From IMG/VR virus record IMGVR_UViG_3300032092_000005, positions 64,001 to 128,000 of that record: a stretch of 64,000 nt of DNA. One strand, 5' to 3'. Made by a program: the position numbers and the translations under genes. Positions within the stretch are counted from its first letter, which is position 1. Each line of letters starts with the position of its first letter. This DNA comes from a virus. The notes under the pieces were generated by a model. It saw only the letters and a program-made list of their open reading frames with translations. It searched no databases and was not told the DNA's origin. This document shows, piece by piece, positions 1 through 64,000 of this stretch.

Positions 1-296
1 GTTGGCGAACGGGCGAGTTTTTTGTAGAGCCTATGCCCGGCGTTACAATTGAACAATATCTATCATGTAAAGACGATGAAATTATTCTCCATGAAGAATT
101 TGATGTAGTTGACTTTTCTACAGAAGATGGCTGCTGGCAAGAATACACATACTCAGATGATATGTCCGATGAAGACATTGAAGTCATTGAGCAGTTCTTA
201 GAAGACGGTGGTGATTTATCTGATGATGGTTGGGAATGTGTTGACTCAGAAGTAATCATTCAAGGCGACATTGAGATTGAAGAGGTCAACGACTGA
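1..296 (+). CDS. Acidic hypothetical phage protein, probably 5'-truncated by the window edge
   Basis: ORF track 33..296; the same frame is open from base 3 (WRTGEFFVEPM...). Very D/E-rich; stop overlaps the gp59 start (TGATG). Confidence 0.6.
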   Translation, partial: WRTGEFFVEPMPGVTIEQYLSCKDDEIILHEEFDVVDFSTEDGCWQEYTYSDDMSDEDIEVIEQFLEDGGDLSDDGWECVDSEVIIQGDIEIEEVND

Positions 297-892
297 TGAA
301 AATGGATGCAATAGACGCATACAAATATTATTTAGGAATAAAGAACCACTTCACTAGAGATAGCTACGATTGGTTCAAGTACAATAAAAAGGTCAATGTC
401 ACCTACGACTCTTTCATGAAGAGAAAAGACAAGTTATTTTTTGCTAGGCTTGGTAATAGAAAAGACGAATACTTAGAAGAATTTCTAGTAGCAAACTTTC
501 TAATTGATGCTAAGATATGGGTAGGAGAACTCCTATCAGAAGAATGCGAAGAGCGATATAAAGATTGGAAGAAGCGTCAAGAATCTTTGACGTATTTGTT
601 CAAGAACGAAATAGACTTTCTATCAGGACTTACTCCTGAAGAACTAAATGAATTTTTTGAAACGAGAAGTGGAGATCATCCACGGATCATCAAGAAGTAC
701 TTGCGGCATGAAATCAGTTTAGAGACACTATCTATTCTGAATTCTATCTTGCATTTTAACAAGCGTTATGATACAATGGTTCACGATCCTATATACAGAG
801 AGGTAAGCAAGCTATGCAAAAAATACCAGCCCTTTTTAAGGTACGATACGGTCAAGATGAAAAGCGCATTGCGCGAAGTAGTAATGAGTTAG
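296..892 (+). CDS. gp59: Helicase loader (T4 gp59-like)
   Basis: YKYYLGIKNHFT..YDWFKY..KV..SF.KRKDK.FF N-terminus and IS.ETL.IL motif; directly upstream of gp32 as in T4-like phages. Confidence 0.9.
   Translation: MKMDAIDAYKYYLGIKNHFTRDSYDWFKYNKKVNVTYDSFMKRKDKLFFARLGNRKDEYLEEFLVANFLIDAKIWVGELLSEECEERYKDWKKRQESLTYLFKNEIDFLSGLTPEELNEFFETRSGDHPRIIKKYLRHEISLETLSILNSILHFNKRYDTMVHDPIYREVSKLCKKYQPFLRYDTVKMKSALREVVMS
749..777 (+). promoter_or_regulatory. Sigma70-type promoter inside gp59, pointing at gp32
   Basis: TTGCAT(749-754)-N17-TACAAT(772-777) with extended -10 TGn; same hexamers as the promoter at 60955. Confidence 0.55.
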
Positions 893-945
893 TTTCAACA
901 GCAAAGGCACCTCAGCATCAAAGCAAGAAAAGGGTGTGTGTGCTA

Positions 946-974
946 TTGACTAATATGAAGAATTCTGATATACT
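946..974 (+). promoter_or_regulatory. Sigma70-type early promoter for gp32
   Basis: TTGACT(946-951)-N17-TATACT(969-974) with extended -10 TGn, intergenic. Confidence 0.8.
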
Positions 975-1044
975 ATATACTAGTACATCATGAAGCAAGT
1001 GGATAAGAAAATATATTTAACATACAACATACAAGGAAATACAT

Positions 1045-1947
1045 ATGGCAACATCATTCGCAGATTTGAAAAAATCACGCAACAAAGACATGGAGACATT
1101 GACAGCACAAGTCTCTAAACTCAGCAGCAAAGACGGAGAAAAGAAATCGTATATCGATGATCGTTTTTGGAAACCTCTAGTAGATAAAGCAGGTAACGGA
1201 TTCGCAGTAATTCGCTTTCTTCCTGCACCCGAAGGTGAAGACATGCCTTGGGTTCAAACATTCTCCCACTCATTCCAAGGTCCTACTACAGGTCTATGGT
1301 ACATCGAAAATTCTTTGACTACCCTCAACAAGAAGGATCCAGTTTCAGAGTTCAACACACTTCTGTGGAATACAGGCAGTGATGCAGACAAAGAAGTTGC
1401 ACGTAAGCAAAAGCGTAAGCTTTCGTATATTGCAAACATCTATGTTGTAAGCGATCCAGCTAATTCGGACAATGACGGTAAAGTGTTCTTGTTCAAATTT
1501 GGTAAGAAGATTTTCGACAAGTTGAATGACTTGATGAATCCTGAGTTCCCAGATGAAGAGCCACGCAACCCATTCGACCTATGGACAGGCGCTAACTTCA
1601 AGTTGAAGATTCGTAAAGTTGAAGGCTATCAGAACTACGACAAGTCGGAGTTTGATAAAGATGGTCCAGTTTCTGGAGATGAAGATCACATGGAACGTAT
1701 TTGGAATTCTGAATACAAGCTTACTGAATTCTTATCTGAATCCAACTTCAAGTCTTATGACGAATTGAAGACTAAGTTGAACAAAGTTCTTGGCTTAGAT
1801 GGTTATGTTGCACCAGCAACAGCAAGCCGTGAATCGGCACCAACACAACAAGAAGCATTCAAGCCTAAGGCTAAAACTGTTTCTCAAGTTGTTCAAGAAG
1901 ATGATGATGACGGACTTAGCTACTTTGAGAAGTTAGCTGAAGACTAA
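1045..1947 (+). CDS. gp32: Single-stranded DNA-binding protein
   Basis: DDRFWKP..DK.GNG.AVIRFLP, KRKLSY.ANIYVV.DP, FKFGKKIFDK, GANFKLK, NYDKSEF and an acidic C-terminal tail. Confidence 0.97.
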   Translation: MATSFADLKKSRNKDMETLTAQVSKLSSKDGEKKSYIDDRFWKPLVDKAGNGFAVIRFLPAPEGEDMPWVQTFSHSFQGPTTGLWYIENSLTTLNKKDPVSEFNTLLWNTGSDADKEVARKQKRKLSYIANIYVVSDPANSDNDGKVFLFKFGKKIFDKLNDLMNPEFPDEEPRNPFDLWTGANFKLKIRKVEGYQNYDKSEFDKDGPVSGDEDHMERIWNSEYKLTEFLSESNFKSYDELKTKLNKVLGLDGYVAPATASRESAPTQQEAFKPKAKTVSQVVQEDDDDGLSYFEKLAED

Positions 1948-1964
1948 AATCTAGTCTTACTCAA

Positions 1965-1996
1965 TAAAAATGGAACCTTAGGGTTCCATTTTTTTA
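1965..1996. terminator. Bidirectional rho-independent terminator
   Basis: AAAAATGGAACC-TTAG-GGTTCCATTTTTTT between convergent gp32 and the tape-measure gene. Confidence 0.9.
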
Positions 1997-4900
1997 TCTA
2001 TACAAATAATTATATCCAAAAGTAGAAGAGACTGAGCGTTCAGTGCTTCCTATGATAGGATGTGAATACGTATCTCTTACGTTATCACTACCCGAACCGC
2101 CATTAATATTGGTAGATGTTACTGAAGAATTGTCTACGTATGTCGTAGGAGAAAATAGTGTTCCTCCGCCACTAATCGCACTAGTAGAATTTCCACCCGA
2201 GACTGTTCCTCCAGAAACAGGAATTACAGTGATATTATTTGTTCCAGTGCCGCCCATAGCCTTTACTACATTTCGAGATGCTGTATATCCTGTAAGAGAT
2301 GCAGTGCCGAAATTAGTTGATCCTGCAAGTGATGCCGATGAAACTGCTGCACCAGAAACTGGTGCTTTTAGGTCGGCAAGAGAACTTGATAGTGATGCAT
2401 TCTTTGTAGCAGCATCGCCTGGTTTGTCCTGATATTTTTGTGCAGATATCGACTTAGATACACTCTCTTCATACGCAACTGCTTCTTTCGTCAATTTTAC
2501 ATATCTTAAACGATTAGCTTCTGTAGGATTAGCTAGATATGTTGCATATGCCTCGTCTTTAATTTTTCTATATGCATCTTTTTTCTCTTGCAATTTTGTA
2601 TCTTTAGTAACGTCTGTCAACTCTGCGCCTAATCCTGTATCTTTTGCTATTCTATCCAATTCTTCTTTTGCTAATTTTAAGTTTAAAGCAACTTTTTCTT
2701 TGTCTGTATAAAACTTGTTAAAGTAGTCGGTCATGTACTTCTGATAAGCTTCTTTACCACCAAAATCTGTTATAAGTTTATCTGCTTGCTCTGCCCGAAG
2801 AATTGCATCTGTATTATTAGCAAGCTGAACGTTCAATTCATCGCCTTCACCATATGCTACAGTCTTATATACAGCAGCCTGAGCAGCAGTTCCAGGATTG
2901 TAAATATATGGGTTCGTGCCGCCGCCCTTGCCGAAGCCGGAGTATCGAATATTAAGTCCTGGTCGAAGTTGACGGCTTGCTCCCTTGCCGAAGCCCGTGG
3001 TGATATAGTCATCATCGGTGATTGCTCTGCTCGACGGCGCCACAGCGCCCACGGCAGCAGAAACTAATTGCTGATATGTGCCATAAAAATCTGCATTAGT
3101 TACTTTACCAGAAGCGATTCCCTGTGCGCGTAATGCTTCTACATTAAAACCTGTAGGTAGCATACTGTTTGCATAATCTCCTGCAATCGCACCGACACCT
3201 AAACCAAAAGTATCGCCGTATCCCAACATCTTACTAGCAGTGCCTGCAATTGAATAAGATGTTGCTAGGCGATTCATTGCGCCTATAGAATCTTCTCCTT
3301 CTAGTTTAAATCTTTCAAATATTGGAAACACACTCGTCAACATTCCATTATTGAATGTCTTCAGCGTGTCTAACAACATCTGATTTTGTTCTTCTATAGA
3401 CTTTTCAAAAAATTCTAGTTGTATAGATTGCGTAAAATCTTCAAACTTTTGAGATGTTGTTAATCCTAGTATTGTAGTCGCCTTTTTCATGTTAGCGAGA
3501 TTGTCGTCTACATCTTTCATTAATGCTTCTGCTACTTTAGGATCAACACCAAAATTAGTTCTGGTATTTCTATCGCTAGAGTACATACCACCCTTTTCAC
3601 GCATGTTCTTATAGCCCTGCAATGAAGTGCCAGAACCGCCTGCTTCTTTGGATGCTCCAAGAGTGCCTTCAATTCCTATATTTGTAAGGTATGGTGCACT
3701 TCGGCCGAACAAACGATTGACTGCTGCGCCAATAAGACCAGCGCCGATTGGACCTAAAGGCGTCAGGCCACCAATGAAAGTAGCAATATCCGCTACGCCT
3801 TTCATATCACCATCTAATGTGTATCCGCCGGAGAGCGCACCAGATATACTCATAGCGCCCATGCCAGCGCCAACGGCTCCTAAAACTGAACCCGCTTGTA
3901 TAGCAGCATTGCTTCCTGCAAATGCGTCCATCACATTTCCATAAGCACTTAATCCGGGCGACGATAGTCCAAGTCCAATGTCACCGATAACTGTTCCGGA
4001 GGCGCCGCCTATCATATTGCCAAGCCCTATCACACCTCTCTGCAATAATGCTCCTGGAGCTAGTCTAGCAATCGTTTGTTCTAATCCAACACCACCAGAA
4101 GTTATTAGGTTTTTAATTATTGCATTAATACCAGTCTGAGCATAGACACCACTTAGACTATCTGTTTTCACCCCTAAAGCGTTTCCAATAAATTTACCGC
4201 CAAGATTTGATAAGAAGTCTCCACCAGCAGCAGCGCCACCTTTACCTCCTGTTATCATGTTGCCAATTCTACCTAAGAAAGAATCGCCGCCTCCACCACC
4301 ACCCGGAGCACTACTCATAATTCCGCCAGCATCGCGGCTACCCCAGCCAGCAAGATCAGTGCCACTTGCGCCTGAACCAGTAAGAGCACCAAAAATTGTG
4401 CCTAAAATTCCACCACCACTACCACCTGCGCCGCTGCCACTACCGCTAACATTTGCATTAAAGTTTCTACCAGCTTCACCTACACCATAAACAAATTCTT
4501 GTGCAGCAGCAGTAGCGCCTGCAACCTGAATTTGTGCATTTTGAGTTGCTGCATTTTGATTAATAATACCAGCGTTTGTTGCAGAAACTTCTGCGGCTGA
4601 TACTCCAGAAGTCGATCCCATGTTGAACAATGGGGAGAATGGCTTTGATGTAATACCCGCAAGACTCTTAGAAAAGTTATTAATGCCTTGTTCATATCCA
4701 AATGCACTTCTAAGGTCGGTAGAGATGCCCGTCATGCCATATAATAAGTCTGACCAACCCATGCCTTCATTGCCAGAAGCAAAGTTGTTCAGCGAACGAT
4801 TCATTTGATCACTACTCATTCCCAATACAGGAGCTAATACGCTACCAACTAATTGATTACCGTAACTTCCTGCAAGTTGCGTGAATATTGAACCAATTCC

Positions 4901-7900
4901 TCTACCAGCTTCTTTACCGAATATTTGAGTAGCTAAATTATTCATAGGTTCAGCTAAGAATTTATTTGCTATATTTCCACCAGCATTAGTAGTAGCAGCA
5001 GTGCCTGTAACTCCCATAGGAATTGCAGCAGTCAACATATTTCTGTAATTATTTTCTAGGGTTTGTCTAAATTGTTTTTCTAGACCATCACGCTCATTTC
5101 TATACTTCTTATTTTCAGCATCTACCTTTTCACGATAGACTTGCTGAGCCTTCATCTCATCCAGTTGAGCTTGAGATAGAACAGGAGTTTGAATATTAGC
5201 TTTAGTAACTTCATCCTGTATTGCTTTTTGTACAGGATCCATAGCTCCCTGCGCAACAATTACAGGATCATCTTTTCTGCCAGTTGGCGCATCACTTGGA
5301 GAGTTTACATTACTATTACTTTCTTCATTGCCATAATTAAAATAATTGCCGCCTGATGCTTTAGACAATTGTGCAACAATTACAGGATCATCTTTTCTGC
5401 CAGTTGGCGCATCACTTGGAGAGTTTACATTACTATTACGTCTTTCATTGCCATAATTAGAATAATTACCGCCGGCACTGCTTGATGATGCTTTAGAAAG
5501 TTGTGCCAATACACTAGCAGAATTTTTTGCCATTGCAGCACGATTTTCACCAGTCTGATAAGGACTTGCTGGACGTTCTATTTCTGTAGTGAAATACTTA
5601 GTAGCATCTGATAGTGTTGTCGATCTTCTAAATCCTTCACCAAAACCAAATTCACCTTTAGCTTCTCTAATGATCAATGCAATGTTATTATCTGGATTCT
5701 TTAAATATTCTGAACTATATCCTTTTCCAAGTCCACCAGCAGTGTTTATCTGAAATAAACCAAAAGATGCTTCCTTAGAAGATACGTTACCCGCGTTTGG
5801 ATTTAATCTAGATTCTGCATACGCATTAACTACAGCCGCTTGTGCTTGAATATCACTAAATCCTGCACCAATAAATCCTTTATAGATTTTTTCTGCCATC
5901 GCAGTCTGTTGCGGAGTAAGATTTGATAATTGACCCGAATAGTCTGGAGAAACTGGAGAAACTACATAAGGAGTAAGTGATGAAGATGCACCAGATGATG
6001 ATGCTCCAGCAGTATCTACTTTAGGTTTGTTAGCGATAGCTTTATTAGCTAATCTTGTACTTTCATCATAATTATCATTTACTGTAGCTCTTTCTGCATC
6101 AAGTTTACCTTGTGCAGGATTTGCCATAGGAGTGTATGTATCTTTTTGGAATGTTTTTGGTATAAATTCAGTCTTCTGATAGTTTTGACTAAACTTTTGT
6201 GCAACATATTCTTTATATACTTTTTTTGGAGCTTCTGCTTCAGCTTTAGTTTCAGATATAAACTTTTTTATGCTATCAGTCTTTGCAATATCAGGAATAA
6301 ATTTATCTGCTAACTCAGCAACTTTCTTTCTTGTAGAAAGTAACGCGCTATCTATAATATTTCCAATATCAAAGAATAGTTTACCCACAAAATTTTGTAC
6401 AACAGTTATAGTACTACTAACGCTATCGTATATTTTACCTAGAGTTTCGCTGCCTTTTATATAATTACTAATGCCATTAACAAGTTTACCAAAAGCATTA
6501 CTCATATCAACTCCGAGTTGACCGAAATAATTTGATATGTCTACACCCACTTCACCTAAAAAATTTCTAACCCGAATGTCCATTGCCTCATCCAGCATTG
6601 AAGCATGTTTGATATCTTCTTTAGCTGCGGCAAAATCTCCACTCATTACATTTCCTATTGCGCTCCAGTAATCTCCTAAATATGCACCGAGATCGCGGAA
6701 ATATCGAGTAACTGCCGTAGTAGCTCTTTGCTGATATGTGCCCTTTCCTTCATCTTTGGTTTGTTTTACATAATCAGTATTAAATACCCAATCAGAAATT
6801 TGTTGTCCAACATCTATTAGTCCACCAGTAAACGAAGCAACACCTCCACCTATAAATGCGGCTGCCCTATCTTTAATTGTAACTTCTCTTACATTTAAAT
6901 CTTTCTTTATTTGCTTAGTATCGAATGCTGAGAATAAACCTTCTACAGCAAATATTATAAGGTCTAAGAACGGTATTAATTTTCCAAAAGATTTAAGTGC
7001 CTTTGTTAATTGTGGAAATTGAACTGCAAGTCTTTCAAAAATTCCAGCGCCTTCTCCACCCATACCAAAAATATTTTTTATCCAACCAATTATATCATCG
7101 AACGATTTGGTAATATAAACTTTAGCAGACTCTAGCATTGGAGTTACATCTTTAAATATACCCGAAAATATACCAAAAAATGATGTCACCAATTTACCAA
7201 TTGCGCTTTCTTTAACAAATAAAGTGGCGCTATCAACAAGTTCACCAAATGTTTTAAATAAATTTTTGAATGAATTTATCTTCTCATCAAAAAGGCCAGC
7301 TACTTCATCAAACTTAAAGAAGTCTTTTAGTTTAGAAATTTTCTCGTCAAAGAAATCACCTATTGCTTCAAACTTAAAGAAGTCTTTTAGTTTAGAAATT
7401 TTCTCGTCAAAGAAATCACCTATTGCTTCAAACTTAAAGAAGTCTTTTAGTTTAGAAATTTTCTCGTCAAAGAAAGCACCTATTGCTTCAAACTTAAAGA
7501 AGTCTTTTAGTTTAGAAATTTTCTCGTCAAAGAAAGCACCTATTTCATCTACTCTCAGGACCTTTTTAAAATCTTCTATAAATTTGCCAATAGTCTTAGA
7601 TGTTTCTGGAAACAATTCACTAAATGCTGTAAATATCTTTCCAGGCAGTTCTTTGAAGAACAAAAAGATATCGTCTAGTTTAAGTGCTTCCCTTAATTTT
7701 GCAAACTTTTCAGCAAGAAAAGCACCTATTTCTTCTATTCTGAAGAATTTTTTAAAATCATCTACAAATTTTGCAATAGCTTTAGTTGTTTCAGGAAATA
7801 TTGCACTAAAAGATTTAAACAATCTACCAGGCAATTCTGTAAAGAATTTAATTAGGTTCTTAAATCCTTCTATTACATTAACTGGCAGTTCTTTGAAGAA

Positions 7901-8518
7901 TTTAATTAGGTTCTTAAGGCCTGCCATTAAATTGTCTGGCAGTTCTTTGAAGAATTTAATAAGATTTTTAATACCCGTCATTAATAGACCAGGTAATTCT
8001 GTGAAAAATTTAATAAGATATTTAAATGCAGCCAATAAGGATTCTTTAAGTCCTTTAAATATATCACCTAAAGTATCAAAAAATGTTTTTGTTTTCTTAC
8101 CGTCGGCTAATGCGTCTGCTGCTTTTGCGGCGCCAGCACCGGCGGTAGCGGCAGGTAATACTGCATTTAAAAGTTTCTTTAAAGGAGAATCTTCAACTTT
8201 GTCTTTGTTTACATTATTTAAACTAAGCGCAAGCATTCTCTTAAGAGTATTATCAATACTATGCAGAGTTCCCAACATATCGCTAGTAACTTTTTTCTGC
8301 TCATTAGCATTTTCTTCTGCAAACTGTCTATCTTGTTGACGTTGAGCAAAATCTCTTTTTTGCATTGTCACTTGACTAGCCATGACACTTTGAATGCCCT
8401 TCATAGCAAGGCCAAAACCAGCAGGATTAGCAGACATAAAGGCGCCCTTTATGCCTGCTCCAAAGCCTGACATTGATTTTTGTATACTACCAGCGAGTTT
8501 AGATGTTAGATCAGCCAT
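1994..8518 (-). CDS. Tape-measure / baseplate hub protein (gp29-like position) with internal lysozyme-like domain
   Basis: 2174 aa; follows gp26-gp51 on the minus strand; amphipathic helical repeats; AES..NP.A...FGLFQ...ERPA lysozyme-like motif; Gly/Ala-rich hydrophobic stretches; C-terminal ...VDNS...tail. Confidence 0.75.
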   Translation of the reverse strand: MADLTSKLAGSIQKSMSGFGAGIKGAFMSANPAGFGLAMKGIQSVMASQVTMQKRDFAQRQQDRQFAEENANEQKKVTSDMLGTLHSIDNTLKRMLALSLNNVNKDKVEDSPLKKLLNAVLPAATAGAGAAKAADALADGKKTKTFFDTLGDIFKGLKESLLAAFKYLIKFFTELPGLLMTGIKNLIKFFKELPDNLMAGLKNLIKFFKELPVNVIEGFKNLIKFFTELPGRLFKSFSAIFPETTKAIAKFVDDFKKFFRIEEIGAFLAEKFAKLREALKLDDIFLFFKELPGKIFTAFSELFPETSKTIGKFIEDFKKVLRVDEIGAFFDEKISKLKDFFKFEAIGAFFDEKISKLKDFFKFEAIGDFFDEKISKLKDFFKFEAIGDFFDEKISKLKDFFKFDEVAGLFDEKINSFKNLFKTFGELVDSATLFVKESAIGKLVTSFFGIFSGIFKDVTPMLESAKVYITKSFDDIIGWIKNIFGMGGEGAGIFERLAVQFPQLTKALKSFGKLIPFLDLIIFAVEGLFSAFDTKQIKKDLNVREVTIKDRAAAFIGGGVASFTGGLIDVGQQISDWVFNTDYVKQTKDEGKGTYQQRATTAVTRYFRDLGAYLGDYWSAIGNVMSGDFAAAKEDIKHASMLDEAMDIRVRNFLGEVGVDISNYFGQLGVDMSNAFGKLVNGISNYIKGSETLGKIYDSVSSTITVVQNFVGKLFFDIGNIIDSALLSTRKKVAELADKFIPDIAKTDSIKKFISETKAEAEAPKKVYKEYVAQKFSQNYQKTEFIPKTFQKDTYTPMANPAQGKLDAERATVNDNYDESTRLANKAIANKPKVDTAGASSSGASSSLTPYVVSPVSPDYSGQLSNLTPQQTAMAEKIYKGFIGAGFSDIQAQAAVVNAYAESRLNPNAGNVSSKEASFGLFQINTAGGLGKGYSSEYLKNPDNNIALIIREAKGEFGFGEGFRRSTTLSDATKYFTTEIERPASPYQTGENRAAMAKNSASVLAQLSKASSSSAGGNYSNYGNERRNSNVNSPSDAPTGRKDDPVIVAQLSKASGGNYFNYGNEESNSNVNSPSDAPTGRKDDPVIVAQGAMDPVQKAIQDEVTKANIQTPVLSQAQLDEMKAQQVYREKVDAENKKYRNERDGLEKQFRQTLENNYRNMLTAAIPMGVTGTAATTNAGGNIANKFLAEPMNNLATQIFGKEAGRGIGSIFTQLAGSYGNQLVGSVLAPVLGMSSDQMNRSLNNFASGNEGMGWSDLLYGMTGISTDLRSAFGYEQGINNFSKSLAGITSKPFSPLFNMGSTSGVSAAEVSATNAGIINQNAATQNAQIQVAGATAAAQEFVYGVGEAGRNFNANVSGSGSGAGGSGGGILGTIFGALTGSGASGTDLAGWGSRDAGGIMSSAPGGGGGGDSFLGRIGNMITGGKGGAAAGGDFLSNLGGKFIGNALGVKTDSLSGVYAQTGINAIIKNLITSGGVGLEQTIARLAPGALLQRGVIGLGNMIGGASGTVIGDIGLGLSSPGLSAYGNVMDAFAGSNAAIQAGSVLGAVGAGMGAMSISGALSGGYTLDGDMKGVADIATFIGGLTPLGPIGAGLIGAAVNRLFGRSAPYLTNIGIEGTLGASKEAGGSGTSLQGYKNMREKGGMYSSDRNTRTNFGVDPKVAEALMKDVDDNLANMKKATTILGLTTSQKFEDFTQSIQLEFFEKSIEEQNQMLLDTLKTFNNGMLTSVFPIFERFKLEGEDSIGAMNRLATSYSIAGTASKMLGYGDTFGLGVGAIAGDYANSMLPTGFNVEALRAQGIASGKVTNADFYGTYQQLVSAAVGAVAPSSRAITDDDYITTGFGKGASRQLRPGLNIRYSGFGKGGGTNPYIYNPGTAAQAAVYKTVAYGEGDELNVQLANNTDAILRAEQADKLITDFGGKEAYQKYMTDYFNKFYTDKEKVALNLKLAKEELDRIAKDTGLGAELTDVTKDTKLQEKKDAYRKIKDEAYATYLANPTEANRLRYVKLTKEAVAYEESVSKSISAQKYQDKPGDAATKNASLSSSLADLKAPVSGAAVSSASLAGSTNFGTASLTGYTASRNVVKAMGGTGTNNITVIPVSGGTVSGGNSTSAISGGGTLFSPTTYVDNSSVTSTNINGGSGSDNVRDTYSHPIIGSTERSVSSTFGYNYLYR
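5253..5473. repeat. 120-bp (40-aa) tandem duplication in the tape measure
   Basis: Near-identical copies offset by 120 nt (GGNY.NYGNE..NSNVNSPSDAPTGRKDDPVIVAQ x2). Confidence 0.95.
7308..7547. repeat. 60-bp (20-aa) tandem repeat, about 4 near-identical copies
   Basis: agtcttttagtttagaaattttctcgtcaaagaaa(t/g)cacctatt recurs at 7321, 7381, 7441, 7501; encodes FFDEKISKLKDFFKFEAIG(A/D). Confidence 0.97.
7830..8030. repeat. 54-bp (18-aa) degenerate tandem repeat, 4 copies
   Basis: LIKFF(T/K)ELP units spaced 18 aa; ggcagttctttgaagaatttaat at 7884 and 7938. Confidence 0.9.
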
Positions 8519-8539
8519 TTTTCTCTTTTTTTATTGTTA

Positions 8540-8743
8540 TTATCTTCTAGAAGACCTAGCTTTTTGTTTGTTCTCATTATCTTTTTGTCTATCAGCTTCC
8601 TCTTTGATAAACTGCGCGAGTAATGTGATATATATTTCCCTCTCAAAAGGCATCATTTCTTCCAATTCTGTTAAACTGTATTTATGATGCTGTATCAATG
8701 CAAAGTTTGTCTTATAATGATTAATTAGACTATCATTTGACAA
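8540..8743 (-). CDS. gp51: Baseplate hub assembly catalyst
   Basis: L..HYKTNFAL.QHHKYSLTELE.M.P.EREIY..LL signature; adjacent to gp26. Confidence 0.9.
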   Translation of the reverse strand: MSNDSLINHYKTNFALIQHHKYSLTELEEMMPFEREIYITLLAQFIKEEADRQKDNENKQKARSSRR

Positions 8744-8745
8744 AC

Positions 8746-9486
8746 TTAACCGAAAAAACTTGTCATTCCCTCAAGTTCGATGTGTTCTTTGCATCCACAC
8801 TTAGAACATTTCCAATCAAAATCTTGTTTTAATTTTGGAATGGTTCCAAAGAATTCGGTTAGTTTTGCAAACTGGTCTTGATTTAAGTCATTAATGAATG
8901 TTAAAAGCTCGGCTCTAGAAGATTCTGAAGCTGGATAGACTGCTTCTGCATCAAAGATATAATCAATACTGTTACACACAATATCAACAATAGTATCTAT
9001 TTGTGATTTATCTTTTGAATCATTTGCTTTTGCAGACATTGATACTGTAGGATACTTTAATACAATGCCAATCTTAGACTCTTCATCCAACATAATCTTT
9101 GGACTATGTTTTGGATCTTTAACTACGTCAACATCCATCAAGTTTAATTTCAATGGTGTAGCGTGTGAGCATTCTACGCCCTCAGAGTTAATTCCATTTG
9201 GATGGCGAAGTTGAATATCAATAATTTCTCCAATAGATTTTGCTCTAAGTTTCAAGAAGAAAAACTCTAAATCGAACATAGGCATATCATCTACTTCAAT
9301 ATCATCGATTGAACAGTTGTTGATAATCTGTTTAATTGCTCTAAACATTTCTGTCGGCTCTTCACTTTCAAGTGCCATAAGCAATAGTTTCTGTTCCTTT
9401 ACTAAGAAAGGTCTGTATTTAACGGGTGCGCCGTTTGATGGTAAATTCAATTCAAAAATTGGTGATTTAATTTTAGGTAAAGCCAT
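8746..9486 (-). CDS. gp26: Baseplate hub subunit / assembly chaperone
   Basis: MALPKI..P.FEL.LPS....KYRPFLVKEQK.LL.A.ES, FD.E.FFL.LRAKSIGE, C-terminal CxxC and LEG..SFF. Confidence 0.93.
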   Translation of the reverse strand: MALPKIKSPIFELNLPSNGAPVKYRPFLVKEQKLLLMALESEEPTEMFRAIKQIINNCSIDDIEVDDMPMFDLEFFFLKLRAKSIGEIIDIQLRHPNGINSEGVECSHATPLKLNLMDVDVVKDPKHSPKIMLDEESKIGIVLKYPTVSMSAKANDSKDKSQIDTIVDIVCNSIDYIFDAEAVYPASESSRAELLTFINDLNQDQFAKLTEFFGTIPKLKQDFDWKCSKCGCKEHIELEGMTSFFG

Positions 9487-9516
9487 AGTGTATTATCTCC
9501 GTTTGTTATAAAAAAA

Positions 9517-10185
9517 TTATACAGTATCAAAGATTGAATTGCTTGACAAATCAGGAAAACTTACTACATGATATCTATATGTCATTGTAACAGTAAATCT
9601 TTGGTACGTATTTTGTTCTTCCCATGATAAATTCATAGGACTCAATGCAATAGGATATGCATTCTGTAGGGTATATTTAGCCAATATTCTATTCGCATCA
9701 TTCAGTTGAAATATTCTCATTGATCCTTGAGCATAATCATCGTAATATCGAATAAGACCTGCGCTACTAGAAGCTTTGCCAGTCAAGTCCGTCGCATAAA
9801 CAATATTATCCATCCAAACTTCAAATATTCTTCTTTCATACATATCTTCTGAAGCGATAATAGTAAATGAGTGGTCTGCATATGTATTTTCGTATCCGAA
9901 TTTTAAATTTGGACCAAATGATGTAGTGTCGTCGGTTGTTGCGATTGTTCTTCCAGGCATTTCTGTAGATTCACATCTACATATAAATTTTGGAAGTACA
10001 TCAGATGATGGATTCAAAGGCATGTTCGAGAACCAATTTTGAAGTGTGCCGCCTCTTCTTGCTGATCCTTTAACTTGATCTCTTTTACCTATACCAAAAA
10101 TTGCAGAAGGCAAATCCATCTCTACAAAGAACATGTTAGGTCTTACGGGTACTACTTGTTGTTTAAATGTTGATATACTAAACAT
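9517..10185 (-). CDS. Tail-tube-fold baseplate protein (gp54-like tube initiator)
   Basis: RPN.F.V, CES.E.PGR.I.T, FE.WMD.I, L.NAYP..L....LSW, FTVT..Y.Y gp19-family motifs; start taken at the ATG overlapping the gp2 stop (10185) rather than 10212. Confidence 0.7.
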   Translation of the reverse strand: MFSISTFKQQVVPVRPNMFFVEMDLPSAIFGIGKRDQVKGSARRGGTLQNWFSNMPLNPSSDVLPKFICRCESTEMPGRTIATTDDTTSFGPNLKFGYENTYADHSFTIIASEDMYERRIFEVWMDNIVYATDLTGKASSSAGLIRYYDDYAQGSMRIFQLNDANRILAKYTLQNAYPIALSPMNLSWEEQNTYQRFTVTMTYRYHVVSFPDLSSNSIFDTV

Positions 10186-10772
10186 TAGATTTTCTTTCTG
10201 CTGTCTGCCCAAACTTGTTGAGTAGTTGCTTTCTTAAACTTTTCTATTGGTAAAAATAGTGCTATATCCCATTCGACTGAAGTTATCTCTAAGAATGGTG
10301 ATTTTACATGATTGTATAAGTACTTTTTAATAGTAGGCTTATACTCTTTATATTTAGACGCAGCTTTTAGTAGACTGTAACTAATTTTTATCTTAGTCTT
10401 TTCATCATACTTCTTGTCCGTGACTGTAGAATATATTGCATTCATTAGTTTTGCACGAAGCATTGGTGGTAAATAATGAAAGTTAATACCCAAGAAGCCA
10501 TCTGGATGAAGTTCTACTGGAAATATTAGAGGAAATGTATCGTAATATGGCAATTCCATCTTCAATTTTGGATCATACTTGAATAAATACATCATTCCAG
10601 GTTCTAATTGAGCAACCTTTCTCTTTTGAGCGAAAGAGTTCATTACTTTGGACGTAGTTAATCCAGATAACTGACCAGCAGCATCTCGGTACCAATCTCT
10701 AGCTTCAGAAGTTCTAGCTGGCACTTGACCAGCTTGAATGCCTTGATATATAAGTTCTTTGAAAATTGTCAT
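10185..10772 (-). CDS. gp2: DNA end protector protein
   Basis: G.MY.F.YDPK.K..LPYYD.FPLI, GFLGINFHYLPP.LRA.L, W..ALFLP.E.F, VW.DS. Confidence 0.93.
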   Translation of the reverse strand: MTIFKELIYQGIQAGQVPARTSEARDWYRDAAGQLSGLTTSKVMNSFAQKRKVAQLEPGMMYLFKYDPKLKMELPYYDTFPLIFPVELHPDGFLGINFHYLPPMLRAKLMNAIYSTVTDKKYDEKTKIKISYSLLKAASKYKEYKPTIKKYLYNHVKSPFLEITSVEWDIALFLPIEKFKKATTQQVWADSRKKI

Positions 10773-10794
10773 AGAATTGTTTGTTGTTGTCTTC

Positions 10795-10802
10795 TATTTA
10801 TG
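10795..10802 (-). promoter_or_regulatory. Late promoter variant (CATAAATA) for the gp2-gp54-gp26 block
   Basis: Reverse complement of tatttatg, about 23 nt upstream of the gp2 start. Confidence 0.55.
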
Positions 10803-11238
10803 TCAATTCTTTCTCTGTCATCAACTTAAATTCCCAATTTTTGTCTTGGCAATACTTTATTGCAGCAGTCCATTTAGCTTGATTGACGCCCCAAGTCATC
10901 ACTTCATTCAAGAATCTACGAGTTGGTTTTGCTCCTGAGTTCAATCTTTTAGGCTCCATAGTCTGCGCAAGTGGTTTAACTTCAATTATTGATGCACGAA
11001 GTGTTCCATTAGCATCCTTATACTGAATCCAGAAGTCTGGAAAATATCTGTGCCAACGGTTATCTAGAGGTGATAAATAAGGTATAATTATCTCTTCTGA
11101 AGACCATTTGATGATAGAAGATGTAGTATCACAATACACCATAAATTTACGTTCCCATAAACTTCTGTAAGTAATTCCTGTGGGATCTCCATTGTATTTA
11201 GATGGATTTTTTGGTTTATATTTGCCCTTATACGCCAT
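10798..11238 (-). CDS. gp4: Head completion nuclease (TnsA-like endonuclease fold)
   Basis: YKGKY.PKNP.KY.GDP..I.YRS.WE..FM..CD, WSSEE..IPY..P.D...HRYFPDF, IEVKP, N.AKW.AA. Confidence 0.95.
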   Translation of the reverse strand: MAYKGKYKPKNPSKYNGDPTGITYRSLWERKFMVYCDTTSSIIKWSSEEIIIPYLSPLDNRWHRYFPDFWIQYKDANGTLRASIIEVKPLAQTMEPKRLNSGAKPTRRFLNEVMTWGVNQAKWTAAIKYCQDKNWEFKLMTEKELT

Positions 11239-11245
11239 AATGTTT

Positions 11246-11253
11246 TATAAATA
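11246..11253 (+). promoter_or_regulatory. T4-type late promoter
   Basis: TATAAATA upstream of gp48. Confidence 0.8.
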
Positions 11254-11274
11254 GTTAATTAAAAAGGATTTTAA

Positions 11275-12270
11275 ATGGCCACGACACAATTTCTTATGAC
11301 AATGGACACAGCAGGAGGCAGTACTTATCCTCAAGATGGAGCGACAACCTCAACCGCTGGCGCTGGTCAAAATATAGGAAGATATATTTCAGCAGGAATT
11401 CCAGATGGTACTAAATTAAAATTTCCGCAACAAACTGATTCATTTAACACACCATTTATTAAGTTTAATTTTTTAGATGCGTATGGTGATCTCATTTCAG
11501 GTTCTCCTATTATAAGTTTAAGAATGCCCAGTGTATTTAACATAAGTAGTTTTTCTGATTATTCTAGAGCAGATCAAATAATTGGCGACACCCGCGCAGA
11601 GAGTTTGTTTAATTTTGGTAAAACTGGTCTGGGAGAGCTTTCAGGCGCTGCAAGTGAAACAGTAGCTAATATGGCAGAAGCAATAAATTATTCAATTGCA
11701 AAGGGTATTGGTGGAGCTTTAGGTTTTATAGAATCTGCCGGACTTAGTGGTATCAATCAATTTGAGTTTGGTAGAAGACGAGCAGTAAATCCTATGGCAC
11801 AATTATTGTACAAAGGACCGCAGTATAGAAAATATCAAATTCCTGTACCTATGAAACCAAGAAATCAACTTGAAGCACAAGAAATTCAAAAAATAATTAA
11901 AACGTTTAGAGTCGCTTCTTCTCCATCGTATGCATCATCTAATGATTTAACCGTCGGAGACAGAACAGTAGCAACCACAATTGGTTCTGAAACTTCATTT
12001 ACATTTGGATATCCACACTTAGTTGCATTTACTATTGAATTTTTTAAAACTCCTGCCGACTCTGGCGACGGCGTAATACAACAACTATATAAAAGTAAAG
12101 CTTGCGTATTAGAATCTGTTGCTGTGGATTACGGCGGACAAAAACTTGCTTTTTTTGAGGATGGTATTCCTACAGAAATGAATTTAACACTTGCGTTGAG
12201 TGAAGTTACTGCAAGAACACTTGGTGATGAAATGACTAATAATCAAAATGCAAATTTTACAATCTTCTAA
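11275..12270 (+). CDS. gp48: Baseplate tail-tube cap
   Basis: NP..QLLYKGP..R, PRN..EA..I..II..FR, YP....I.F, CVL.SV.VDY, F.DG.P..M.LTL...E; divergent from gp4. Confidence 0.8.
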   Translation: MATTQFLMTMDTAGGSTYPQDGATTSTAGAGQNIGRYISAGIPDGTKLKFPQQTDSFNTPFIKFNFLDAYGDLISGSPIISLRMPSVFNISSFSDYSRADQIIGDTRAESLFNFGKTGLGELSGAASETVANMAEAINYSIAKGIGGALGFIESAGLSGINQFEFGRRRAVNPMAQLLYKGPQYRKYQIPVPMKPRNQLEAQEIQKIIKTFRVASSPSYASSNDLTVGDRTVATTIGSETSFTFGYPHLVAFTIEFFKTPADSGDGVIQQLYKSKACVLESVAVDYGGQKLAFFEDGIPTEMNLTLALSEVTARTLGDEMTNNQNANFTIF

Positions 12271-12283
12271 TCAGTAATATTAT

Positions 12284-12796
12284 ATGTTTAATATATTTCC
12301 AAGAATAGAATATAAAATAAATTCATACGACACTGTAAAAAGTATCGATATAAATGTGGCTGCAAAGATTAAAGATCATTTTGCAAAATTTAAATTTGCA
12401 TCTCTTCGACAATATTATATTGGCGATGGAGAATCTCCAGATATGGTGTCATATAGGTCTTATGGCACACCAAAATTTGGATACATAATTATGATGACTA
12501 ATAATATTCACAGCATATATGATGATTGGCCTAAATCATCGTCAGCACTTAAAAAATATATTATAGAAAAATATGGAAGCCTCGGTGCAGCCGGAGCAGA
12601 TTTATATTTTTATACTGGAGAAAAGTACATTATTAGTCAAGAATCTTATCTGGAATTAACTGACAATAAAAAATTTAAAGAAACTGCTATAGAATATGAA
12701 AATCGTATTAATACTGAAAAATCATTTATAAACATATTAGACTATAAATATGCAATTCAATTTGAATCCGGATTACAAGAAATCCTAACTAACTAA
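12284..12796 (+). CDS. gp53: Baseplate wedge subunit
   Basis: F..FP.I.Y, Y.I.DGE.PD.VS...YG, I...NNI.....DWP, YI..KYGS, EYE...N..K..I.IL. Confidence 0.9.
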   Translation: MFNIFPRIEYKINSYDTVKSIDINVAAKIKDHFAKFKFASLRQYYIGDGESPDMVSYRSYGTPKFGYIIMMTNNIHSIYDDWPKSSSALKKYIIEKYGSLGAAGADLYFYTGEKYIISQESYLELTDNKKFKETAIEYENRINTEKSFINILDYKYAIQFESGLQEILTN

Positions 12797-12801
12797 AATA
12801 T

Positions 12802-14181
12802 ATGGCAACAACTTATGGTGGTGGTGACACACCAGTAACAGGTCAAACTGAAGCATATATGCTTGATGCACTTACGATTACTGTTAAAGGCGGTTCAGTT
12901 GTTGATTTGGCGCGTGTTTTTGTAGAAATTGAAATTTTTGAAGATATATTTAAATCTTCTATAACTGGAAGTATTACTATAAATGACTCTGTTGGTGGCT
13001 TAGAAAAATTTATATACACTGGCGGAGAAAGAATTACTATTAAAGCTTCTATGCCACCAGAACGCAATAAAGACAGTGTTGTAATTATTAATAGATCAAA
13101 TCTTATTGTTCACGAATTCTCTAAAACTTCTGCCGATGCCGGGAATTTAAAATATAAATTGTACTTTACGTCGGAGTCTACTTTAAACTCACTTAAAAAA
13201 AGAATATTTAAAAGTTATAAGACTGAAAGAAATATCTCTAAAATTGTAAAGTCTTTATACTCAGAAATAGAATCTGCAAATGGAACAAGTGCAACGACTA
13301 CATCGGTAATTAAAATAAATGCATCGGATACGTGGATTTCAAAACCATTTATATGTCCAGGATATACACCAATAGATGCAATAAATCATTTAGCAAAAAG
13401 AACAAGTGCAGATGGAAAATATTATGTATTTTATGAAAGATTAAATAATAATAGACAAGATGGAAAAGGATGGCATCACTATTTCACAAGTATTGATGAT
13501 ATAATTATAGAATCAAATGCTTCCGATAAAACAGTTGCGACAATAAAATATAGCCCAGCAGGCAGTTATTTTACTACTCAAGCAGAAGATAATATTAGAG
13601 CAAAAACTATACAGTATCAAAATAATTATAATCATTTAAGTTCAATGATTGGTGGATTTTATAATTCTAGAGTTAGATCATTAGATGTTTTATCTAGAAG
13701 ATATTCGGATATAAAGATAAGCTATAAAGATAACCGGGATTCGGTTGGTGGAACATTTTATACTAATAAATTTCTAGATGTAAATAATTATTTTGCGGCA
13801 TATGGCGATAAAGATTTTCCAGGAGAAAGATTAATTGTGTCTCCAATGAATGATGCATTTACAGATAAAAAATCTTGGATTAAAAATGATACATATGGAG
13901 CATATTTGAATAGTAGCATCCGTATTACAGTAGATATTGCTGGTGGTACTAATAGAGTTGGTATAGGTGATGTTATAGAATTAAGACTTCCAAGTGTTGC
14001 CCACACAGCAGTTAATAAAGAGAATTCTATAGTTCCAGACGATGAAGTTTATCAGGGAAAATACATCGTAACTGCATGTAGACATAATTTAAGTAAATTG
14101 GCGTATGTAAAAAAAGTAGAATTATCTAGAGGCAACATGAGATTGAGTCTAGATCAATTAATAGCCAAAGGTGCAGCGTAA
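12802..14181 (+). CDS. Baseplate hub protein (gp27-like)
   Basis: Between gp53 and gp5; EI.IFEDIF...ITGSI.I.DS.G, P...P.DAI..LA, FYE, GD.IEL.LP, G.Y.VT..RH hub-type motifs. Confidence 0.6.
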   Translation: MATTYGGGDTPVTGQTEAYMLDALTITVKGGSVVDLARVFVEIEIFEDIFKSSITGSITINDSVGGLEKFIYTGGERITIKASMPPERNKDSVVIINRSNLIVHEFSKTSADAGNLKYKLYFTSESTLNSLKKRIFKSYKTERNISKIVKSLYSEIESANGTSATTTSVIKINASDTWISKPFICPGYTPIDAINHLAKRTSADGKYYVFYERLNNNRQDGKGWHHYFTSIDDIIIESNASDKTVATIKYSPAGSYFTTQAEDNIRAKTIQYQNNYNHLSSMIGGFYNSRVRSLDVLSRRYSDIKISYKDNRDSVGGTFYTNKFLDVNNYFAAYGDKDFPGERLIVSPMNDAFTDKKSWIKNDTYGAYLNSSIRITVDIAGGTNRVGIGDVIELRLPSVAHTAVNKENSIVPDDEVYQGKYIVTACRHNLSKLAYVKKVELSRGNMRLSLDQLIAKGAA

Positions 14182-14196
14182 TAAAAAGGAAACAAG

Positions 14197-15150
14197 ATGC
14201 AATTACAATTTTTAGAGTATATTCAAAAAAGAGATTTTGAAGCATACTCACTACTATCAGAAAAGCTTATCACATTTAACAATGGTGCAAAATATGGTCA
14301 GATTGTTTTTCTTGCTGGTGGTGCCGGCTCTGGAAAAGGCTTTGCTATTGATAACTATATATCTGGTAATGACTTTAAAATTCGTGACGTTGATGAATTA
14401 AAAATTGCATTTCAAAAACTAGATGGCATGGGCAAGTTCACTACAGACGATCTATTGAAGAAATATGGCGACAAGATTAAGGAATCGGACGCTGCATTCA
14501 TTGAAAAGCACATCACTTCAAAAGGACTCAGCCTTAGTCAATTTAACTTAAAAGTTCCAGAGCATGTATACGCATTGCACGTATTGATAAGAGCTACTGG
14601 CGTAAAAGAAAAAACCTTGGATTTATTACTAGATGGTGCTAAAGAAAATATTTTACCTAATGTGTTGTTTGATTCTACTTTTGCAGATATGTCGGATCTT
14701 GAGTCATATCTTCCTAGGTTAATTGAAATAGGATATGATCCTAAGAACATTCATATTGCATGGGTGTTAACAAACTATGAGATTGCAATGAAGAACAATG
14801 CAAAACGTTCTAGAGTTGTGCCCGATGATATTCTTTTAAGAACACACAAAGGTGCTGCACAGACGATTCTAAGTTTAGTTAAGAAAAGCTTGCCTATCAC
14901 AATAGATGGAGGCATTTATGTCATTCTAAATAATCCAGAGAACACAATGTTTCTGATTGATCCAAAGACGGGCGAACACTACAAAAATATCAAAGGTAAA
15001 AAAGTTGTCAAAGACTTTCTCTATATCACAATGAAGAAGCCTGGAAAAGCAATCACGACAGATGCTGACGTTAAGAAGCAGCTATACACATGGATCAAAG
15101 ACAATGTGCCGCCAGATTCGATAGACACAAAAGAGTTAGATGATCTATGA
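14197..15150 (+). CDS. P-loop kinase/NTPase (zeta-toxin / AAA_33-like)
   Basis: Walker A IVFLAGGAGSGKG, RDVDELK, Walker B-like VLFDST, lid-like N.KR.RVVP. Confidence 0.75.
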   Translation: MQLQFLEYIQKRDFEAYSLLSEKLITFNNGAKYGQIVFLAGGAGSGKGFAIDNYISGNDFKIRDVDELKIAFQKLDGMGKFTTDDLLKKYGDKIKESDAAFIEKHITSKGLSLSQFNLKVPEHVYALHVLIRATGVKEKTLDLLLDGAKENILPNVLFDSTFADMSDLESYLPRLIEIGYDPKNIHIAWVLTNYEIAMKNNAKRSRVVPDDILLRTHKGAAQTILSLVKKSLPITIDGGIYVILNNPENTMFLIDPKTGEHYKNIKGKKVVKDFLYITMKKPGKAITTDADVKKQLYTWIKDNVPPDSIDTKELDDL

Positions 15151-15188
15151 TGAAGTTCAAAGATTTTAAACACAGAGGTTAAAACAAT

Positions 15189-16958
15189 ATGTTTTTAGGT
15201 AGAGATGGATTTATATGGTGGATTGGTGTCGTTGAAGACAATCAAGACCCATTGGTTCTGGGCAGAGCTAAAGTTAGAATTTATGGTTATCATGCGCCAG
15301 CCCTAAGTTTAGGCACAGCCACATCAAGTCCTAGTCCATACATTCCAGGAAGAGCCGCAGGGATATTTCTTGGAGGATCTAATATATATGGGTCATTCAC
15401 ATCTACTCCGGCTGTTGCCGAAGACGAAGAAGCTAATCAAAATATATCAATCGGCAAGGACGATGGAGAAATGCCAACGTCTGATCTTCCTTGGGCAGTA
15501 ACACTAATGCCAGCAAATATGCCAGGAGCATATGGCATACCTAATCTTGGTGATTGGGTTCTTGGATTTTTCTTAGACGGTGAAGAAGCGCAAGAGCCAT
15601 GTATTCTTGGATATCTTCCTGGTATACCGCCAGGAACAATTCCTACAGATATAACAGAAAGGTTCTCAGAGCAAATTTCTACAGTTCGTTCTTTCAATAG
15701 TGTAGCGAATGTTCTGCCAAATTCCTATGCCGTAACAGGTAACGCTCAGAAAAATAGATTCAGATTTGAACAGCCATCTGGTAATGTATTCGAAATGGTT
15801 AACGACACCAGCATTGCTAATCCTATATCATTAGCGCATAGTAGTCTTGCAAATTTACAACTAAAATATAAATCAGCAATTTTAGGATTGAATGCTTCCG
15901 AGGGCGAAAATCAAAATATTGAGATTAAAGATACGTCCATATTCTTAAGACACTATAATGGCATATACGGTAGAAGTTCTGTAATGCCTGCAAGTACAGA
16001 GAATTCAGTTCGATCACAATCAATATTGCCAGCTAAACAATTTAGTATAGGCAATGCTCTTCCGGGCACAGCAGCGATTGGTAGAGATGTTGTATATACC
16101 GTACCCGCACAAGTGAACGTTCCGGGATATACATATTATCATCCGTCACGCGCAGATATAAATCCGACTTGGGAGGAACAAGATTTAGTACGTAATGTTG
16201 GATTACTAATGAATACAGTATTTCCTCCACAACCAGTAATAATATCTACAATCGCAGCACTTCCTCCTCCGCCTCGCGGTGGTGGTGGTGGAGGATGCTT
16301 CTTAGGTGAAACACTTGTCACTATGTCTGATTGGACAAAAAAGCGTATTGATCAGATTAAAGACGGTGATTATGTTTTCAATAAAGATAAAACAGAAGTG
16401 AATCAAGTTCTTTTCATCGAAAGAGTCCCAGATAAGTACATGTGGAAAGAACTGTATACGCCGACTGGAGACTATGAACCATTTGCGACACCGAATCATC
16501 CATTGTTTGTAGAAGGAGAATGGGTAGCATTAGATAATGAACTCTATCCGTGGTTAGGAAAGATCAATAGCGTTAAGAATCCAATTACATGCGAAACTCA
16601 AGGTGAATTAGTCTACAATCTATGGGTTACTGGAGATGGTACATATATAGTTAATGGCTTTGGTACTACATCTATTATGATGGATGGTGGAATTATGCGA
16701 GTTGCATATCAGTATAGATACTTATCGCAAGATATTATCATGGAAATAATGCGCGAATTCACGACACAAGGCAATATGATGACGTATGGATCATATATAT
16801 TCAATAAATTATTTGGATACATCACATACAAACCAATCGTTAAGGTATTAGCGAATACGATTAAAAGTGAAAAGGAGTTTCTACCAAGAAAAGCTATGAT
16901 ATTTTTGATGAAAGTATTCGGTAAGACTGCAACATTTTACAATAAACTCAAAGGATAA
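15189..16958 (+). CDS. gp5: Baseplate central spike protein with C-terminal Hint domain
   Basis: F.WWIGVVED.QDP..LGR.KVRI.G.H, LPWA, G.WV.GFFLDG..AQ.P.ILG.LPG (gp5 OB fold); Hint domain begins at Cys370. Confidence 0.9.
   Translation: MFLGRDGFIWWIGVVEDNQDPLVLGRAKVRIYGYHAPALSLGTATSSPSPYIPGRAAGIFLGGSNIYGSFTSTPAVAEDEEANQNISIGKDDGEMPTSDLPWAVTLMPANMPGAYGIPNLGDWVLGFFLDGEEAQEPCILGYLPGIPPGTIPTDITERFSEQISTVRSFNSVANVLPNSYAVTGNAQKNRFRFEQPSGNVFEMVNDTSIANPISLAHSSLANLQLKYKSAILGLNASEGENQNIEIKDTSIFLRHYNGIYGRSSVMPASTENSVRSQSILPAKQFSIGNALPGTAAIGRDVVYTVPAQVNVPGYTYYHPSRADINPTWEEQDLVRNVGLLMNTVFPPQPVIISTIAALPPPPRGGGGGGCFLGETLVTMSDWTKKRIDQIKDGDYVFNKDKTEVNQVLFIERVPDKYMWKELYTPTGDYEPFATPNHPLFVEGEWVALDNELYPWLGKINSVKNPITCETQGELVYNLWVTGDGTYIVNGFGTTSIMMDGGIMRVAYQYRYLSQDIIMEIMREFTTQGNMMTYGSYIFNKLFGYITYKPIVKVLANTIKSEKEFLPRKAMIFLMKVFGKTATFYNKLKG
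16296..16673 (+). other. Hint (Hedgehog/intein-like) autoprocessing domain within gp5
   Basis: Block A CFLGETLVTMSD..KKRIDQIKDGDYV, block B ATPNHPLFV (TxxH), blocks F/G VYNLWVTGDGTYIVNGFGTTS; no terminal His-Asn and no endonuclease. Confidence 0.9.
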
Positions 16959-16964
16959 ATTATT

Positions 16965-17141
16965 ATGACAAACCACACACAAATTACAGACACACAAGTT
17001 GAAGAATGGGCACAGGTTCTTACTCCTCAAGAAATTCTTGATCTATCAAATGGTATCAATATTACAGCAGCAATGATTATGTTTAAACTGTTTCCAAACA
17101 ATCAGTTCATCAAAGAACTATTGAAGACTAAGATTGGTTGA
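16965..17141 (+). CDS. Small hypothetical protein, 58 aa (absent from the ORF track)
   Basis: MTNHTQITDTQVEEWAQVLTPQEILDLSNGINITAAMIMFKLFPNNQFIKELLKTKIG*; AAGGA RBS; starts 6 nt after the gp5 stop. Confidence 0.7.
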   Translation: MTNHTQITDTQVEEWAQVLTPQEILDLSNGINITAAMIMFKLFPNNQFIKELLKTKIG

Positions 17142-17171
17142 TTATAGTCAATTATAGAGAACCAACACTGT

Positions 17172-17201
17172 ATTATAGCACTACACACATAAGCTTGTCA
17201 A
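17172..17201 (-). promoter_or_regulatory. Consensus sigma70 promoter, antisense to gp5
   Basis: Minus strand reads TTGACA-N18-TATAAT with extended -10 TGc; intergenic. Confidence 0.7.
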
Positions 17202-17235
17202 GAGCAAACACAAAGAAACAAGGATAATTACCAAA

Positions 17236-17427
17236 ATGACACATCATGAAACACTTGTAGATTTATTTAATTCCTACGTAAAGGAAAATGAAAAATTTTC
17301 TGAGAAGGGAAACAAAGCAGCAGGAACTAGAGCAAGAAAAGCACTAGCAGAATTTGCAAAGGTTTCTAAAGACAGAAGAAAAGAGATTCAAGACTCAAAA
17401 ATTAGTGAAAAATTGGAAATTATCTAA
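17236..17427 (+). CDS. Small basic histone H1-like (Hc1-type) protein
   Basis: KF..KGNKAAGTRARKAL.E..K....RRKEIQ motif; AAGGA RBS. Confidence 0.75.
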   Translation: MTHHETLVDLFNSYVKENEKFSEKGNKAAGTRARKALAEFAKVSKDRRKEIQDSKISEKLEII

Positions 17428-17435
17428 CATAAATA
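17428..17435 (+). promoter_or_regulatory. Late promoter variant (CATAAATA)
   Basis: Lies 6 nt before the gp25 ATG, implying a nearly leaderless mRNA. Confidence 0.55.
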
Positions 17436-17441
17436 GAATAT

Positions 17442-17828
17442 ATGGCAACAGCACCCGCATTCTTTAAAGATTTATCATTAAATCTTACTCCAAATCCAGT
17501 GACTGGAGATACATCTCCAGCCGTAAACGAGAACGCAGTGAAGAAGGCGTTGATTAATTTAATTAGAACGCCGTTAGGAACTAGACCATTTAGTCCAGAA
17601 TATGGAACAAGACTTTATGATTTTTTGTTTAAGCCTGCGGACAGTGAAACCGAGGCTGACATAAATGATGAATTAAATAATTGCATTACTAAATTTGAGC
17701 CTAGAGTTAAAGTCGTGTCTATCACTACTAACATGAATGATGATGGAATAGAAATTGAATTAAATTATTATGTAGTTAATGTGAGTGCGCAACAAACTCT
17801 AACAACAACAATAACAAGAACGGGCTAA
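17442..17828 (+). CDS. gp25: Baseplate wedge subunit
   Basis: FKDLSL....NPVT.D.....NE.AVK.AL.NL..T..G.RPF.P.YG, FEPRV. Confidence 0.95.
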   Translation: MATAPAFFKDLSLNLTPNPVTGDTSPAVNENAVKKALINLIRTPLGTRPFSPEYGTRLYDFLFKPADSETEADINDELNNCITKFEPRVKVVSITTNMNDDGIEIELNYYVVNVSAQQTLTTTITRTG

Positions 17829-17833
17829 ACCAG

Positions 17834-19672
17834 ATGGCTACACCAATAGATTTAAAATTAGATGGACTTAATTTCGAAGAAATTCGTGCAAATTTTAAGT
17901 TGTTTTTACAAAATCAGACAGAATTTTTAGACTATAACTTTGAAGGTTCTGGTATTGGTGTTTTGCTGGACGTATTATCCTATAACACATACTATACTGG
18001 ATTCTATCAAAACATGGTAGCATCCGAAGGATTCTTAGCGACTGCGCAGAAAAGAAATTCTGTCGTAAATTTAGCTAAAGCTTTGAACTATACTCCTAGA
18101 TCGGCATCATCTTCTAAAATTTCTGGAACATTAAAAGCTACTGTAGTCGGTTCACCTGCCAATATTACTATTCCAAAATATACTAAATTTCAAGCATCGA
18201 TTAACGGAGCAACTTATATATTTTTAACTCAGGCGGCGGTTACACTTTTCAACAATTCTGGCATATATGTTAGCACTGCCGATGATAATGTACAATTAAT
18301 TGAAGGTAGATCAATCTCGGAAAAATACACATATAATGTTAATGATCCGGATCAAAGATTTATAATATCTAATCCAACAGCAGATACGACAACATTAACT
18401 GTTAAAATTCAGAACTCATCTTCAGATAGTACTATTAAATTTTATAAATTAGCATCGGACGTTATTACACTCACAAGCGCCTCTGAAGTATATTACTTAG
18501 AAGAAGTAGAAGACGGTAAATTTAGAGTAACTTTTGGTGACAATATTATAAGTAAGAAATTGACACAAGGCAATATTGTATATCTAGATTATGTTGTATC
18601 TACTGGAACTTTAAGTAATGGAATTAAATCTTTTATATTAGCATCAAATGTTGATGGCATCACAGATTTAACATTTACTCCAAATTCAGGAACTTCAGCC
18701 GCTGGCGGTCAAGATAGAGAATCTATTGCATCTATTAAGTTTGCTGCACCTAAATCATTTGCTGCACAGAATAGGGCAGTTACTGCTGAAGATTATGAAT
18801 CGCTAATGTTAACTGCACCAAATGTGGGATCAGTAGCAGTTTGGGGTGGACAAGATAATGATCCGCCTGCATACGGCAAAGTATTTATTGCAGTTCGTCC
18901 AGTATTGGGTGAAATATTAAGTGCTTCTGAGAAGTTAAATATTATTAATAGTATTATTAATCCAAAACGAGTTTTAGCTATTTCTACTGAGATTGTTGAT
19001 CCTGATTACATTTACCTTAAATTAGTTTTAGATATTAAATATGATCCTAATCAGACTGTCGAAACGTCAACTAGTTTAAAGAGCAGATTGGTTGATGTGA
19101 TTAAAACATACAATGATGAAAATTTAAATTCTTTCTCTAAGTATTATAGACAGTCTGCGCTATCAAGAATAATCGACAATGCTGATAGGTCTATTGTTAG
19201 TAGTTCAATATATGCAACTATGACAAGGGAACTTAATGTTCAATTGAATGTTGCATTTAAATATACTATCAGATTTTCTAATCCAATTGATAGTGCTACA
19301 TTGAATAGACTAGCATCTAATCCATATGGTCTAGGAAACAAAGTAACATCTAATGAATTTAGTTACGGTGGATTTACTGGTTGTTTCCTTGAAGATAATG
19401 GTGGATTAATTAGAGTATATCGTAAAGTAGGAACAACAAACGTGGCTGTTGCTACTAATGTAGGCACAATCGATTACAATTCAGGAACTATTATTCTTAA
19501 TGATTTTATTCCTACAGCGTTTGCTGATGGTGGTGTAGAATTGCGAGTTACTGCAACACCAGCATCGTCAGATATTCTTCCATTAAGAGGTCAAATTGTT
19601 ACTATTCGTGATGAAGATATCACTCTTACTTTAATTGACGACAATTCTATTAGTTTAGTTAGAAGATATTAA
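17834..19672 (+). CDS. gp6: Baseplate wedge subunit
   Basis: L.F..I..N...FL..Q.EF.DYNFEGS....LLDVL.YNTYY, ES..SIKF.AP....AQNRAVT..DY, WGG.DN.PP.YGKVFI. Confidence 0.96.
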   Translation: MATPIDLKLDGLNFEEIRANFKLFLQNQTEFLDYNFEGSGIGVLLDVLSYNTYYTGFYQNMVASEGFLATAQKRNSVVNLAKALNYTPRSASSSKISGTLKATVVGSPANITIPKYTKFQASINGATYIFLTQAAVTLFNNSGIYVSTADDNVQLIEGRSISEKYTYNVNDPDQRFIISNPTADTTTLTVKIQNSSSDSTIKFYKLASDVITLTSASEVYYLEEVEDGKFRVTFGDNIISKKLTQGNIVYLDYVVSTGTLSNGIKSFILASNVDGITDLTFTPNSGTSAAGGQDRESIASIKFAAPKSFAAQNRAVTAEDYESLMLTAPNVGSVAVWGGQDNDPPAYGKVFIAVRPVLGEILSASEKLNIINSIINPKRVLAISTEIVDPDYIYLKLVLDIKYDPNQTVETSTSLKSRLVDVIKTYNDENLNSFSKYYRQSALSRIIDNADRSIVSSSIYATMTRELNVQLNVAFKYTIRFSNPIDSATLNRLASNPYGLGNKVTSNEFSYGGFTGCFLEDNGGLIRVYRKVGTTNVAVATNVGTIDYNSGTIILNDFIPTAFADGGVELRVTATPASSDILPLRGQIVTIRDEDITLTLIDDNSISLVRRY

Positions 19673-22176
19673 TGTCAACATACGACACGCTATTTAAGCC
19701 ATCATTATCAATACAGAATCAAATTCCAAAGCTAGATGATACTAGCTTTCAGACTTTGCTGGCTGGTTATTATGAATGGCTGCAAACTTCTAAATTAGAA
19801 TTTTACGATTCTGTTGGAACTTTTAAAAATGGCGAATTCATAATTGGAACAACAACAAAGGCTAGAGCATTAATTAAAGTTGTTGGAAGCAATTATGTTG
19901 TCATAAAAATGATAACAGAAACTCCTTTCAATTTGCGTGAGCAAATTACGGGTGAAACTTCTGGCGCTACTGCATATGTATTTTCGATTAAAGATAACGT
20001 AGTTCGTGCTACAGGCCAATATCTCAACAACAAAAATCCAGAAAAAGCTTCTGGTATTTATTTTGATTATTTAAGAGATGAATTGAATAAAGGTATTCCT
20101 AGCATATCTGTGGCCGACAGAAGAGATATTGTTAATAAGTTTAAAGATTTTTATCACTCAAAGAGCAATGAAGAAGCTTATAAATTTATTTTTGCTGCAC
20201 TATATGATGACAAAGCAATTGAGCTTAGATATCCTGGAGCAGATGTGCTTAGAATATCTGATGGCAAATATGATAAACCAACTACACTTAGAGTAGTTAC
20301 TGTTAGCAATATTAATGAGACTTTATCAAATAAGACTATTGCTGGAGTTACTAGTGGCGCTCTTGCTTTAGTTACTGGTGTAGTATCAACAAACATATCG
20401 GACTTACCATATTCAGAATTAACTCTAAATTTAACTACTGGCACATTTATTGCTGACGAAAGTATTAAAATAGCAGGCACTAATACATCAATCACTACAG
20501 TCTATGGTGTAATTGCTGGAGTTAATATCAATGATGCTGGAAGTGGATACTCAGTTGGTGATGTTCTTCCAGTTGTCGGTGCAGGATATGATGGTAAAAT
20601 TACAGTGTCCGAAATTGGATCAGGACTTATCAATAAAGTAAAATTAAATTCTACTGGATATGGATACAGAGTCGGATCACAATCTATAATCGATAATTCA
20701 GGAACTGACGGTTCTGGACTTGTCGTAGCAGTTAAAGCTATAGCGAATTCATACATTCTCAATGGAAATACTGTAGGTGAAGTTACTGCAATTGAAATTT
20801 TAAATACAGGTTCTGAATATAGTGCTGTCCCGACAATCACACTAGAAGACACTACAATAAAATCTATCGGAGCATTATCCGAAAGATTGATCACACTTAA
20901 AGATAGAGGCTCAGATTATTCTGTAGGAAATACATTAATATTTACTGGCGGCTCTGGTGCAAATGCAGTGGGCATAATTGCTTCTATAGGAAACATTGAC
21001 AATATTGTCACTGAAATTGAAGACTACTTCACAACAGAAGATGGTTTCTACATTATAAATGAAAGAAACATAACGGACGATACGGATTATGGTTTTGATA
21101 ATATTCTTCTCGAAGGCAAAAGAGGCGCTGTCTATAATCTAATTCAAGAAGAAACTTTAAACGGTAAAGCTAGTGCAATCAAGCATGAAGATTGGTTAAA
21201 TATTGGACCAATTTCTAGAATTGAATTGACAAATTCTGGCGATGGATATACAGCAAATGCTTTACCTACAATAACAGCTAACTCGACAACAGGTTATAGC
21301 TCAGAGTTTGTATGTACAGGAATACAGGGCGCTGGCGCAACCGCAATTGTAGATTTTGCAAATAACGTTTCTGGTCTAGGATCAATTCGTGCAGTAGATA
21401 TTGTTCAAGGATTAAATTACAGTTCAAGTAATACTACAATTAATGCTACAGGATTTGGTGCAGGTAATGCTAATTTAACTCCTATAATTACTGGAACAAC
21501 AGTATCTAAAGGATTGTATCTAAACAACGATGGTAAGATTAACAATAAGATAATTCAAGACTCTTATTTCTATCAAGACTTCTCTTACGTTATTAAAAGT
21601 AGTAATAACTTTGGATCATATAGTAAATTAATTAAAGACATTCTTCATCCAGCTGGAATGGAATTCTTTGGTGAAATTGTTCTATTGAGCCTTATTGAAA
21701 ATGCTTTTAATGAAATACAGGTAAGTGCTGAGATTGTTAAACAAATTCCGTTGAATGCTGCGGTTCCAGAAGCCGCAGACTTCTATCAAGGAGAACTAAA
21801 TGGTCAATTTAAAGATTTAAAAATCTTCGACTTGTGGTATGTAGAGGTTCAAGCATATACTGGAGAAACGCTTTTAGACCAATGGCACACATGGGACGGT
21901 CCTCACGTTACTAAATTGATTAAATCTCCAGGAACAGTCACCATCACAACTGTTATGTCAGGAAATACTATTATAAGCTCTAGTGTTGTCGGCATAGGAA
22001 CAAATTTTACAAGTGATTATTTGGATGGAGAAGAGTTGATTGTTGGTGTTGAAAGTGCAGACGAAAGCGCAAACATATTGACCGTAGCAAATAGTACTTT
22101 TATGACATTAAATCTTGTTCGACCATTGTCAGGAACTTACTCAGGCGCAAACATATTTAAGCGCAGATTACAATAA
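19672..22176 (+). CDS. gp7: Baseplate wedge initiator (gp7-like)
   Basis: YYEWL, FY.SK..E..Y.F.F..L, YP....LR.SDG, IQDS.FYQDFSYVI, LHPAG..FFG; between gp6 and gp8. Confidence 0.8.
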   Translation: MSTYDTLFKPSLSIQNQIPKLDDTSFQTLLAGYYEWLQTSKLEFYDSVGTFKNGEFIIGTTTKARALIKVVGSNYVVIKMITETPFNLREQITGETSGATAYVFSIKDNVVRATGQYLNNKNPEKASGIYFDYLRDELNKGIPSISVADRRDIVNKFKDFYHSKSNEEAYKFIFAALYDDKAIELRYPGADVLRISDGKYDKPTTLRVVTVSNINETLSNKTIAGVTSGALALVTGVVSTNISDLPYSELTLNLTTGTFIADESIKIAGTNTSITTVYGVIAGVNINDAGSGYSVGDVLPVVGAGYDGKITVSEIGSGLINKVKLNSTGYGYRVGSQSIIDNSGTDGSGLVVAVKAIANSYILNGNTVGEVTAIEILNTGSEYSAVPTITLEDTTIKSIGALSERLITLKDRGSDYSVGNTLIFTGGSGANAVGIIASIGNIDNIVTEIEDYFTTEDGFYIINERNITDDTDYGFDNILLEGKRGAVYNLIQEETLNGKASAIKHEDWLNIGPISRIELTNSGDGYTANALPTITANSTTGYSSEFVCTGIQGAGATAIVDFANNVSGLGSIRAVDIVQGLNYSSSNTTINATGFGAGNANLTPIITGTTVSKGLYLNNDGKINNKIIQDSYFYQDFSYVIKSSNNFGSYSKLIKDILHPAGMEFFGEIVLLSLIENAFNEIQVSAEIVKQIPLNAAVPEAADFYQGELNGQFKDLKIFDLWYVEVQAYTGETLLDQWHTWDGPHVTKLIKSPGTVTITTVMSGNTIISSSVVGIGTNFTSDYLDGEELIVGVESADESANILTVANSTFMTLNLVRPLSGTYSGANIFKRRLQ

Positions 22177-22183
22177 TATATTG

Positions 22184-22191
22184 TATAAATA
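22184..22191 (+). promoter_or_regulatory. T4-type late promoter
   Basis: TATAAATA upstream of gp8. Confidence 0.8.
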
Positions 22192-22217
22192 GAATATAGA
22201 AATAAAGGAACATAATC

Positions 22218-23513
22218 ATGCCAGGATTAGCAACTAGTAATTTTAGACTTCACAATTCAGAGCAATTTGTTGAAGCATTCTCAGAAGCAGCAAATACTTC
22301 AATGTATCTGTTTATTGGCGGCACTTCACCGTATCCAGCTGGCGCCGATGATACGGGAAATTATCCGACTCCTATTAATGATACTGCTAATATCGAGTAT
22401 ATACCATGGCGTGATGCTATCGCAGCTAAAAGAATTCAAGCTTCAGATATTACAAACGGCATAAGACGATTGGACTGGGCGACAGGAACTGTTTATGATA
22501 TATATGACCACACTGACGCGACACTATCAGACCAAGACTTTTATGTTATCACTGAAGAGTATAACGTATATAAATGCCTTTCGAATAATTATGGCGCAGC
22601 TTCTACATCAAAACCTACTGGCACAGGAAGTTCTGAAATTACACTTGCAGATAACTATATCTGGAAATACATGTATACAGTTTCTACATCCGATGCGTTG
22701 AAGTTCGTAACACGCGATTATATTCCAGTTAAAACAGACGATACAATATCGGCAGCAGCAATAGATGGGGCAATTCATTTTATCAAAAAAACTTCAGGCG
22801 GTAGCGGATACTTTCAAGGTAACACTACAGTCACTATAGTTGGAGATGGAACTGGTGCTACAGCTAGTCCTGTTATTTCAGGCGGCGCCCTTACTCAAGT
22901 TACAATTTCAAATAAAGGCACTGGTTATACATATGCAGAAGCAGTGATTACTGGTGTAGGTACAGGTGCAGTAGCGATTCCTATTATTAGTCCAAAGAAT
23001 GGTCATGGTGACGATGCAGTTAAAGAATTATATGGCACATATGTCCTGCTTAATGCTAGATTAGCAGGTTCAGAATCTAGTACAATTCCAACATCAAACG
23101 ATTATAGAAAGCTGGGACTCATACGCGATCCATTTTTATATGGAACATCTTCAATTGCATATGGCTCTAATTACAGAGCAACATATAGATATACATTTCC
23201 TACAGCTCCAACTGCAAACTATTTAGCCGATGAACTAGTCACTGCAACAGTCGATGGAGTAACAACAACAGCAACTGTTATTGAATGGGACTCGGCTAGT
23301 AAATATCTATATACTACAAAGCCTATTCCAAAAGATATAACAACATCTTCTGCAATTGTAGGAGCAAACTCTACTGCGAGTGGCACAGCTAATAGTATTA
23401 ACACTCCAGGACTTCAGCCATATACGGGCGATATTTTGTATATTGAAAATCGCGGTAAGATTACTAGAACTGCCGATCAGATTGAAGATATTAAGCTAAT
23501 CATCGAATTTTAA
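22218..23513 (+). CDS. gp8: Baseplate wedge subunit
   Basis: FR..N...F, W..G.VYD.Y, FYV.T....VYKCL.N, D.Y.WKYMY, GHG.D...EL, GD.LY.ENR..I.R..DQ.EDIK.IIEF. Confidence 0.93.
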   Translation: MPGLATSNFRLHNSEQFVEAFSEAANTSMYLFIGGTSPYPAGADDTGNYPTPINDTANIEYIPWRDAIAAKRIQASDITNGIRRLDWATGTVYDIYDHTDATLSDQDFYVITEEYNVYKCLSNNYGAASTSKPTGTGSSEITLADNYIWKYMYTVSTSDALKFVTRDYIPVKTDDTISAAAIDGAIHFIKKTSGGSGYFQGNTTVTIVGDGTGATASPVISGGALTQVTISNKGTGYTYAEAVITGVGTGAVAIPIISPKNGHGDDAVKELYGTYVLLNARLAGSESSTIPTSNDYRKLGLIRDPFLYGTSSIAYGSNYRATYRYTFPTAPTANYLADELVTATVDGVTTTATVIEWDSASKYLYTTKPIPKDITTSSAIVGANSTASGTANSINTPGLQPYTGDILYIENRGKITRTADQIEDIKLIIEF

Positions 23514-23530
23514 TAAGGTCATAGAACAAT

Positions 23531-26500
23531 ATGTCTACTCCAGGTAATATCAATTTAAACGTAAGTCCGTACTATGACGATTATAATGAGGATTCAGATT
23601 TCGTAAGAGTTCTATATCGTCCAGGGCGCGCAATTCAAGCAAGAGAATTGACACAAGCCCAAACATATCAACAGAAGCAATTTGAAAGATTTGCAAATTT
23701 TATTTTTGATGAAGGTGCTATTGTTGATGGATGTGAAATTTCTCCAAATTTAAAACTAGATTATGTTAAGCTTCAGTCAACATATTCTGGCAACACAGTA
23801 GTAGTAAACAATTTTGTTGGTCAACAAATTATTGGTGCTAATACTGGTGTTATTGCGCGAGTTAATTTAGCTACTGATCTTGAGGGCGATGATCCTAAGA
23901 CGCTATTCATATCTTACACTAGCGGTGGTGGTGCATTATTATCGTGCAACACTAACGACCAAATGGTTGTTGGTAATGAAATTAAATTTTCATTTCCTAT
24001 AGACACTACAAACACAGCCACAATTACTTCAGTATGGGACGATCCATACACAGGACAACCTTATTTTGTAATTACTGGCTCTGGAGATTTTCCAACTACA
24101 GTTCCAAATACAATAACAGGAACAAGCACCGACGTAAACGGAAGTCCATTTACTGTTTTATTGAATACTGGATTTGATAAGAGAACGTCTTCAAAATTTG
24201 AAGATTCTGAAATATTAATTTGCACTACCACTACTGGCACATTCTACGCAAATACTGCAACTTTAGATGCGACACAACATGTTGTTGATCCAGATAGTGA
24301 AACCGAAGTTACTTTTACAAAAGGTTCTGCATTAACTATTGGTGCAGGAATTGTTTATATTGCAGGTCATTTTGTAAATCGTGATTCGCAAACAATCGTA
24401 TTAGACAAATACACTAATACACCATCTTACAAAGTTGGATTAGTTCCTAATGTCGAATTTGTAGATTCGATTGATGATTTTTCATTAGTCGATAATGCGC
24501 AAGGAAGTCCTAACTTTCAAGCACCGGGCGCAGATAGACTTAAAATTACAACAACACTCAAAAAGTATGATTTGAATGATGATGTAGTTTTGGATAGTTT
24601 TGTGTCTTATGTTGAAATTGACGAGGGCACAATAAGAAAGCGTAAAACTATTGAAATTGGTGGTCAAATTGAAGATGCTATTGCACAGCGTACATATGAA
24701 GAATCTGGTGACTACACATTAAACGATCCAATTATTGCTGCGCGTGAGCATTTAATTAATGGTGATAATCGTGGACGATATACTCTAGGACAAGGAGGCG
24801 ATAATGAACTTCTAATTATTAACGTTGATCCAATAACAGCATATGTTTCGGGATATAGATATGAAACTGTTGGTAAAGCGGAAGTTAATATTCGCAAAGG
24901 AACAGATACTCAATATAATGAACAAGTAAAAACACAATTAGCTTTTGGCGGTGGCATAAATGTTAAAGAAGTTGTCGGCGCCTGGGATATCAATCAAGGC
25001 ACTAAAGTAGATATATACAACACTTTTCAGACTGCAATTTCAAATACAACCTTTGCTTCTACTACAGTAGCTGGTACTAAAATTGGTACTGCTAGAATTA
25101 AGTCTTTAGAATTCGTAAGTGGTACTCCAGGAATATCTACTGCTGTATATAATTTCTATCTATATGATATAGCTATGTTAGCTTCAGCCGATTTTTCTAC
25201 TGCGCGTTCATTTTATCTTCCTGGCTCTCCAGCAAAATTTGCAGACATTGTTCTGGACGATTTAGGGCGAGCGGTACTGTCGGACGCAACATTTGATAAA
25301 CTGATTTTTAAATTGCCATACAGCGCAACAAAAACTCTACGTGATACTAACAACAACATTGAATCTGGATTTTATTTTAAATCTGAAAAATCATTTACTT
25401 TTACTTCTGGTAGTGCTACCTTAAATTCTACGGATGCTAGTGAAACTTTTGAGGGTACTGGTGCATTGACTGTCTCACAGAAAAATAATAATTACTATCT
25501 TGTGCCAACAACTACATCAAACACTGCTGCTTTGACTGGTACTGTAGCAATTGCTGCAAGTAGTAATGTAGTAGTAGGTACAGGAACAACATTCTCATCG
25601 CAGTTTAATGTTGGAGATGTTATTCGTGTAAATAGTCTAGATAGAATTGTGGGTGCTATTAGTAATGCGACACACATGACGTTGACTACAACTCATACTG
25701 GTGCGACTGCAAATACATATTCTAAATCTTTTCCTGCGGGCAAACCAATTAGTTTATCTGGATTTGGAACATACGGTTCAGGAGTAAGAAGCGCGACAGT
25801 CGGCACAGGAGGTGCATCCATTACGATTGATATTGCAGAGAATATTGCACCTGATGCTAAACTAATTGCTTCAATGGCTAGAAGTAATGCTAGAGAAAAG
25901 TCTAAGCTATTAAGCTACGGTAATGAAGTTTATATTCAAGCGAACACTCATCCTATCGGAATAACTGGACCATGGAGTTTAGGAAAAGGTGACGTAATTA
26001 CAGTACGTGCAATTTATCAGGCAAATAATTTTGCTTCTGTTCCTACGACAGCAAACACTAACGTAACTGCATATTATACTCTTAACAATGGTCAGACTGA
26101 TAATACATACGAACATGCAACACTCTCACCAATTAATGGAACTATTCCTACTGGTAGATTGCTAGTAGTATTTGATTCATATAATCATAACACTACTCAA
26201 GGTACTGGATACTTCTCAATCGATTCATATCCAATTAATGACTCGATAGATTCAAATACTACGATTACGACTTCAGAAGTTCCTGTATACATTAGTAAAA
26301 AAACTGGAGATACATATAATCTACGCGACTGTTTAGATTTTAGACCAATTAAGACTGCAAACACTACTGCAATAAATCCTATTGATCCAGAAACGTATCA
26401 AATACCTACAACTGGTTCTGTCGGTCTTCACATTCCTACACCAGATTCTGATTTTGATGCAGACTTGATTTATTATAAGGGTAGAAAATCTAGATTATAT

Positions 26501-29500
26501 CTAGATCAAGATGGAGAATTCAAAATCAACGATGGTCCTGCTTTAGATCAAGATTCTACATCACCAGCAGCTATTCCAGGTACACTACAGTTAGCAGAAT
26601 TGACTATTCCTCCATACCCATCTTTAATATCTGGAGTCGGCATAACTCCATTTAAAAATAGAAGATATACTATGCGGGACGTTGGCTCTATTGAACAAAG
26701 AGTATTCGATTTAGAAGCTTATAATTTAATGAATTCTGCTGAAAAGCAAGTTGTAAATACTGTCATTGTCGATTCTGTTACTGGTGTAGACAAATTAAAA
26801 AATGGACTTTTAGTAGACGTATTTACTGGACACAATACTGCTGACGTAAACTCTCCATTATACAAAGCGTCAATTGATAGACATAATAATTGTGTGACAG
26901 CATATTCAAATAATGAAATGCAGATCGCATTAGCATATAATACGGCTGGTTCTTCTGGTGTAACTAAAACATCTGGTAAGAAATTGATGTTAGCGTACAC
27001 TCAGATTGTGTCTACAGCAAATCAGTATTTTGTTACATCAAATACTATAATATCTGATATTCCAAGTAATTTTGTTGGAGATTTATCTCTATTTCCATCT
27101 ACAGATAACTGGCTCAATACTACAAGAGTTCCTGGAAAAGATTTAGCAAATGATCCTACAGGACAATTAGATAACTGGAAAATTAGAGCAGATGCATGGA
27201 ACACAGAAATTAATCCAGCAGTAAGATATTTTATCGGTGATAATCCTACAGTTCGTAGTTTAGAATCTACAGGAGTAGTTTCTTCAAGCGTTTCTTCTTC
27301 TACTGTAAGCGCATTGAATAGTGCTATTCTTACACAACAACAAACTAACCCTGCTACAGGCAGAGTTTTAGATACTTCTGTTCAACACACTATGCGTAGC
27401 CGTGATATTATTGTATCTGCAAATGGATTAAAAAATTCTACTAGACTGTACTTCTATTTTGATGGTATGGATGTTACTGCTAATACTACTCCGATATCAA
27501 TAAGTGGAACAATTTCTGACATTTATGAAACATTTGATGCTAATGGATTTCTTCCACAAACATCTGCATTATTCACTAGACAAATTGCAGGAGAAACTGG
27601 AATTACTTCAGCTAATGGTAAATTTACTGGCATTTTTAGAGTTCCGGCAGATAAATTTAATGTTGGTGCAAGAGAATTTAAAATTTCAGATAAATCTACT
27701 TACGGCGACACTTCAGAATCTTCTTATGCTAGATGTGTATTCTATGCACAAGGATCGTCTATAACAAGTACTAGCAGCATTTTAGACACAAGACCTACTA
27801 ATAGATTATCAAATAAATCTTTAGTTTCTTCGTTAGAAAAAGACGTTGAAAGTGGCACAGCTACAAGAATTATTGATCCTCTGATTCAAACATTCACTGT
27901 AGACCCAAGCACATACACTAAAGGTATGATGGTAACTTCAGTTGATTTATTTTTTGCAGCAAAACCAACTACATCCTCTACTGATGGCGTGACTTTAGAT
28001 ATTAGAGAATATGATTACGTTAGCAAAGCACCATCTCGAAATATTATTGGAAATCAAATTGCTAGATTAGAGAATAGTTCAATTAATGTTAATACGAATC
28101 CTACGTCAAGCACTCCTAGTACGTTTACATTCTCTAATCCTATATATTTACAACCTGGTAAAACATATTGCATTGCTATTAAGCCTGATGGCAATAATCC
28201 TGCATATAAATTGTGGATTGCAGAAGCTAATCAAAGAGACTTATCATCTTCGACAATTACGAATAGATATGTTACATTAACTTCACAGACTGAATTGTGG
28301 ACACCATCGTCAGGTGGAAAATGGACAAAATCAACTACTAAAGACTTAAAGTTTGCAGTAAAAATTGCTCGATTCTTTGATCCTAAATTAGTAACATCTA
28401 AAAGAGGTGTTGCAGTATTAAACAATATGCCAATTTCTAATACAATTAGTGGCATTACTTATACTGGAATATATCCAAATGTTGAAGATTTATCTTTGTC
28501 TGCTACTGAAATTGCATATGAAATAGCACAAGCTAATGCTTCATCTTCATCTGTTTCTACTTTCACTCAGATTAAAAATTTAGAACTTATTAAAAATAGC
28601 GTCCTATATCAGATATCTAACACTGCAACAGAATTTACTGGTGGATTTAAATCATTAAAAATTCGCGCATCACTTAGAACCGATGATGCATATGTTTCTC
28701 CATATATTGATTTGCAAAGAATTAATTGTGCGTTGACTAAAAATGAAATTAATGATTCACTATATGCTACTGTAACAGGTACTGCTGAATTGAGTTCATC
28801 TAGTAATGTTGTTATTGGATATGGAACAACATTTAGCACAGAGCTTGCTGGTGTGAAATATATTAAAACATCGACAAATGAATACCGTCAAATTATCAGT
28901 ATCAGTAACAATTCATACTTAACTGTTGCAAACAATTTTAATACGACTTCTAATGGAGTATCAATATATTACAATACTGAAGATAATCCAGTAGGACCAC
29001 ACACAGCATTAAGTAGATATATCACAAGAGTTGTTACATTGAATGATGGATTTGATTCTTCAGACTTAATTGTGTACTTAGACGTTAATCGCCAGAAGAC
29101 TACTGATATTAAGGTATACTATAAGATATTGAATAGCGCAGATCAGGATGCGTTTAATGATAAATTCTGGACAGAAATGAGTTTAGAAGGTCTTAAAACA
29201 TTTGCAACATCTCCTAATGACTACTCGCTGCAAAAATATGTAGTACCACAGTTTGGTAAAAAGATAGTACTATTAACTGGAACTGCAAATACTAATACTA
29301 CTACTGCTGCAATAGTTGGAACAGGCACATTGTTCACTGAGCAACTGAAAGCTAATGACACTATTGCACTTGGATTAAGTAAGACTCAAGGTATTGTTTC
29401 AAGTATTTCAAATAATACCTATATGACATTGCAATCTGTTCCTGCTGCTAACACTACAGGACAAGACATATATAGATCAATGGAAAATACTATTACATAT

Positions 29501-29623
29501 ACTACACCTAATGGTATAACATACAGTGGATTTAAATCTTTTGCAGTAAAAATAGTATTTTTGTCTAGCAATATTTGCAATATTCCTAAAGTTAAAACTG
29601 TTAGGGCAGTCGCTTTAGTATAA
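23531..29623 (+). CDS. Large baseplate-associated structural protein (VrlC / DUF4815-like)
   Basis: N.SPYYDD....F.RVL.RPG...QARELTQ.Q, N.QAPGADR, A.RTYEESGDY, RRYTMRD.G..E.R, SRYIT..V.L, F..FA.KIV. Confidence 0.85.
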   Translation: MSTPGNINLNVSPYYDDYNEDSDFVRVLYRPGRAIQARELTQAQTYQQKQFERFANFIFDEGAIVDGCEISPNLKLDYVKLQSTYSGNTVVVNNFVGQQIIGANTGVIARVNLATDLEGDDPKTLFISYTSGGGALLSCNTNDQMVVGNEIKFSFPIDTTNTATITSVWDDPYTGQPYFVITGSGDFPTTVPNTITGTSTDVNGSPFTVLLNTGFDKRTSSKFEDSEILICTTTTGTFYANTATLDATQHVVDPDSETEVTFTKGSALTIGAGIVYIAGHFVNRDSQTIVLDKYTNTPSYKVGLVPNVEFVDSIDDFSLVDNAQGSPNFQAPGADRLKITTTLKKYDLNDDVVLDSFVSYVEIDEGTIRKRKTIEIGGQIEDAIAQRTYEESGDYTLNDPIIAAREHLINGDNRGRYTLGQGGDNELLIINVDPITAYVSGYRYETVGKAEVNIRKGTDTQYNEQVKTQLAFGGGINVKEVVGAWDINQGTKVDIYNTFQTAISNTTFASTTVAGTKIGTARIKSLEFVSGTPGISTAVYNFYLYDIAMLASADFSTARSFYLPGSPAKFADIVLDDLGRAVLSDATFDKLIFKLPYSATKTLRDTNNNIESGFYFKSEKSFTFTSGSATLNSTDASETFEGTGALTVSQKNNNYYLVPTTTSNTAALTGTVAIAASSNVVVGTGTTFSSQFNVGDVIRVNSLDRIVGAISNATHMTLTTTHTGATANTYSKSFPAGKPISLSGFGTYGSGVRSATVGTGGASITIDIAENIAPDAKLIASMARSNAREKSKLLSYGNEVYIQANTHPIGITGPWSLGKGDVITVRAIYQANNFASVPTTANTNVTAYYTLNNGQTDNTYEHATLSPINGTIPTGRLLVVFDSYNHNTTQGTGYFSIDSYPINDSIDSNTTITTSEVPVYISKKTGDTYNLRDCLDFRPIKTANTTAINPIDPETYQIPTTGSVGLHIPTPDSDFDADLIYYKGRKSRLYLDQDGEFKINDGPALDQDSTSPAAIPGTLQLAELTIPPYPSLISGVGITPFKNRRYTMRDVGSIEQRVFDLEAYNLMNSAEKQVVNTVIVDSVTGVDKLKNGLLVDVFTGHNTADVNSPLYKASIDRHNNCVTAYSNNEMQIALAYNTAGSSGVTKTSGKKLMLAYTQIVSTANQYFVTSNTIISDIPSNFVGDLSLFPSTDNWLNTTRVPGKDLANDPTGQLDNWKIRADAWNTEINPAVRYFIGDNPTVRSLESTGVVSSSVSSSTVSALNSAILTQQQTNPATGRVLDTSVQHTMRSRDIIVSANGLKNSTRLYFYFDGMDVTANTTPISISGTISDIYETFDANGFLPQTSALFTRQIAGETGITSANGKFTGIFRVPADKFNVGAREFKISDKSTYGDTSESSYARCVFYAQGSSITSTSSILDTRPTNRLSNKSLVSSLEKDVESGTATRIIDPLIQTFTVDPSTYTKGMMVTSVDLFFAAKPTTSSTDGVTLDIREYDYVSKAPSRNIIGNQIARLENSSINVNTNPTSSTPSTFTFSNPIYLQPGKTYCIAIKPDGNNPAYKLWIAEANQRDLSSSTITNRYVTLTSQTELWTPSSGGKWTKSTTKDLKFAVKIARFFDPKLVTSKRGVAVLNNMPISNTISGITYTGIYPNVEDLSLSATEIAYEIAQANASSSSVSTFTQIKNLELIKNSVLYQISNTATEFTGGFKSLKIRASLRTDDAYVSPYIDLQRINCALTKNEINDSLYATVTGTAELSSSSNVVIGYGTTFSTELAGVKYIKTSTNEYRQIISISNNSYLTVANNFNTTSNGVSIYYNTEDNPVGPHTALSRYITRVVTLNDGFDSSDLIVYLDVNRQKTTDIKVYYKILNSADQDAFNDKFWTEMSLEGLKTFATSPNDYSLQKYVVPQFGKKIVLLTGTANTNTTTAAIVGTGTLFTEQLKANDTIALGLSKTQGIVSSISNNTYMTLQSVPAANTTGQDIYRSMENTITYTTPNGITYSGFKSFAVKIVFLSSNICNIPKVKTVRAVALV

Positions 29624-29629
29624 AAGCAT

Positions 29630-29637
29630 CATAAATA
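29630..29637 (+). promoter_or_regulatory. Late promoter variant (CATAAATA)
   Basis: In the short gap after the VrlC-like gene; too close to the 29639 ATG to serve it, so more likely serves the fibre gene. Confidence 0.45.
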
Positions 29638-29638
29638 T

Positions 29639-29881
29639 ATGAACACAATTCAACTCACAGAAAAAGTAGCAGGCTTTAGTGAACGTGATTTACATTCTAA
29701 AGCACTACTAAATACTGATACAGATGCACTTATGAGATATAAGCTACAGAGACAAAGAGCACTTCGTGATACACAGAGTAGTGAGGACATAGTTTCTATG
29801 AAACAAGAACTATCGTGTCTAAAAAATGATTTAAATTGTATAAAAGAAATGCTTTTAAAAATAACAAAAGAAGGTAAGTAA
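29639..29881 (+). CDS. Small coiled-coil protein following the VrlC-like gene
   Basis: RD..SKALLNTD..AL..YK then a heptad coiled coil (LKNDL..IKEML). Confidence 0.7.
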   Translation: MNTIQLTEKVAGFSERDLHSKALLNTDTDALMRYKLQRQRALRDTQSSEDIVSMKQELSCLKNDLNCIKEMLLKITKEGK

Positions 29882-32800
29882 ATGCCAATCCTAACCGTTG
29901 ATCAATCAAACACCTTTAACCAGTTTAGAGTAACTACTAACCAGGTTATTGCTAATGTCAATTCACAGTATGATGGAACTGCGAATCTCATTTTAAATAG
30001 CGCAAATAGCACGACTATAAATGTCGCTTCATTGACGGTTTATGGTGACGCAGCCATTCAAGGCGGCGACATTACTACAAACAATTTAACATTTACTGTA
30101 GCGAATGCAACCGCAACAACACTACAACTAGGTGGTGCTGCTAACGTATTGATCGGTTCTACTACAGGCAATACTAATATCCGTTCTGCAAATACAGTAC
30201 TCTCTGGTGATCTAGTTGTTCAAGGTGGAGATATTAACACCAATCAAACAACATTTAATGTAGCAAACACTACAGCGACAACTTTAGAACTTGGTGGTGC
30301 TGCTAACGTCAACATCGGCTCTACAGCAGGCAATACTAATATCCGTTCTGCAAATACTGTATTAGTCGGAGATTTGATTGTTCAAGGTGGCGACATTAAC
30401 ACCAATCAAGCATCATTCACTGTAGCAAATACTACAGCGACAACCGTGAACGTCGGCGGTGCTGCAACTTCTGTATTGATTGGTGCAACAACAGGTAACA
30501 CCATAATTCGTTCAGCAAATACAGTATTAGTTGGTGACTTGATTGTTCAAGGTGGCGACATTAACACTGATCAAGCTTCATTTACTGTAGCAAATACTAC
30601 AGCAACAACACTGAGCGTTGGTGGCGCAGCAACTTCATTACTATTAGGCGCGACAACTGGTACTGCAACAATTAGAAATGCGACTACAGTTATCACTGGA
30701 GACTTGACAGTATCTGGTGGAGATATTGTAGGTACAGCATCATTAAATCTTGCTAATGTAACAACAACAAATTTAGAATTAGGTGGTGCTGCTAATGTAA
30801 ACATCGGTTCAGCCACTGGCAATACAACAATTCGCAGTGCAAATACAGTATTGTCTGGTGATCTATTTGTTAACGGTGGTGATGTTAATACTAATCAAAC
30901 AACATTCACATTAGCAAATACAACATCAACAACATTGGAATTGGGTGGTGCCGCTAATGTAAACATCGGTTCAGCCACTGGCAATACAACAATTCGCAGT
31001 GCAAATACAGTATTGTCTGGTGATCTATTTGTTAACGGTGGTGATGTTAATACCAATCAAACATCATTTAACGTAGCAAATGCAACAGCAACGACACTCA
31101 GCGTTGGTGGTGCTGCTACAGATTTAATGTTAGGTGCTACTACAGGCACAGCAACAATTCGCAATGCAACTACAGTAATTACTGGAGACTTGACGGTATC
31201 TGGTGGAGACATTGTAGGTACTGCATCATTAAATCTTGCTAACGTAACAACAACGACACTACAAATTGGCGGTGCAGCTAATGTAACTATTGGTTCCGCT
31301 ACAGGCAATACTAATGTCCGTTCTGCGAACACAGTATTAACGGGCGACTTGTTTGTTCAAGGTGGTGATATTGTTACAACGACTGCAACAGCAAACTTAG
31401 CAAACTCTACGACTACGACATTGAACATCGGTGGTGCAGCAACTTCAATTACGATAGGTGCTGCAAATAGTGGAACATTCACTATTAATAACAATAAAGC
31501 CGTTATTAACAGCACAGGAGCATTACGTGTTCCTGTTGGTAATACTGCACAACGTTTAACAGCATCACAAGGTGAAGTTAGATACAACACAGACGTAACT
31601 GCATATGAAGGTTATGACGGCTCAAACTGGTCAAGTCTTGGTGGTGTAAAATCTGTAGACGGCTTGACATTTATTATTGCAGAAACATCTCCAGGCGCTT
31701 CTGACGATACTCTCCACTTCTATACTGCAAACGGCGCAACAAGCTATGAAGTAGCGCAGATGAATGCAACTAAGCTTGCAATTCTTCAGAGTACCGAAGC
31801 TTCAAACACAACAACTGGCGCATTAACTGTAGCTGGTGGTGTGGGTATTGCAGGTAATCTGTATGTAGGTGGAACTCAAACATTTACTGGTAGCACGACC
31901 CTTACTGGAGACTTAGCAGTTAATGGCGGTGATATTACAACAACTTCAAGCGCATTTACTCTTGCTAATACTAATGCATTAACTCTAGAGCTTGGCGGCG
32001 CAGCTAATGTAAACATTGGCTCTTCAGCAGCTAATACTACAACAACAATTCGTTCTGCAAATACAGTTATAAGTGGTAATACGACTATAACTGGCAACTT
32101 GACAGTAAACGGCAACACTACAACCATCAACTCAACAACATTGAGTATTGATGATAAGAATATTATTCTTGCAGACGGCGCTACAGACAACGCATCAGCA
32201 AACGGAGCTGGTATCACTATTGCGGGATCAAATGCTAACGTAGTTTATCTATCTGCTTCTGATTCGTTTGATATCAATAAGAGTATTATTACTTCAGGCG
32301 ACTTAGCAGTTAATGGCGGTAATATTACAACATCATCATCAACATTTAACGTAGCTAATGCAACAGCGACAACACTTAGCGTTGGCGGTGCAGCAACTTC
32401 AGTTCTGATTGGTGCAACAACTGGAACCGCCACAATTCGTAATGCATCTACAGTTCTTGTTGGAGACTTAGCAGTTAACGGCGGTGATATTACAACATCA
32501 TCATCAACATTTAACGTAGCTAATGCAACAGCGACAACATTACAAATTGGTGGTGCAGCTAATGTAACAATTGGTTCTGCTGCTGGCAATACAAATATTC
32601 GTTCTGGAAACACTGTATTGTCTGGTGATTTAGTTGTTCAAGGTGGTGACATTAACACCGATCAAGCATCATTTAATGTAGCAAACACTACAGCAACATC
32701 GTTAAGTCTTGGTGGTGCTGCTACGACATTGATAATTGGCGCAACAACTGGAACTGCTACAATTAGAAATGCATCTACAGTAATTACAGGAGACTTAACT

Positions 32801-35800
32801 GTTTCTGGTGGTGACATTGTAGGAACAGCATCATTAAATCTTGCTAATGTAACAACAACAAATTTAGAACTTGGTGGTGCAGCTAACGTAAACATTGGCT
32901 CTACTGCTGGTAACACTGTAATCCGTTCTGCAAATACAGTATTGACTGGTGATCTATTTGTTAACGGTGGAGATATTCTATCGACACAATCAACTCTTAA
33001 TATTGCAAATACTACTTCTACGACACTTAGCGTTGGTGGTGCTGCTACATCATTACTATTAGGTGCAACAACAGGCACAGCTACAATTCGAAATGCGACT
33101 ACAGTTATCGATGGCGATTTAACAGTCTCTGGTGGAGATATTGTAGGTACTGCAACACTGAACCTTGCTAATACAACTACTACAACATTAAACTTAGGCG
33201 GTGCTGCAACTTCAGTCTTGATTGGCGCAACAACTGGTAACACTACAATCCGTTCTGCAAACACTATATTATCTGGCAATACAATTGTTGGAGGTTCAAT
33301 TAGCAGTACAAATACTACAGCACTTAGCATAAGATCACTTGCTGGCACTACAGCAGCGCCAATTAACATTACTGCTGGTACTTCATCAGGAAGTGGTAAT
33401 CCTGGTGGAACAGTCAATATTGTCGCAGGTGGTAGCACAAGTGGTGCGTCAGGGCAAGTTAATATTACTAGCGGCGCTGGTTCTGGATCCAGCAGCGGTG
33501 GCGCCATAAGTATAACTGTCGGTTCTGCTTTAGGCACAGGTGGTGGTGCTGCCGTGAATATCGTCGCAGGATATTCACAACTTGCCGGCGCCGGTGAAGT
33601 TTATATTACTGGCGGTGGTAGCGGTGGTACCAATGGCGGTGACGTTAATATTACTGGCGGGCAAGGCGCCAGCACACAAGGCCGTGTGGTAATTAGAGGC
33701 GGCGATGGTGATACAAATCTAGGCGGTGATGTTTATATTGCCGGCGGATACGGCGATCCTGGCGGGAAAATATACCTACAAAGGGGCAATGACACTAAGG
33801 TAACTATTGGAAGCGCAAGTGATGAAGCAACTAGTAACACAACTGGTGCGTTAGTAGTCACTGGCGGAGTTGGCATTAGCGGCAACACACATATTGGTGG
33901 CAACTTAGTAGTTAACAGCAATAATATCACCACAACAAATGCTATATTTAACGTAGCAAATACGACAGCAACAACACTACAAATTGGTGGTGCAGCTAAT
34001 GTAAACATTGGTTCTGCTACAGGTAACACAAATATTCGTTCTGCGAACACTGTATTAACTGGCGAATTGTTTGTTAATGGCGGTGACATTGTATCAACTT
34101 CTGCAACGTTTACTTTTGCAAACAATACCACAACAACTTTAGAACTTGGTGGTGCAGCTAACGTAAATATTGGTTCTGCAACTGGTAATACTACAATTAG
34201 AAGTGCTAATGTTATTGTAACTGGTAATACAATTATTGGCACAGATTTAGCAGTTAATGGTGGAGACATTACAACTTCAGCAGCTACATTTACTGTAGCT
34301 AATGCAACTGCAACAACATTAAGTCTTGGCGGTGCTGCAACATCATTACTATTAGGTGCAACAACAGGAACAGCTACAATTAGGAATGCAACTGTCACTC
34401 TAAATGGTGACTTGAACGTTAATGGTGGAGACATTGGCACATCATCGGCTACAGCAACTGTATTCAATACAACTGCAACAACATTAAACGTTGGCGGTGC
34501 TGCCACGACAGTATCAATTGGCGCGGCAACAGGCAATACTACAATTAACTCTGGAAATACAGTAGTTTCAGGTGATCTATTTGTTAATGGTGGTGATATC
34601 AACACTAACCAATCTACATTCAATATTGCAAACACAGGTGTAACTGCACTAAGAATTGGTGGATCGGCAACAGATATTATTATTGGTGGCACTTCAGGCA
34701 ATACAGTTATACGAAATACCTTACAGTTTACTGGCGCTAGTGTAACCAGTCTTGAGGGTGTGTTTACTGCAAACGTAGCAGTTAATGGTGGTGGTGTTAC
34801 TACTACAAATACCATTTTTACTCTTGCAAATACTACGGCAACAACACTTAGCGTCGGTGGTGCAGCGACTTCAGTTTTAATTGGCGCATCAACTGGCACA
34901 GCAACAATTAGAAATGCTACAGTCACTTTAGATGGAGACTTGAACGTTAACGGCGGTGATATTAACACCAATCAAACAACATTTAATGTAGCAAATACAA
35001 CTGCGACTTCAGTTCGCTTAGGTGGTGCAGCTACAGATTTAATGTTAGGCGCAACAACTGGCACAGCAACAATTCGTAATGCGACTACAGTAATCACTGG
35101 AGATTTGACAGTTTCTGGTGGAGATATTGTAGGTACTGCGTCATTGAACTTAGCTAACGTAACAACAACGGCACTTGAACTTGGCGGTGCAGCTACAACA
35201 TTGAATATGGGTGCTGCAACAGGTACAGCAACAATTCGCAATACAACAGTTAACTTGCTAGGAAGTGCATTGACTGCTCCAGCAACATTCGCTTTAGCAA
35301 ACACTACTTCAACAACACTACAAATTGGTGGTGCTGCAACTACATTAAACTTAGGTGCAGCTACGGGTACAGCAACAATTAGAAATGCATCTACTATTCT
35401 TGTTGGAGACTTGGCAGTTAACGGTGGTGACATTACCACAACTTCAACAACATTCACATTAGCAAATACAACTGCAACGACTTTGAATGTTGGCGGCGCA
35501 GCAACTTCAGTATTGATCGGTGCTACTACAGGCAACACTACAATTCGTTCTGCGAATACTATTACAAGCGGTAATGTTATTGCCGGCGGAACAATCACGG
35601 AGACTGCTAATGGTCAACAGTGGGCAGTAGCATCTCAGTACGATATCGGTATTAATCCGAATCAGATTCCTTTGAATCAGTACTTGGGTTCAATGGCATT
35701 CCAAAGTGCTGACGGCATTTCTGTAGGTATTGCAACAGTAACTGACGATCTAGCAGTTAACGGCAGCAACATCACTACAACAAATACGACATTCACTGTA

Positions 35801-38230
35801 GCAAATACAACTGCAACAACAGTAAGTCTTGGTGGTGCTGCTACATCTCTATTGATCGGCGCAACAACAGGTAACACTACAATTCGTTCTGCTAATACCG
35901 TATTGACGGGTGATCTAGTTGTTCAAGGTGGTGATATTAACACTAACCAAACAACATTTACAGTAGCAAATACGACTGCGACTTCAGTTCGCGTAGGTGG
36001 TGCTGCTACAGATTTGATACTTGGAGCTACTACAGGTACAGCCACAATTAGAAATGCAACTACAGTAATTACTGGAGACTTAACTGTTTCTGGTGGTGAC
36101 ATTGTAGGTACAGCATCATTAAATCTTGCGAATACGACAACAACTGCGCTTGAACTTGGTGGCGCTGCAACTACATTGAACATGGGTGCAGCTACAGGTA
36201 ATACAAATATTCGTTCCGCTAACACTGTATTGACTGGTGAACTATTTGTTAACGGCGGTGATATCTTTACTACTGCTGCAACATTCACTGTAGCAAACAC
36301 TACAGCAACAACGCTAGAACTTGGCGGTAGTGCTAACGTAAACATTGGTTCTACAACTGGCAACACAACAATTCGTAGTGCGAACACTGTATTGACTGGT
36401 GATCTATATGTTAACGGTGGTGATATTCTATCGACTCAAGCAACTCTTAATATTGCAAATACTACAGCGACAACACTCAGCGTTGGCGGTGCAGCTACTG
36501 CACTTCTATTAGGTGCAACAACTGGTACAGCTACAATTAGAAATGCATCTACAGTTATCACTGGTGACTTGACAGTCTCTGGTGGTGACATTATAGGAAC
36601 TGCATCGCTAAACTTAGCTAACGTAACCACAACTGCTCTTGAAGTTGGTGGTGCTGCTACGACATTGAATATGGGTGCTGCTACAGGCACTGCGACAATT
36701 AGAAATGCTACAGTAACTTTAGCTGGTAGTGCATTGACTGGTCCTGCAACGTTCTCTGTTGCAAATACAACATCAACAACTTTAGGTATTGGTGGTGCAG
36801 CAACATCGTTACTGATCGGTGCAACTACAGGCACTGCGACAATTAGAAATGCTACAGTAACTTTAGCTGGTAGTGCATTGACTGGTCCTGCAACGTTCTC
36901 TGTTGCAAATACAACATCAACAACTTTAGGTATTGGTGGTGCTGCAACATCATTATTAATTGGTGCTACTACTGGTAACACTACAATTAGAAGTGCAAAC
37001 ACAATTGTAAACGGCAACTTAGGAATAGGGACAGCTTCGCCAAGCACAAAACTTCATGTTGCTGGAACATCAGCAATTGCCCGCATTGACAGGACTGCTG
37101 ACGCTTCTGCGAATCCAGAGTTACAACTTTCTGCTGTGGGTCGTCAGTTTAATGTTGGTGTTGGCGGAGGTAGTTTTGCAACCGCTGCTATACAAGGTTC
37201 TTACTATCTTTATGATGCAACTGCCGCAGATTATCGTTTTGTAATTGATAGCAGCGGTCTTGTAGGTATAGGGACAAGTGATCCTACATCAAAACTTCAT
37301 GTTGTTGGCGGAAGAACTGATTTAACAGCGGGTTCAGAAACCTATGCTTTAGGTGTTCGATATGGCACTGGAACTGGCATTTACTACATCGGAGCAACAA
37401 ACTCATTAACTCCTGATATGGTGTTTAGTCAAACGGGCGGCTCAGAGCGTATGCGCCTTACAGATGCTGGTGACTTAGGCGTTGGCGGCACCACGCCAGA
37501 AAGTAAACCAAAACTTAGTATGTATGGCGGCATTCGTTTTATGGCAAATGAAGCCGCAGCAAATACTTATACAGGAATTGGAAGCATTGCGGCAGACACA
37601 GTAAGTATTAGTACCAGTGGTTCGGAACGACTAAGAGTTAGCACTGGCGGTAACTTGCAGTTGGGGGCTACGACAAATGCTGGAGACGCAAAGTTGCTTG
37701 TGTCAAATGCAGGAGCAGAAGGCATTGAGTTTTACCCGGCGGTAACTTCAAATTCTGCACTAACTCAATATTACAATCGTTCGGGCGCTGCTTATGTAAC
37801 TAACTCACAAAATGCATCAGACCATCGCTGGTCAATTACTGGCACAGAACGTATGCGTATCGACTCCAGCGGTAACGTACTTGTCACCAACCCTGCTGGT
37901 CTTGGCTACGGTACAGGAGCTGGCGGCACTGTTACTCAGGCAACAAGCAAAACAACTGCTGTCACGCTGAACAAGCCTACTGGTCAGATTACGATGAACA
38001 ATGCGGCATTGGCGAGTGGCGCTACTGTTTCATTTACTGTTAACAATTCATTGGTAGCAAGTACGGATACTATTATTTTGGCATCAGTTACAGGCTCTGC
38101 AACTTATACGGCAATTTTACAATCTTTGTCGGCAGGACAATTTGTTGTTAGGGTTACCAATATTTCTGTTGGTTCATTATCTGACGCATTACCAATTAAC
38201 TTCGCAATCATTAAAGGAGCAACATCATGA
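29882..38230 (+). CDS. Giant repeat-built tail fibre (2782 aa)
   Basis: N-terminal TF.QFRV.TN; many ~50-54 aa GDL.V.GGDI..ANTT.T.L..GGAA..IG..TG...IR repeats; C-terminal GIGT.SP / ERMRI repeats and GLGYGTGAGGTVTQ.TSK tip domain. Confidence 0.85.
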   Translation: MPILTVDQSNTFNQFRVTTNQVIANVNSQYDGTANLILNSANSTTINVASLTVYGDAAIQGGDITTNNLTFTVANATATTLQLGGAANVLIGSTTGNTNIRSANTVLSGDLVVQGGDINTNQTTFNVANTTATTLELGGAANVNIGSTAGNTNIRSANTVLVGDLIVQGGDINTNQASFTVANTTATTVNVGGAATSVLIGATTGNTIIRSANTVLVGDLIVQGGDINTDQASFTVANTTATTLSVGGAATSLLLGATTGTATIRNATTVITGDLTVSGGDIVGTASLNLANVTTTNLELGGAANVNIGSATGNTTIRSANTVLSGDLFVNGGDVNTNQTTFTLANTTSTTLELGGAANVNIGSATGNTTIRSANTVLSGDLFVNGGDVNTNQTSFNVANATATTLSVGGAATDLMLGATTGTATIRNATTVITGDLTVSGGDIVGTASLNLANVTTTTLQIGGAANVTIGSATGNTNVRSANTVLTGDLFVQGGDIVTTTATANLANSTTTTLNIGGAATSITIGAANSGTFTINNNKAVINSTGALRVPVGNTAQRLTASQGEVRYNTDVTAYEGYDGSNWSSLGGVKSVDGLTFIIAETSPGASDDTLHFYTANGATSYEVAQMNATKLAILQSTEASNTTTGALTVAGGVGIAGNLYVGGTQTFTGSTTLTGDLAVNGGDITTTSSAFTLANTNALTLELGGAANVNIGSSAANTTTTIRSANTVISGNTTITGNLTVNGNTTTINSTTLSIDDKNIILADGATDNASANGAGITIAGSNANVVYLSASDSFDINKSIITSGDLAVNGGNITTSSSTFNVANATATTLSVGGAATSVLIGATTGTATIRNASTVLVGDLAVNGGDITTSSSTFNVANATATTLQIGGAANVTIGSAAGNTNIRSGNTVLSGDLVVQGGDINTDQASFNVANTTATSLSLGGAATTLIIGATTGTATIRNASTVITGDLTVSGGDIVGTASLNLANVTTTNLELGGAANVNIGSTAGNTVIRSANTVLTGDLFVNGGDILSTQSTLNIANTTSTTLSVGGAATSLLLGATTGTATIRNATTVIDGDLTVSGGDIVGTATLNLANTTTTTLNLGGAATSVLIGATTGNTTIRSANTILSGNTIVGGSISSTNTTALSIRSLAGTTAAPINITAGTSSGSGNPGGTVNIVAGGSTSGASGQVNITSGAGSGSSSGGAISITVGSALGTGGGAAVNIVAGYSQLAGAGEVYITGGGSGGTNGGDVNITGGQGASTQGRVVIRGGDGDTNLGGDVYIAGGYGDPGGKIYLQRGNDTKVTIGSASDEATSNTTGALVVTGGVGISGNTHIGGNLVVNSNNITTTNAIFNVANTTATTLQIGGAANVNIGSATGNTNIRSANTVLTGELFVNGGDIVSTSATFTFANNTTTTLELGGAANVNIGSATGNTTIRSANVIVTGNTIIGTDLAVNGGDITTSAATFTVANATATTLSLGGAATSLLLGATTGTATIRNATVTLNGDLNVNGGDIGTSSATATVFNTTATTLNVGGAATTVSIGAATGNTTINSGNTVVSGDLFVNGGDINTNQSTFNIANTGVTALRIGGSATDIIIGGTSGNTVIRNTLQFTGASVTSLEGVFTANVAVNGGGVTTTNTIFTLANTTATTLSVGGAATSVLIGASTGTATIRNATVTLDGDLNVNGGDINTNQTTFNVANTTATSVRLGGAATDLMLGATTGTATIRNATTVITGDLTVSGGDIVGTASLNLANVTTTALELGGAATTLNMGAATGTATIRNTTVNLLGSALTAPATFALANTTSTTLQIGGAATTLNLGAATGTATIRNASTILVGDLAVNGGDITTTSTTFTLANTTATTLNVGGAATSVLIGATTGNTTIRSANTITSGNVIAGGTITETANGQQWAVASQYDIGINPNQIPLNQYLGSMAFQSADGISVGIATVTDDLAVNGSNITTTNTTFTVANTTATTVSLGGAATSLLIGATTGNTTIRSANTVLTGDLVVQGGDINTNQTTFTVANTTATSVRVGGAATDLILGATTGTATIRNATTVITGDLTVSGGDIVGTASLNLANTTTTALELGGAATTLNMGAATGNTNIRSANTVLTGELFVNGGDIFTTAATFTVANTTATTLELGGSANVNIGSTTGNTTIRSANTVLTGDLYVNGGDILSTQATLNIANTTATTLSVGGAATALLLGATTGTATIRNASTVITGDLTVSGGDIIGTASLNLANVTTTALEVGGAATTLNMGAATGTATIRNATVTLAGSALTGPATFSVANTTSTTLGIGGAATSLLIGATTGTATIRNATVTLAGSALTGPATFSVANTTSTTLGIGGAATSLLIGATTGNTTIRSANTIVNGNLGIGTASPSTKLHVAGTSAIARIDRTADASANPELQLSAVGRQFNVGVGGGSFATAAIQGSYYLYDATAADYRFVIDSSGLVGIGTSDPTSKLHVVGGRTDLTAGSETYALGVRYGTGTGIYYIGATNSLTPDMVFSQTGGSERMRLTDAGDLGVGGTTPESKPKLSMYGGIRFMANEAAANTYTGIGSIAADTVSISTSGSERLRVSTGGNLQLGATTNAGDAKLLVSNAGAEGIEFYPAVTSNSALTQYYNRSGAAYVTNSQNASDHRWSITGTERMRIDSSGNVLVTNPAGLGYGTGAGGTVTQATSKTTAVTLNKPTGQITMNNAALASGATVSFTVNNSLVASTDTIILASVTGSATYTAILQSLSAGQFVVRVTNISVGSLSDALPINFAIIKGATS
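30779..31053. repeat. Near-identical 162-bp-period duplication in the fibre gene
   Basis: gctaatgtaaacatcggttcagccactggc...gatgttaatac at 30791 and 30953. Confidence 0.9.
36681..36943. repeat. Near-identical 144-bp-period duplication in the fibre gene
   Basis: ctacaggcactgcgacaattagaaatgc...ggtattggtggtgc at 36681 and 36825. Confidence 0.9.
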
Positions 38231-38412
38231 TTTATTTAGCAGCAGTTTGTCACAACATCAAATCAAACACACTTGAAGCCACATGGCTTGAAGAAACAGA
38301 AACTGAACTCAAGCGCACCAAGTGCCGCAACTACAGCATTGAGCAAAAAGATGAGTTTCTTGCTGACTGTGGTGACGAAGGTCAGAAGTATGTTGATATG
38401 GCAGGTTGGTAA
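38227..38412 (+). CDS. Small protein, possible fibre-tip chaperone
   Basis: 61 aa; ATGA overlap with the fibre stop; ends in ...AGW. Confidence 0.6.
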   Translation: MIYLAAVCHNIKSNTLEATWLEETETELKRTKCRNYSIEQKDEFLADCGDEGQKYVDMAGW

Positions 38413-38475
38413 AAATGCTTGAAGCTGCGAACTAAGAGAAAAGTAATTGAAGTCGCAAAAGAAACTTAACATTAT

Positions 38476-40518
38476 ATGAGTTTATCAAATAATTTTCCAA
38501 ATACGTCACCGACATTGATGCTAGACTTTATCAATAATGATAGACTAGATCCAAGAATCACATACACTCGGAACTCTCCTGCTACTTACGTAGGTTCTAG
38601 CGGTACGATTAAACTTGTCTCAAACAATACTCCTAGATTCGAATACGATCCTGTTACGCTAGATTCTAAAGGTCTTCTTATTGAAGAAGACAGAATTAAT
38701 TTATTCGCATACACAAGAGATATATGGAACAACAATTGGGCAAAACGTAATGTTTCTAATACGGTAACCCATATGAATTCTATCACTGCGCCCGATGGCA
38801 CACTGACAGGAACATTGATGTATGATGGCGCTGCTGCTACAGGACAGTATATTAGATTGGACACTGATAACGTTATGGCTAACGGAATAATCTATACGTC
38901 TTCAGCATTCGTAAAGAAAAAAAATTCGAGTGTTGTAGTTAATAATATATACACAAAAGATCCTACTGTGGCCAATAATGTTTATGCTGAGTTAAATTTT
39001 GATACGGGAGTAGTTACATTGGAAGTGAATGGAACTGTTACTGACGCCAGTGCAGGCGCAACTCAACACGCGGACGGATGGTGGCGTTTTTTTGTAACAG
39101 CAAACTCAGGCATAGGTACTGGCGCTGGCATTTCTACTAATATAGCACCAGACGGCTTTACCTCTGGTTCTGGAAATAATAGTATGTATCTTTGGGGTAT
39201 GCAGTTTGAAGCTGGAGCATTTCCAACTTCATACATGCCTAGCGTAGAAACATTCACTTCTAGAAGTTCAAGCGGCACATACTATGGTTCTGATAGACTA
39301 ATTAAAACTGCTGCTGCTGGTGAAGCAAGATACCAATACAATCCACAAAACTTAACTGCGCCTTCAGCTTTACTGACAGAACCATCAAGAACAAATTTAT
39401 TCCTCTACAGTAATTCTTTTGGCACTGCACCTTGGACATTAGAGAATGCGACATTATCTGCAAATAATATTCAAACTGATTCTCCTGATGGAACTACTAA
39501 TTCTACTGTATTAATTGAAGCTGGAACAACAGGCTTTCATTCATTAAAACAAGATATAACTACAACTGTAGATTCGACTTATGTATTTTCTGTATATGTA
39601 AAAGCAAAAGAACGCGGTAATATAAGAATGCAACTAGCAGCAGCTGGATTTGGAACTACTCAGTATGTAAATTTTAACGTGACAACTGGAGTAGTTGGCA
39701 ACACAAGCGGTAGCCCTAAAGGACATATGTTATATGTTGGTAATGATTGGTATAGATGCCACTTAACTACTCCAAAAGCAACAGCAGCGGTAGCAACAAC
39801 TGCAACTATATACTTAGCCGACGCATCAAATCAGGCATCATATACGGGTGACGGAGTTTCTGGATTATTTCTTTGGGGTTCTCAGATAGAATCAGCTAGT
39901 AGTGGCGCTCAAGGTGGCAACGTTGGATACACTGTAACAAGTTATATTGATACTGGTGCTGCACAAGTAACTCGCAGCGCAGATACATTTACTTCAGTAG
40001 CACAAAGTCGTGCGCAGGATGTTGTTGCGATGACAGGTAATAATTTTACTTCTTGGTACAATAAAGAACAGGGCACATTTGTTTGGTCGGGTGATATTTC
40101 ACAGCAGACTAGATCAGCGGGATTTAGAGTTTTTGATACTGCAAATAGTTCGCTCAGAGGTATCGGCGCACAACTTGATACTAGATCAAGTGGTCCTGCA
40201 TATTTTGTTTCAAGAAGCACTTCTGGCACTACAACAATAACAAGCCCAGGATTTGTAACTAACAATCAGATCATTACAATGGCAGGATCATACAGCAATA
40301 CAAGTAATGTAGTCGCAGCATCATTCTTTGGATCAACTGCAACAGATACTGCTGGTTACTATGCATTTGGAACAGAAAACAAATTGGATATTGGCGGCCG
40401 TAATCTTATCAGTGGCACATCTATTTCAAACTATAATGGACACCAACGCAAGCTTGTATTCTATCCAGTCAAAGTATCTAATGATCAGCTTTCAAATTTA
40501 ACTAAGACATTATTATGA
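38476..40518 (+). CDS. Spike/fibre-associated beta-sandwich protein, paralog 1
   Basis: MSLSN..P.L.LDF..LDPRITYTR, PRFEYDP....GLLIE; two APDG..GW.R..WG.Q.E modules; C-terminal lectin/LamG-like region. Confidence 0.75.
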   Translation: MSLSNNFPNTSPTLMLDFINNDRLDPRITYTRNSPATYVGSSGTIKLVSNNTPRFEYDPVTLDSKGLLIEEDRINLFAYTRDIWNNNWAKRNVSNTVTHMNSITAPDGTLTGTLMYDGAAATGQYIRLDTDNVMANGIIYTSSAFVKKKNSSVVVNNIYTKDPTVANNVYAELNFDTGVVTLEVNGTVTDASAGATQHADGWWRFFVTANSGIGTGAGISTNIAPDGFTSGSGNNSMYLWGMQFEAGAFPTSYMPSVETFTSRSSSGTYYGSDRLIKTAAAGEARYQYNPQNLTAPSALLTEPSRTNLFLYSNSFGTAPWTLENATLSANNIQTDSPDGTTNSTVLIEAGTTGFHSLKQDITTTVDSTYVFSVYVKAKERGNIRMQLAAAGFGTTQYVNFNVTTGVVGNTSGSPKGHMLYVGNDWYRCHLTTPKATAAVATTATIYLADASNQASYTGDGVSGLFLWGSQIESASSGAQGGNVGYTVTSYIDTGAAQVTRSADTFTSVAQSRAQDVVAMTGNNFTSWYNKEQGTFVWSGDISQQTRSAGFRVFDTANSSLRGIGAQLDTRSSGPAYFVSRSTSGTTTITSPGFVTNNQIITMAGSYSNTSNVVAASFFGSTATDTAGYYAFGTENKLDIGGRNLISGTSISNYNGHQRKLVFYPVKVSNDQLSNLTKTLL

Positions 40519-41825
40519 GTTTATCTAATGCATTTCCTAGTGTGACTCCATCACTAAATTTAAATTTCATAAGAAACAATAGACTTGATCCTAGAATCAC
40601 GTATAGCCGCTCGACAACAGCAACCTATGTAGGCTCTGACGGATACATTAAGACTGCCGTAACCGATGAACCGAGATTTGAATATGATTCTGTCTCATTA
40701 GCTCCTCGCGGTTTATTACTTGAAGGTCCAAGAACTAATTTGGTGTTATATAGTGAAGATTTTAGCAATGCAGATTGGACAAAAGTGGACACTAACGTAA
40801 CCACAAATATAACTGCCGCACCTTCTAATAGTTTAACTGCTGATATGATAGTTGCTGCCGCAACTTCCGCGCAGCATCAAGTTCGCAAAGCTATTACATT
40901 GGGCACTAGTAAAACATATACGTTTAGTGTTTTTGCAAAACAAGCTAGTGGAGTTTACGATTTGGTTCTTGCATTTGGCGCTAACGTAAGTGGAAGCTGG
41001 GACGCAAATGCCCGAGCCAGTGTACGTTTTAATTTACTTACTGGAGTTGTTGCAGCTACTACACAAAATGGAAATTCAAGTCATATATCGTCATCAATTA
41101 CACCGGCAGGTAATGGTTGGTATAGATGCGTATGGACTTTTATTCCTGACACGACTGGAGCAACAGCAGTATTTGGACCAGGAATGATGGCTATACCTTC
41201 AGGAGAATTTGCTGCCATTCCATGGACCGGTGATGGAACTTCTGGAGTATATGTTTGGGGTGCACAGCTAGAAGAAGCATACTTTTCTTCTAGTTATATT
41301 CAGACAACTTCTGCTGAAGTTACTCGCGCAGCAGATGATATGGAAATTACAGGCAGCAATTTTACTCCATGGTACAATCAATCGGGTGGTGCATTTGTAA
41401 TTTCTTCAGATACATTCAAAGCAGACAATACTGCAAACACTACAAACAGTAGAATATTCAATTTGAGTGATGGCACAAATGATAGCAGATATACACTACT
41501 CTACAATACAGATGGTGGTGTTAGTATGTCGGCTGCCGCGGCTGCCTTTTCTGCTTCAGACAGTGATTCTGGAGTAGCATCAAAGACAGTTCAAAAAGTT
41601 GGTGTAAACATTGAAGCTGGCAATTCATTCTTAACTCACAATGGAGTTCAAGTCGGTTCTACTGACACTGGCGCAATCGTTTTGAATTATATGAATCGAT
41701 TTGATATTTTTAGACTTCAAACATCATCTGATCCAGAAACATCTTACGGTTGGGGACACATTCAGTATTTACTCTACTATCCAGAACCATTGACTGTAGC
41801 ACAATTACGAACATTAACAAAGTAA
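40515..41825 (+). CDS. Spike/fibre-associated beta-sandwich protein, paralog 2
   Basis: Same N-terminus and architecture as paralog 1 with one internal module. Confidence 0.75.
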   Translation: MSLSNAFPSVTPSLNLNFIRNNRLDPRITYSRSTTATYVGSDGYIKTAVTDEPRFEYDSVSLAPRGLLLEGPRTNLVLYSEDFSNADWTKVDTNVTTNITAAPSNSLTADMIVAAATSAQHQVRKAITLGTSKTYTFSVFAKQASGVYDLVLAFGANVSGSWDANARASVRFNLLTGVVAATTQNGNSSHISSSITPAGNGWYRCVWTFIPDTTGATAVFGPGMMAIPSGEFAAIPWTGDGTSGVYVWGAQLEEAYFSSSYIQTTSAEVTRAADDMEITGSNFTPWYNQSGGAFVISSDTFKADNTANTTNSRIFNLSDGTNDSRYTLLYNTDGGVSMSAAAAAFSASDSDSGVASKTVQKVGVNIEAGNSFLTHNGVQVGSTDTGAIVLNYMNRFDIFRLQTSSDPETSYGWGHIQYLLYYPEPLTVAQLRTLTK

Positions 41826-41829
41826 TAAC

Positions 41830-43872
41830 ATGAGTTTATCAAATAATTTTTCTACAACTAAACCATCGCTTCAATTAAATTTTGCAAGCGGCGCTAATAG
41901 TCTTGATCCTAGAATTACGTTCACAAGAAGCACAGCAGCATCTTATGTAAATAAAAAAGGCTACATTGCGTATGCGGGTGTCAATCAACCAAGATTAGAA
42001 TATGATCCAGTCACAGGACAACCTCTAGGACTTCTTATTGAAGACATTAAAAAAAATTATGTAGTATCTGCAACAGATTTCACTTCAGACTTTAGTAAAT
42101 GGTCACTAACTCAAACAAATTCAAATTTAGTATTACCAAATAGAACATATGCTCCTGACGGAACTCTGAGTGCAGACTTAGTTTTAAATACTACAACATC
42201 GGGTAGACATACTATACAAAGTTTAGGAATATCTGTAGACACTACGCTAGATTATACAGCATCCGTCTTTGTAAAAGCATATGAGAACACTACAGTACCT
42301 GTTGCACTGTCATTATATGTTGGAGGGTCATATCAAGCTCCTGATAGATTTTCTTCAGGATTTAATGTTGCAGCGGGCACACTCAATGGTGGATTAGGCT
42401 CCAATGCTGGAACTGGATTAGTGTACAAGCAAACAGCCGAATATTACGGCAATGGTTGGTACAGAATAAGTGTTTCTGGAACTACTGGAGTAGTTGGAAC
42501 TACAAGTTTAAGTATGTTTATTGGAGTAGATACGAATACGGCTGGTACTGGAGTTGTTACTACATACACAGGTGACGGCGGTGCTGGATTCTATGTGTGG
42601 GGCGCACAGTTAGAAGACTCTAAACAACAGACTTCATTTATTCCTTCATCAGAATCTTTTACTAGCCGTGCATCTACTGCAAGTTATATTGGTTCTGACG
42701 GATTTATTAAAACTGCTGCAATAAATGAAGCGAGATACACATACTCAGTTTTAGATTTGTCAATTCCTCCAAGATTATTGTATGAGCCTGCTGCAACTAA
42801 TCTTTATAACTTCAGCGAACAAATCAATACATATTCTTTAACTGGTGCTACTGTTACTGCAAATAATACAACAGCGCCTGACGGAACTGCAAGCGCAGAT
42901 AAATTAGTAGAGAATACTTCAAATTCTCACCATGACGCGCACCAAACTTTGGCAAGTGTAACTGGTGGTGTTGCAATAACAGTGTCAGCATTTTTTAAAG
43001 CAGAAGAAAGATCAATGGTTGCAATGGAATTTGAACCAGGATCATCATTTACAGGCTCAATTGCACCGACAGCATTCTTTTCATTGACTACAGGCACAAC
43101 AGCAAACGTAATTAATATGATGACAAAAGATACTTCCATTATATATTATGGTAATGATTGGTATAGATGCTCTGCAACAGTTACTCCATTGAGTAATGGT
43201 ACACTAACATGTAATCTCGGTATGACTGCTGGGCTTTCTAATACTGCGACATACACCGGTGACGGTGCTTCAGGACTTTATATTTGGGGTGCGCAAGCAG
43301 AAACTGGTAATGTTGCAACAAGCTATATTGCAACGGGTGCAACTACAGTTACTCGCTCTGCGGATGCAATATCGTTTCCAACAAGCCAGACAACTCGCCA
43401 AGTCGAAAAGGCTGTTATGGAGGGCGCCAATTTTAATTCTTGGTTCAATACTAATCAAGGCACACTAGTGACTGAAGGTATGGTAAGATATAACCTAGAT
43501 AGTAATCAAACTACTGCGTCAATTGATGGAGCATATCAACAAGGATTACATATAGCGGGCGGCACTTCAATTCGTTTAGTTAAATATGGTTCCAATTTAT
43601 TAAGTGCTTCCTACGTTACTGGAGAATATAATAAAATAGCATCATCATATAATATATCCACTGGAAGTATTTCTGCAAGATTAAATGGATCACTTGGTAC
43701 TAGTGTAACCGCTTCAAACTTTTTCGCTAATACAAACAGTTCTGCTCCAGATAGACTTCGAATTGGAAGCACAAGCAGTACTTGGCATATGAATGGATAC
43801 ATTAAGAGTATCACATACTATCCTGAAGAATTCACTTCATCACAATTAATAGCAGTAACAAATAGGACATAA
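41830..43872 (+). CDS. Spike/fibre-associated beta-sandwich protein, paralog 3
   Basis: Same N-terminus; two internal modules; 680 aa like paralog 1. Confidence 0.75.
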   Translation: MSLSNNFSTTKPSLQLNFASGANSLDPRITFTRSTAASYVNKKGYIAYAGVNQPRLEYDPVTGQPLGLLIEDIKKNYVVSATDFTSDFSKWSLTQTNSNLVLPNRTYAPDGTLSADLVLNTTTSGRHTIQSLGISVDTTLDYTASVFVKAYENTTVPVALSLYVGGSYQAPDRFSSGFNVAAGTLNGGLGSNAGTGLVYKQTAEYYGNGWYRISVSGTTGVVGTTSLSMFIGVDTNTAGTGVVTTYTGDGGAGFYVWGAQLEDSKQQTSFIPSSESFTSRASTASYIGSDGFIKTAAINEARYTYSVLDLSIPPRLLYEPAATNLYNFSEQINTYSLTGATVTANNTTAPDGTASADKLVENTSNSHHDAHQTLASVTGGVAITVSAFFKAEERSMVAMEFEPGSSFTGSIAPTAFFSLTTGTTANVINMMTKDTSIIYYGNDWYRCSATVTPLSNGTLTCNLGMTAGLSNTATYTGDGASGLYIWGAQAETGNVATSYIATGATTVTRSADAISFPTSQTTRQVEKAVMEGANFNSWFNTNQGTLVTEGMVRYNLDSNQTTASIDGAYQQGLHIAGGTSIRLVKYGSNLLSASYVTGEYNKIASSYNISTGSISARLNGSLGTSVTASNFFANTNSSAPDRLRIGSTSSTWHMNGYIKSITYYPEEFTSSQLIAVTNRT

Positions 43873-43877
43873 CACAT

Positions 43878-44159
43878 ATGGATTACTATCTAAAATTTAA
43901 AGACAAAGCCGAAGCTGATGAAGTTCTAAAAGACTACACAGGCGACATTGATGTGATTGGCATTATGTATCAACCATCTACTGTAGACACAGAAATATAT
44001 TATAATGAGCCTGGACGCACAGAGCCAACGCCTATAATAATTGATGCGCCTGAACCAATACCAATTGAAGGCTGGCATGTAAACGTTCGTGGAGAAGTTT
44101 GCCCAGAATTAGAACCTTACGCACTTAATTTGGATACACCTAAAAGAGTTTGGTATTAA
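43878..44159 (+). CDS. Small hypothetical protein, possible chaperone of the preceding paralogs
   Basis: MDYYLKF..IDVIG..GWHVNVR..TP.RVW; AGGA RBS. Confidence 0.65.
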   Translation: MDYYLKFKDKAEADEVLKDYTGDIDVIGIMYQPSTVDTEIYYNEPGRTEPTPIIIDAPEPIPIEGWHVNVRGEVCPELEPYALNLDTPKRVWY

Positions 44160-44173
44160 TAAATTTTCTTTGT

Positions 44174-44181
44174 TATAAATA
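44174..44181 (+). promoter_or_regulatory. T4-type late promoter
   Basis: TATAAATA upstream of gp13. Confidence 0.8.
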
Positions 44182-44209
44182 GATCAACAAGATAACAGAG
44201 GACACTAAA

Positions 44210-44959
44210 ATGAGTACAAGCAAACCAGCAAGTAGAGATGAATTTAAGCAATATTGTCTTAGAAGACTTGGCGCGCCTCTTTTAGAAATAAACGTAGCAG
44301 AAGAGCAGATTGAAGATTGTGTTGAAATGGCGCTCCAATACTACCGCGACTATCATTTTGATGGTAGTGAAAAAGTGTATCTTGCGCATCAAGTAACTCA
44401 AGAAGATATCGACAATAAATATCTGTCAATTCCTGACGAAATTATTGGTGTCATTAACATCTTTGATATCGGCAGCAGCTTCTCTACAAACAATTTATTT
44501 AATCTAAGATATCAAATCGCATTAAACGATTTATTCGCATTCAACTATGGACCTTTTGCTCCATACTATATGGCTCTGCAAAATATTGCACTTGCACAAG
44601 AGTTATTCGTAGGTAAACAATCTTTAAGATTTAATAGACACACAAATAAACTAAAAATCGACATGGCTTGGTCAGAAAAAGTTCTTGTCGGAGAATATAT
44701 TGTTGTTGAAGGCTATCAAGTTCTTGATCCAGACACATATACTGACGTATGGAACGACTTGTTTCTAAAAAAATATGCAACAGCATTGATCAAACGTCAA
44801 TGGGGTGAAAACTTAAAAAAGTTTGAGGGTATGGCAATGCCTGGTGGCATCACATTCAATGGTCAGAAAATCTGGGATGAAGCTGGTGATGATATTGAAA
44901 AGCTTGAAAGTGAAATGATGAGTTCGTATAGTCTTCCTGTAAGCGATATGCTAGGATAA
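44210..44959 (+). CDS. gp13: Neck protein
   Basis: P.SR.EF..YCLRRLG.P..EINV..EQ..D, YH.DG, K.YATALIK.QWG.NL.KF.G...PGG.T.NG. Confidence 0.95.
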   Translation: MSTSKPASRDEFKQYCLRRLGAPLLEINVAEEQIEDCVEMALQYYRDYHFDGSEKVYLAHQVTQEDIDNKYLSIPDEIIGVINIFDIGSSFSTNNLFNLRYQIALNDLFAFNYGPFAPYYMALQNIALAQELFVGKQSLRFNRHTNKLKIDMAWSEKVLVGEYIVVEGYQVLDPDTYTDVWNDLFLKKYATALIKRQWGENLKKFEGMAMPGGITFNGQKIWDEAGDDIEKLESEMMSSYSLPVSDMLG

Positions 44960-44960
44960 T

Positions 44961-45779
44961 ATGGCGCGCAATAGGCATTTCAATCAGTACTCTCCTGTTA
45001 AGTCGGAGCAGTCTCTCATTAGAGATTTAGTCATAGAATCAATTAAAATCTATGGCATAGATGGATACTATCTTCCTAGAACACATGTTAATTTAGATAT
45101 GATTTATGGTGAAGATGGCTCTATGATATTTGATGATGCTATTGAGATGGAATTATATGTCAAGAGTTATGACGGCTTTATGGGTCAGCAAGACTTCCTA
45201 TCTAAGTTCGGACTTCAGATTGACGAATCAATCACATTTGTAGTATCTCAAAAGCGTTTCATAGATTCTATGAAGCCCATCGTGCTGAACGAATACTCAT
45301 ACAATATTCTCACAGATGATCCAGAAGACGGCAGTGGTAATTTATTGACAGAAGAGTTATACGATTACTCTAGCATATTAAGACCTAGAGAAGGTGACTT
45401 GATCTGGATTCCTATGTTAGGATACATGTATGAAATTTCATTTACAGAAAACATTGAAAACTTCTATCAACTAGGTGACGTATACACATACGAAATTCGT
45501 TGCAATAGATTCGAATACTCTAGCGAGAAAATTGATACAGGCGTTGATTTTATTGATATTGTTGAAGATCAAAACAGTTTGTCTACAGCGTTCATTGAAA
45601 AATTATTGAATGAAGACGATACACTATTGCTTCATGAAGACGAAACATATATTGTTAATGAGGGTGACAGTTTATCGGGCGCTGAAGTTGCTTCTAATAA
45701 TGAATTGTTAGCAAGCAAACTCCGAGAAGGAGATGTTATAGACTTCTCTGAAACAAACCCATTTGCTAAGGGATTCTAA
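44961..45779 (+). CDS. gp14: Neck protein
   Basis: EQ.L..DLV.ESIKIYG...YYLPR, SKFGL...E, RP.EGDLI..P, FYQLG, DFSE.NPF. Confidence 0.95.
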   Translation: MARNRHFNQYSPVKSEQSLIRDLVIESIKIYGIDGYYLPRTHVNLDMIYGEDGSMIFDDAIEMELYVKSYDGFMGQQDFLSKFGLQIDESITFVVSQKRFIDSMKPIVLNEYSYNILTDDPEDGSGNLLTEELYDYSSILRPREGDLIWIPMLGYMYEISFTENIENFYQLGDVYTYEIRCNRFEYSSEKIDTGVDFIDIVEDQNSLSTAFIEKLLNEDDTLLLHEDETYIVNEGDSLSGAEVASNNELLASKLREGDVIDFSETNPFAKGF

Positions 45780-45781
45780 TT

Positions 45782-46555
45782 ATGATGTTCGGACACGATT
45801 TCTATCATGCGATATTGCGTAAGTACGTAATAATGTTTGGCAATATATTCAATGAAATTCAAGTTGACAGATTTGACAGTTCAGGAAATAAGATTCAGAC
45901 ACTTAATGTGCCTTTAGAGTATTCGCCTAAACAAAAATCTATTCAGCGCGTAACTGCTGACCCAACTTTAAATAGAGATATTGCAGCTACACTTCCTAGA
46001 CTTGGCTTTGAAATGACGGGGCTAACATATGCAGGCGTAAGAAAATTAAACAGTTCTACTAAAATGGTGCGAGGTGTAGACACTGGCGGTAATGACTTTG
46101 GCTATGTTTACACACCTGTTCCATATGATATGAGTTTTTCGTTGTATGTTTTTGTTAAAAACGCAGAAGACGGAACACAAATTATTGAACAGATACTTCC
46201 GTTCTTTACTCCAGATTACACAGTCACAATTAAAGCATTACCAGAATTAAATATCAATTTAGATATTCCTATCGAATTGAATTCTGTTACTACCGATGAT
46301 GCATATGAAGGCGACTTTGATGCAAGCAGAAGAGTATTAACATGGCAGTTAGATTTTACTGTCAAGGGATATCTATTTGGACCAATCAATAAGCAGAAGT
46401 TTATTATCAATGCAAGTATACCTCAGTACGGAGACACAGAAGCAACTCAAGCTGAAGCTTCAAGTGAATTCACAGGCAACACAGCAGATTTTAGCACTTC
46501 CGATACTGTCATTGAACTACCAGGACCAGTGGTTGATCCATTTATTGCACCATAA
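45782..46555 (+). CDS. gp15: Tail sheath stabilizer / completion protein
   Basis: FYH...RK....FG..FN.I, VPL.Y.PKQK, LPR..FE, PVPY...F.L, QI.EQILP.F.P, W.L.FT.KGYL.GP. Confidence 0.95.
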   Translation: MMFGHDFYHAILRKYVIMFGNIFNEIQVDRFDSSGNKIQTLNVPLEYSPKQKSIQRVTADPTLNRDIAATLPRLGFEMTGLTYAGVRKLNSSTKMVRGVDTGGNDFGYVYTPVPYDMSFSLYVFVKNAEDGTQIIEQILPFFTPDYTVTIKALPELNINLDIPIELNSVTTDDAYEGDFDASRRVLTWQLDFTVKGYLFGPINKQKFIINASIPQYGDTEATQAEASSEFTGNTADFSTSDTVIELPGPVVDPFIAP

Positions 46556-46980
46556 TGAAACAAACTATAGATGATAAATTGAATACGTTTCTAAATATTT
46601 TTCCTAGCAGCAATAGCGAAACAGTAATTGACGTTGTTGCTACTGAACCAGTAAAAGAAAAATCTAAAGAAGAATCTGATATTGATGATGATTATGAGTA
46701 CGCACGGAATAATCTAAAAGGACTTATCGAAAGCGGCAAGTCTGCAATGGAGAACATTGTCTTCCTTGCAAAAGAAGGTGAATCTCCTAGAGCATATGAA
46801 GTTGTTGGTCAATTGATTAAAACGTTAGCAGATACTAACAAAGACTTATTAGACTTAAGTAAAAAGGCAAGAGAAGCTAAAGGTAAAGACAACACACAGC
46901 AATCTCAAAATATCGTAACAAACAATTCACTATTTGTAGGAAGTACTGCGGAACTCCAAAAGCTGATAAAGGGAAAGTGA
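46555..46980 (+). CDS. gp16: Terminase small subunit
   Basis: DDYEYAR.NL..LI..G..A, E.PRAYEV..QLIK, NNSLFVGSTAELQK. Confidence 0.95.
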   Translation: MKQTIDDKLNTFLNIFPSSNSETVIDVVATEPVKEKSKEESDIDDDYEYARNNLKGLIESGKSAMENIVFLAKEGESPRAYEVVGQLIKTLADTNKDLLDLSKKAREAKGKDNTQQSQNIVTNNSLFVGSTAELQKLIKGK

Positions 46981-46986
46981 TACATT

Positions 46987-48609
46987 ATGATTAAGACCTA
47001 TCTAGGTAATAAAAATCTGAAAGCAGCTGGAGTAGTTCTAAACTATACAAAAGAACAGATTGAAGAGTATTTAAAATGCGCAGAAGACCCAGTATATTTT
47101 ATTGAGACTTACTGTAAGATTGTCTCACTTGATCACGGTATCATACCATTCAAACTCTATCCATGTCAAGTAAATAAAGTAAATATCATTCACAATAACC
47201 GCAAAGTTATTTTGATGGAAGGGCGACAGCAAGGCAAGACTACAACATCCGCAGCGTACATACTTTGGTACACACTATTTCAAGAAAGCAAAATAGTTGC
47301 TATTCTTGCGAACAAAGCCGCAGCCGCGCGTGGAGTATTACATCGGTATCAATTGATGTATGAGAATCTTCCGATTTGGCTACAGCAAGGTGTGACTACA
47401 TGGAACAAGGGTGATATTGAATTAGAAAATCGATCAAAAGTATTTACAGCAGCAACATCCATTTCAGGTATTCGTGGTGAATCTGTCAACCTGTTGTATG
47501 TTGACGAAACTGCAATTATTCCTAATAACGTAGCCGAGCAGTTCTTTGCATCCGTTTATCCTACAATTTCTGCTGGTGAAACTACAAAGATTCTATTGAG
47601 TTCGACTCCTCTCGGATACAACCATTTCTGGAAGTTCTGGAATGACGCACAAAACAATAGAAACGGATTCGTGCCGTTGTTCATTCCATATTGGGAAATT
47701 CCTGGTCGTGATGAAGCATGGGCTACAGAGCAAAGAAAACTCTTAGGAGAATTGAAGTTTACTCAAGAAGTGTTATGTAACTTCTTAGGATCAAGCTTAA
47801 CTCTAATTGCTTCTGATACTATTGCACAAATGTCGGCCGATGCTCCAATCTATTCTAAAGACGGACTCGATATCTACGAAAAAGCCGAAAAAGACTGCGC
47901 ATATATCATTATTGCAGATACTGCAAAGGGTGTCGGAGGAGATTACTCAGCATTCCAGATTTTGAACATATCTAAGATGCCGTATGTAATGGTAGGCAAA
48001 TATAAGAACAATACGATTAGTCCGTTGCTATATCCTTCAGTAATCTACAAAGTCGGCAAAGATTATAATGACGCATATGTGCTGATTGAAGTTAATACTT
48101 CGGAACAAGTAGCAGAAATTCTCTATAGTGACTATGAATATGAGAACATTATCTCAGTCAATAGAACACCTAACGGGCAAGTTGTAAATGGTGGTTTTGG
48201 TGGTGGTAAAACACAGCTTGGAGTTATTACTGACAAGAAAGTGAAACGTATTGGATGCTCTAACTTTAAATCTATGGTAGAAGAAAAGAAAATGATCATC
48301 CGAGATGCAGATACTATCTCAGAAATTTCTACTTTCATTCAAAGAAAGAACAGCTACTCAGCCGATGAGGGCTACCATGACGATTTGGTTATGCCTCTAG
48401 TTTTATTTTCATGGTTGACTACAAATACGTACTTTAAAGAATTAACTAATATAAATATTAGAAAAGAATTGTATGAAGCAAGAATTAAGATGATTGAAGA
48501 TGAGGTTACACCCTTCGGATTTATAAATACTGGAGAAGAAGAAACTCAGTTCGTTGATGCTTCTGGACAAACATGGACTACCGATGAGCGCAAATTCGAT
48601 TTTTTATAA
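46987..48609 (+). CDS. gp17: Terminase large subunit
   Basis: Walker A GRQQGKT, Walker B LLYVDE, STP.G.NHF, nuclease D.A.G.G.DYS and HDDLVM; uninterrupted. Confidence 0.97.
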   Translation: MIKTYLGNKNLKAAGVVLNYTKEQIEEYLKCAEDPVYFIETYCKIVSLDHGIIPFKLYPCQVNKVNIIHNNRKVILMEGRQQGKTTTSAAYILWYTLFQESKIVAILANKAAAARGVLHRYQLMYENLPIWLQQGVTTWNKGDIELENRSKVFTAATSISGIRGESVNLLYVDETAIIPNNVAEQFFASVYPTISAGETTKILLSSTPLGYNHFWKFWNDAQNNRNGFVPLFIPYWEIPGRDEAWATEQRKLLGELKFTQEVLCNFLGSSLTLIASDTIAQMSADAPIYSKDGLDIYEKAEKDCAYIIIADTAKGVGGDYSAFQILNISKMPYVMVGKYKNNTISPLLYPSVIYKVGKDYNDAYVLIEVNTSEQVAEILYSDYEYENIISVNRTPNGQVVNGGFGGGKTQLGVITDKKVKRIGCSNFKSMVEEKKMIIRDADTISEISTFIQRKNSYSADEGYHDDLVMPLVLFSWLTTNTYFKELTNINIRKELYEARIKMIEDEVTPFGFINTGEEETQFVDASGQTWTTDERKFDFL

Positions 48610-48612
48610 ATA
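48605..48612 (+). promoter_or_regulatory. T4-type late promoter
   Basis: TATAAATA overlapping the gp17 stop, upstream of gp18. Confidence 0.8.
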
Positions 48613-48671
48613 AACAAGAGAATATGAATGTGAATCATCGTGAACAAAAATCTTAAATCAAGGAGAAAAAA

Positions 48672-50540
48672 ATGGCAATTAATTTAATCTCACCAGGTAT
48701 CAAAATTACAGAATCTGACAGAGTATCGTCAATTCAAGCAGCTGGAACTACTATTGGTGGAACAGCGGGACAATTTAGATGGGGTCCTATCGACACGCCT
48801 ACTTTAGTTTCTAGCGAAACACAGTTAGCTACAGACTTCGGCACGCCTAATGCAACAAATATCATTGACTTCTTATCAGCAGCCAATTTCCTATCTTACA
48901 CTCCAGCATTGTATGTTGTAAGAACAAACGCAACAAGCGCAAATAATGCTACATCAAATGGATCTAGCGTTCTTGTTAAAAATGATGACGATTATGAAAA
49001 GAATTTTGCTTCTGGAAGCGAAACTGCAAAGTCTTGGATCGCTAAACACGCAGGCGCACTAGGAAATTCGTTAGAAGTTTCTACATGCCCAAGCAGTGCT
49101 GCATGGGAAAGCACATTGACAGGCACATTTACTGTCGCAGCAGGTTCTAAAATTGTTGTTGGCACAGGCGCAACAGCAAACACAGAATTGACTGTTGGTG
49201 ACATTGTTGTTATTGGTGGACGCTCTATTAAAGTTGCAGCTACAACTAACACTGCATACTTCACACTAGAAGAAAATCATATTACTGGCGCTACCTCAGC
49301 TACTGTAAAGCGCCGTTGGGAATTCTTTGATGCATTTGACGGTGCACCAGGAACTTCAGCGTATGCTACTGCAAGAAGTGGTGTTAACGATGAAATGCAC
49401 ATTGTTGTTGTCGATGAAGATGGCGATATTACAGGAACAAAAGGCACTATTCTTGAAAAATACTCAAAAGTATCAAAAGGTTCAGATGCTAAGACTTCTC
49501 AAGGCGCAACTAACTTCTATAGAACAATTATCAACAGCACATCTAAATGGATTCGTTGGGGATTTATAGATGAACAAGGAACAAACTGGAACACTACAGT
49601 AGTGAATAAAACATACACTGCGGTTAATAAACCTATTACATATAGTTTAGCTGGCGGTGCAGACGGAACTGTTACAGATGCATTTAGAATTACAGCATTT
49701 GCTAAATTAGCAAATAAATTGACTGTACCAGCAGGTGTAGTATTCGTTGGAAGCGCAACAGCAGCAGTTATTAACACTGTTATTGCAGACGTTGCTGAAG
49801 CTAGAAAAGACGTAGTTGTTTGCTTCTCTCCAACTTTAGCTAACTGCCAGGCTACAGATGGCGAAGTAGCTGCTATTACAGCTTTTGCAGATACAGTAAC
49901 ACGTTCTACATACGCAGTTATGGATGCAAACTGGAAATACCAATACGACAAATATAACGACACATATGCATATGTTCCATGTAACGCTGACGTTGCTGGT
50001 ACAATGGCAAGAGTTGATTCAGTTAAAGCACCATGGTTCTCTCCAGCTGGATATCAAGCAGGTAGAATTTTGAATGCAGTTCGTCTAGCATGGAATCCTG
50101 ATCAATTAGCCCGTGATGGATTGTATAGATATGGTGTTAACCCAATCATTACTGAGCCAGGTCGTGGAACAATCTTGTTTGGTGACAAGACATTCACTGT
50201 TCAACCAGGATCGTTTAGCAGAATTAACGTTCGTAGACTATTCATTACAATACAAAATGCAATCAGCGGATTGGCACAAAACTTATTGTTTGAAGCTAAT
50301 GATGATGCTACAAGAGCAAGTTTCTTGAATACGGTTGAGCCATATATGAGAACAGTTCAAGGTGGAAGAGGTGTTACCGACTTCAAAGTTATCTGTGATG
50401 GTACTAACAATACTGAAGCTTCTATTAATGCTAATGAGTTTACGGCTGACATTTTTGTTCGTCCAGTATCTTCAATCAACTTCATTCAATTGAACTTTGT
50501 ATCTGTAAGAGGTGCCTCAGCATTCGCCGAACTTGGTTAA
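48672..50540 (+). CDS. gp18: Tail sheath protein
   Basis: SPG....E.D, G.F.WGP, WKYQYDKYND....VP.N.D.AG, PWFSPAG, LFGDKT, F.RINVRRLF, SINFI.LNFV. Confidence 0.97.
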   Translation: MAINLISPGIKITESDRVSSIQAAGTTIGGTAGQFRWGPIDTPTLVSSETQLATDFGTPNATNIIDFLSAANFLSYTPALYVVRTNATSANNATSNGSSVLVKNDDDYEKNFASGSETAKSWIAKHAGALGNSLEVSTCPSSAAWESTLTGTFTVAAGSKIVVGTGATANTELTVGDIVVIGGRSIKVAATTNTAYFTLEENHITGATSATVKRRWEFFDAFDGAPGTSAYATARSGVNDEMHIVVVDEDGDITGTKGTILEKYSKVSKGSDAKTSQGATNFYRTIINSTSKWIRWGFIDEQGTNWNTTVVNKTYTAVNKPITYSLAGGADGTVTDAFRITAFAKLANKLTVPAGVVFVGSATAAVINTVIADVAEARKDVVVCFSPTLANCQATDGEVAAITAFADTVTRSTYAVMDANWKYQYDKYNDTYAYVPCNADVAGTMARVDSVKAPWFSPAGYQAGRILNAVRLAWNPDQLARDGLYRYGVNPIITEPGRGTILFGDKTFTVQPGSFSRINVRRLFITIQNAISGLAQNLLFEANDDATRASFLNTVEPYMRTVQGGRGVTDFKVICDGTNNTEASINANEFTADIFVRPVSSINFIQLNFVSVRGASAFAELG

Positions 50541-50571
50541 TTTTAAAGAAACAAAGTAAAGGAGAATAATA

Positions 50572-51117
50572 ATGGCAACACAAATTACATCAATATCGGA
50601 TCTCGTAAAGGGAATTGGTTTGGGCGCTCGTCCAAATCTATTCCGAATCAGTTTCACAAGCGCAGATTTAACTGCCGCAAACTTTAACTCGGATTCCAAT
50701 TTTTCTTTTCTATGTAAAGCGGGTCAAGTGCCAGCATCATCAATAGGCATCATCGATGTTCCTCTATTAGGTGGCCGTAGATACAAAATTGGTGGCGACA
50801 GAAGTTTCGCTGATTGGACAGTAACAGTTATGGTCGACGGAGCGATGAATGTTAGAAAAAATATAGAAGATTATCAAGCATTATTTGTTTCTAATGATTA
50901 TAGCGGTACATTAGTTGGCGATAGATCCGGTACTGAACTTACTACAGTAACTGTAGAACATTTAGGCGCTGATGATACTACTGCTACTAGAACATACTCG
51001 TTAATAAACTGCTGGCCTTCTGACATTTCAACAATCGATTTATCGTACGACACAACGGATTCTCTAGAAGAGTTTACTGTTACTTGGTCATATGACTATT
51101 TCACAGTAACATCATAA
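50572..51117 (+). CDS. gp19: Tail tube protein, copy 1
   Basis: GARPNLF, FLCKA..VP.S.IG.I.VP..GR..KI.GDR.F.DWTVTV, P..IS.IDLSYD.....EEFTVT. Confidence 0.9.
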   Translation: MATQITSISDLVKGIGLGARPNLFRISFTSADLTAANFNSDSNFSFLCKAGQVPASSIGIIDVPLLGGRRYKIGGDRSFADWTVTVMVDGAMNVRKNIEDYQALFVSNDYSGTLVGDRSGTELTTVTVEHLGADDTTATRTYSLINCWPSDISTIDLSYDTTDSLEEFTVTWSYDYFTVTS

Positions 51118-51132
51118 TAATAGGAGGCTAAT

Positions 51133-51684
51133 ATGGCAGCATTTTCAATTAGTAGTTTTAGATCCGCCCTAGCGGGTGGCGTACACGCAAATTTGTTTAA
51201 ATTTTCACTTACATTCGAAGACACAATTAGTGCAGTAACAGATGCAGATGCTAATTTTGTAACAAACTTCAGTGCTTTAGGTAAGTCTGGCGCAATTCCT
51301 GCTATGACCTTGGGAATTATTGAAGTTCCGTTTAGAGGGCGTAGAGCTAAGATTCCCGGAGATAGATCATTTGGAGAGTGGACAGCAACATTTATCAATA
51401 CTGCTGATCAAAAGTTTAGAGCTGGTTTTGAAGCATGGGCAACTTACATTGCTAGTAATAATTATGACGAAACCGACGGCGTGATTAGCGAGAAATCTGA
51501 TACAGACTATAAGTGTACTATTCAAATAGATCAATTAGGTGACGATGGGGAAGCACTAAGAACTTATAAACTGATAAGTGCATTTCCTACAGAAATCTCT
51601 GCAATCGACCTTTCATACGATACAGTCGATGCTATTGAAGAGTTTTCTGTCACTTTTCAGTATAGTTATTTCGAGCTTGAATAA
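51133..51684 (+). CDS. gp19: Tail tube protein, copy 2
   Basis: I..F...L.GG...NLF, IEVPFRGR..KIPGDR.F.EWT.T, FP..IS.IDLSYD....IEEF.VTFQY. Confidence 0.9.
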   Translation: MAAFSISSFRSALAGGVHANLFKFSLTFEDTISAVTDADANFVTNFSALGKSGAIPAMTLGIIEVPFRGRRAKIPGDRSFGEWTATFINTADQKFRAGFEAWATYIASNNYDETDGVISEKSDTDYKCTIQIDQLGDDGEALRTYKLISAFPTEISAIDLSYDTVDAIEEFSVTFQYSYFELE

Positions 51685-51697
51685 TCTTTTCGTGGCG

Positions 51698-51705
51698 TAT
51701 AAATA
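51698..51705 (+). promoter_or_regulatory. T4-type late promoter
   Basis: TATAAATA upstream of gp20, inside an imperfect inverted repeat. Confidence 0.75.
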
Positions 51706-51725
51706 CGTTGCGTAATAGTTTTTGT

Positions 51726-51752
51726 AGGGGGACTATTAACGTCCCCCTTTTT
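51726..51752 (+). terminator. Rho-independent terminator between the tube genes and the portal gene
   Basis: AGGGGGAC-TATTAAC-GTCCCCCT-TTTT. Confidence 0.8.
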
Positions 51753-51769
51753 AATGGAAGAGACTCAAA

Positions 51770-53311
51770 ATGGCAATAAAATTATTTGGATTTAAGATAG
51801 GTAAAGACGAACCTCAGCAAGATGCGGTTAAATCATTCGTTCCTCCGAACGATCAAGAAGATTCGACTTCAGTTGTTGGCGGTGGTATTTACGGAACTTA
51901 TGTCGATCTTGAAGGTCAAGTTAGAAATGATGCAGACTTAATCAAGAAATACCGTGAAATGGCATTGCAGCCAGAATGTGACACAGCTATTGACGATATC
52001 GTCAATGAAGCTATTGTATTTGATAAAAATAATTATCCGGTACAGATTGTTTTAGATAGACTAGAACAGCCAGAATCTGTAAAGAAAAAGATTAAAGAAG
52101 AATATGAACATATCGTAAAGCTTTTGGATTTTAACAATCAAGCTTATGATATATTCCGTAGATGGTATATTGATGGTAAGTTGTACTATCATATGCTAAT
52201 CGATGAAAAGAATCCTAGACTAGGTATCCAAGAAGTGCGATACATTGATCCTAGAAAGATTCGAAAAATTAAAGAAGTGCCTAGATCAAAAGAGAACATT
52301 GCTACAGGACAACCTCAAGCAGTCAAGTATGTTGATTACTATGTGTTTTCTGAAAAGGGTTTTGTCAGAGATAATAGTCAGGGCTTAAGAATCTCTCCAG
52401 ATTCTATTTGCTATACGCATTCGGGACTTACAGATAAAGACGGCAAAGTCATTATCTCATATCTACACAAAGCAATTAAGCCTTTGAATCAGCTCCGAAT
52501 GCTTGAAGATGCTACAGTCATCTACCGCATTTCAAGAGCACCTGAACGTAGAATTTTCTATATTGACGTTGGTAATCTGCCTAAAATGAAAGCAGAACAA
52601 TACTTGCGCGAGATTATGCAGAAGTACAAGAACAAACTAGTATATGACGCAAGCACTGGTGAAATTCGTGACGATAGAAGATATCAGACAATGCTTGAAG
52701 ACTTCTGGCTACCAAGACGCGAAGGCGGTAAAGGCACAGAGATTACTACACTTCCTGGTGGACAAAACTTAGGCGAAATTGAAGACGTACTATACTTCCA
52801 AAAGAAGATGTATAAGTCATTGAACGTTCCTATTTCAAGACTAGAATCTAATGACGGATTCTCACTAGGTAGAGCTTCTGAAATTACAAGAGATGAATTG
52901 AAATTCAACAAATTCATTCAAAGATTGCGCCTAAGATTCTCGCATCTATTCGATAAGCTACTAGAAACACAGCTATTGCTTAAGGGCATTTGCACAAAGC
53001 AAGAATGGCAACAATTAAAAGAAGATATTTCTTATGATTACGTTTCTGATGTATATTTCACTGAGCTAAAAGAAGTTGAAATTATGAAAGAGCGTCTAGC
53101 GATTCTTACAGACCTCGATCCGTTCGTTGGCAAATATTTCTCTCTTAACTATATCCGTACTAATATCTTACGTCAATCTGAAGATGATATTGAAAAGATG
53201 GATAAAGAAATGCTAGAAGACGCAGAGAAAACAGCAGCAGTAGCAGAGGATGAGCCACCTCCACCTGAACCAAAACCTATTCCAGTTACACTAGCTAAGC
53301 CAGCAGAATAA
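51770..53311 (+). CDS. gp20: Portal protein
   Basis: FRRWY.DG, YLHKAIK..NQLRM.EDA.VIYR..RAPERRIFYIDVGNLPK.KAEQY, EDFWLPRREGGKGTEITTLPGGQNLGE. Confidence 0.98.
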   Translation: MAIKLFGFKIGKDEPQQDAVKSFVPPNDQEDSTSVVGGGIYGTYVDLEGQVRNDADLIKKYREMALQPECDTAIDDIVNEAIVFDKNNYPVQIVLDRLEQPESVKKKIKEEYEHIVKLLDFNNQAYDIFRRWYIDGKLYYHMLIDEKNPRLGIQEVRYIDPRKIRKIKEVPRSKENIATGQPQAVKYVDYYVFSEKGFVRDNSQGLRISPDSICYTHSGLTDKDGKVIISYLHKAIKPLNQLRMLEDATVIYRISRAPERRIFYIDVGNLPKMKAEQYLREIMQKYKNKLVYDASTGEIRDDRRYQTMLEDFWLPRREGGKGTEITTLPGGQNLGEIEDVLYFQKKMYKSLNVPISRLESNDGFSLGRASEITRDELKFNKFIQRLRLRFSHLFDKLLETQLLLKGICTKQEWQQLKEDISYDYVSDVYFTELKEVEIMKERLAILTDLDPFVGKYFSLNYIRTNILRQSEDDIEKMDKEMLEDAEKTAAVAEDEPPPPEPKPIPVTLAKPAE

Positions 53312-53327
53312 CTGAATATTAAGTTTT

Positions 53328-53335
53328 TATAAATA
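53328..53335 (+). promoter_or_regulatory. T4-type late promoter
   Basis: TATAAATA upstream of the prohead core genes. Confidence 0.8.
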
Positions 53336-53361
53336 TATAAAGCAAATTAAGGAGCTATATC

Positions 53362-53583
53362 ATGGAACATATTCAGACAGCATTACAACACGCTTATCAA
53401 GCTAAGCCTTTAGAATTTAAAAATTCTATCATTGCAGCATTAGAAGATAAACTAAGCGATGCATTAGAGATGAAAAAAATGTCAGTTGCCAGTACAGTTT
53501 TAAAACAAGATGAATCGTCTTCGGAAGAAGAAGAAGATGAGTCACCAGAAATTTCAGAGGTTAATTCAGATGAAGAGCTTTAA
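53362..53583 (+). CDS. gp67: Prohead core protein (gp67-like)
   Basis: Small protein with F...I..AL..K...AL...K..VA and an acidic tail, immediately after the portal gene. Confidence 0.7.
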   Translation: MEHIQTALQHAYQAKPLEFKNSIIAALEDKLSDALEMKKMSVASTVLKQDESSSEEEEDESPEISEVNSDEEL

Positions 53584-53803
53584 GGATTTTATTCAAATAA
53601 ACGAGCTTAAACTGCCGAAGTATTCGCATGGCGGCGCATACGACATAATCAAAGCTAAGATGAAAGAAGATGTTGACGCAACAGAAGTTCTTTTTAGCCT
53701 TTATGAAAATTTAAGCGCAGAAAATCAAGAGATGTTTTTAACTAGATTAGAATCTGATGCAGATGCGTTATTAGATTTTGCTACAATTTCAAAGGTAGAA
53801 TAA
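53570..53803 (+). CDS. Small prohead/internal head protein (77 aa)
   Basis: Start taken at MKSFKDFI (GAGG RBS upstream) rather than 53510; LYE.LS.ENQ..F motif; lies in the gp67-gp21 interval. Confidence 0.6.
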   Translation: MKSFKDFIQINELKLPKYSHGGAYDIIKAKMKEDVDATEVLFSLYENLSAENQEMFLTRLESDADALLDFATISKVE

Positions 53804-53804
53804 A

Positions 53805-54269
53805 ATGGCTGATGCAGTAACAACACAAGTATTAAAAGACCATGCTTCAGCATGGGCAGTAAAGCTAACAAATATTTCTGACGGAACGGGTGAAACAAAC
53901 GTTAGAAAAGTTACAGCCAATTCTTTGATCGCAACTAACGGCGACAATTCAACACAGAGATTAACTATCACAAAACTCTTTTGGTCAGTAGCATCTGGAA
54001 CAAGTTCATTAATGTCTCCTAGAGTTACTATTCTATGGAATGGAACTTCAGCAAACACAGTAGCAGCTACATTGACTGGTTCAGGATATTGGGATTTAGT
54101 AGCAAGTGGTCAATGTCCAATTACAAACAATGCAAGCAATCCAACAGGTGACATTCTATTGTCCACAGTAGGATTTACAGCTAATGCTGCATACACAGTT
54201 ATTCTAGAAGGTAAGAAGACTTCTGGTTACGTAAGTCGTGAATCAACTGATGACGGCATCTCGCCATAA
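53805..54269 (+). CDS. Probable virion structural protein (154 aa, beta-rich)
   Basis: MADAVT.Q...KLTNISDGTGE...I.K..WS...G.WD...TGDI.LST.GF; upstream of gp21. Confidence 0.6.
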   Translation: MADAVTTQVLKDHASAWAVKLTNISDGTGETNVRKVTANSLIATNGDNSTQRLTITKLFWSVASGTSSLMSPRVTILWNGTSANTVAATLTGSGYWDLVASGQCPITNNASNPTGDILLSTVGFTANAAYTVILEGKKTSGYVSRESTDDGISP

Positions 54270-54284
54270 TAAGGAGATAATCAC

Positions 54285-54935
54285 ATGAAACTAATCACAG
54301 AAATTAATGAAGAAGTAAAGATTATTACCGAGCAAAATGAATCGGGTGGTAAGAACTTTTACATTGAAGGCATTTTTATGCAAGCTGAATTGCCTAATAG
54401 AAATAACCGTATGTACTCTCTTCCAATTCTACAAAAAGAAACGAATAGATATGTAACAGAATTCGTAAATAAGAATCGTGCATATGGAGAGCTAGGTCAT
54501 CCAGATGGTCCTAATATTAATTTGGAAAGAGTGTCACACTTGATCAAGAGCTTAAGACAAGAAGGTAATAACTTCATTGGCAAAGCAAAGATCATGGATA
54601 CTCCTTACGGCAATATCGTAAAGAATTTATTATCTGAAGGCGCAACTATTGGCGTATCTACAAGAGGCATGGGTTCTCTAATAGAAGGCAAAAATGGTAT
54701 TAAAATTGTTAAGGACGACTTTCACTTAGCAACAGCAGCAGATATCGTAGCCGATCCTTCTGCACCTGATGCATACGTGCGTGGCATTATGGAAGGCAAA
54801 GAGTGGGTTTGGGATAACGGAGTAATTAGAGAAGCAGATGTTGTAAAACAAAAAGAAGTCATTCAAGGTTCTTCTAAGAAAAACTTAGAAGAAAATATGA
54901 TTAAAGTTTTCCAAGATTTCATTTCCAAATTATAA
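54285..54935 (+). CDS. gp21: Prohead protease
   Basis: MKLI.E, IEGIF.Q....NRN.R.Y, RA.GELGHP, GVS.RG.GS, DIVADPSAPDA. Confidence 0.97.
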   Translation: MKLITEINEEVKIITEQNESGGKNFYIEGIFMQAELPNRNNRMYSLPILQKETNRYVTEFVNKNRAYGELGHPDGPNINLERVSHLIKSLRQEGNNFIGKAKIMDTPYGNIVKNLLSEGATIGVSTRGMGSLIEGKNGIKIVKDDFHLATAADIVADPSAPDAYVRGIMEGKEWVWDNGVIREADVVKQKEVIQGSSKKNLEENMIKVFQDFISKL

Positions 54936-54939
54936 CTTG

Positions 54940-54947
54940 TATAAATA
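54940..54947 (+). promoter_or_regulatory. T4-type late promoter
   Basis: TATAAATA upstream of gp22. Confidence 0.8.
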
Positions 54948-54981
54948 GATATAGTTAAATATCATAAAAAGGAGACCTATT

Positions 54982-55875
54982 ATGACTGATATAAACAGCA
55001 AGGATAACGAATTGTTGGAAGGAGAACTTCCACCTGCTTTAAAAGCAGCCATCGAAAAGAAAAAAGCTAAAGCAATGAAAAATGGCGATAGCGAAGAATC
55101 TGATGATGATGAGAAAGAAAAAACGATGAAAGAGAAAAACCATTCAAAAATGAAAGAAGATATTGATGCTATTTTCTCAGGCGAATCTCTTTCTGAAGAA
55201 TTCAAAAACAATGCAAAGGCTATCTTTGAAGCTGCTATTCTAGCAAAAGTTTCTGAAGAAAGAGCAAAGCTTGATGAAGAATACGAAACTAAACTAGAAG
55301 AAGAAATTGATTCTATCAATGAAAGCATGATTACAAAGGTTGACGAATACTTAGAGTATGTCGTTAGCGAATGGATGGAAGAAAATAAACTCGCAGTTGA
55401 ATCTGGTATCAAAGCAGAATTGGCTGAAGACTTTATGGTAGGATTGAAAAATCTATTCACAGAACACTATGTTGATATTCCAGAAGAAAAGTTAGATGTA
55501 ATTGAAGAAATCACAGAAAAACTTCAAGAACTTGAAATTGAGTTGGATAAAGTTGTTACTGAAAATGTACAAATGACTTCCGAAATCAATGAGTACAGAA
55601 AAGAGAATATTGTTAATAAAATCTCTGAAGGTCTTACAGATGTGCAATCAGCAAAATTGAAAAGTCTAGCTGAAGGTATTGAGTATGTTTCGGACGAAGA
55701 CTATGAACAAAAACTTTCTTTAACTAAGAAGAAATATTTTGATAGCAAAATCGAAGAAGAAGTTGCTCCAAAAAGCAATAGCTTAGATGGTGATGGCGCA
55801 GTAAACTTAGATGAATCTTTTGCTCCAGCAATGAATCACTACGTTCAAAGTATATCAAAAATTGTGAAAAGATAA
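54982..55875 (+). CDS. gp22: Prohead scaffold protein
   Basis: LSEEFK..A..IFEAA, KVD.YL.YV..EW.EEN.LA.E.G, F..GLK.LF.EHY.D.P, M..YV..I. Confidence 0.95.
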   Translation: MTDINSKDNELLEGELPPALKAAIEKKKAKAMKNGDSEESDDDEKEKTMKEKNHSKMKEDIDAIFSGESLSEEFKNNAKAIFEAAILAKVSEERAKLDEEYETKLEEEIDSINESMITKVDEYLEYVVSEWMEENKLAVESGIKAELAEDFMVGLKNLFTEHYVDIPEEKLDVIEEITEKLQELEIELDKVVTENVQMTSEINEYRKENIVNKISEGLTDVQSAKLKSLAEGIEYVSDEDYEQKLSLTKKKYFDSKIEEEVAPKSNSLDGDGAVNLDESFAPAMNHYVQSISKIVKR

Positions 55876-55880
55876 CTTTT

Positions 55881-55888
55881 TATAAATA
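55881..55888 (+). promoter_or_regulatory. T4-type late promoter
   Basis: TATAAATA upstream of gp23. Confidence 0.85.
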
Positions 55889-55929
55889 ATAACAGACAGA
55901 GTTCCAATTAATACTCAAGGAGAAAATAT

Positions 55930-57246
55930 ATGTCAATCGAATCATTAGTAAAAAAATGGGGTCCAGTTCTAGATCATCCTGACCTAGCATCCATTAAAGA
56001 CAGTCACAAAAGAGCAGTTGTTTCCCAATTGCTAGAAAACCAAGAAGCTTCATGCCGTGAAAATTCTTCAGGCGGATATCGTTCACCAGGTTCTCTACTA
56101 TCAGAAACAGCACCAACAAACAGCATGGGCGCATCGTCATCTACAGCTGGTGATGGTAACATCGACATTTACGATCCAGTTCTAATCAGCTTGGTTCGCC
56201 GTGCGATGCCTAACCTAATCGCATATGATATTTGCGGTGTTCAGCCAATGACAGGTCCAACAGGCTTGATCTTTGCTATGCGTTCAAGATACGCAGCGCA
56301 AGACGGCACAGAAGCTTTGTTCAACGAAGCTAACACAGGTTTCTCTGGTGTTTTCACTGGTGTACAAACAGGCCAATCTCCTGCACTAGCTAACGCAACA
56401 AACTACACAGTACAAACAGGTATGACTACAGCTACTGCTGAAGACTTGGGTGCTGGTACAACAATGCGCGAAATGGCTTTCTCTATCGAAAAAGTTGCCG
56501 TTACAGCAAAAAGCCGTGCGCTAAAAGCTGAATACACAATGGAATTAGCACAAGACTTGAAAGCAGTTCATGGTTTAGACGCTGAACAAGAATTGGCTAA
56601 CATCCTTTCTACAGAAATCTTAGCTGAAATTAACCGTGAAGTTGTTCGTCAGATCAACATTACTGCTACTATCGGTGCGCAAGAAAACGTAACTACTGCT
56701 GGTACATTCGACTTAGACGTTGATGCTAACGGTCGTTGGTCAGTTGAAAAATTCAAGGGTCTAATGTTCCAATTAGAACGTGAATCTAACGCAATTGCTA
56801 AAGCAACTCGCCGTGGTAAAGGTAACATCCTAATTTGTTCTTCAGACGTAGCTTCTGCATTGCAAATGGCTGGTGTTCTTGACTACACACCTGCATTGTC
56901 TAATGCACTACAAGTTGACGATACAGGCAATACATTTGCTGGTGTTTTAAACGGTCGTATCAAAGTTTACATCGATCCATATTTCGCTGCAACTTCTGGT
57001 GTACACTACGCGACAATGGGTTACAAAGGCACTTCAGCATTTGATGCTGGTCTATTCTACTGCCCATACGTACCTCTACAAATGGTTCGTGCAGTTGGAC
57101 AAGATTCTTTCCAACCAAAGATTGCGTTCAAAACACGTTATGGCATGGTAGCTAACCCATTCGCAACATCTGCTGCTGATGGCGCTCTATCGTTCTCTAA
57201 CAAGAACATCTACTACCGTAGATTCGCAATTGCTAACTTGATGTAA
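55930..57246 (+). CDS. gp23: Major capsid protein
   Basis: DPVLISLVRRAMPNLIAYDICGVQPMTGPTGLIFAMRSRY, SRALKAEY..ELAQDLKA.HGLDAE.EL, FYCPYVPLQM, KTRYG. Confidence 0.99.
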   Translation: MSIESLVKKWGPVLDHPDLASIKDSHKRAVVSQLLENQEASCRENSSGGYRSPGSLLSETAPTNSMGASSSTAGDGNIDIYDPVLISLVRRAMPNLIAYDICGVQPMTGPTGLIFAMRSRYAAQDGTEALFNEANTGFSGVFTGVQTGQSPALANATNYTVQTGMTTATAEDLGAGTTMREMAFSIEKVAVTAKSRALKAEYTMELAQDLKAVHGLDAEQELANILSTEILAEINREVVRQINITATIGAQENVTTAGTFDLDVDANGRWSVEKFKGLMFQLERESNAIAKATRRGKGNILICSSDVASALQMAGVLDYTPALSNALQVDDTGNTFAGVLNGRIKVYIDPYFAATSGVHYATMGYKGTSAFDAGLFYCPYVPLQMVRAVGQDSFQPKIAFKTRYGMVANPFATSAADGALSFSNKNIYYRRFAIANLM

Positions 57247-57286
57247 TATCAAAAGCACTGATTGAGCCGAGACACATCGGACACTT

Positions 57287-57315
57287 AAAAGGGGACTTAA
57301 AGGTTCCCTTTTTTT
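57287..57315 (+). terminator. Rho-independent terminator after gp23
   Basis: AAAAGGGGAC-TTAAAG-GTTCCCTTTTTTT. Confidence 0.85.
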
Positions 57316-57319
57316 GGTT

Positions 57320-57327
57320 TATAAATA
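57320..57327 (+). promoter_or_regulatory. T4-type late promoter
   Basis: TATAAATA upstream of gp3. Confidence 0.8.
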
Positions 57328-57354
57328 GACAACAATAACTTATGGAGCATCATC

Positions 57355-57873
57355 ATGGCAGAAACATTTATCAGTCCAGTAAACAAGAGCTTTCTTTCCA
57401 ACAACAAGTATCAGTTCATTCTAAGTAGAATGCCAAACATTGAGTTTTTCATTCAGAACATTACTCTTCCTGCAATGACATTGCTTTCAACAGATACGCA
57501 AACTCCATTCACTAGAATTTCAATACCATCTAATCAATTAGTATTTGATCCATTGGATATCACTATTGCACTTGATGAAGATATGAATGCGTGGTTTGAA
57601 GTTTATAACTGGATATATCAGCTAGGCAATCCTACAGGATACGATAAACTCGGTAATCTTACTCGCACTGCTGGACAAAATAATAGCATTACTTCTGATG
57701 CTACGCTAACTATCAAAACTAATTCAAACAATCCGAATGTACGCATTACGTTCAAAGACTTGTATCCATCTTCAATATCAAACATCCAATTCACATCTAC
57801 TGAAGGTCAAGAATTCCTAACAGCAAATATCAACTTCAATTACACAACATATTACGCAGAAAGAGTTGTTTAA
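57355..57873 (+). CDS. gp3: Tail tube terminator / completion protein
   Basis: N..FLS...Y.F...R.P..EFF.Q...LP, LDEDM....E...W, SDATL, F.D..P.S.S...F; position after gp23. Confidence 0.88.
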   Translation: MAETFISPVNKSFLSNNKYQFILSRMPNIEFFIQNITLPAMTLLSTDTQTPFTRISIPSNQLVFDPLDITIALDEDMNAWFEVYNWIYQLGNPTGYDKLGNLTRTAGQNNSITSDATLTIKTNSNNPNVRITFKDLYPSSISNIQFTSTEGQEFLTANINFNYTTYYAERVV

Positions 57874-57876
57874 TAT

Positions 57877-57905
57877 TTGACTTGAAACTAGTATTATGAT
57901 ATAAT
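57877..57905 (+). promoter_or_regulatory. Sigma70-type early promoter for the uvsY-uvsW operon
   Basis: TTGACT-N17-TATAAT with extended -10 TGn. Confidence 0.85.
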
Positions 57906-57932
57906 GAAGAAATTTTATGAGGACAATATATC

Positions 57933-58370
57933 ATGACACTAGACGATATCGCAGCAGAGTGGGCAAAAGATTCTAAAATTGACAAAACAGAATTAGGTGT
58001 TGAGTCAATTAGAATTCCAGAACTCCACAGCAAGTATCTGAAAATATTTTTCGATGAACGGAGAAGACTTAAAGGATACCAATTCCAATCTAGAGAAACG
58101 TATTTGAAAAAGTATGAATACTACAATGGAAAAATGTCAGAAGAAGAGATGAAAGAGTTAGGATGGGAACCTTTCATGAAGCGGCTGATGAAGGGTGAAG
58201 TAGATTACTACCTTGACGCAGACAGAGATATGATTCAAGAAAAAGCTAAGATTGTCAATCAAGAAGAAAAGATTGATATGGTAGCAGAGATAATTAAGAA
58301 TCTGAATCAAAGAAACTTTCAGATCAAAAATGCAATAGACTACCTCAAATTTACTAATGGTGTTCAATAA
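57933..58370 (+). CDS. uvsY: Recombination mediator
   Basis: W.KDS.ID...L..ES..IP.LHSKY, YY.GK, R..QIKNAI....F..G. Confidence 0.92.
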   Translation: MTLDDIAAEWAKDSKIDKTELGVESIRIPELHSKYLKIFFDERRRLKGYQFQSRETYLKKYEYYNGKMSEEEMKELGWEPFMKRLMKGEVDYYLDADRDMIQEKAKIVNQEEKIDMVAEIIKNLNQRNFQIKNAIDYLKFTNGVQ

Positions 58371-58375
58371 TTATA

Positions 58376-59833
58376 ATGAGTGATCAAATTTTCGTAAAGA
58401 AGAAGAATGATGCATATGCGCTATGCATTGCAGAACCTTCTGTTGAACGAGAGATGCATGATTATTTCACGTTCTATGTTCCAGGATACAAATTCATGCC
58501 AGCGTTTAGAAACAAACTCTGGGATGGTAAACTCCGTCTGTATAACATGCAGACAAAAGAAATCTATTACGGACTGATTCCATATATAGCAGCATTTGCA
58601 AAAGAACGTGACTATCCATTTGTCGTAGATGATTCTATTGAACCTGCGGATGACTTTCCTGCTTCTGATGCATTAGAATTTATTGATACTCTAGCAGTTC
58701 CATTTGAAGTGCGCGACTATCAAATCAAAGCATTCACTTACGCTATAAGAAACCGTAGAGCATTGTTGCTATCTCCTACTGCATCGGGCAAGTCGTTAAT
58801 CATCTATTTGATCACTAGATACTTAAACAAAAAAACACTTATCATTGTACCCACAATCTCATTAGTAGCACAGCTATATAAAGATTTCAAAGACTACGGA
58901 TTCGATAGTGATTCTAATATTCACCAAATCATGGGTGGAGCAAGTAAAGACACGGACATGCCAATTGTCATCTCAACATGGCAATCAATCTATAAAATGC
59001 CTCAAGAATGGTTTGAAGAATATGATCTAGTCATAGGAGATGAAGCGCATCTATTCAAAGCAAAATCGCTAGTTTCTATTCTGACTAATCTACCAGACTG
59101 CAAGTATAGATTTGGACTAACAGGCACACTTGATGGTGCGCAGACGCACAAGTTAGTGCTAGAAGGTTTGTTCGGTAGTGTAAAGAAAGTTACTAGCACA
59201 AAAGACTTGATTGACGATGGCAGACTTGCAAGATTTAAAATCAAAGCATTGGTACTTAAATATTCTGAACAGTCATCTAAGGCTTGTAAAGGATTTACAT
59301 ATCAAGAAGAGATAGATTATATTGTCACTAAGCATTCTAGAAATCAATTCATTAAAAACTTAGCAGTAAGCTTAAACGGTAATACTCTATTGTTATATCA
59401 ATTCGTTGACAAACATGGAAAAATACTGTATAATATGATTAAAGATGCTATAGCTGAAGATAGACCAATATTCTTTGTTCACGGAGATGTTGGTGTAGAT
59501 GAACGTGAAGAAGTCAGAAGAATTACTGAGAATGAATCGAATGCAATTATTGTTGCATCATATGGCACATTCTCTACTGGTATCAACATTAAGAATCTAC
59601 ATAATATCATATTTTCTTCACCAAGTAAAAGTAAAATTCGCACTCTTCAATCGATTGGTCGAGTATTGCGTCTTGGTGATAATAAAGAAGAAGCTATTCT
59701 GTTTGATATATCTGACGATATGACATACAAGAGTACTAAGAATTATACTCTGGATCATTTTATGGAAAGAATGAAGATATATAATGATGAAAAATTTGAT
59801 TATAAGATTTACACAATCAATTTAAAGGACTGA
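58376..59833 (+). CDS. uvsW: SF2 DNA helicase
   Basis: F.F.VPG.KFMP....WDGK, SPTASGKS, GDEAH, GLTGT, TFSTGINI, LQSIGR.LR. Confidence 0.96.
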   Translation: MSDQIFVKKKNDAYALCIAEPSVEREMHDYFTFYVPGYKFMPAFRNKLWDGKLRLYNMQTKEIYYGLIPYIAAFAKERDYPFVVDDSIEPADDFPASDALEFIDTLAVPFEVRDYQIKAFTYAIRNRRALLLSPTASGKSLIIYLITRYLNKKTLIIVPTISLVAQLYKDFKDYGFDSDSNIHQIMGGASKDTDMPIVISTWQSIYKMPQEWFEEYDLVIGDEAHLFKAKSLVSILTNLPDCKYRFGLTGTLDGAQTHKLVLEGLFGSVKKVTSTKDLIDDGRLARFKIKALVLKYSEQSSKACKGFTYQEEIDYIVTKHSRNQFIKNLAVSLNGNTLLLYQFVDKHGKILYNMIKDAIAEDRPIFFVHGDVGVDEREEVRRITENESNAIIVASYGTFSTGINIKNLHNIIFSSPSKSKIRTLQSIGRVLRLGDNKEEAILFDISDDMTYKSTKNYTLDHFMERMKIYNDEKFDYKIYTINLKD

Positions 59834-59836
59834 TGA

Positions 59837-60220
59837 ATGCACCAAGAAGAAAAAGAGCAACCATCTTTTGAAATATGTAAAGTATTGAAGTTGACTAATG
59901 GCGAAACTATCGTAGGAATTGTTTCTAAAGAAACGTTTTCCTATGTAGAAGTAACTATGCCATATAAATTAACTACTGTTAGTTTGGGTAATGGAAGATC
60001 ACATTTAGTAGCACAAGAATGGGACAACTCAATCAATGTAGATATTCCTGTGAGAGTATTTAAGACTGCGATTGTTGCAGTTGCGGAACCAAATGAAATA
60101 ATTATGAAAAGCTTTGCTAATTTAACTGATGATACTCCGATTGAAGATTTCAGTGAAGATGCTAAAGAAGAATTCTATGAAGCAATGCTTAAGAACTTTA
60201 ACTCAGATAAGATACAATAA
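59837..60220 (+). CDS. Hypothetical protein between uvsW and gp55 (possible Sm-like fold)
   Basis: KVLKL.NGE.IVG beta-rich N-terminus; usual position in this phage group. Confidence 0.6.
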   Translation: MHQEEKEQPSFEICKVLKLTNGETIVGIVSKETFSYVEVTMPYKLTTVSLGNGRSHLVAQEWDNSINVDIPVRVFKTAIVAVAEPNEIIMKSFANLTDDTPIEDFSEDAKEEFYEAMLKNFNSDKIQ

Positions 60221-60243
60221 GACTTAATCAAAACTGACACCGT

Positions 60244-60273
60244 AGTATAACACTACCAACCACCACTTGTCAA
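60244..60273 (-). promoter_or_regulatory. Sigma70-type promoter in reverse orientation just upstream of gp55
   Basis: Minus strand reads TTGACA-N18-TATACT with extended -10 TGt. Confidence 0.65.
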
Positions 60274-60293
60274 TAGACAAAGAAAGAAATACC

Positions 60294-60893
60294 ATGGCTA
60301 GTACACATTATGTAAACAATGCAGACTTCTTGCAGGAAATGATCATCTATAAGAAGATGGTAAAAGATGCAGAAGCGGAAAACAAAGATCGCCCGAGGGT
60401 TCCAGAGTATATTGGCACCTGCATGTTTAAGATTGCAACACACTTAGCACGTAAGCCAAACTTTGCCAATTACACATTCAAAGAGGACATGATATCTGAT
60501 GGTATTGAAAACTGCCTGTTGTACATTGACAATTTTGATCCTGAGAAGTATAGTAATCCATTTGCATACTTTACTCAGATAATTTACTATGCGTTTCTTA
60601 GAAGAATCCAAAAGGAAAAGAAGCATATGTACATTAGATACAAGAGTATGCAGAATGAAATCATTAATGTATTAGTAGACAATGCGGGTGAAGAATTCGT
60701 ATCGTCACATATGAACGGAATGATCAATGATGCATACAGCGATAATTTCATTAAGGAATTTATCGAAGCATTTGAGACAAACAAAAAGAACAAGGCTCCT
60801 GCACCAAAAAAGAAAGCTGTAAAGGGAGTTATTAAATTTATGGAGAATGAAGAAAATGAGCAACAATCACACACCATTGCCAGTGCAGCTTGA
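60294..60893 (+). CDS. gp55: Late transcription sigma factor
   Basis: HYVNN..F, YIG.C..KIA.HL...PNF..Y.F.EDMI.DGIENC, NPFAYFTQI.YYAFLRRI.KEK; start taken at ATG 60294 instead of TTG 60267. Confidence 0.96.
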   Translation: MASTHYVNNADFLQEMIIYKKMVKDAEAENKDRPRVPEYIGTCMFKIATHLARKPNFANYTFKEDMISDGIENCLLYIDNFDPEKYSNPFAYFTQIIYYAFLRRIQKEKKHMYIRYKSMQNEIINVLVDNAGEEFVSSHMNGMINDAYSDNFIKEFIEAFETNKKNKAPAPKKKAVKGVIKFMENEENEQQSHTIASAA

Positions 60894-61041
60894 GTATTGG
60901 ATTAAAATCGTAGAGAACAAAAGAAGTCCTATGGATTTAAAAGCAAATGCAGTCTTGCATTTACGTTCAGTTCGTGATACAATAAACAATGTCCTTGACG
61001 CACCCACTCCTAACCGCTGGAATACTCCCTATAAAAAATGA
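60856..61041 (+). CDS. Small hypothetical protein
   Basis: GGAG RBS 10 nt before ATG 60856; overlaps the gp55 end and the gp47 start (ATGA). Confidence 0.55.
   Translation: MSNNHTPLPVQLEYWIKIVENKRSPMDLKANAVLHLRSVRDTINNVLDAPTPNRWNTPYKK
60955..60983 (+). promoter_or_regulatory. Sigma70-type promoter for gp47-gp46
   Basis: TTGCAT-N17-TACAAT with extended -10 TGn. Confidence 0.65.
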
Positions 61042-62102
61042 AAATTTGTTTACTTGGCGATACGCACTTTGGAATCAGAAACGATTCCAAAGTCTTTCAT
61101 GAATACTATGAGAAATTTTATGATGAAATTTTCTTTCCATACTTAAAGCAGAATGGCATTGATACCGTCATTCAGCTTGGAGATTTATTCGACAGACGGA
61201 AGTACATCAACTTCCTGTCGCTGACTGAGAGTAGACGTTACTTTTTTGATAAGCTTCGGAATGAAGGCATTCATCTTCATGCATTGATCGGCAACCATGA
61301 TATCTTCTACAAGCATACGTTAGAAGTGAATTCGCCCGAGCTATTGCTTAAGGGCTACGACAACATCACGCTATGGAATAAAGAAGGCACATTAGAACTT
61401 GATGGACTTGCTATCGATATGATTCCGTGGATGTGTAATGACAATGAAAAGCAGATCATGGACTTTATCAATAGCAGCGTGTCGCCTATCTGTCTTGGTC
61501 ACTTTGAACTATTAGGCTTTGAAATGTCTAAGGGCGTAGAAAGTCATGAGGGTGTCAAATCGACATTCCTATCACGGTATGATCACGTATACAGTGGACA
61601 CTATCATACAAAGTCTACAAGTAAAAACGTTAGCTATCTTGGCACACCTTACGAACTATTCTGGAGTGACTACAAAGACATAAAGGGATTCTATGTGCTG
61701 GACACTAAAGATAATTCGGTAGAGTTTGTAGAGAATCCATTGCGCATGTTCTACAAGATTAATTACAATGACGCAGACGGACAAGAACTCAATATCGATT
61801 ACTCAGAATATACAAACACATACGTCAAAGTCGTTGTTATAAACAAGCAGAACCCATTCAAGTTTGACACTATGATGGATGAACTATATAAAGCATTACC
61901 GACTGACATTACTATTGTAGAAGACTTCACAGAGGCTTCATTGAACGGTGATGATGACGAAATTAATCAAGCAGAGGATACTGTCACTATCCTATCAAAC
62001 TTTATTGACCAACAGAATTTGACTAATGTTGATGGAACTAAATTGAAGACACTAATGCGAGAACTCTATGTTGAAGCATTGTCTTCGGAGACAATTGAAT
62101 AA
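61038..62102 (+). CDS. gp47: Recombination endonuclease subunit (Mre11/SbcD-like)
   Basis: DTHFG, GDLFDRRK, GNHD, GHFE, SGHYH metallophosphoesterase motifs. Confidence 0.96.
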   Translation: MKICLLGDTHFGIRNDSKVFHEYYEKFYDEIFFPYLKQNGIDTVIQLGDLFDRRKYINFLSLTESRRYFFDKLRNEGIHLHALIGNHDIFYKHTLEVNSPELLLKGYDNITLWNKEGTLELDGLAIDMIPWMCNDNEKQIMDFINSSVSPICLGHFELLGFEMSKGVESHEGVKSTFLSRYDHVYSGHYHTKSTSKNVSYLGTPYELFWSDYKDIKGFYVLDTKDNSVEFVENPLRMFYKINYNDADGQELNIDYSEYTNTYVKVVVINKQNPFKFDTMMDELYKALPTDITIVEDFTEASLNGDDDEINQAEDTVTILSNFIDQQNLTNVDGTKLKTLMRELYVEALSSETIE

Positions 62103-63814
62103 TGATTATATTTAATAAATTACGTTGGAAAAACTTCATAAGCACAGGCAATGTGTTCACAGAGATTAAACTAGATGATGAAGCATCTACGCTAGTCGTT
62201 GGTGGTAATGGTTCTGGCAAGTCTACCTTTCTAGATGCAATTTGTTTTGCGTTGTTTGGTAAGCCATTCCGCAACATCAACAAAGCACAGCTTATCAACA
62301 CCATCAACCAAAAAGATGCAATCGTTGAAGTTGAGTTTACTACTAGCGGCAAGTCTTATAAGATCGTCCGCGGCATCAAGCCAAATATATTTGAAATCTA
62401 TTGTGACGGCAAGCTAATCACACAAAGCGCAGCAGTAAAAGACTATCAAGAACACTTAGAGAAATTCATCCTCAAATTGAACTACAAGTCGTTTACTCAG
62501 ATTGTGATTTTGGGTAGTGCATCATTTACTCCATTCATGCAGTTAGCAGCAGCCGAACGCAGATCAATCATTGAAGACTTGTTGGACATTCAGATTTTCT
62601 CACGTATGAATTCCGTATTGAAAGATAAAGTTGCAACACTAAAAGATGACTTGAATACTGGTAAGTATAGCATGGACTTGATTAAAGAAAAGATCACTAT
62701 GCAGACAAAGTACATCAACAACATCAAGCAAGACAAGCAGAATCAAATTGATGTTTATAATGAAAACATTAGCGTAGAAGTTGAGAACATAAAAACATAT
62801 GCAGTAGCCGCTACCGCAGTAGCATTGGAGATTAGCGCACTTGAAGAATCTATTGAAGATAAAGAAGCTAATGCCAAGATGATTACAAAGTACAGTGGAT
62901 TAAAAGACAATCTAAACAAAACGGCACTGAAGGTAGATAAAGATATCAAATTCTATACCGAAAACAATGACTGTCCTACATGCAAACAGACATTGACAGA
63001 AACGTTCAAGTCTGATATGATAGATGAACGCAAAGTAAAACTTGCGCAAGTCGTTGAAGGAATGAAAACGTTGTCTGTAAAGAATTCAGAAGTCAATGCG
63101 AGACAAGAAGAAATTATTCAAGTACTGAAAAACATTGCTGCGCAACAAAAATCATTTAACTCAATTCAAAGTCAGATCATTGCTGGTCAAAGATACATCG
63201 AAAAGACAAGAAAAGAAATTGCAGCATTGTCAGCAGAAACTGGCAATATTGAAGTAGAGCAATCAAAATTGACTGGATTAGAAAAGTCTTGCCAAGATCA
63301 TGAAGATGTTATTCGTGACCTGACAGACAAGCGTTCTTATTTTGATGTTGCAGCTACTCTATTGAAAGACACTGGCATCAAGACTAAGATCATTAGACAA
63401 TACATTCCAGTTATCAATAAGCTAGTCAACAAGTACCTTGCGACAATGGACTTTTTTGTGAACTTCAATTTGGACGAATCATTCAAAGAAACAATCAAGT
63501 CGCGCCACCGTGACGAATTTTCTTACGCATCATTCTCTGAAGGTGAAAAGCAACGGATCGACATGGCGCTTATGCTTACATGGCGCGCAGTTGCAAAGAT
63601 GAAGAATTCAGCAAACACAAACATCCTGATTCTGGATGAAGTGTTTGATTCTTCACTAGACACTAATGGTACAGAAGACTTGATGAAAATCTTAGGTATG
63701 TTGGACGATACTAACCTGTTCGTGATATCACACAAGGGCGATATCTTACAAGACAAGTTTAGGAACGTGATTAAGTTTGAGAAGGTGAATAATTTTTCAA
63801 GGATGATAAAATGA
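62102..63814 (+). CDS. gp46: Recombination endonuclease ATPase subunit (Rad50/SbcC-like)
   Basis: G.NGSGKST, CPTC zinc hook, FSEGE signature, ILDEVFDSSLD, VISH. Confidence 0.97.
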   Translation: MIIFNKLRWKNFISTGNVFTEIKLDDEASTLVVGGNGSGKSTFLDAICFALFGKPFRNINKAQLINTINQKDAIVEVEFTTSGKSYKIVRGIKPNIFEIYCDGKLITQSAAVKDYQEHLEKFILKLNYKSFTQIVILGSASFTPFMQLAAAERRSIIEDLLDIQIFSRMNSVLKDKVATLKDDLNTGKYSMDLIKEKITMQTKYINNIKQDKQNQIDVYNENISVEVENIKTYAVAATAVALEISALEESIEDKEANAKMITKYSGLKDNLNKTALKVDKDIKFYTENNDCPTCKQTLTETFKSDMIDERKVKLAQVVEGMKTLSVKNSEVNARQEEIIQVLKNIAAQQKSFNSIQSQIIAGQRYIEKTRKEIAALSAETGNIEVEQSKLTGLEKSCQDHEDVIRDLTDKRSYFDVAATLLKDTGIKTKIIRQYIPVINKLVNKYLATMDFFVNFNLDESFKETIKSRHRDEFSYASFSEGEKQRIDMALMLTWRAVAKMKNSANTNILILDEVFDSSLDTNGTEDLMKILGMLDDTNLFVISHKGDILQDKFRNVIKFEKVNNFSRMIK

Positions 63815-64000
63815 TTGATATCAATGATGTAGGACTAAAGTTAGTTGAAGAGACTAGCAGCATATTAACACAGGTCAGTGGTGATTTTGATTTCCAGAAT
63901 CCACTGATGGATCCTAAAGAACTTGCACAGAAGTTGCATTTTCATATGGTCAAGAATGATGGTCTTGGTATTTCAGCATGTCAGATTGGCATACCGCTAA
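63811..64000 (+). CDS. def: Peptide deformylase, 3'-truncated by the window edge
   Basis: Hand translation MIDINDVGLKLVEETSSIL...HMVKNDGLGISACQIGIPL matches PDF motif 1 (GxGxAAxQ); ATGA overlap with gp46. Confidence 0.8.
   Translation, partial: MIDINDVGLKLVEETSSILTQVSGDFDFQNPLMDPKELAQKLHFHMVKNDGLGISACQIGIPL

Follow-up and report, generated by a model that had tools for sequence, protein, structure and literature searches.

The window, a stretch of 64,000 nucleotides from an uncultured marine T4-like phage, contains the gene for a central tail spike, as judged from sequence and homology (Table 1). The open reading frame has no internal stops, and its 589-residue product consists, in order, of an OB domain, a β-rich body, a linker, a Hint domain, and a tail. 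The N-terminus matches phrog_694 with E = 2.4e-28 and PHROG baseplate hub families with E-values from 2e-28 to 2e-21, and a profile match to T4 gp5 (1pdl) was obtained at E = 8e-6. With Foldseek, the OB domain matches 1k28/1pdl, and the spike fold matches the central spikes of T4 gp5, phage P1, eCIS, PVC, and VgrG. In the full-length model, the OB-domain insertion at residues 43–84 has pLDDT <50, and the body is made of short strands with pLDDT of 70–88. The gene order around the spike is gp27-like, zeta-like, gp5, Hc1, gp25, and gp6, with gp53-like and gp48-like genes as further baseplate neighbors. The OB domain, β spike, and baseplate gene cluster that define T4 gp5 and VgrG central spikes are thus all present, and the identification of this protein as gp5 in the first-pass annotation is borne out by PHROG, the 1pdl profile, and Foldseek.

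Table 1. Positions of the spike gene, its parts, and the adjacent p58 gene in the window.
Feature	Position	Strand	Basis
gp5-like central spike gene (P0001), 589 aa	15189..16958, including stop codon	+	ORF, translation, PHROG, synteny
gp5 OB domain, residues 1–150	15189..15638	+	profile and Foldseek matches; disordered insertion at about 43–84
β-rich spike body, residues about 160–355, last helix ...STIAAL	15666..16253	+	full-length model, Foldseek
Linker PPPPRGGGGGG, residues 359–369; predicted scissile bond Gly369–Cys370	16263..16295	+	sequence
Hint domain, residues 370–495	16296..16673	+	fold matches, invariant residues
Hint key residues	Cys370 16296–16298 (TGC), Glu411 16419–16421, Thr434 16488–16490, His437 16497–16499, Asn489, Ser495 16671–16673	+	
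Conserved tail, residues 496–589 (94 aa), five helices, basic	16674..16955	+	model, tail profile
p58 gene, 58 aa	16965..17141	+	AAGGA 9 nt upstream; starts 6 nt past the gp5 stop

The linker is disordered in both the model of residues 356–589 and the full-length model. Beyond the OB part, neither Pfam nor PHROG gave a match to a lysozyme domain of the kind found in T4 gp5 proper, and the 152-kb phage record (85% complete) yielded no PAAR gene. The cassette made up of the Hint domain and the tail is present once in this record, and its base composition, compared with that of its neighbors, gives no signal of recent import.

The Hint domain and its tail

The reading frame, the PPPPRGGGGGG linker, Cys370, the TPNH motif, the Hint end without Asn, and the 94-residue tail, all pointed out in the first-pass annotation, were confirmed from the sequence. 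The AlphaFold2 model of residues 356–589 has a pLDDT of 91.4 and a pTM of 0.87. The closest solved folds are those of Tetrahymena BUBL BIL2 (6TMM/6Y75, Z = 15.5) and the BIL domain of C. thermocellum (2LWY, Z = 13.2), followed by Vint (8r2c, Z = 12.2) and Drosophila Hedgehog (1AT0, Z = 11.8, rmsd 2.6 over 111 residues). In VIA, the alignment with 1AT0 spans C1 through the residue following C143, and the Foldseek matches of the Hint domain have E-values from 1.9e-8 to 2.7e-3. We regard the Hint fold, as modeled, as certain. The observation of the cassette itself is far beyond chance, with about 90 database proteins matching the C-terminal 250 residues at E-values from 1e-28 to 1e-163. The Pfam matches to Vint, Hint, and PT-HINT on the spike are all sub-threshold (E = 4.6e-5 to 0.03), and PHROGs returned nothing for p58, nor for cassette and tail as separate queries. 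Thus, automated annotation misses this family entirely.

The Hint core is 126 residues long without an insert, with TPNH at 434–437 and VYNLWVTGDGTYIVNGFGTTS at 475–495, and it ends without His-Asn. Across 148 sequences, C1, F2, E42, T65, H68, N108, D114, N120, and T124, numbered from Cys370, are invariant. At position 126, 147 of the 148 have Ser, Thr, or Cys (Ser in 138, Thr in 8, Cys in 1) and one has Asp; position 125 is Thr in 95 or His in 43 and is followed by Ser. How do these residues compare with those of Hedgehog? With the Hh sequence and residue roles taken from PMC12054796, the active-site counterparts have the same spacing: C1 in both, Glu42 for Asp46, Thr65/His68 for Thr69/His72, and Ser126 for Cys143. 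The corresponding motifs are VLFIE42R and ILFMD46R, TPNH and TPAH, and IVN120GFGTTS126 and VVN137SVAASC143, for the cassette and Drosophila HhC, respectively. By motif and by the 23-residue spacing before Thr in both proteins, Glu411 aligns as the likely counterpart of Hh Asp46. Ser495 lies six residues past the invariant Asn, as C143 does past N137, and offers a hydroxyl, not a thiol. The Hedgehog-like layout claimed in the first-pass annotation thus reaches into the active site, with Glu411 at Asp46 and Ser495 at Cys143.

The resemblance to Hog proteins (Drosophila HhC, PDB 1AT0/6TYY) extends to the architecture. Both modules are C-terminal behind Gly, start with Cys-Phe (here G369-C370-F371, with Cys1 as the predicted nucleophile), and contain TxxH with an acidic residue exactly 23 before the Thr and a GT(I/Y)(V/I)VN block with a nucleophile, putative in the cassette, six past the Asn. 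Both lack the terminal Asn, carry a constant helical follow-on of about 70–95 residues, and are joined to unrelated N-terminal partners. The cassette differs from Hog in having Glu for Asp46 and Ser/Thr for Cys143, in a tail without detectable SRR similarity, and in a Pfam Hint similarity below threshold. Furthermore, it sits on phage virion proteins rather than on signals secreted by eukaryotes, no sterol is expected from the host bacteria, and it marks points of gene fission.

Vint, found in protists, fungi, and giant viruses, gives the best Pfam match (PF14623, E = 4.6e-5), but at 23.7 bits against a cut-off of 27 and over profile positions 1–71 only. The structural alignment to Vint covers 150 residues and extends into the first two tail helices, and the Vint clusters of the ESM Atlas align across 168–179 residues. 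However, the N-terminal partners are different, with no VWA or Vwaint, and the rest of the tail is unmatched. BIL domains are likewise noncanonical Hint domains, which cleave or ligate instead of splicing; BIL2 needs no ATP to join a C-terminal Gly to Lys (PMC8616854). They retain an Asn at the C-terminus (N143 in BIL2, His-Asn in the A-type, which has no +1 nucleophile) and a C-flank, and no obligatory helical tail, whereas the Hint end here is without His-Asn. PT-HINT domains are followed by variable toxin modules, whereas a single conserved family follows this Hint domain, which matches PT-HINT in Pfam only at E = 0.034.

Inteins, including the split inteins of fractured genes, share the Hint fold, Cys1 with TxxH, sporadic insertion, and split genes with the cassette. 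They differ from it in having a terminal Asn followed by a C-extein. In the spike, ...GTTS495 is followed directly by I496, the cassette's own tail, and the stop codon. The cassette has no in-frame C-extein, no C-fragment in a second gene, and no homing endonuclease or remnant of one, and its hosts are structural proteins, unlike the replication proteins that host inteins. Because it has neither a terminal Asn nor a C-extein, the cassette is not an intein, in agreement with the first-pass annotation. Finally, the phage intramolecular chaperones of K1F endosialidase, the T5 fiber, and phi29 (Peptidase_S74) are also removable C-terminal modules of trimeric spikes and fibers, which cut themselves off once assembly is done. 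Their fold and chemistry are unrelated, since they use a Ser-Lys dyad protease, compared with the Hint thioester predicted here.

The tail is modeled with pLDDT >90 and bears the motifs DGG, YGxYxxNK, and RKxxxxxMKxxGK. The first-pass annotation had described it as helical and amphipathic. It is helical, and amphipathic in parts, but it is not markedly hydrophobic: its maximum mean hydropathy over 18 residues is 0.93, and it has no membrane-spanning segment. With a median net charge of +6 across the family, it is strongly basic, and apart from Gly and Asp, no potentially catalytic residues are conserved in it. The structural comparison proposed in the first-pass annotation was successful for the Hint domain, which matched BIL, Vint, and Hedgehog, but not for the tail, for which no solved fold exceeded Z = 4.7; scores of this size, obtained for NEL E3-ligase helices, HHAT, and others, are noise for helical bundles. 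Neither in sequence nor in fold was the tail found to resemble the Hedgehog SRR or lipid-binding folds, there being no solved SRR structure among the matches, and an ESM Atlas feature search with the tail gave no usable match. A tail-only profile found 123 clusters among 1.84 billion proteins, in each of which the tail is C-terminal and directly behind this type of Hint domain. This invariable pairing is as expected for the adduct-recognition region that the first-pass annotation had envisaged. Short Hint-less profile matches were considered as stand-alone tail proteins and rejected, as they are gene-call fragments starting inside the Hint domain or the tail.

Hosts, split genes, and the p58 neighbor

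In 148 distinct proteins, which fall into 123 clusters at 50% identity, Hint domain and tail occur as a single fixed unit. The unit is always at the extreme C-terminus, its Cys1 lying 210–247 residues before the stop. Of the 148 proteins, 96 have Gly at −1 and 26 have Asp or Glu there, which weakens the analogy to ubiquitin-like Gly-Gly termini drawn in the first-pass annotation. Upstream, 103 of the 148 have at least 3 Gly at −8 to −1, and a poly-Pro run is present in 73. The hosts belong to at least five unrelated virion protein families, and the cassette tree shows several host switches; among the gp5 proteins, which form a clade, the cassette has been passed on vertically over the long term.

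In at least 19 loci, the cassette closes the first half of a giant protein, and the next gene encodes the second half; the giant protein split at these loci is contiguous in this window. At the insertion site, the contiguous homolog simply runs on. Compared with such contiguous homologs, the host sequence past the cassette resumes in a separate gene or nowhere. A split intein was rejected for these pairs, since ORF2 starts directly with host sequence and without an intein C-fragment. The downstream partners are mutually unrelated and have no common N-terminal motif or nucleophile. The cassette also caps internal fragments of giant fiber-like proteins, so its placement at the tip of a membrane-piercing needle, as the first-pass annotation had it, was an assumption. 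Furthermore, the annotation's view that the element is not selfish is doubtful, because with unrelated hosts, host switches, and positions at gene-split points, the cassette behaves as a mobile insertion.

Against 50,697 GenBank phage records, the cassette gave one weak, unrelated intein-type match and none in cultured phages, and against one genome each of 185,579 prokaryote species, it matched three MAG contigs, of which two are short. For Hint and BIL domains in structural proteins of phages, in baseplates, and in pelagiphages and cyanophages, the literature searched describes nothing but ordinary inteins, as in terminases and the like; on a Hint-tail unit of virion proteins we found no paper, and in this literature it is previously undescribed. 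The best explanation of the distribution is that the cassette is a portable unit that has been placed over evolution at linker sites of several unrelated virion proteins in uncultured aquatic myophages, in many cases dividing the host gene in two.

The p58 gene, judging from its AAGGA motif and its position behind gp5, is probably translationally coupled to it. In 20 of 68 loci, some of them with hosts other than gp5, a homolog lies −18 to +45 nt from the end of the cassette gene, and G30, F43, and K56 are invariant. Where gp5 lacks an add-on module, in two syntenic loci, p58 is missing too; it is present behind a gp5 that bears a different poly-Gly-linked, non-Hint module. Thus, p58 is likely tied to C-terminal add-on modules, which upholds the relevance given to it in the first-pass annotation, but it is not specific to thioester chemistry. 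It has no Pfam family, an ESM Atlas feature search gave no usable match, and no fused or longer p58 proteins were found in a word-based search that was crowded with matches. The complex prediction for cassette and p58 scored 0.01 against a mark of 0.32, which speaks neither for nor against this pairing. Among the gp5 relatives, P0094 and P0109 carry another poly-Gly-linked C-terminal module with hydrophobic helices.

Proposed mechanism and alternatives

From the observed sequence, fold, conservation, architecture, and genomic pattern, we infer the following chemical steps. The last 220 residues probably form a self-contained Hog-type autoprocessing cassette, which would remove itself at Gly369–Cys370, most likely by hydrolysis; we hold this reading with moderate confidence. 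After folding, Thr434 and His437 would drive an N-to-S acyl shift, converting the Gly369–Cys370 peptide bond to a thioester, and the acyl group may then move to Ser495, which stands where Hedgehog has Cys143 and inteins have their +1 residue. Splicing is impossible without the terminal Asn, and the ester would therefore be resolved by an outside nucleophile, most likely water, probably activated by the invariant Glu411. The products would be a mature spike of OB domain and β body ending in ...PPPPRGGGGGG and a free Hint-tail fragment of 25 kDa. Since the cassette stands at the point where the contiguous homolog continues, it has to leave the split giant proteins, and it would have to go for the host protein to assemble; it may serve as a removable folding or docking aid. 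Cleavage is also part of the maturation of T4 gp5 itself, and in inteins, Asp or Glu at −1 favors N-terminal cleavage. Among self-removing C-terminal modules on phage spikes, the K1F and phi29 auto-chaperones (PMC3357383) are precedents.

BIL and PT-HINT domains cleave without a tail such as this one. Hydrolysis alone would need neither a strictly conserved 90-residue tail nor an invariant general-base Glu, and this excess points toward a chosen acceptor. A ligating module would be expected to conserve its catalytic residues just as well. Monomer models, for their part, cannot reveal how the cassette sits on the trimeric spike. In a Hedgehog-like transfer, the (thio)ester would be attacked by an acceptor held by the tail instead of water, so that the C-terminal Gly of the spike is tagged or re-joined without enzyme or ATP. 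Candidate acceptors are a membrane lipid or other hydroxyl compound, p58 (Lys56), and, in the split proteins, the downstream gene product. The strict coupling of Hint domain and tail, like that of Hint with SRR/ARR in Hog (PMC2362128), is consistent with such a transfer, as are the invariant Glu at the position of Asp46, which in Hh activates the cholesterol hydroxyl, and the top structural match to ciliate BIL2, which forms Lys isopeptide bonds without ATP (PMC8616854). The missing halves of the host proteins are encoded next door in the at least 19 split loci, p58 co-occurs with add-on modules and carries an invariant Lys, and the tail is basic and partly amphipathic. However, the tail is one conserved family, yet the downstream partners are unrelated and share no common nucleophile. 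Residue −1 varies, the tail resembles neither the Hedgehog SRR nor any lipid-binding fold, no fused form of p58 was found, and p58 also stands behind a gp5 with a non-Hint module. On balance, we consider transfer unlikely, though worth serious thought. Slightly more doubtful still is the specific proposal that the cassette would act as a one-sided, enzyme-free virion protein ligase, re-joining split products or adding p58 (through Lys56) or a lipid of the envelope to the oligo-Gly terminus of the spike.

Could the cassette instead be retained? It would then be a structural knob or cargo, freed only at infection, with the basic tail acting on the host envelope. Parallels exist in the effector domains of evolved VgrG proteins, to which gp5 is homologous, and in PT-HINT toxin domains, to which there is a weak match. 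The absence of a lysozyme domain from this gp5 and of a PAAR gene from the record, and the hydrophobic helical modules of P0094 and P0109, fit as well. Nevertheless, a 25-kDa knob would interrupt the giant fiber-like proteins whose internal fragments bear the cassette, and the tail is conserved, unlike polymorphic toxin modules, and without conserved catalytic residues other than Gly and Asp. The invariant Hint catalytic residues speak for processing, and we regard retention as improbable. An inactive, decayed intein or split-intein remnant is very improbable. The loss of the terminal Asn and the fission at insertion sites do recall the fractured genes of split inteins, but the catalytic residues are invariant over 148 sequences in 123 clusters, ORF1 holds the whole Hint domain, blocks A, B, F, and G included, ORF2 opens with host sequence and has no intein C-fragment, and inheritance in the gp5 clade is vertical and long-term. 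Moreover, Hint-less orthologs with the tail joined directly to the Gly tract, which the first-pass annotation had named as the sign of decay, did not appear, as the tail was never found without the Hint domain.

Implications for the family

Autoprocessing of the Hog type is regarded as a eukaryotic invention. The cassette, which has the Hog layout, matches Hedgehog at each of five active-site positions, and was found only in uncultured phages, is a candidate relative of Hog and Vint from viruses of prokaryotes. The origin of Hog and Vint was stated to be unknown by Bürglin in 2008 (PMC2362128). Self-removal of the cassette is a candidate maturation chemistry of phage spikes and fibers for which we found no description in the literature searched, and it would place a self-removing element at the protein level where giant structural genes are split. 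If it is active, this compact, 220-residue, C-terminal, Gly-linked module may be useful for making protein thioesters. If the ligase reading is true, it would be the counterpart, in a virus of prokaryotes, of Hedgehog cholesteroylation or ciliate BUBL conjugation.

Architecture and genomic setting of the spike

The ORF at 15189..16958 (+) translates to 589 residues with the layout claimed in the first-pass annotation, a gp5-like spike ending in a C-terminal Hint cassette. The gp5 identity assigned there to the N-terminal part also holds, on both a phage family profile and a T4 gp5 profile. The full-length AlphaFold2 model has a pLDDT of 75.9. The C-terminal unit, a beta-rich Hint core plus five helices, was also modelled by itself together with 65 relatives and scores a pLDDT of 91.4 and a pTM of 0.87.

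Features of the 589-residue spike protein and of p58, the 58-residue gene that follows it
Feature	Location	Strand	Evidence
gp5 OB domain	residues 1-150	+	phrog_694, E 2.4e-28; profile match to T4 gp5 (1pdl), E 8e-6
Disordered insertion	residues 43-84		full-length AlphaFold2 model
Beta-rich body	residues about 160-355		Foldseek matches to T4, P1, eCIS, PVC and VgrG central spikes
Disordered linker	residues 359-368		full-length AlphaFold2 model; compact C-terminal unit after it
p58	16965..17141	+	starts 6 nt past the gp5 stop; AAGGA 9 nt upstream

Compared with solved structures, the Hint core gives Z scores of 15.5 for the BIL2 domain of Tetrahymena BUBL, 13.2 for a Clostridium BIL, 12.2 for Tetrahymena Vint, 11.8 for Hedgehog (1AT0), and 10-13 for many mini-inteins. 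The Pfam scores are below cut-off (Vint, 23.7 bits vs 27; Hint, 18.3 vs 29.7), and Pfam on its own would overlook this domain.

The window (bases 64001-128000) belongs to a 152-kb IMG/VR virus record, for which completeness is estimated at 85%. The gene order is tail tube, gp48-like, gp53-like, phrog_350 tail protein, zeta-like P-loop protein, gp5, a small ORF, Hc1, gp25, gp6, and baseplate wedge proteins. Because the closest match of gp6 is in Pelagibacter phage HTVC008M (39% identity), followed by Methylophilales phage Melnitz, the source phage is uncultured and distantly related to the marine T4-like pelagimyophages.

The zeta-toxin-like protein (14197-15150 (+); phrog_5268, E 1e-52; Pfam Zeta_toxin, E 6e-5), between the phrog_350 protein and gp5, is kept in viral loci L071 and L073. 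Hc1, a histone H1-like protein of 63 residues (17236-17427 (+); Pfam E 6.6e-17), keeps its position between gp5 and gp25 in related loci L071, L072, L073, and L002-L009. No PAAR-motif gene was found in the 152-kb record (85% complete), and the window gp5 (15189-16958) has no lysozyme domain; in Melnitz, the OB protein and a 'hub/lysozyme' protein are separate neighbouring genes. Two more giant ORFs flank the baseplate cluster, at 1994-8518 (-) and 29882-38230 (+), encoding 2174 and 2782 residues. The latter ends in fibre-like repeats, and the cassette is absent from both.

Active site and conserved tail

Two protein searches and a viral-contig scan gave 148 distinct cassettes. Cys1, Phe2, Glu42, Phe63, Thr65, His68, Trp86, Asn108, Trp110, Asp114, Asn120, and Thr124 are invariant, as is Gly165 in the tail; position 126 is occupied by Ser in 138 of them, by Thr in 8, and by Cys in 1. 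In Drosophila HhC, the C1 thioester is formed with the aid of T69 and H72, D46 activates the cholesterol hydroxyl, and C143 bears the branched intermediate, akin to the intein +1 residue (PMC12054796). The phage motifs VLFIE42R, TPNH (65, 68), and IVN120-GFGTT-S126 correspond to ILFMD46R, TPAH (69, 72), and VVN137-SVAAS-C143 of Hedgehog. In both, the acid stands 23 positions ahead of the Thr, and the second nucleophile (putative in the phage protein) six positions past the Asn. The structural alignment with 1AT0 spans C1 to the residue just after C143. As judged from these motifs, the active site is Hedgehog-like in detail.

There is no terminal Asn where the Hint domain ends, and no host sequence follows in the cassette protein. 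Intein-type splicing, which the first-pass annotation had ruled out from the missing Asn, is thus excluded, leaving only the N-terminal chemistry.

A query with the C-terminal 250 residues matched about 90 proteins (E down to 1e-163) whose N-terminal parts differ, and the matches extend to 0-43 residues from each C-terminus. All 148 cassettes have a length of 210-247 residues, counted from Cys1 to the stop. A tail-only profile, made from 50 sequences and 92 positions long, picked out 123 clusters from 1.84 billion representative proteins. Wherever the protein is of sufficient length to judge, the tail is the extreme C-terminus, straight after a cassette-type Hint. The tail belongs to the Hint domain rather than to gp5. 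A few short matches, considered as Hint-less tail proteins, were rejected as fragments whose start lies within the Hint or within the tail.

No solved structure convincingly resembles the tail (Z at most 4.7), apart from an overlap of its first two helices with the helical end of the Vint crystal structure. The tail is basic, with a median net charge of +6, whereas the Hint is acidic (median -5), and it contains no membrane-spanning stretch.

Linkers, hosts, and mobility

The residue before Cys1 is Gly in 96 of the 148 cassettes, Asp in 19, and Glu in 7. The last eight residues include at least three Gly in 103, and a poly-Pro run is present in 73. Since the cassette-less gp5 of syntenic locus L071 (P0100) ends ...PPPPPSPPSGNT, with Hc1 directly next, the poly-Pro stretch is native to such spikes and the Gly run and cassette an addition. 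In gp5 OB proteins P0094, P0101, and P0109, and at 881-2160 of L072, a different conserved module of ~150 residues stands behind a poly-Gly linker. This module begins with KIICTKLYELG and closes with hydrophobic basic helices; no Pfam family matches it.

Among the 148 cassettes, 59 are carried by gp5 OB proteins and 33 by giant phrog_358/DUF4815 proteins. Other hosts are phrog_24848/2155/29022 ('virion structural protein') and Gly_rich_2 proteins, small proteins in which a hydrophobic stretch precedes Cys1, and proteins bearing up to four more tandem Hint domains. These extra domains (one to four, more intein-like, some ending ...VHN) lie just ahead of the final cassette in P0184, P0198, P0284, P0228, P0257, P0205, P0036, and P0048. 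At L016 (5566-8471), a 372-residue protein has an N-terminal domain of ~115 residues (beta-rich by eye, without a family match), a Pro/Gly linker, a hydrophobic stretch WDIIPILLIIAGIGE, and the cassette. A p58 homologue and a 535-residue protein without a family match follow, and no recognisable baseplate cluster surrounds them.

The window's own phrog_358/DUF4815 protein is unsplit (2030 residues, 23531..29623 (+)). In 19 viral loci (L011, L024, L035, L041, L057, L065, L067, and others), its homologue is two adjacent genes: ORF1 encodes the N-terminal part, then linker, Hint, tail, and stop codon, and ORF2 begins 0-47 nt later and encodes the remainder. The split falls at no fewer than two sites, one near window residues 1290-1320 and the other exactly at 1447/1448, where the ORF2 start MKPIGQTF aligns opposite the window's DPLIQTF. 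In PHROG profile coordinates, ORF1 of L011 covers positions 5-1263 and ORF2 starts from 1276. The phrog_24848 protein is likewise split, with cassette-bearing ORF1s at profile positions about 3-394 and the ORF2 of L026 at 389-786. The cassette therefore lies at inter-domain linkers, at points where an unsplit relative runs on. It would have to depart for both split parts to fit.

In 20 of 68 loci, an iterative search found a p58 homologue placed -18 to +45 nt past the cassette gene; among these are loci of the gp5 type, loci of the L016 type (the 372-residue non-gp5 host), and L064. Across 11 sequences, Gly30, Phe43, and Lys56 do not vary. Since p58 was not found at syntenic L071 and L073, where gp5 has no add-on module, and a 52-residue homologue (E 7e-12) is present at the P0109 gp5 locus, with its non-Hint KIICTKLYELG module, p58 probably goes with C-terminal add-on modules rather than exclusively with the Hint.

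A quick maximum-likelihood tree of 101 cassettes, with several rows on long branches, has two main groups. One holds all gp5-borne cassettes and a well-supported nested clade with phrog_24848-type hosts; the other holds the phrog_358 and remaining hosts. Because the host labels need 27 changes vs a minimum of 11, and strongly supported branches require at least two changes for gp5 and at least three for phrog_358 hosts, the cassette has moved between unrelated genes several times, mostly being inherited with its host. It is present in all close gp5 relatives (43-92% N-terminal identity to the window gp5), and its base composition gives no sign of recent import.

Distribution and proposed function

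The cassette occurs in 0 of 50,697 GenBank phage records and, in a search of 185,579 prokaryote species represented by one genome each, in three MAG contigs. Its ESM Atlas neighbours are nameless virus clusters. Full-text literature searching turned up no description of terminal Hint domains in phage virion proteins.

The best-supported mechanism is predicted autoprocessing at Gly369-Cys370, which probably releases the spike from a 25-kDa Hint-tail fragment. The cassette would then be either a tolerated mobile insertion forced to remove itself or a removable assembly aid. A Hedgehog-type transfer of the spike end to an acceptor would accord with a tail that is always present, with a Glu that never varies at the general-base position, and with the closeness to the ATP-independent conjugating BIL2 domain. 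Against it, the downstream partners are unrelated, residue -1 varies, and there is no recognisable acceptor-binding fold; we consider such transfer less probable than autoprocessing. It is unlikely that the cassette is kept or used as cargo, or that it is a dead intein.

We regard the Hint of the cassette as a new subfamily; its accessory domain, its hosts, and its genomic behaviour are new as well. With its predicted chemistry, the cassette is of clear interest for the intein, Hedgehog, and phage-assembly fields.
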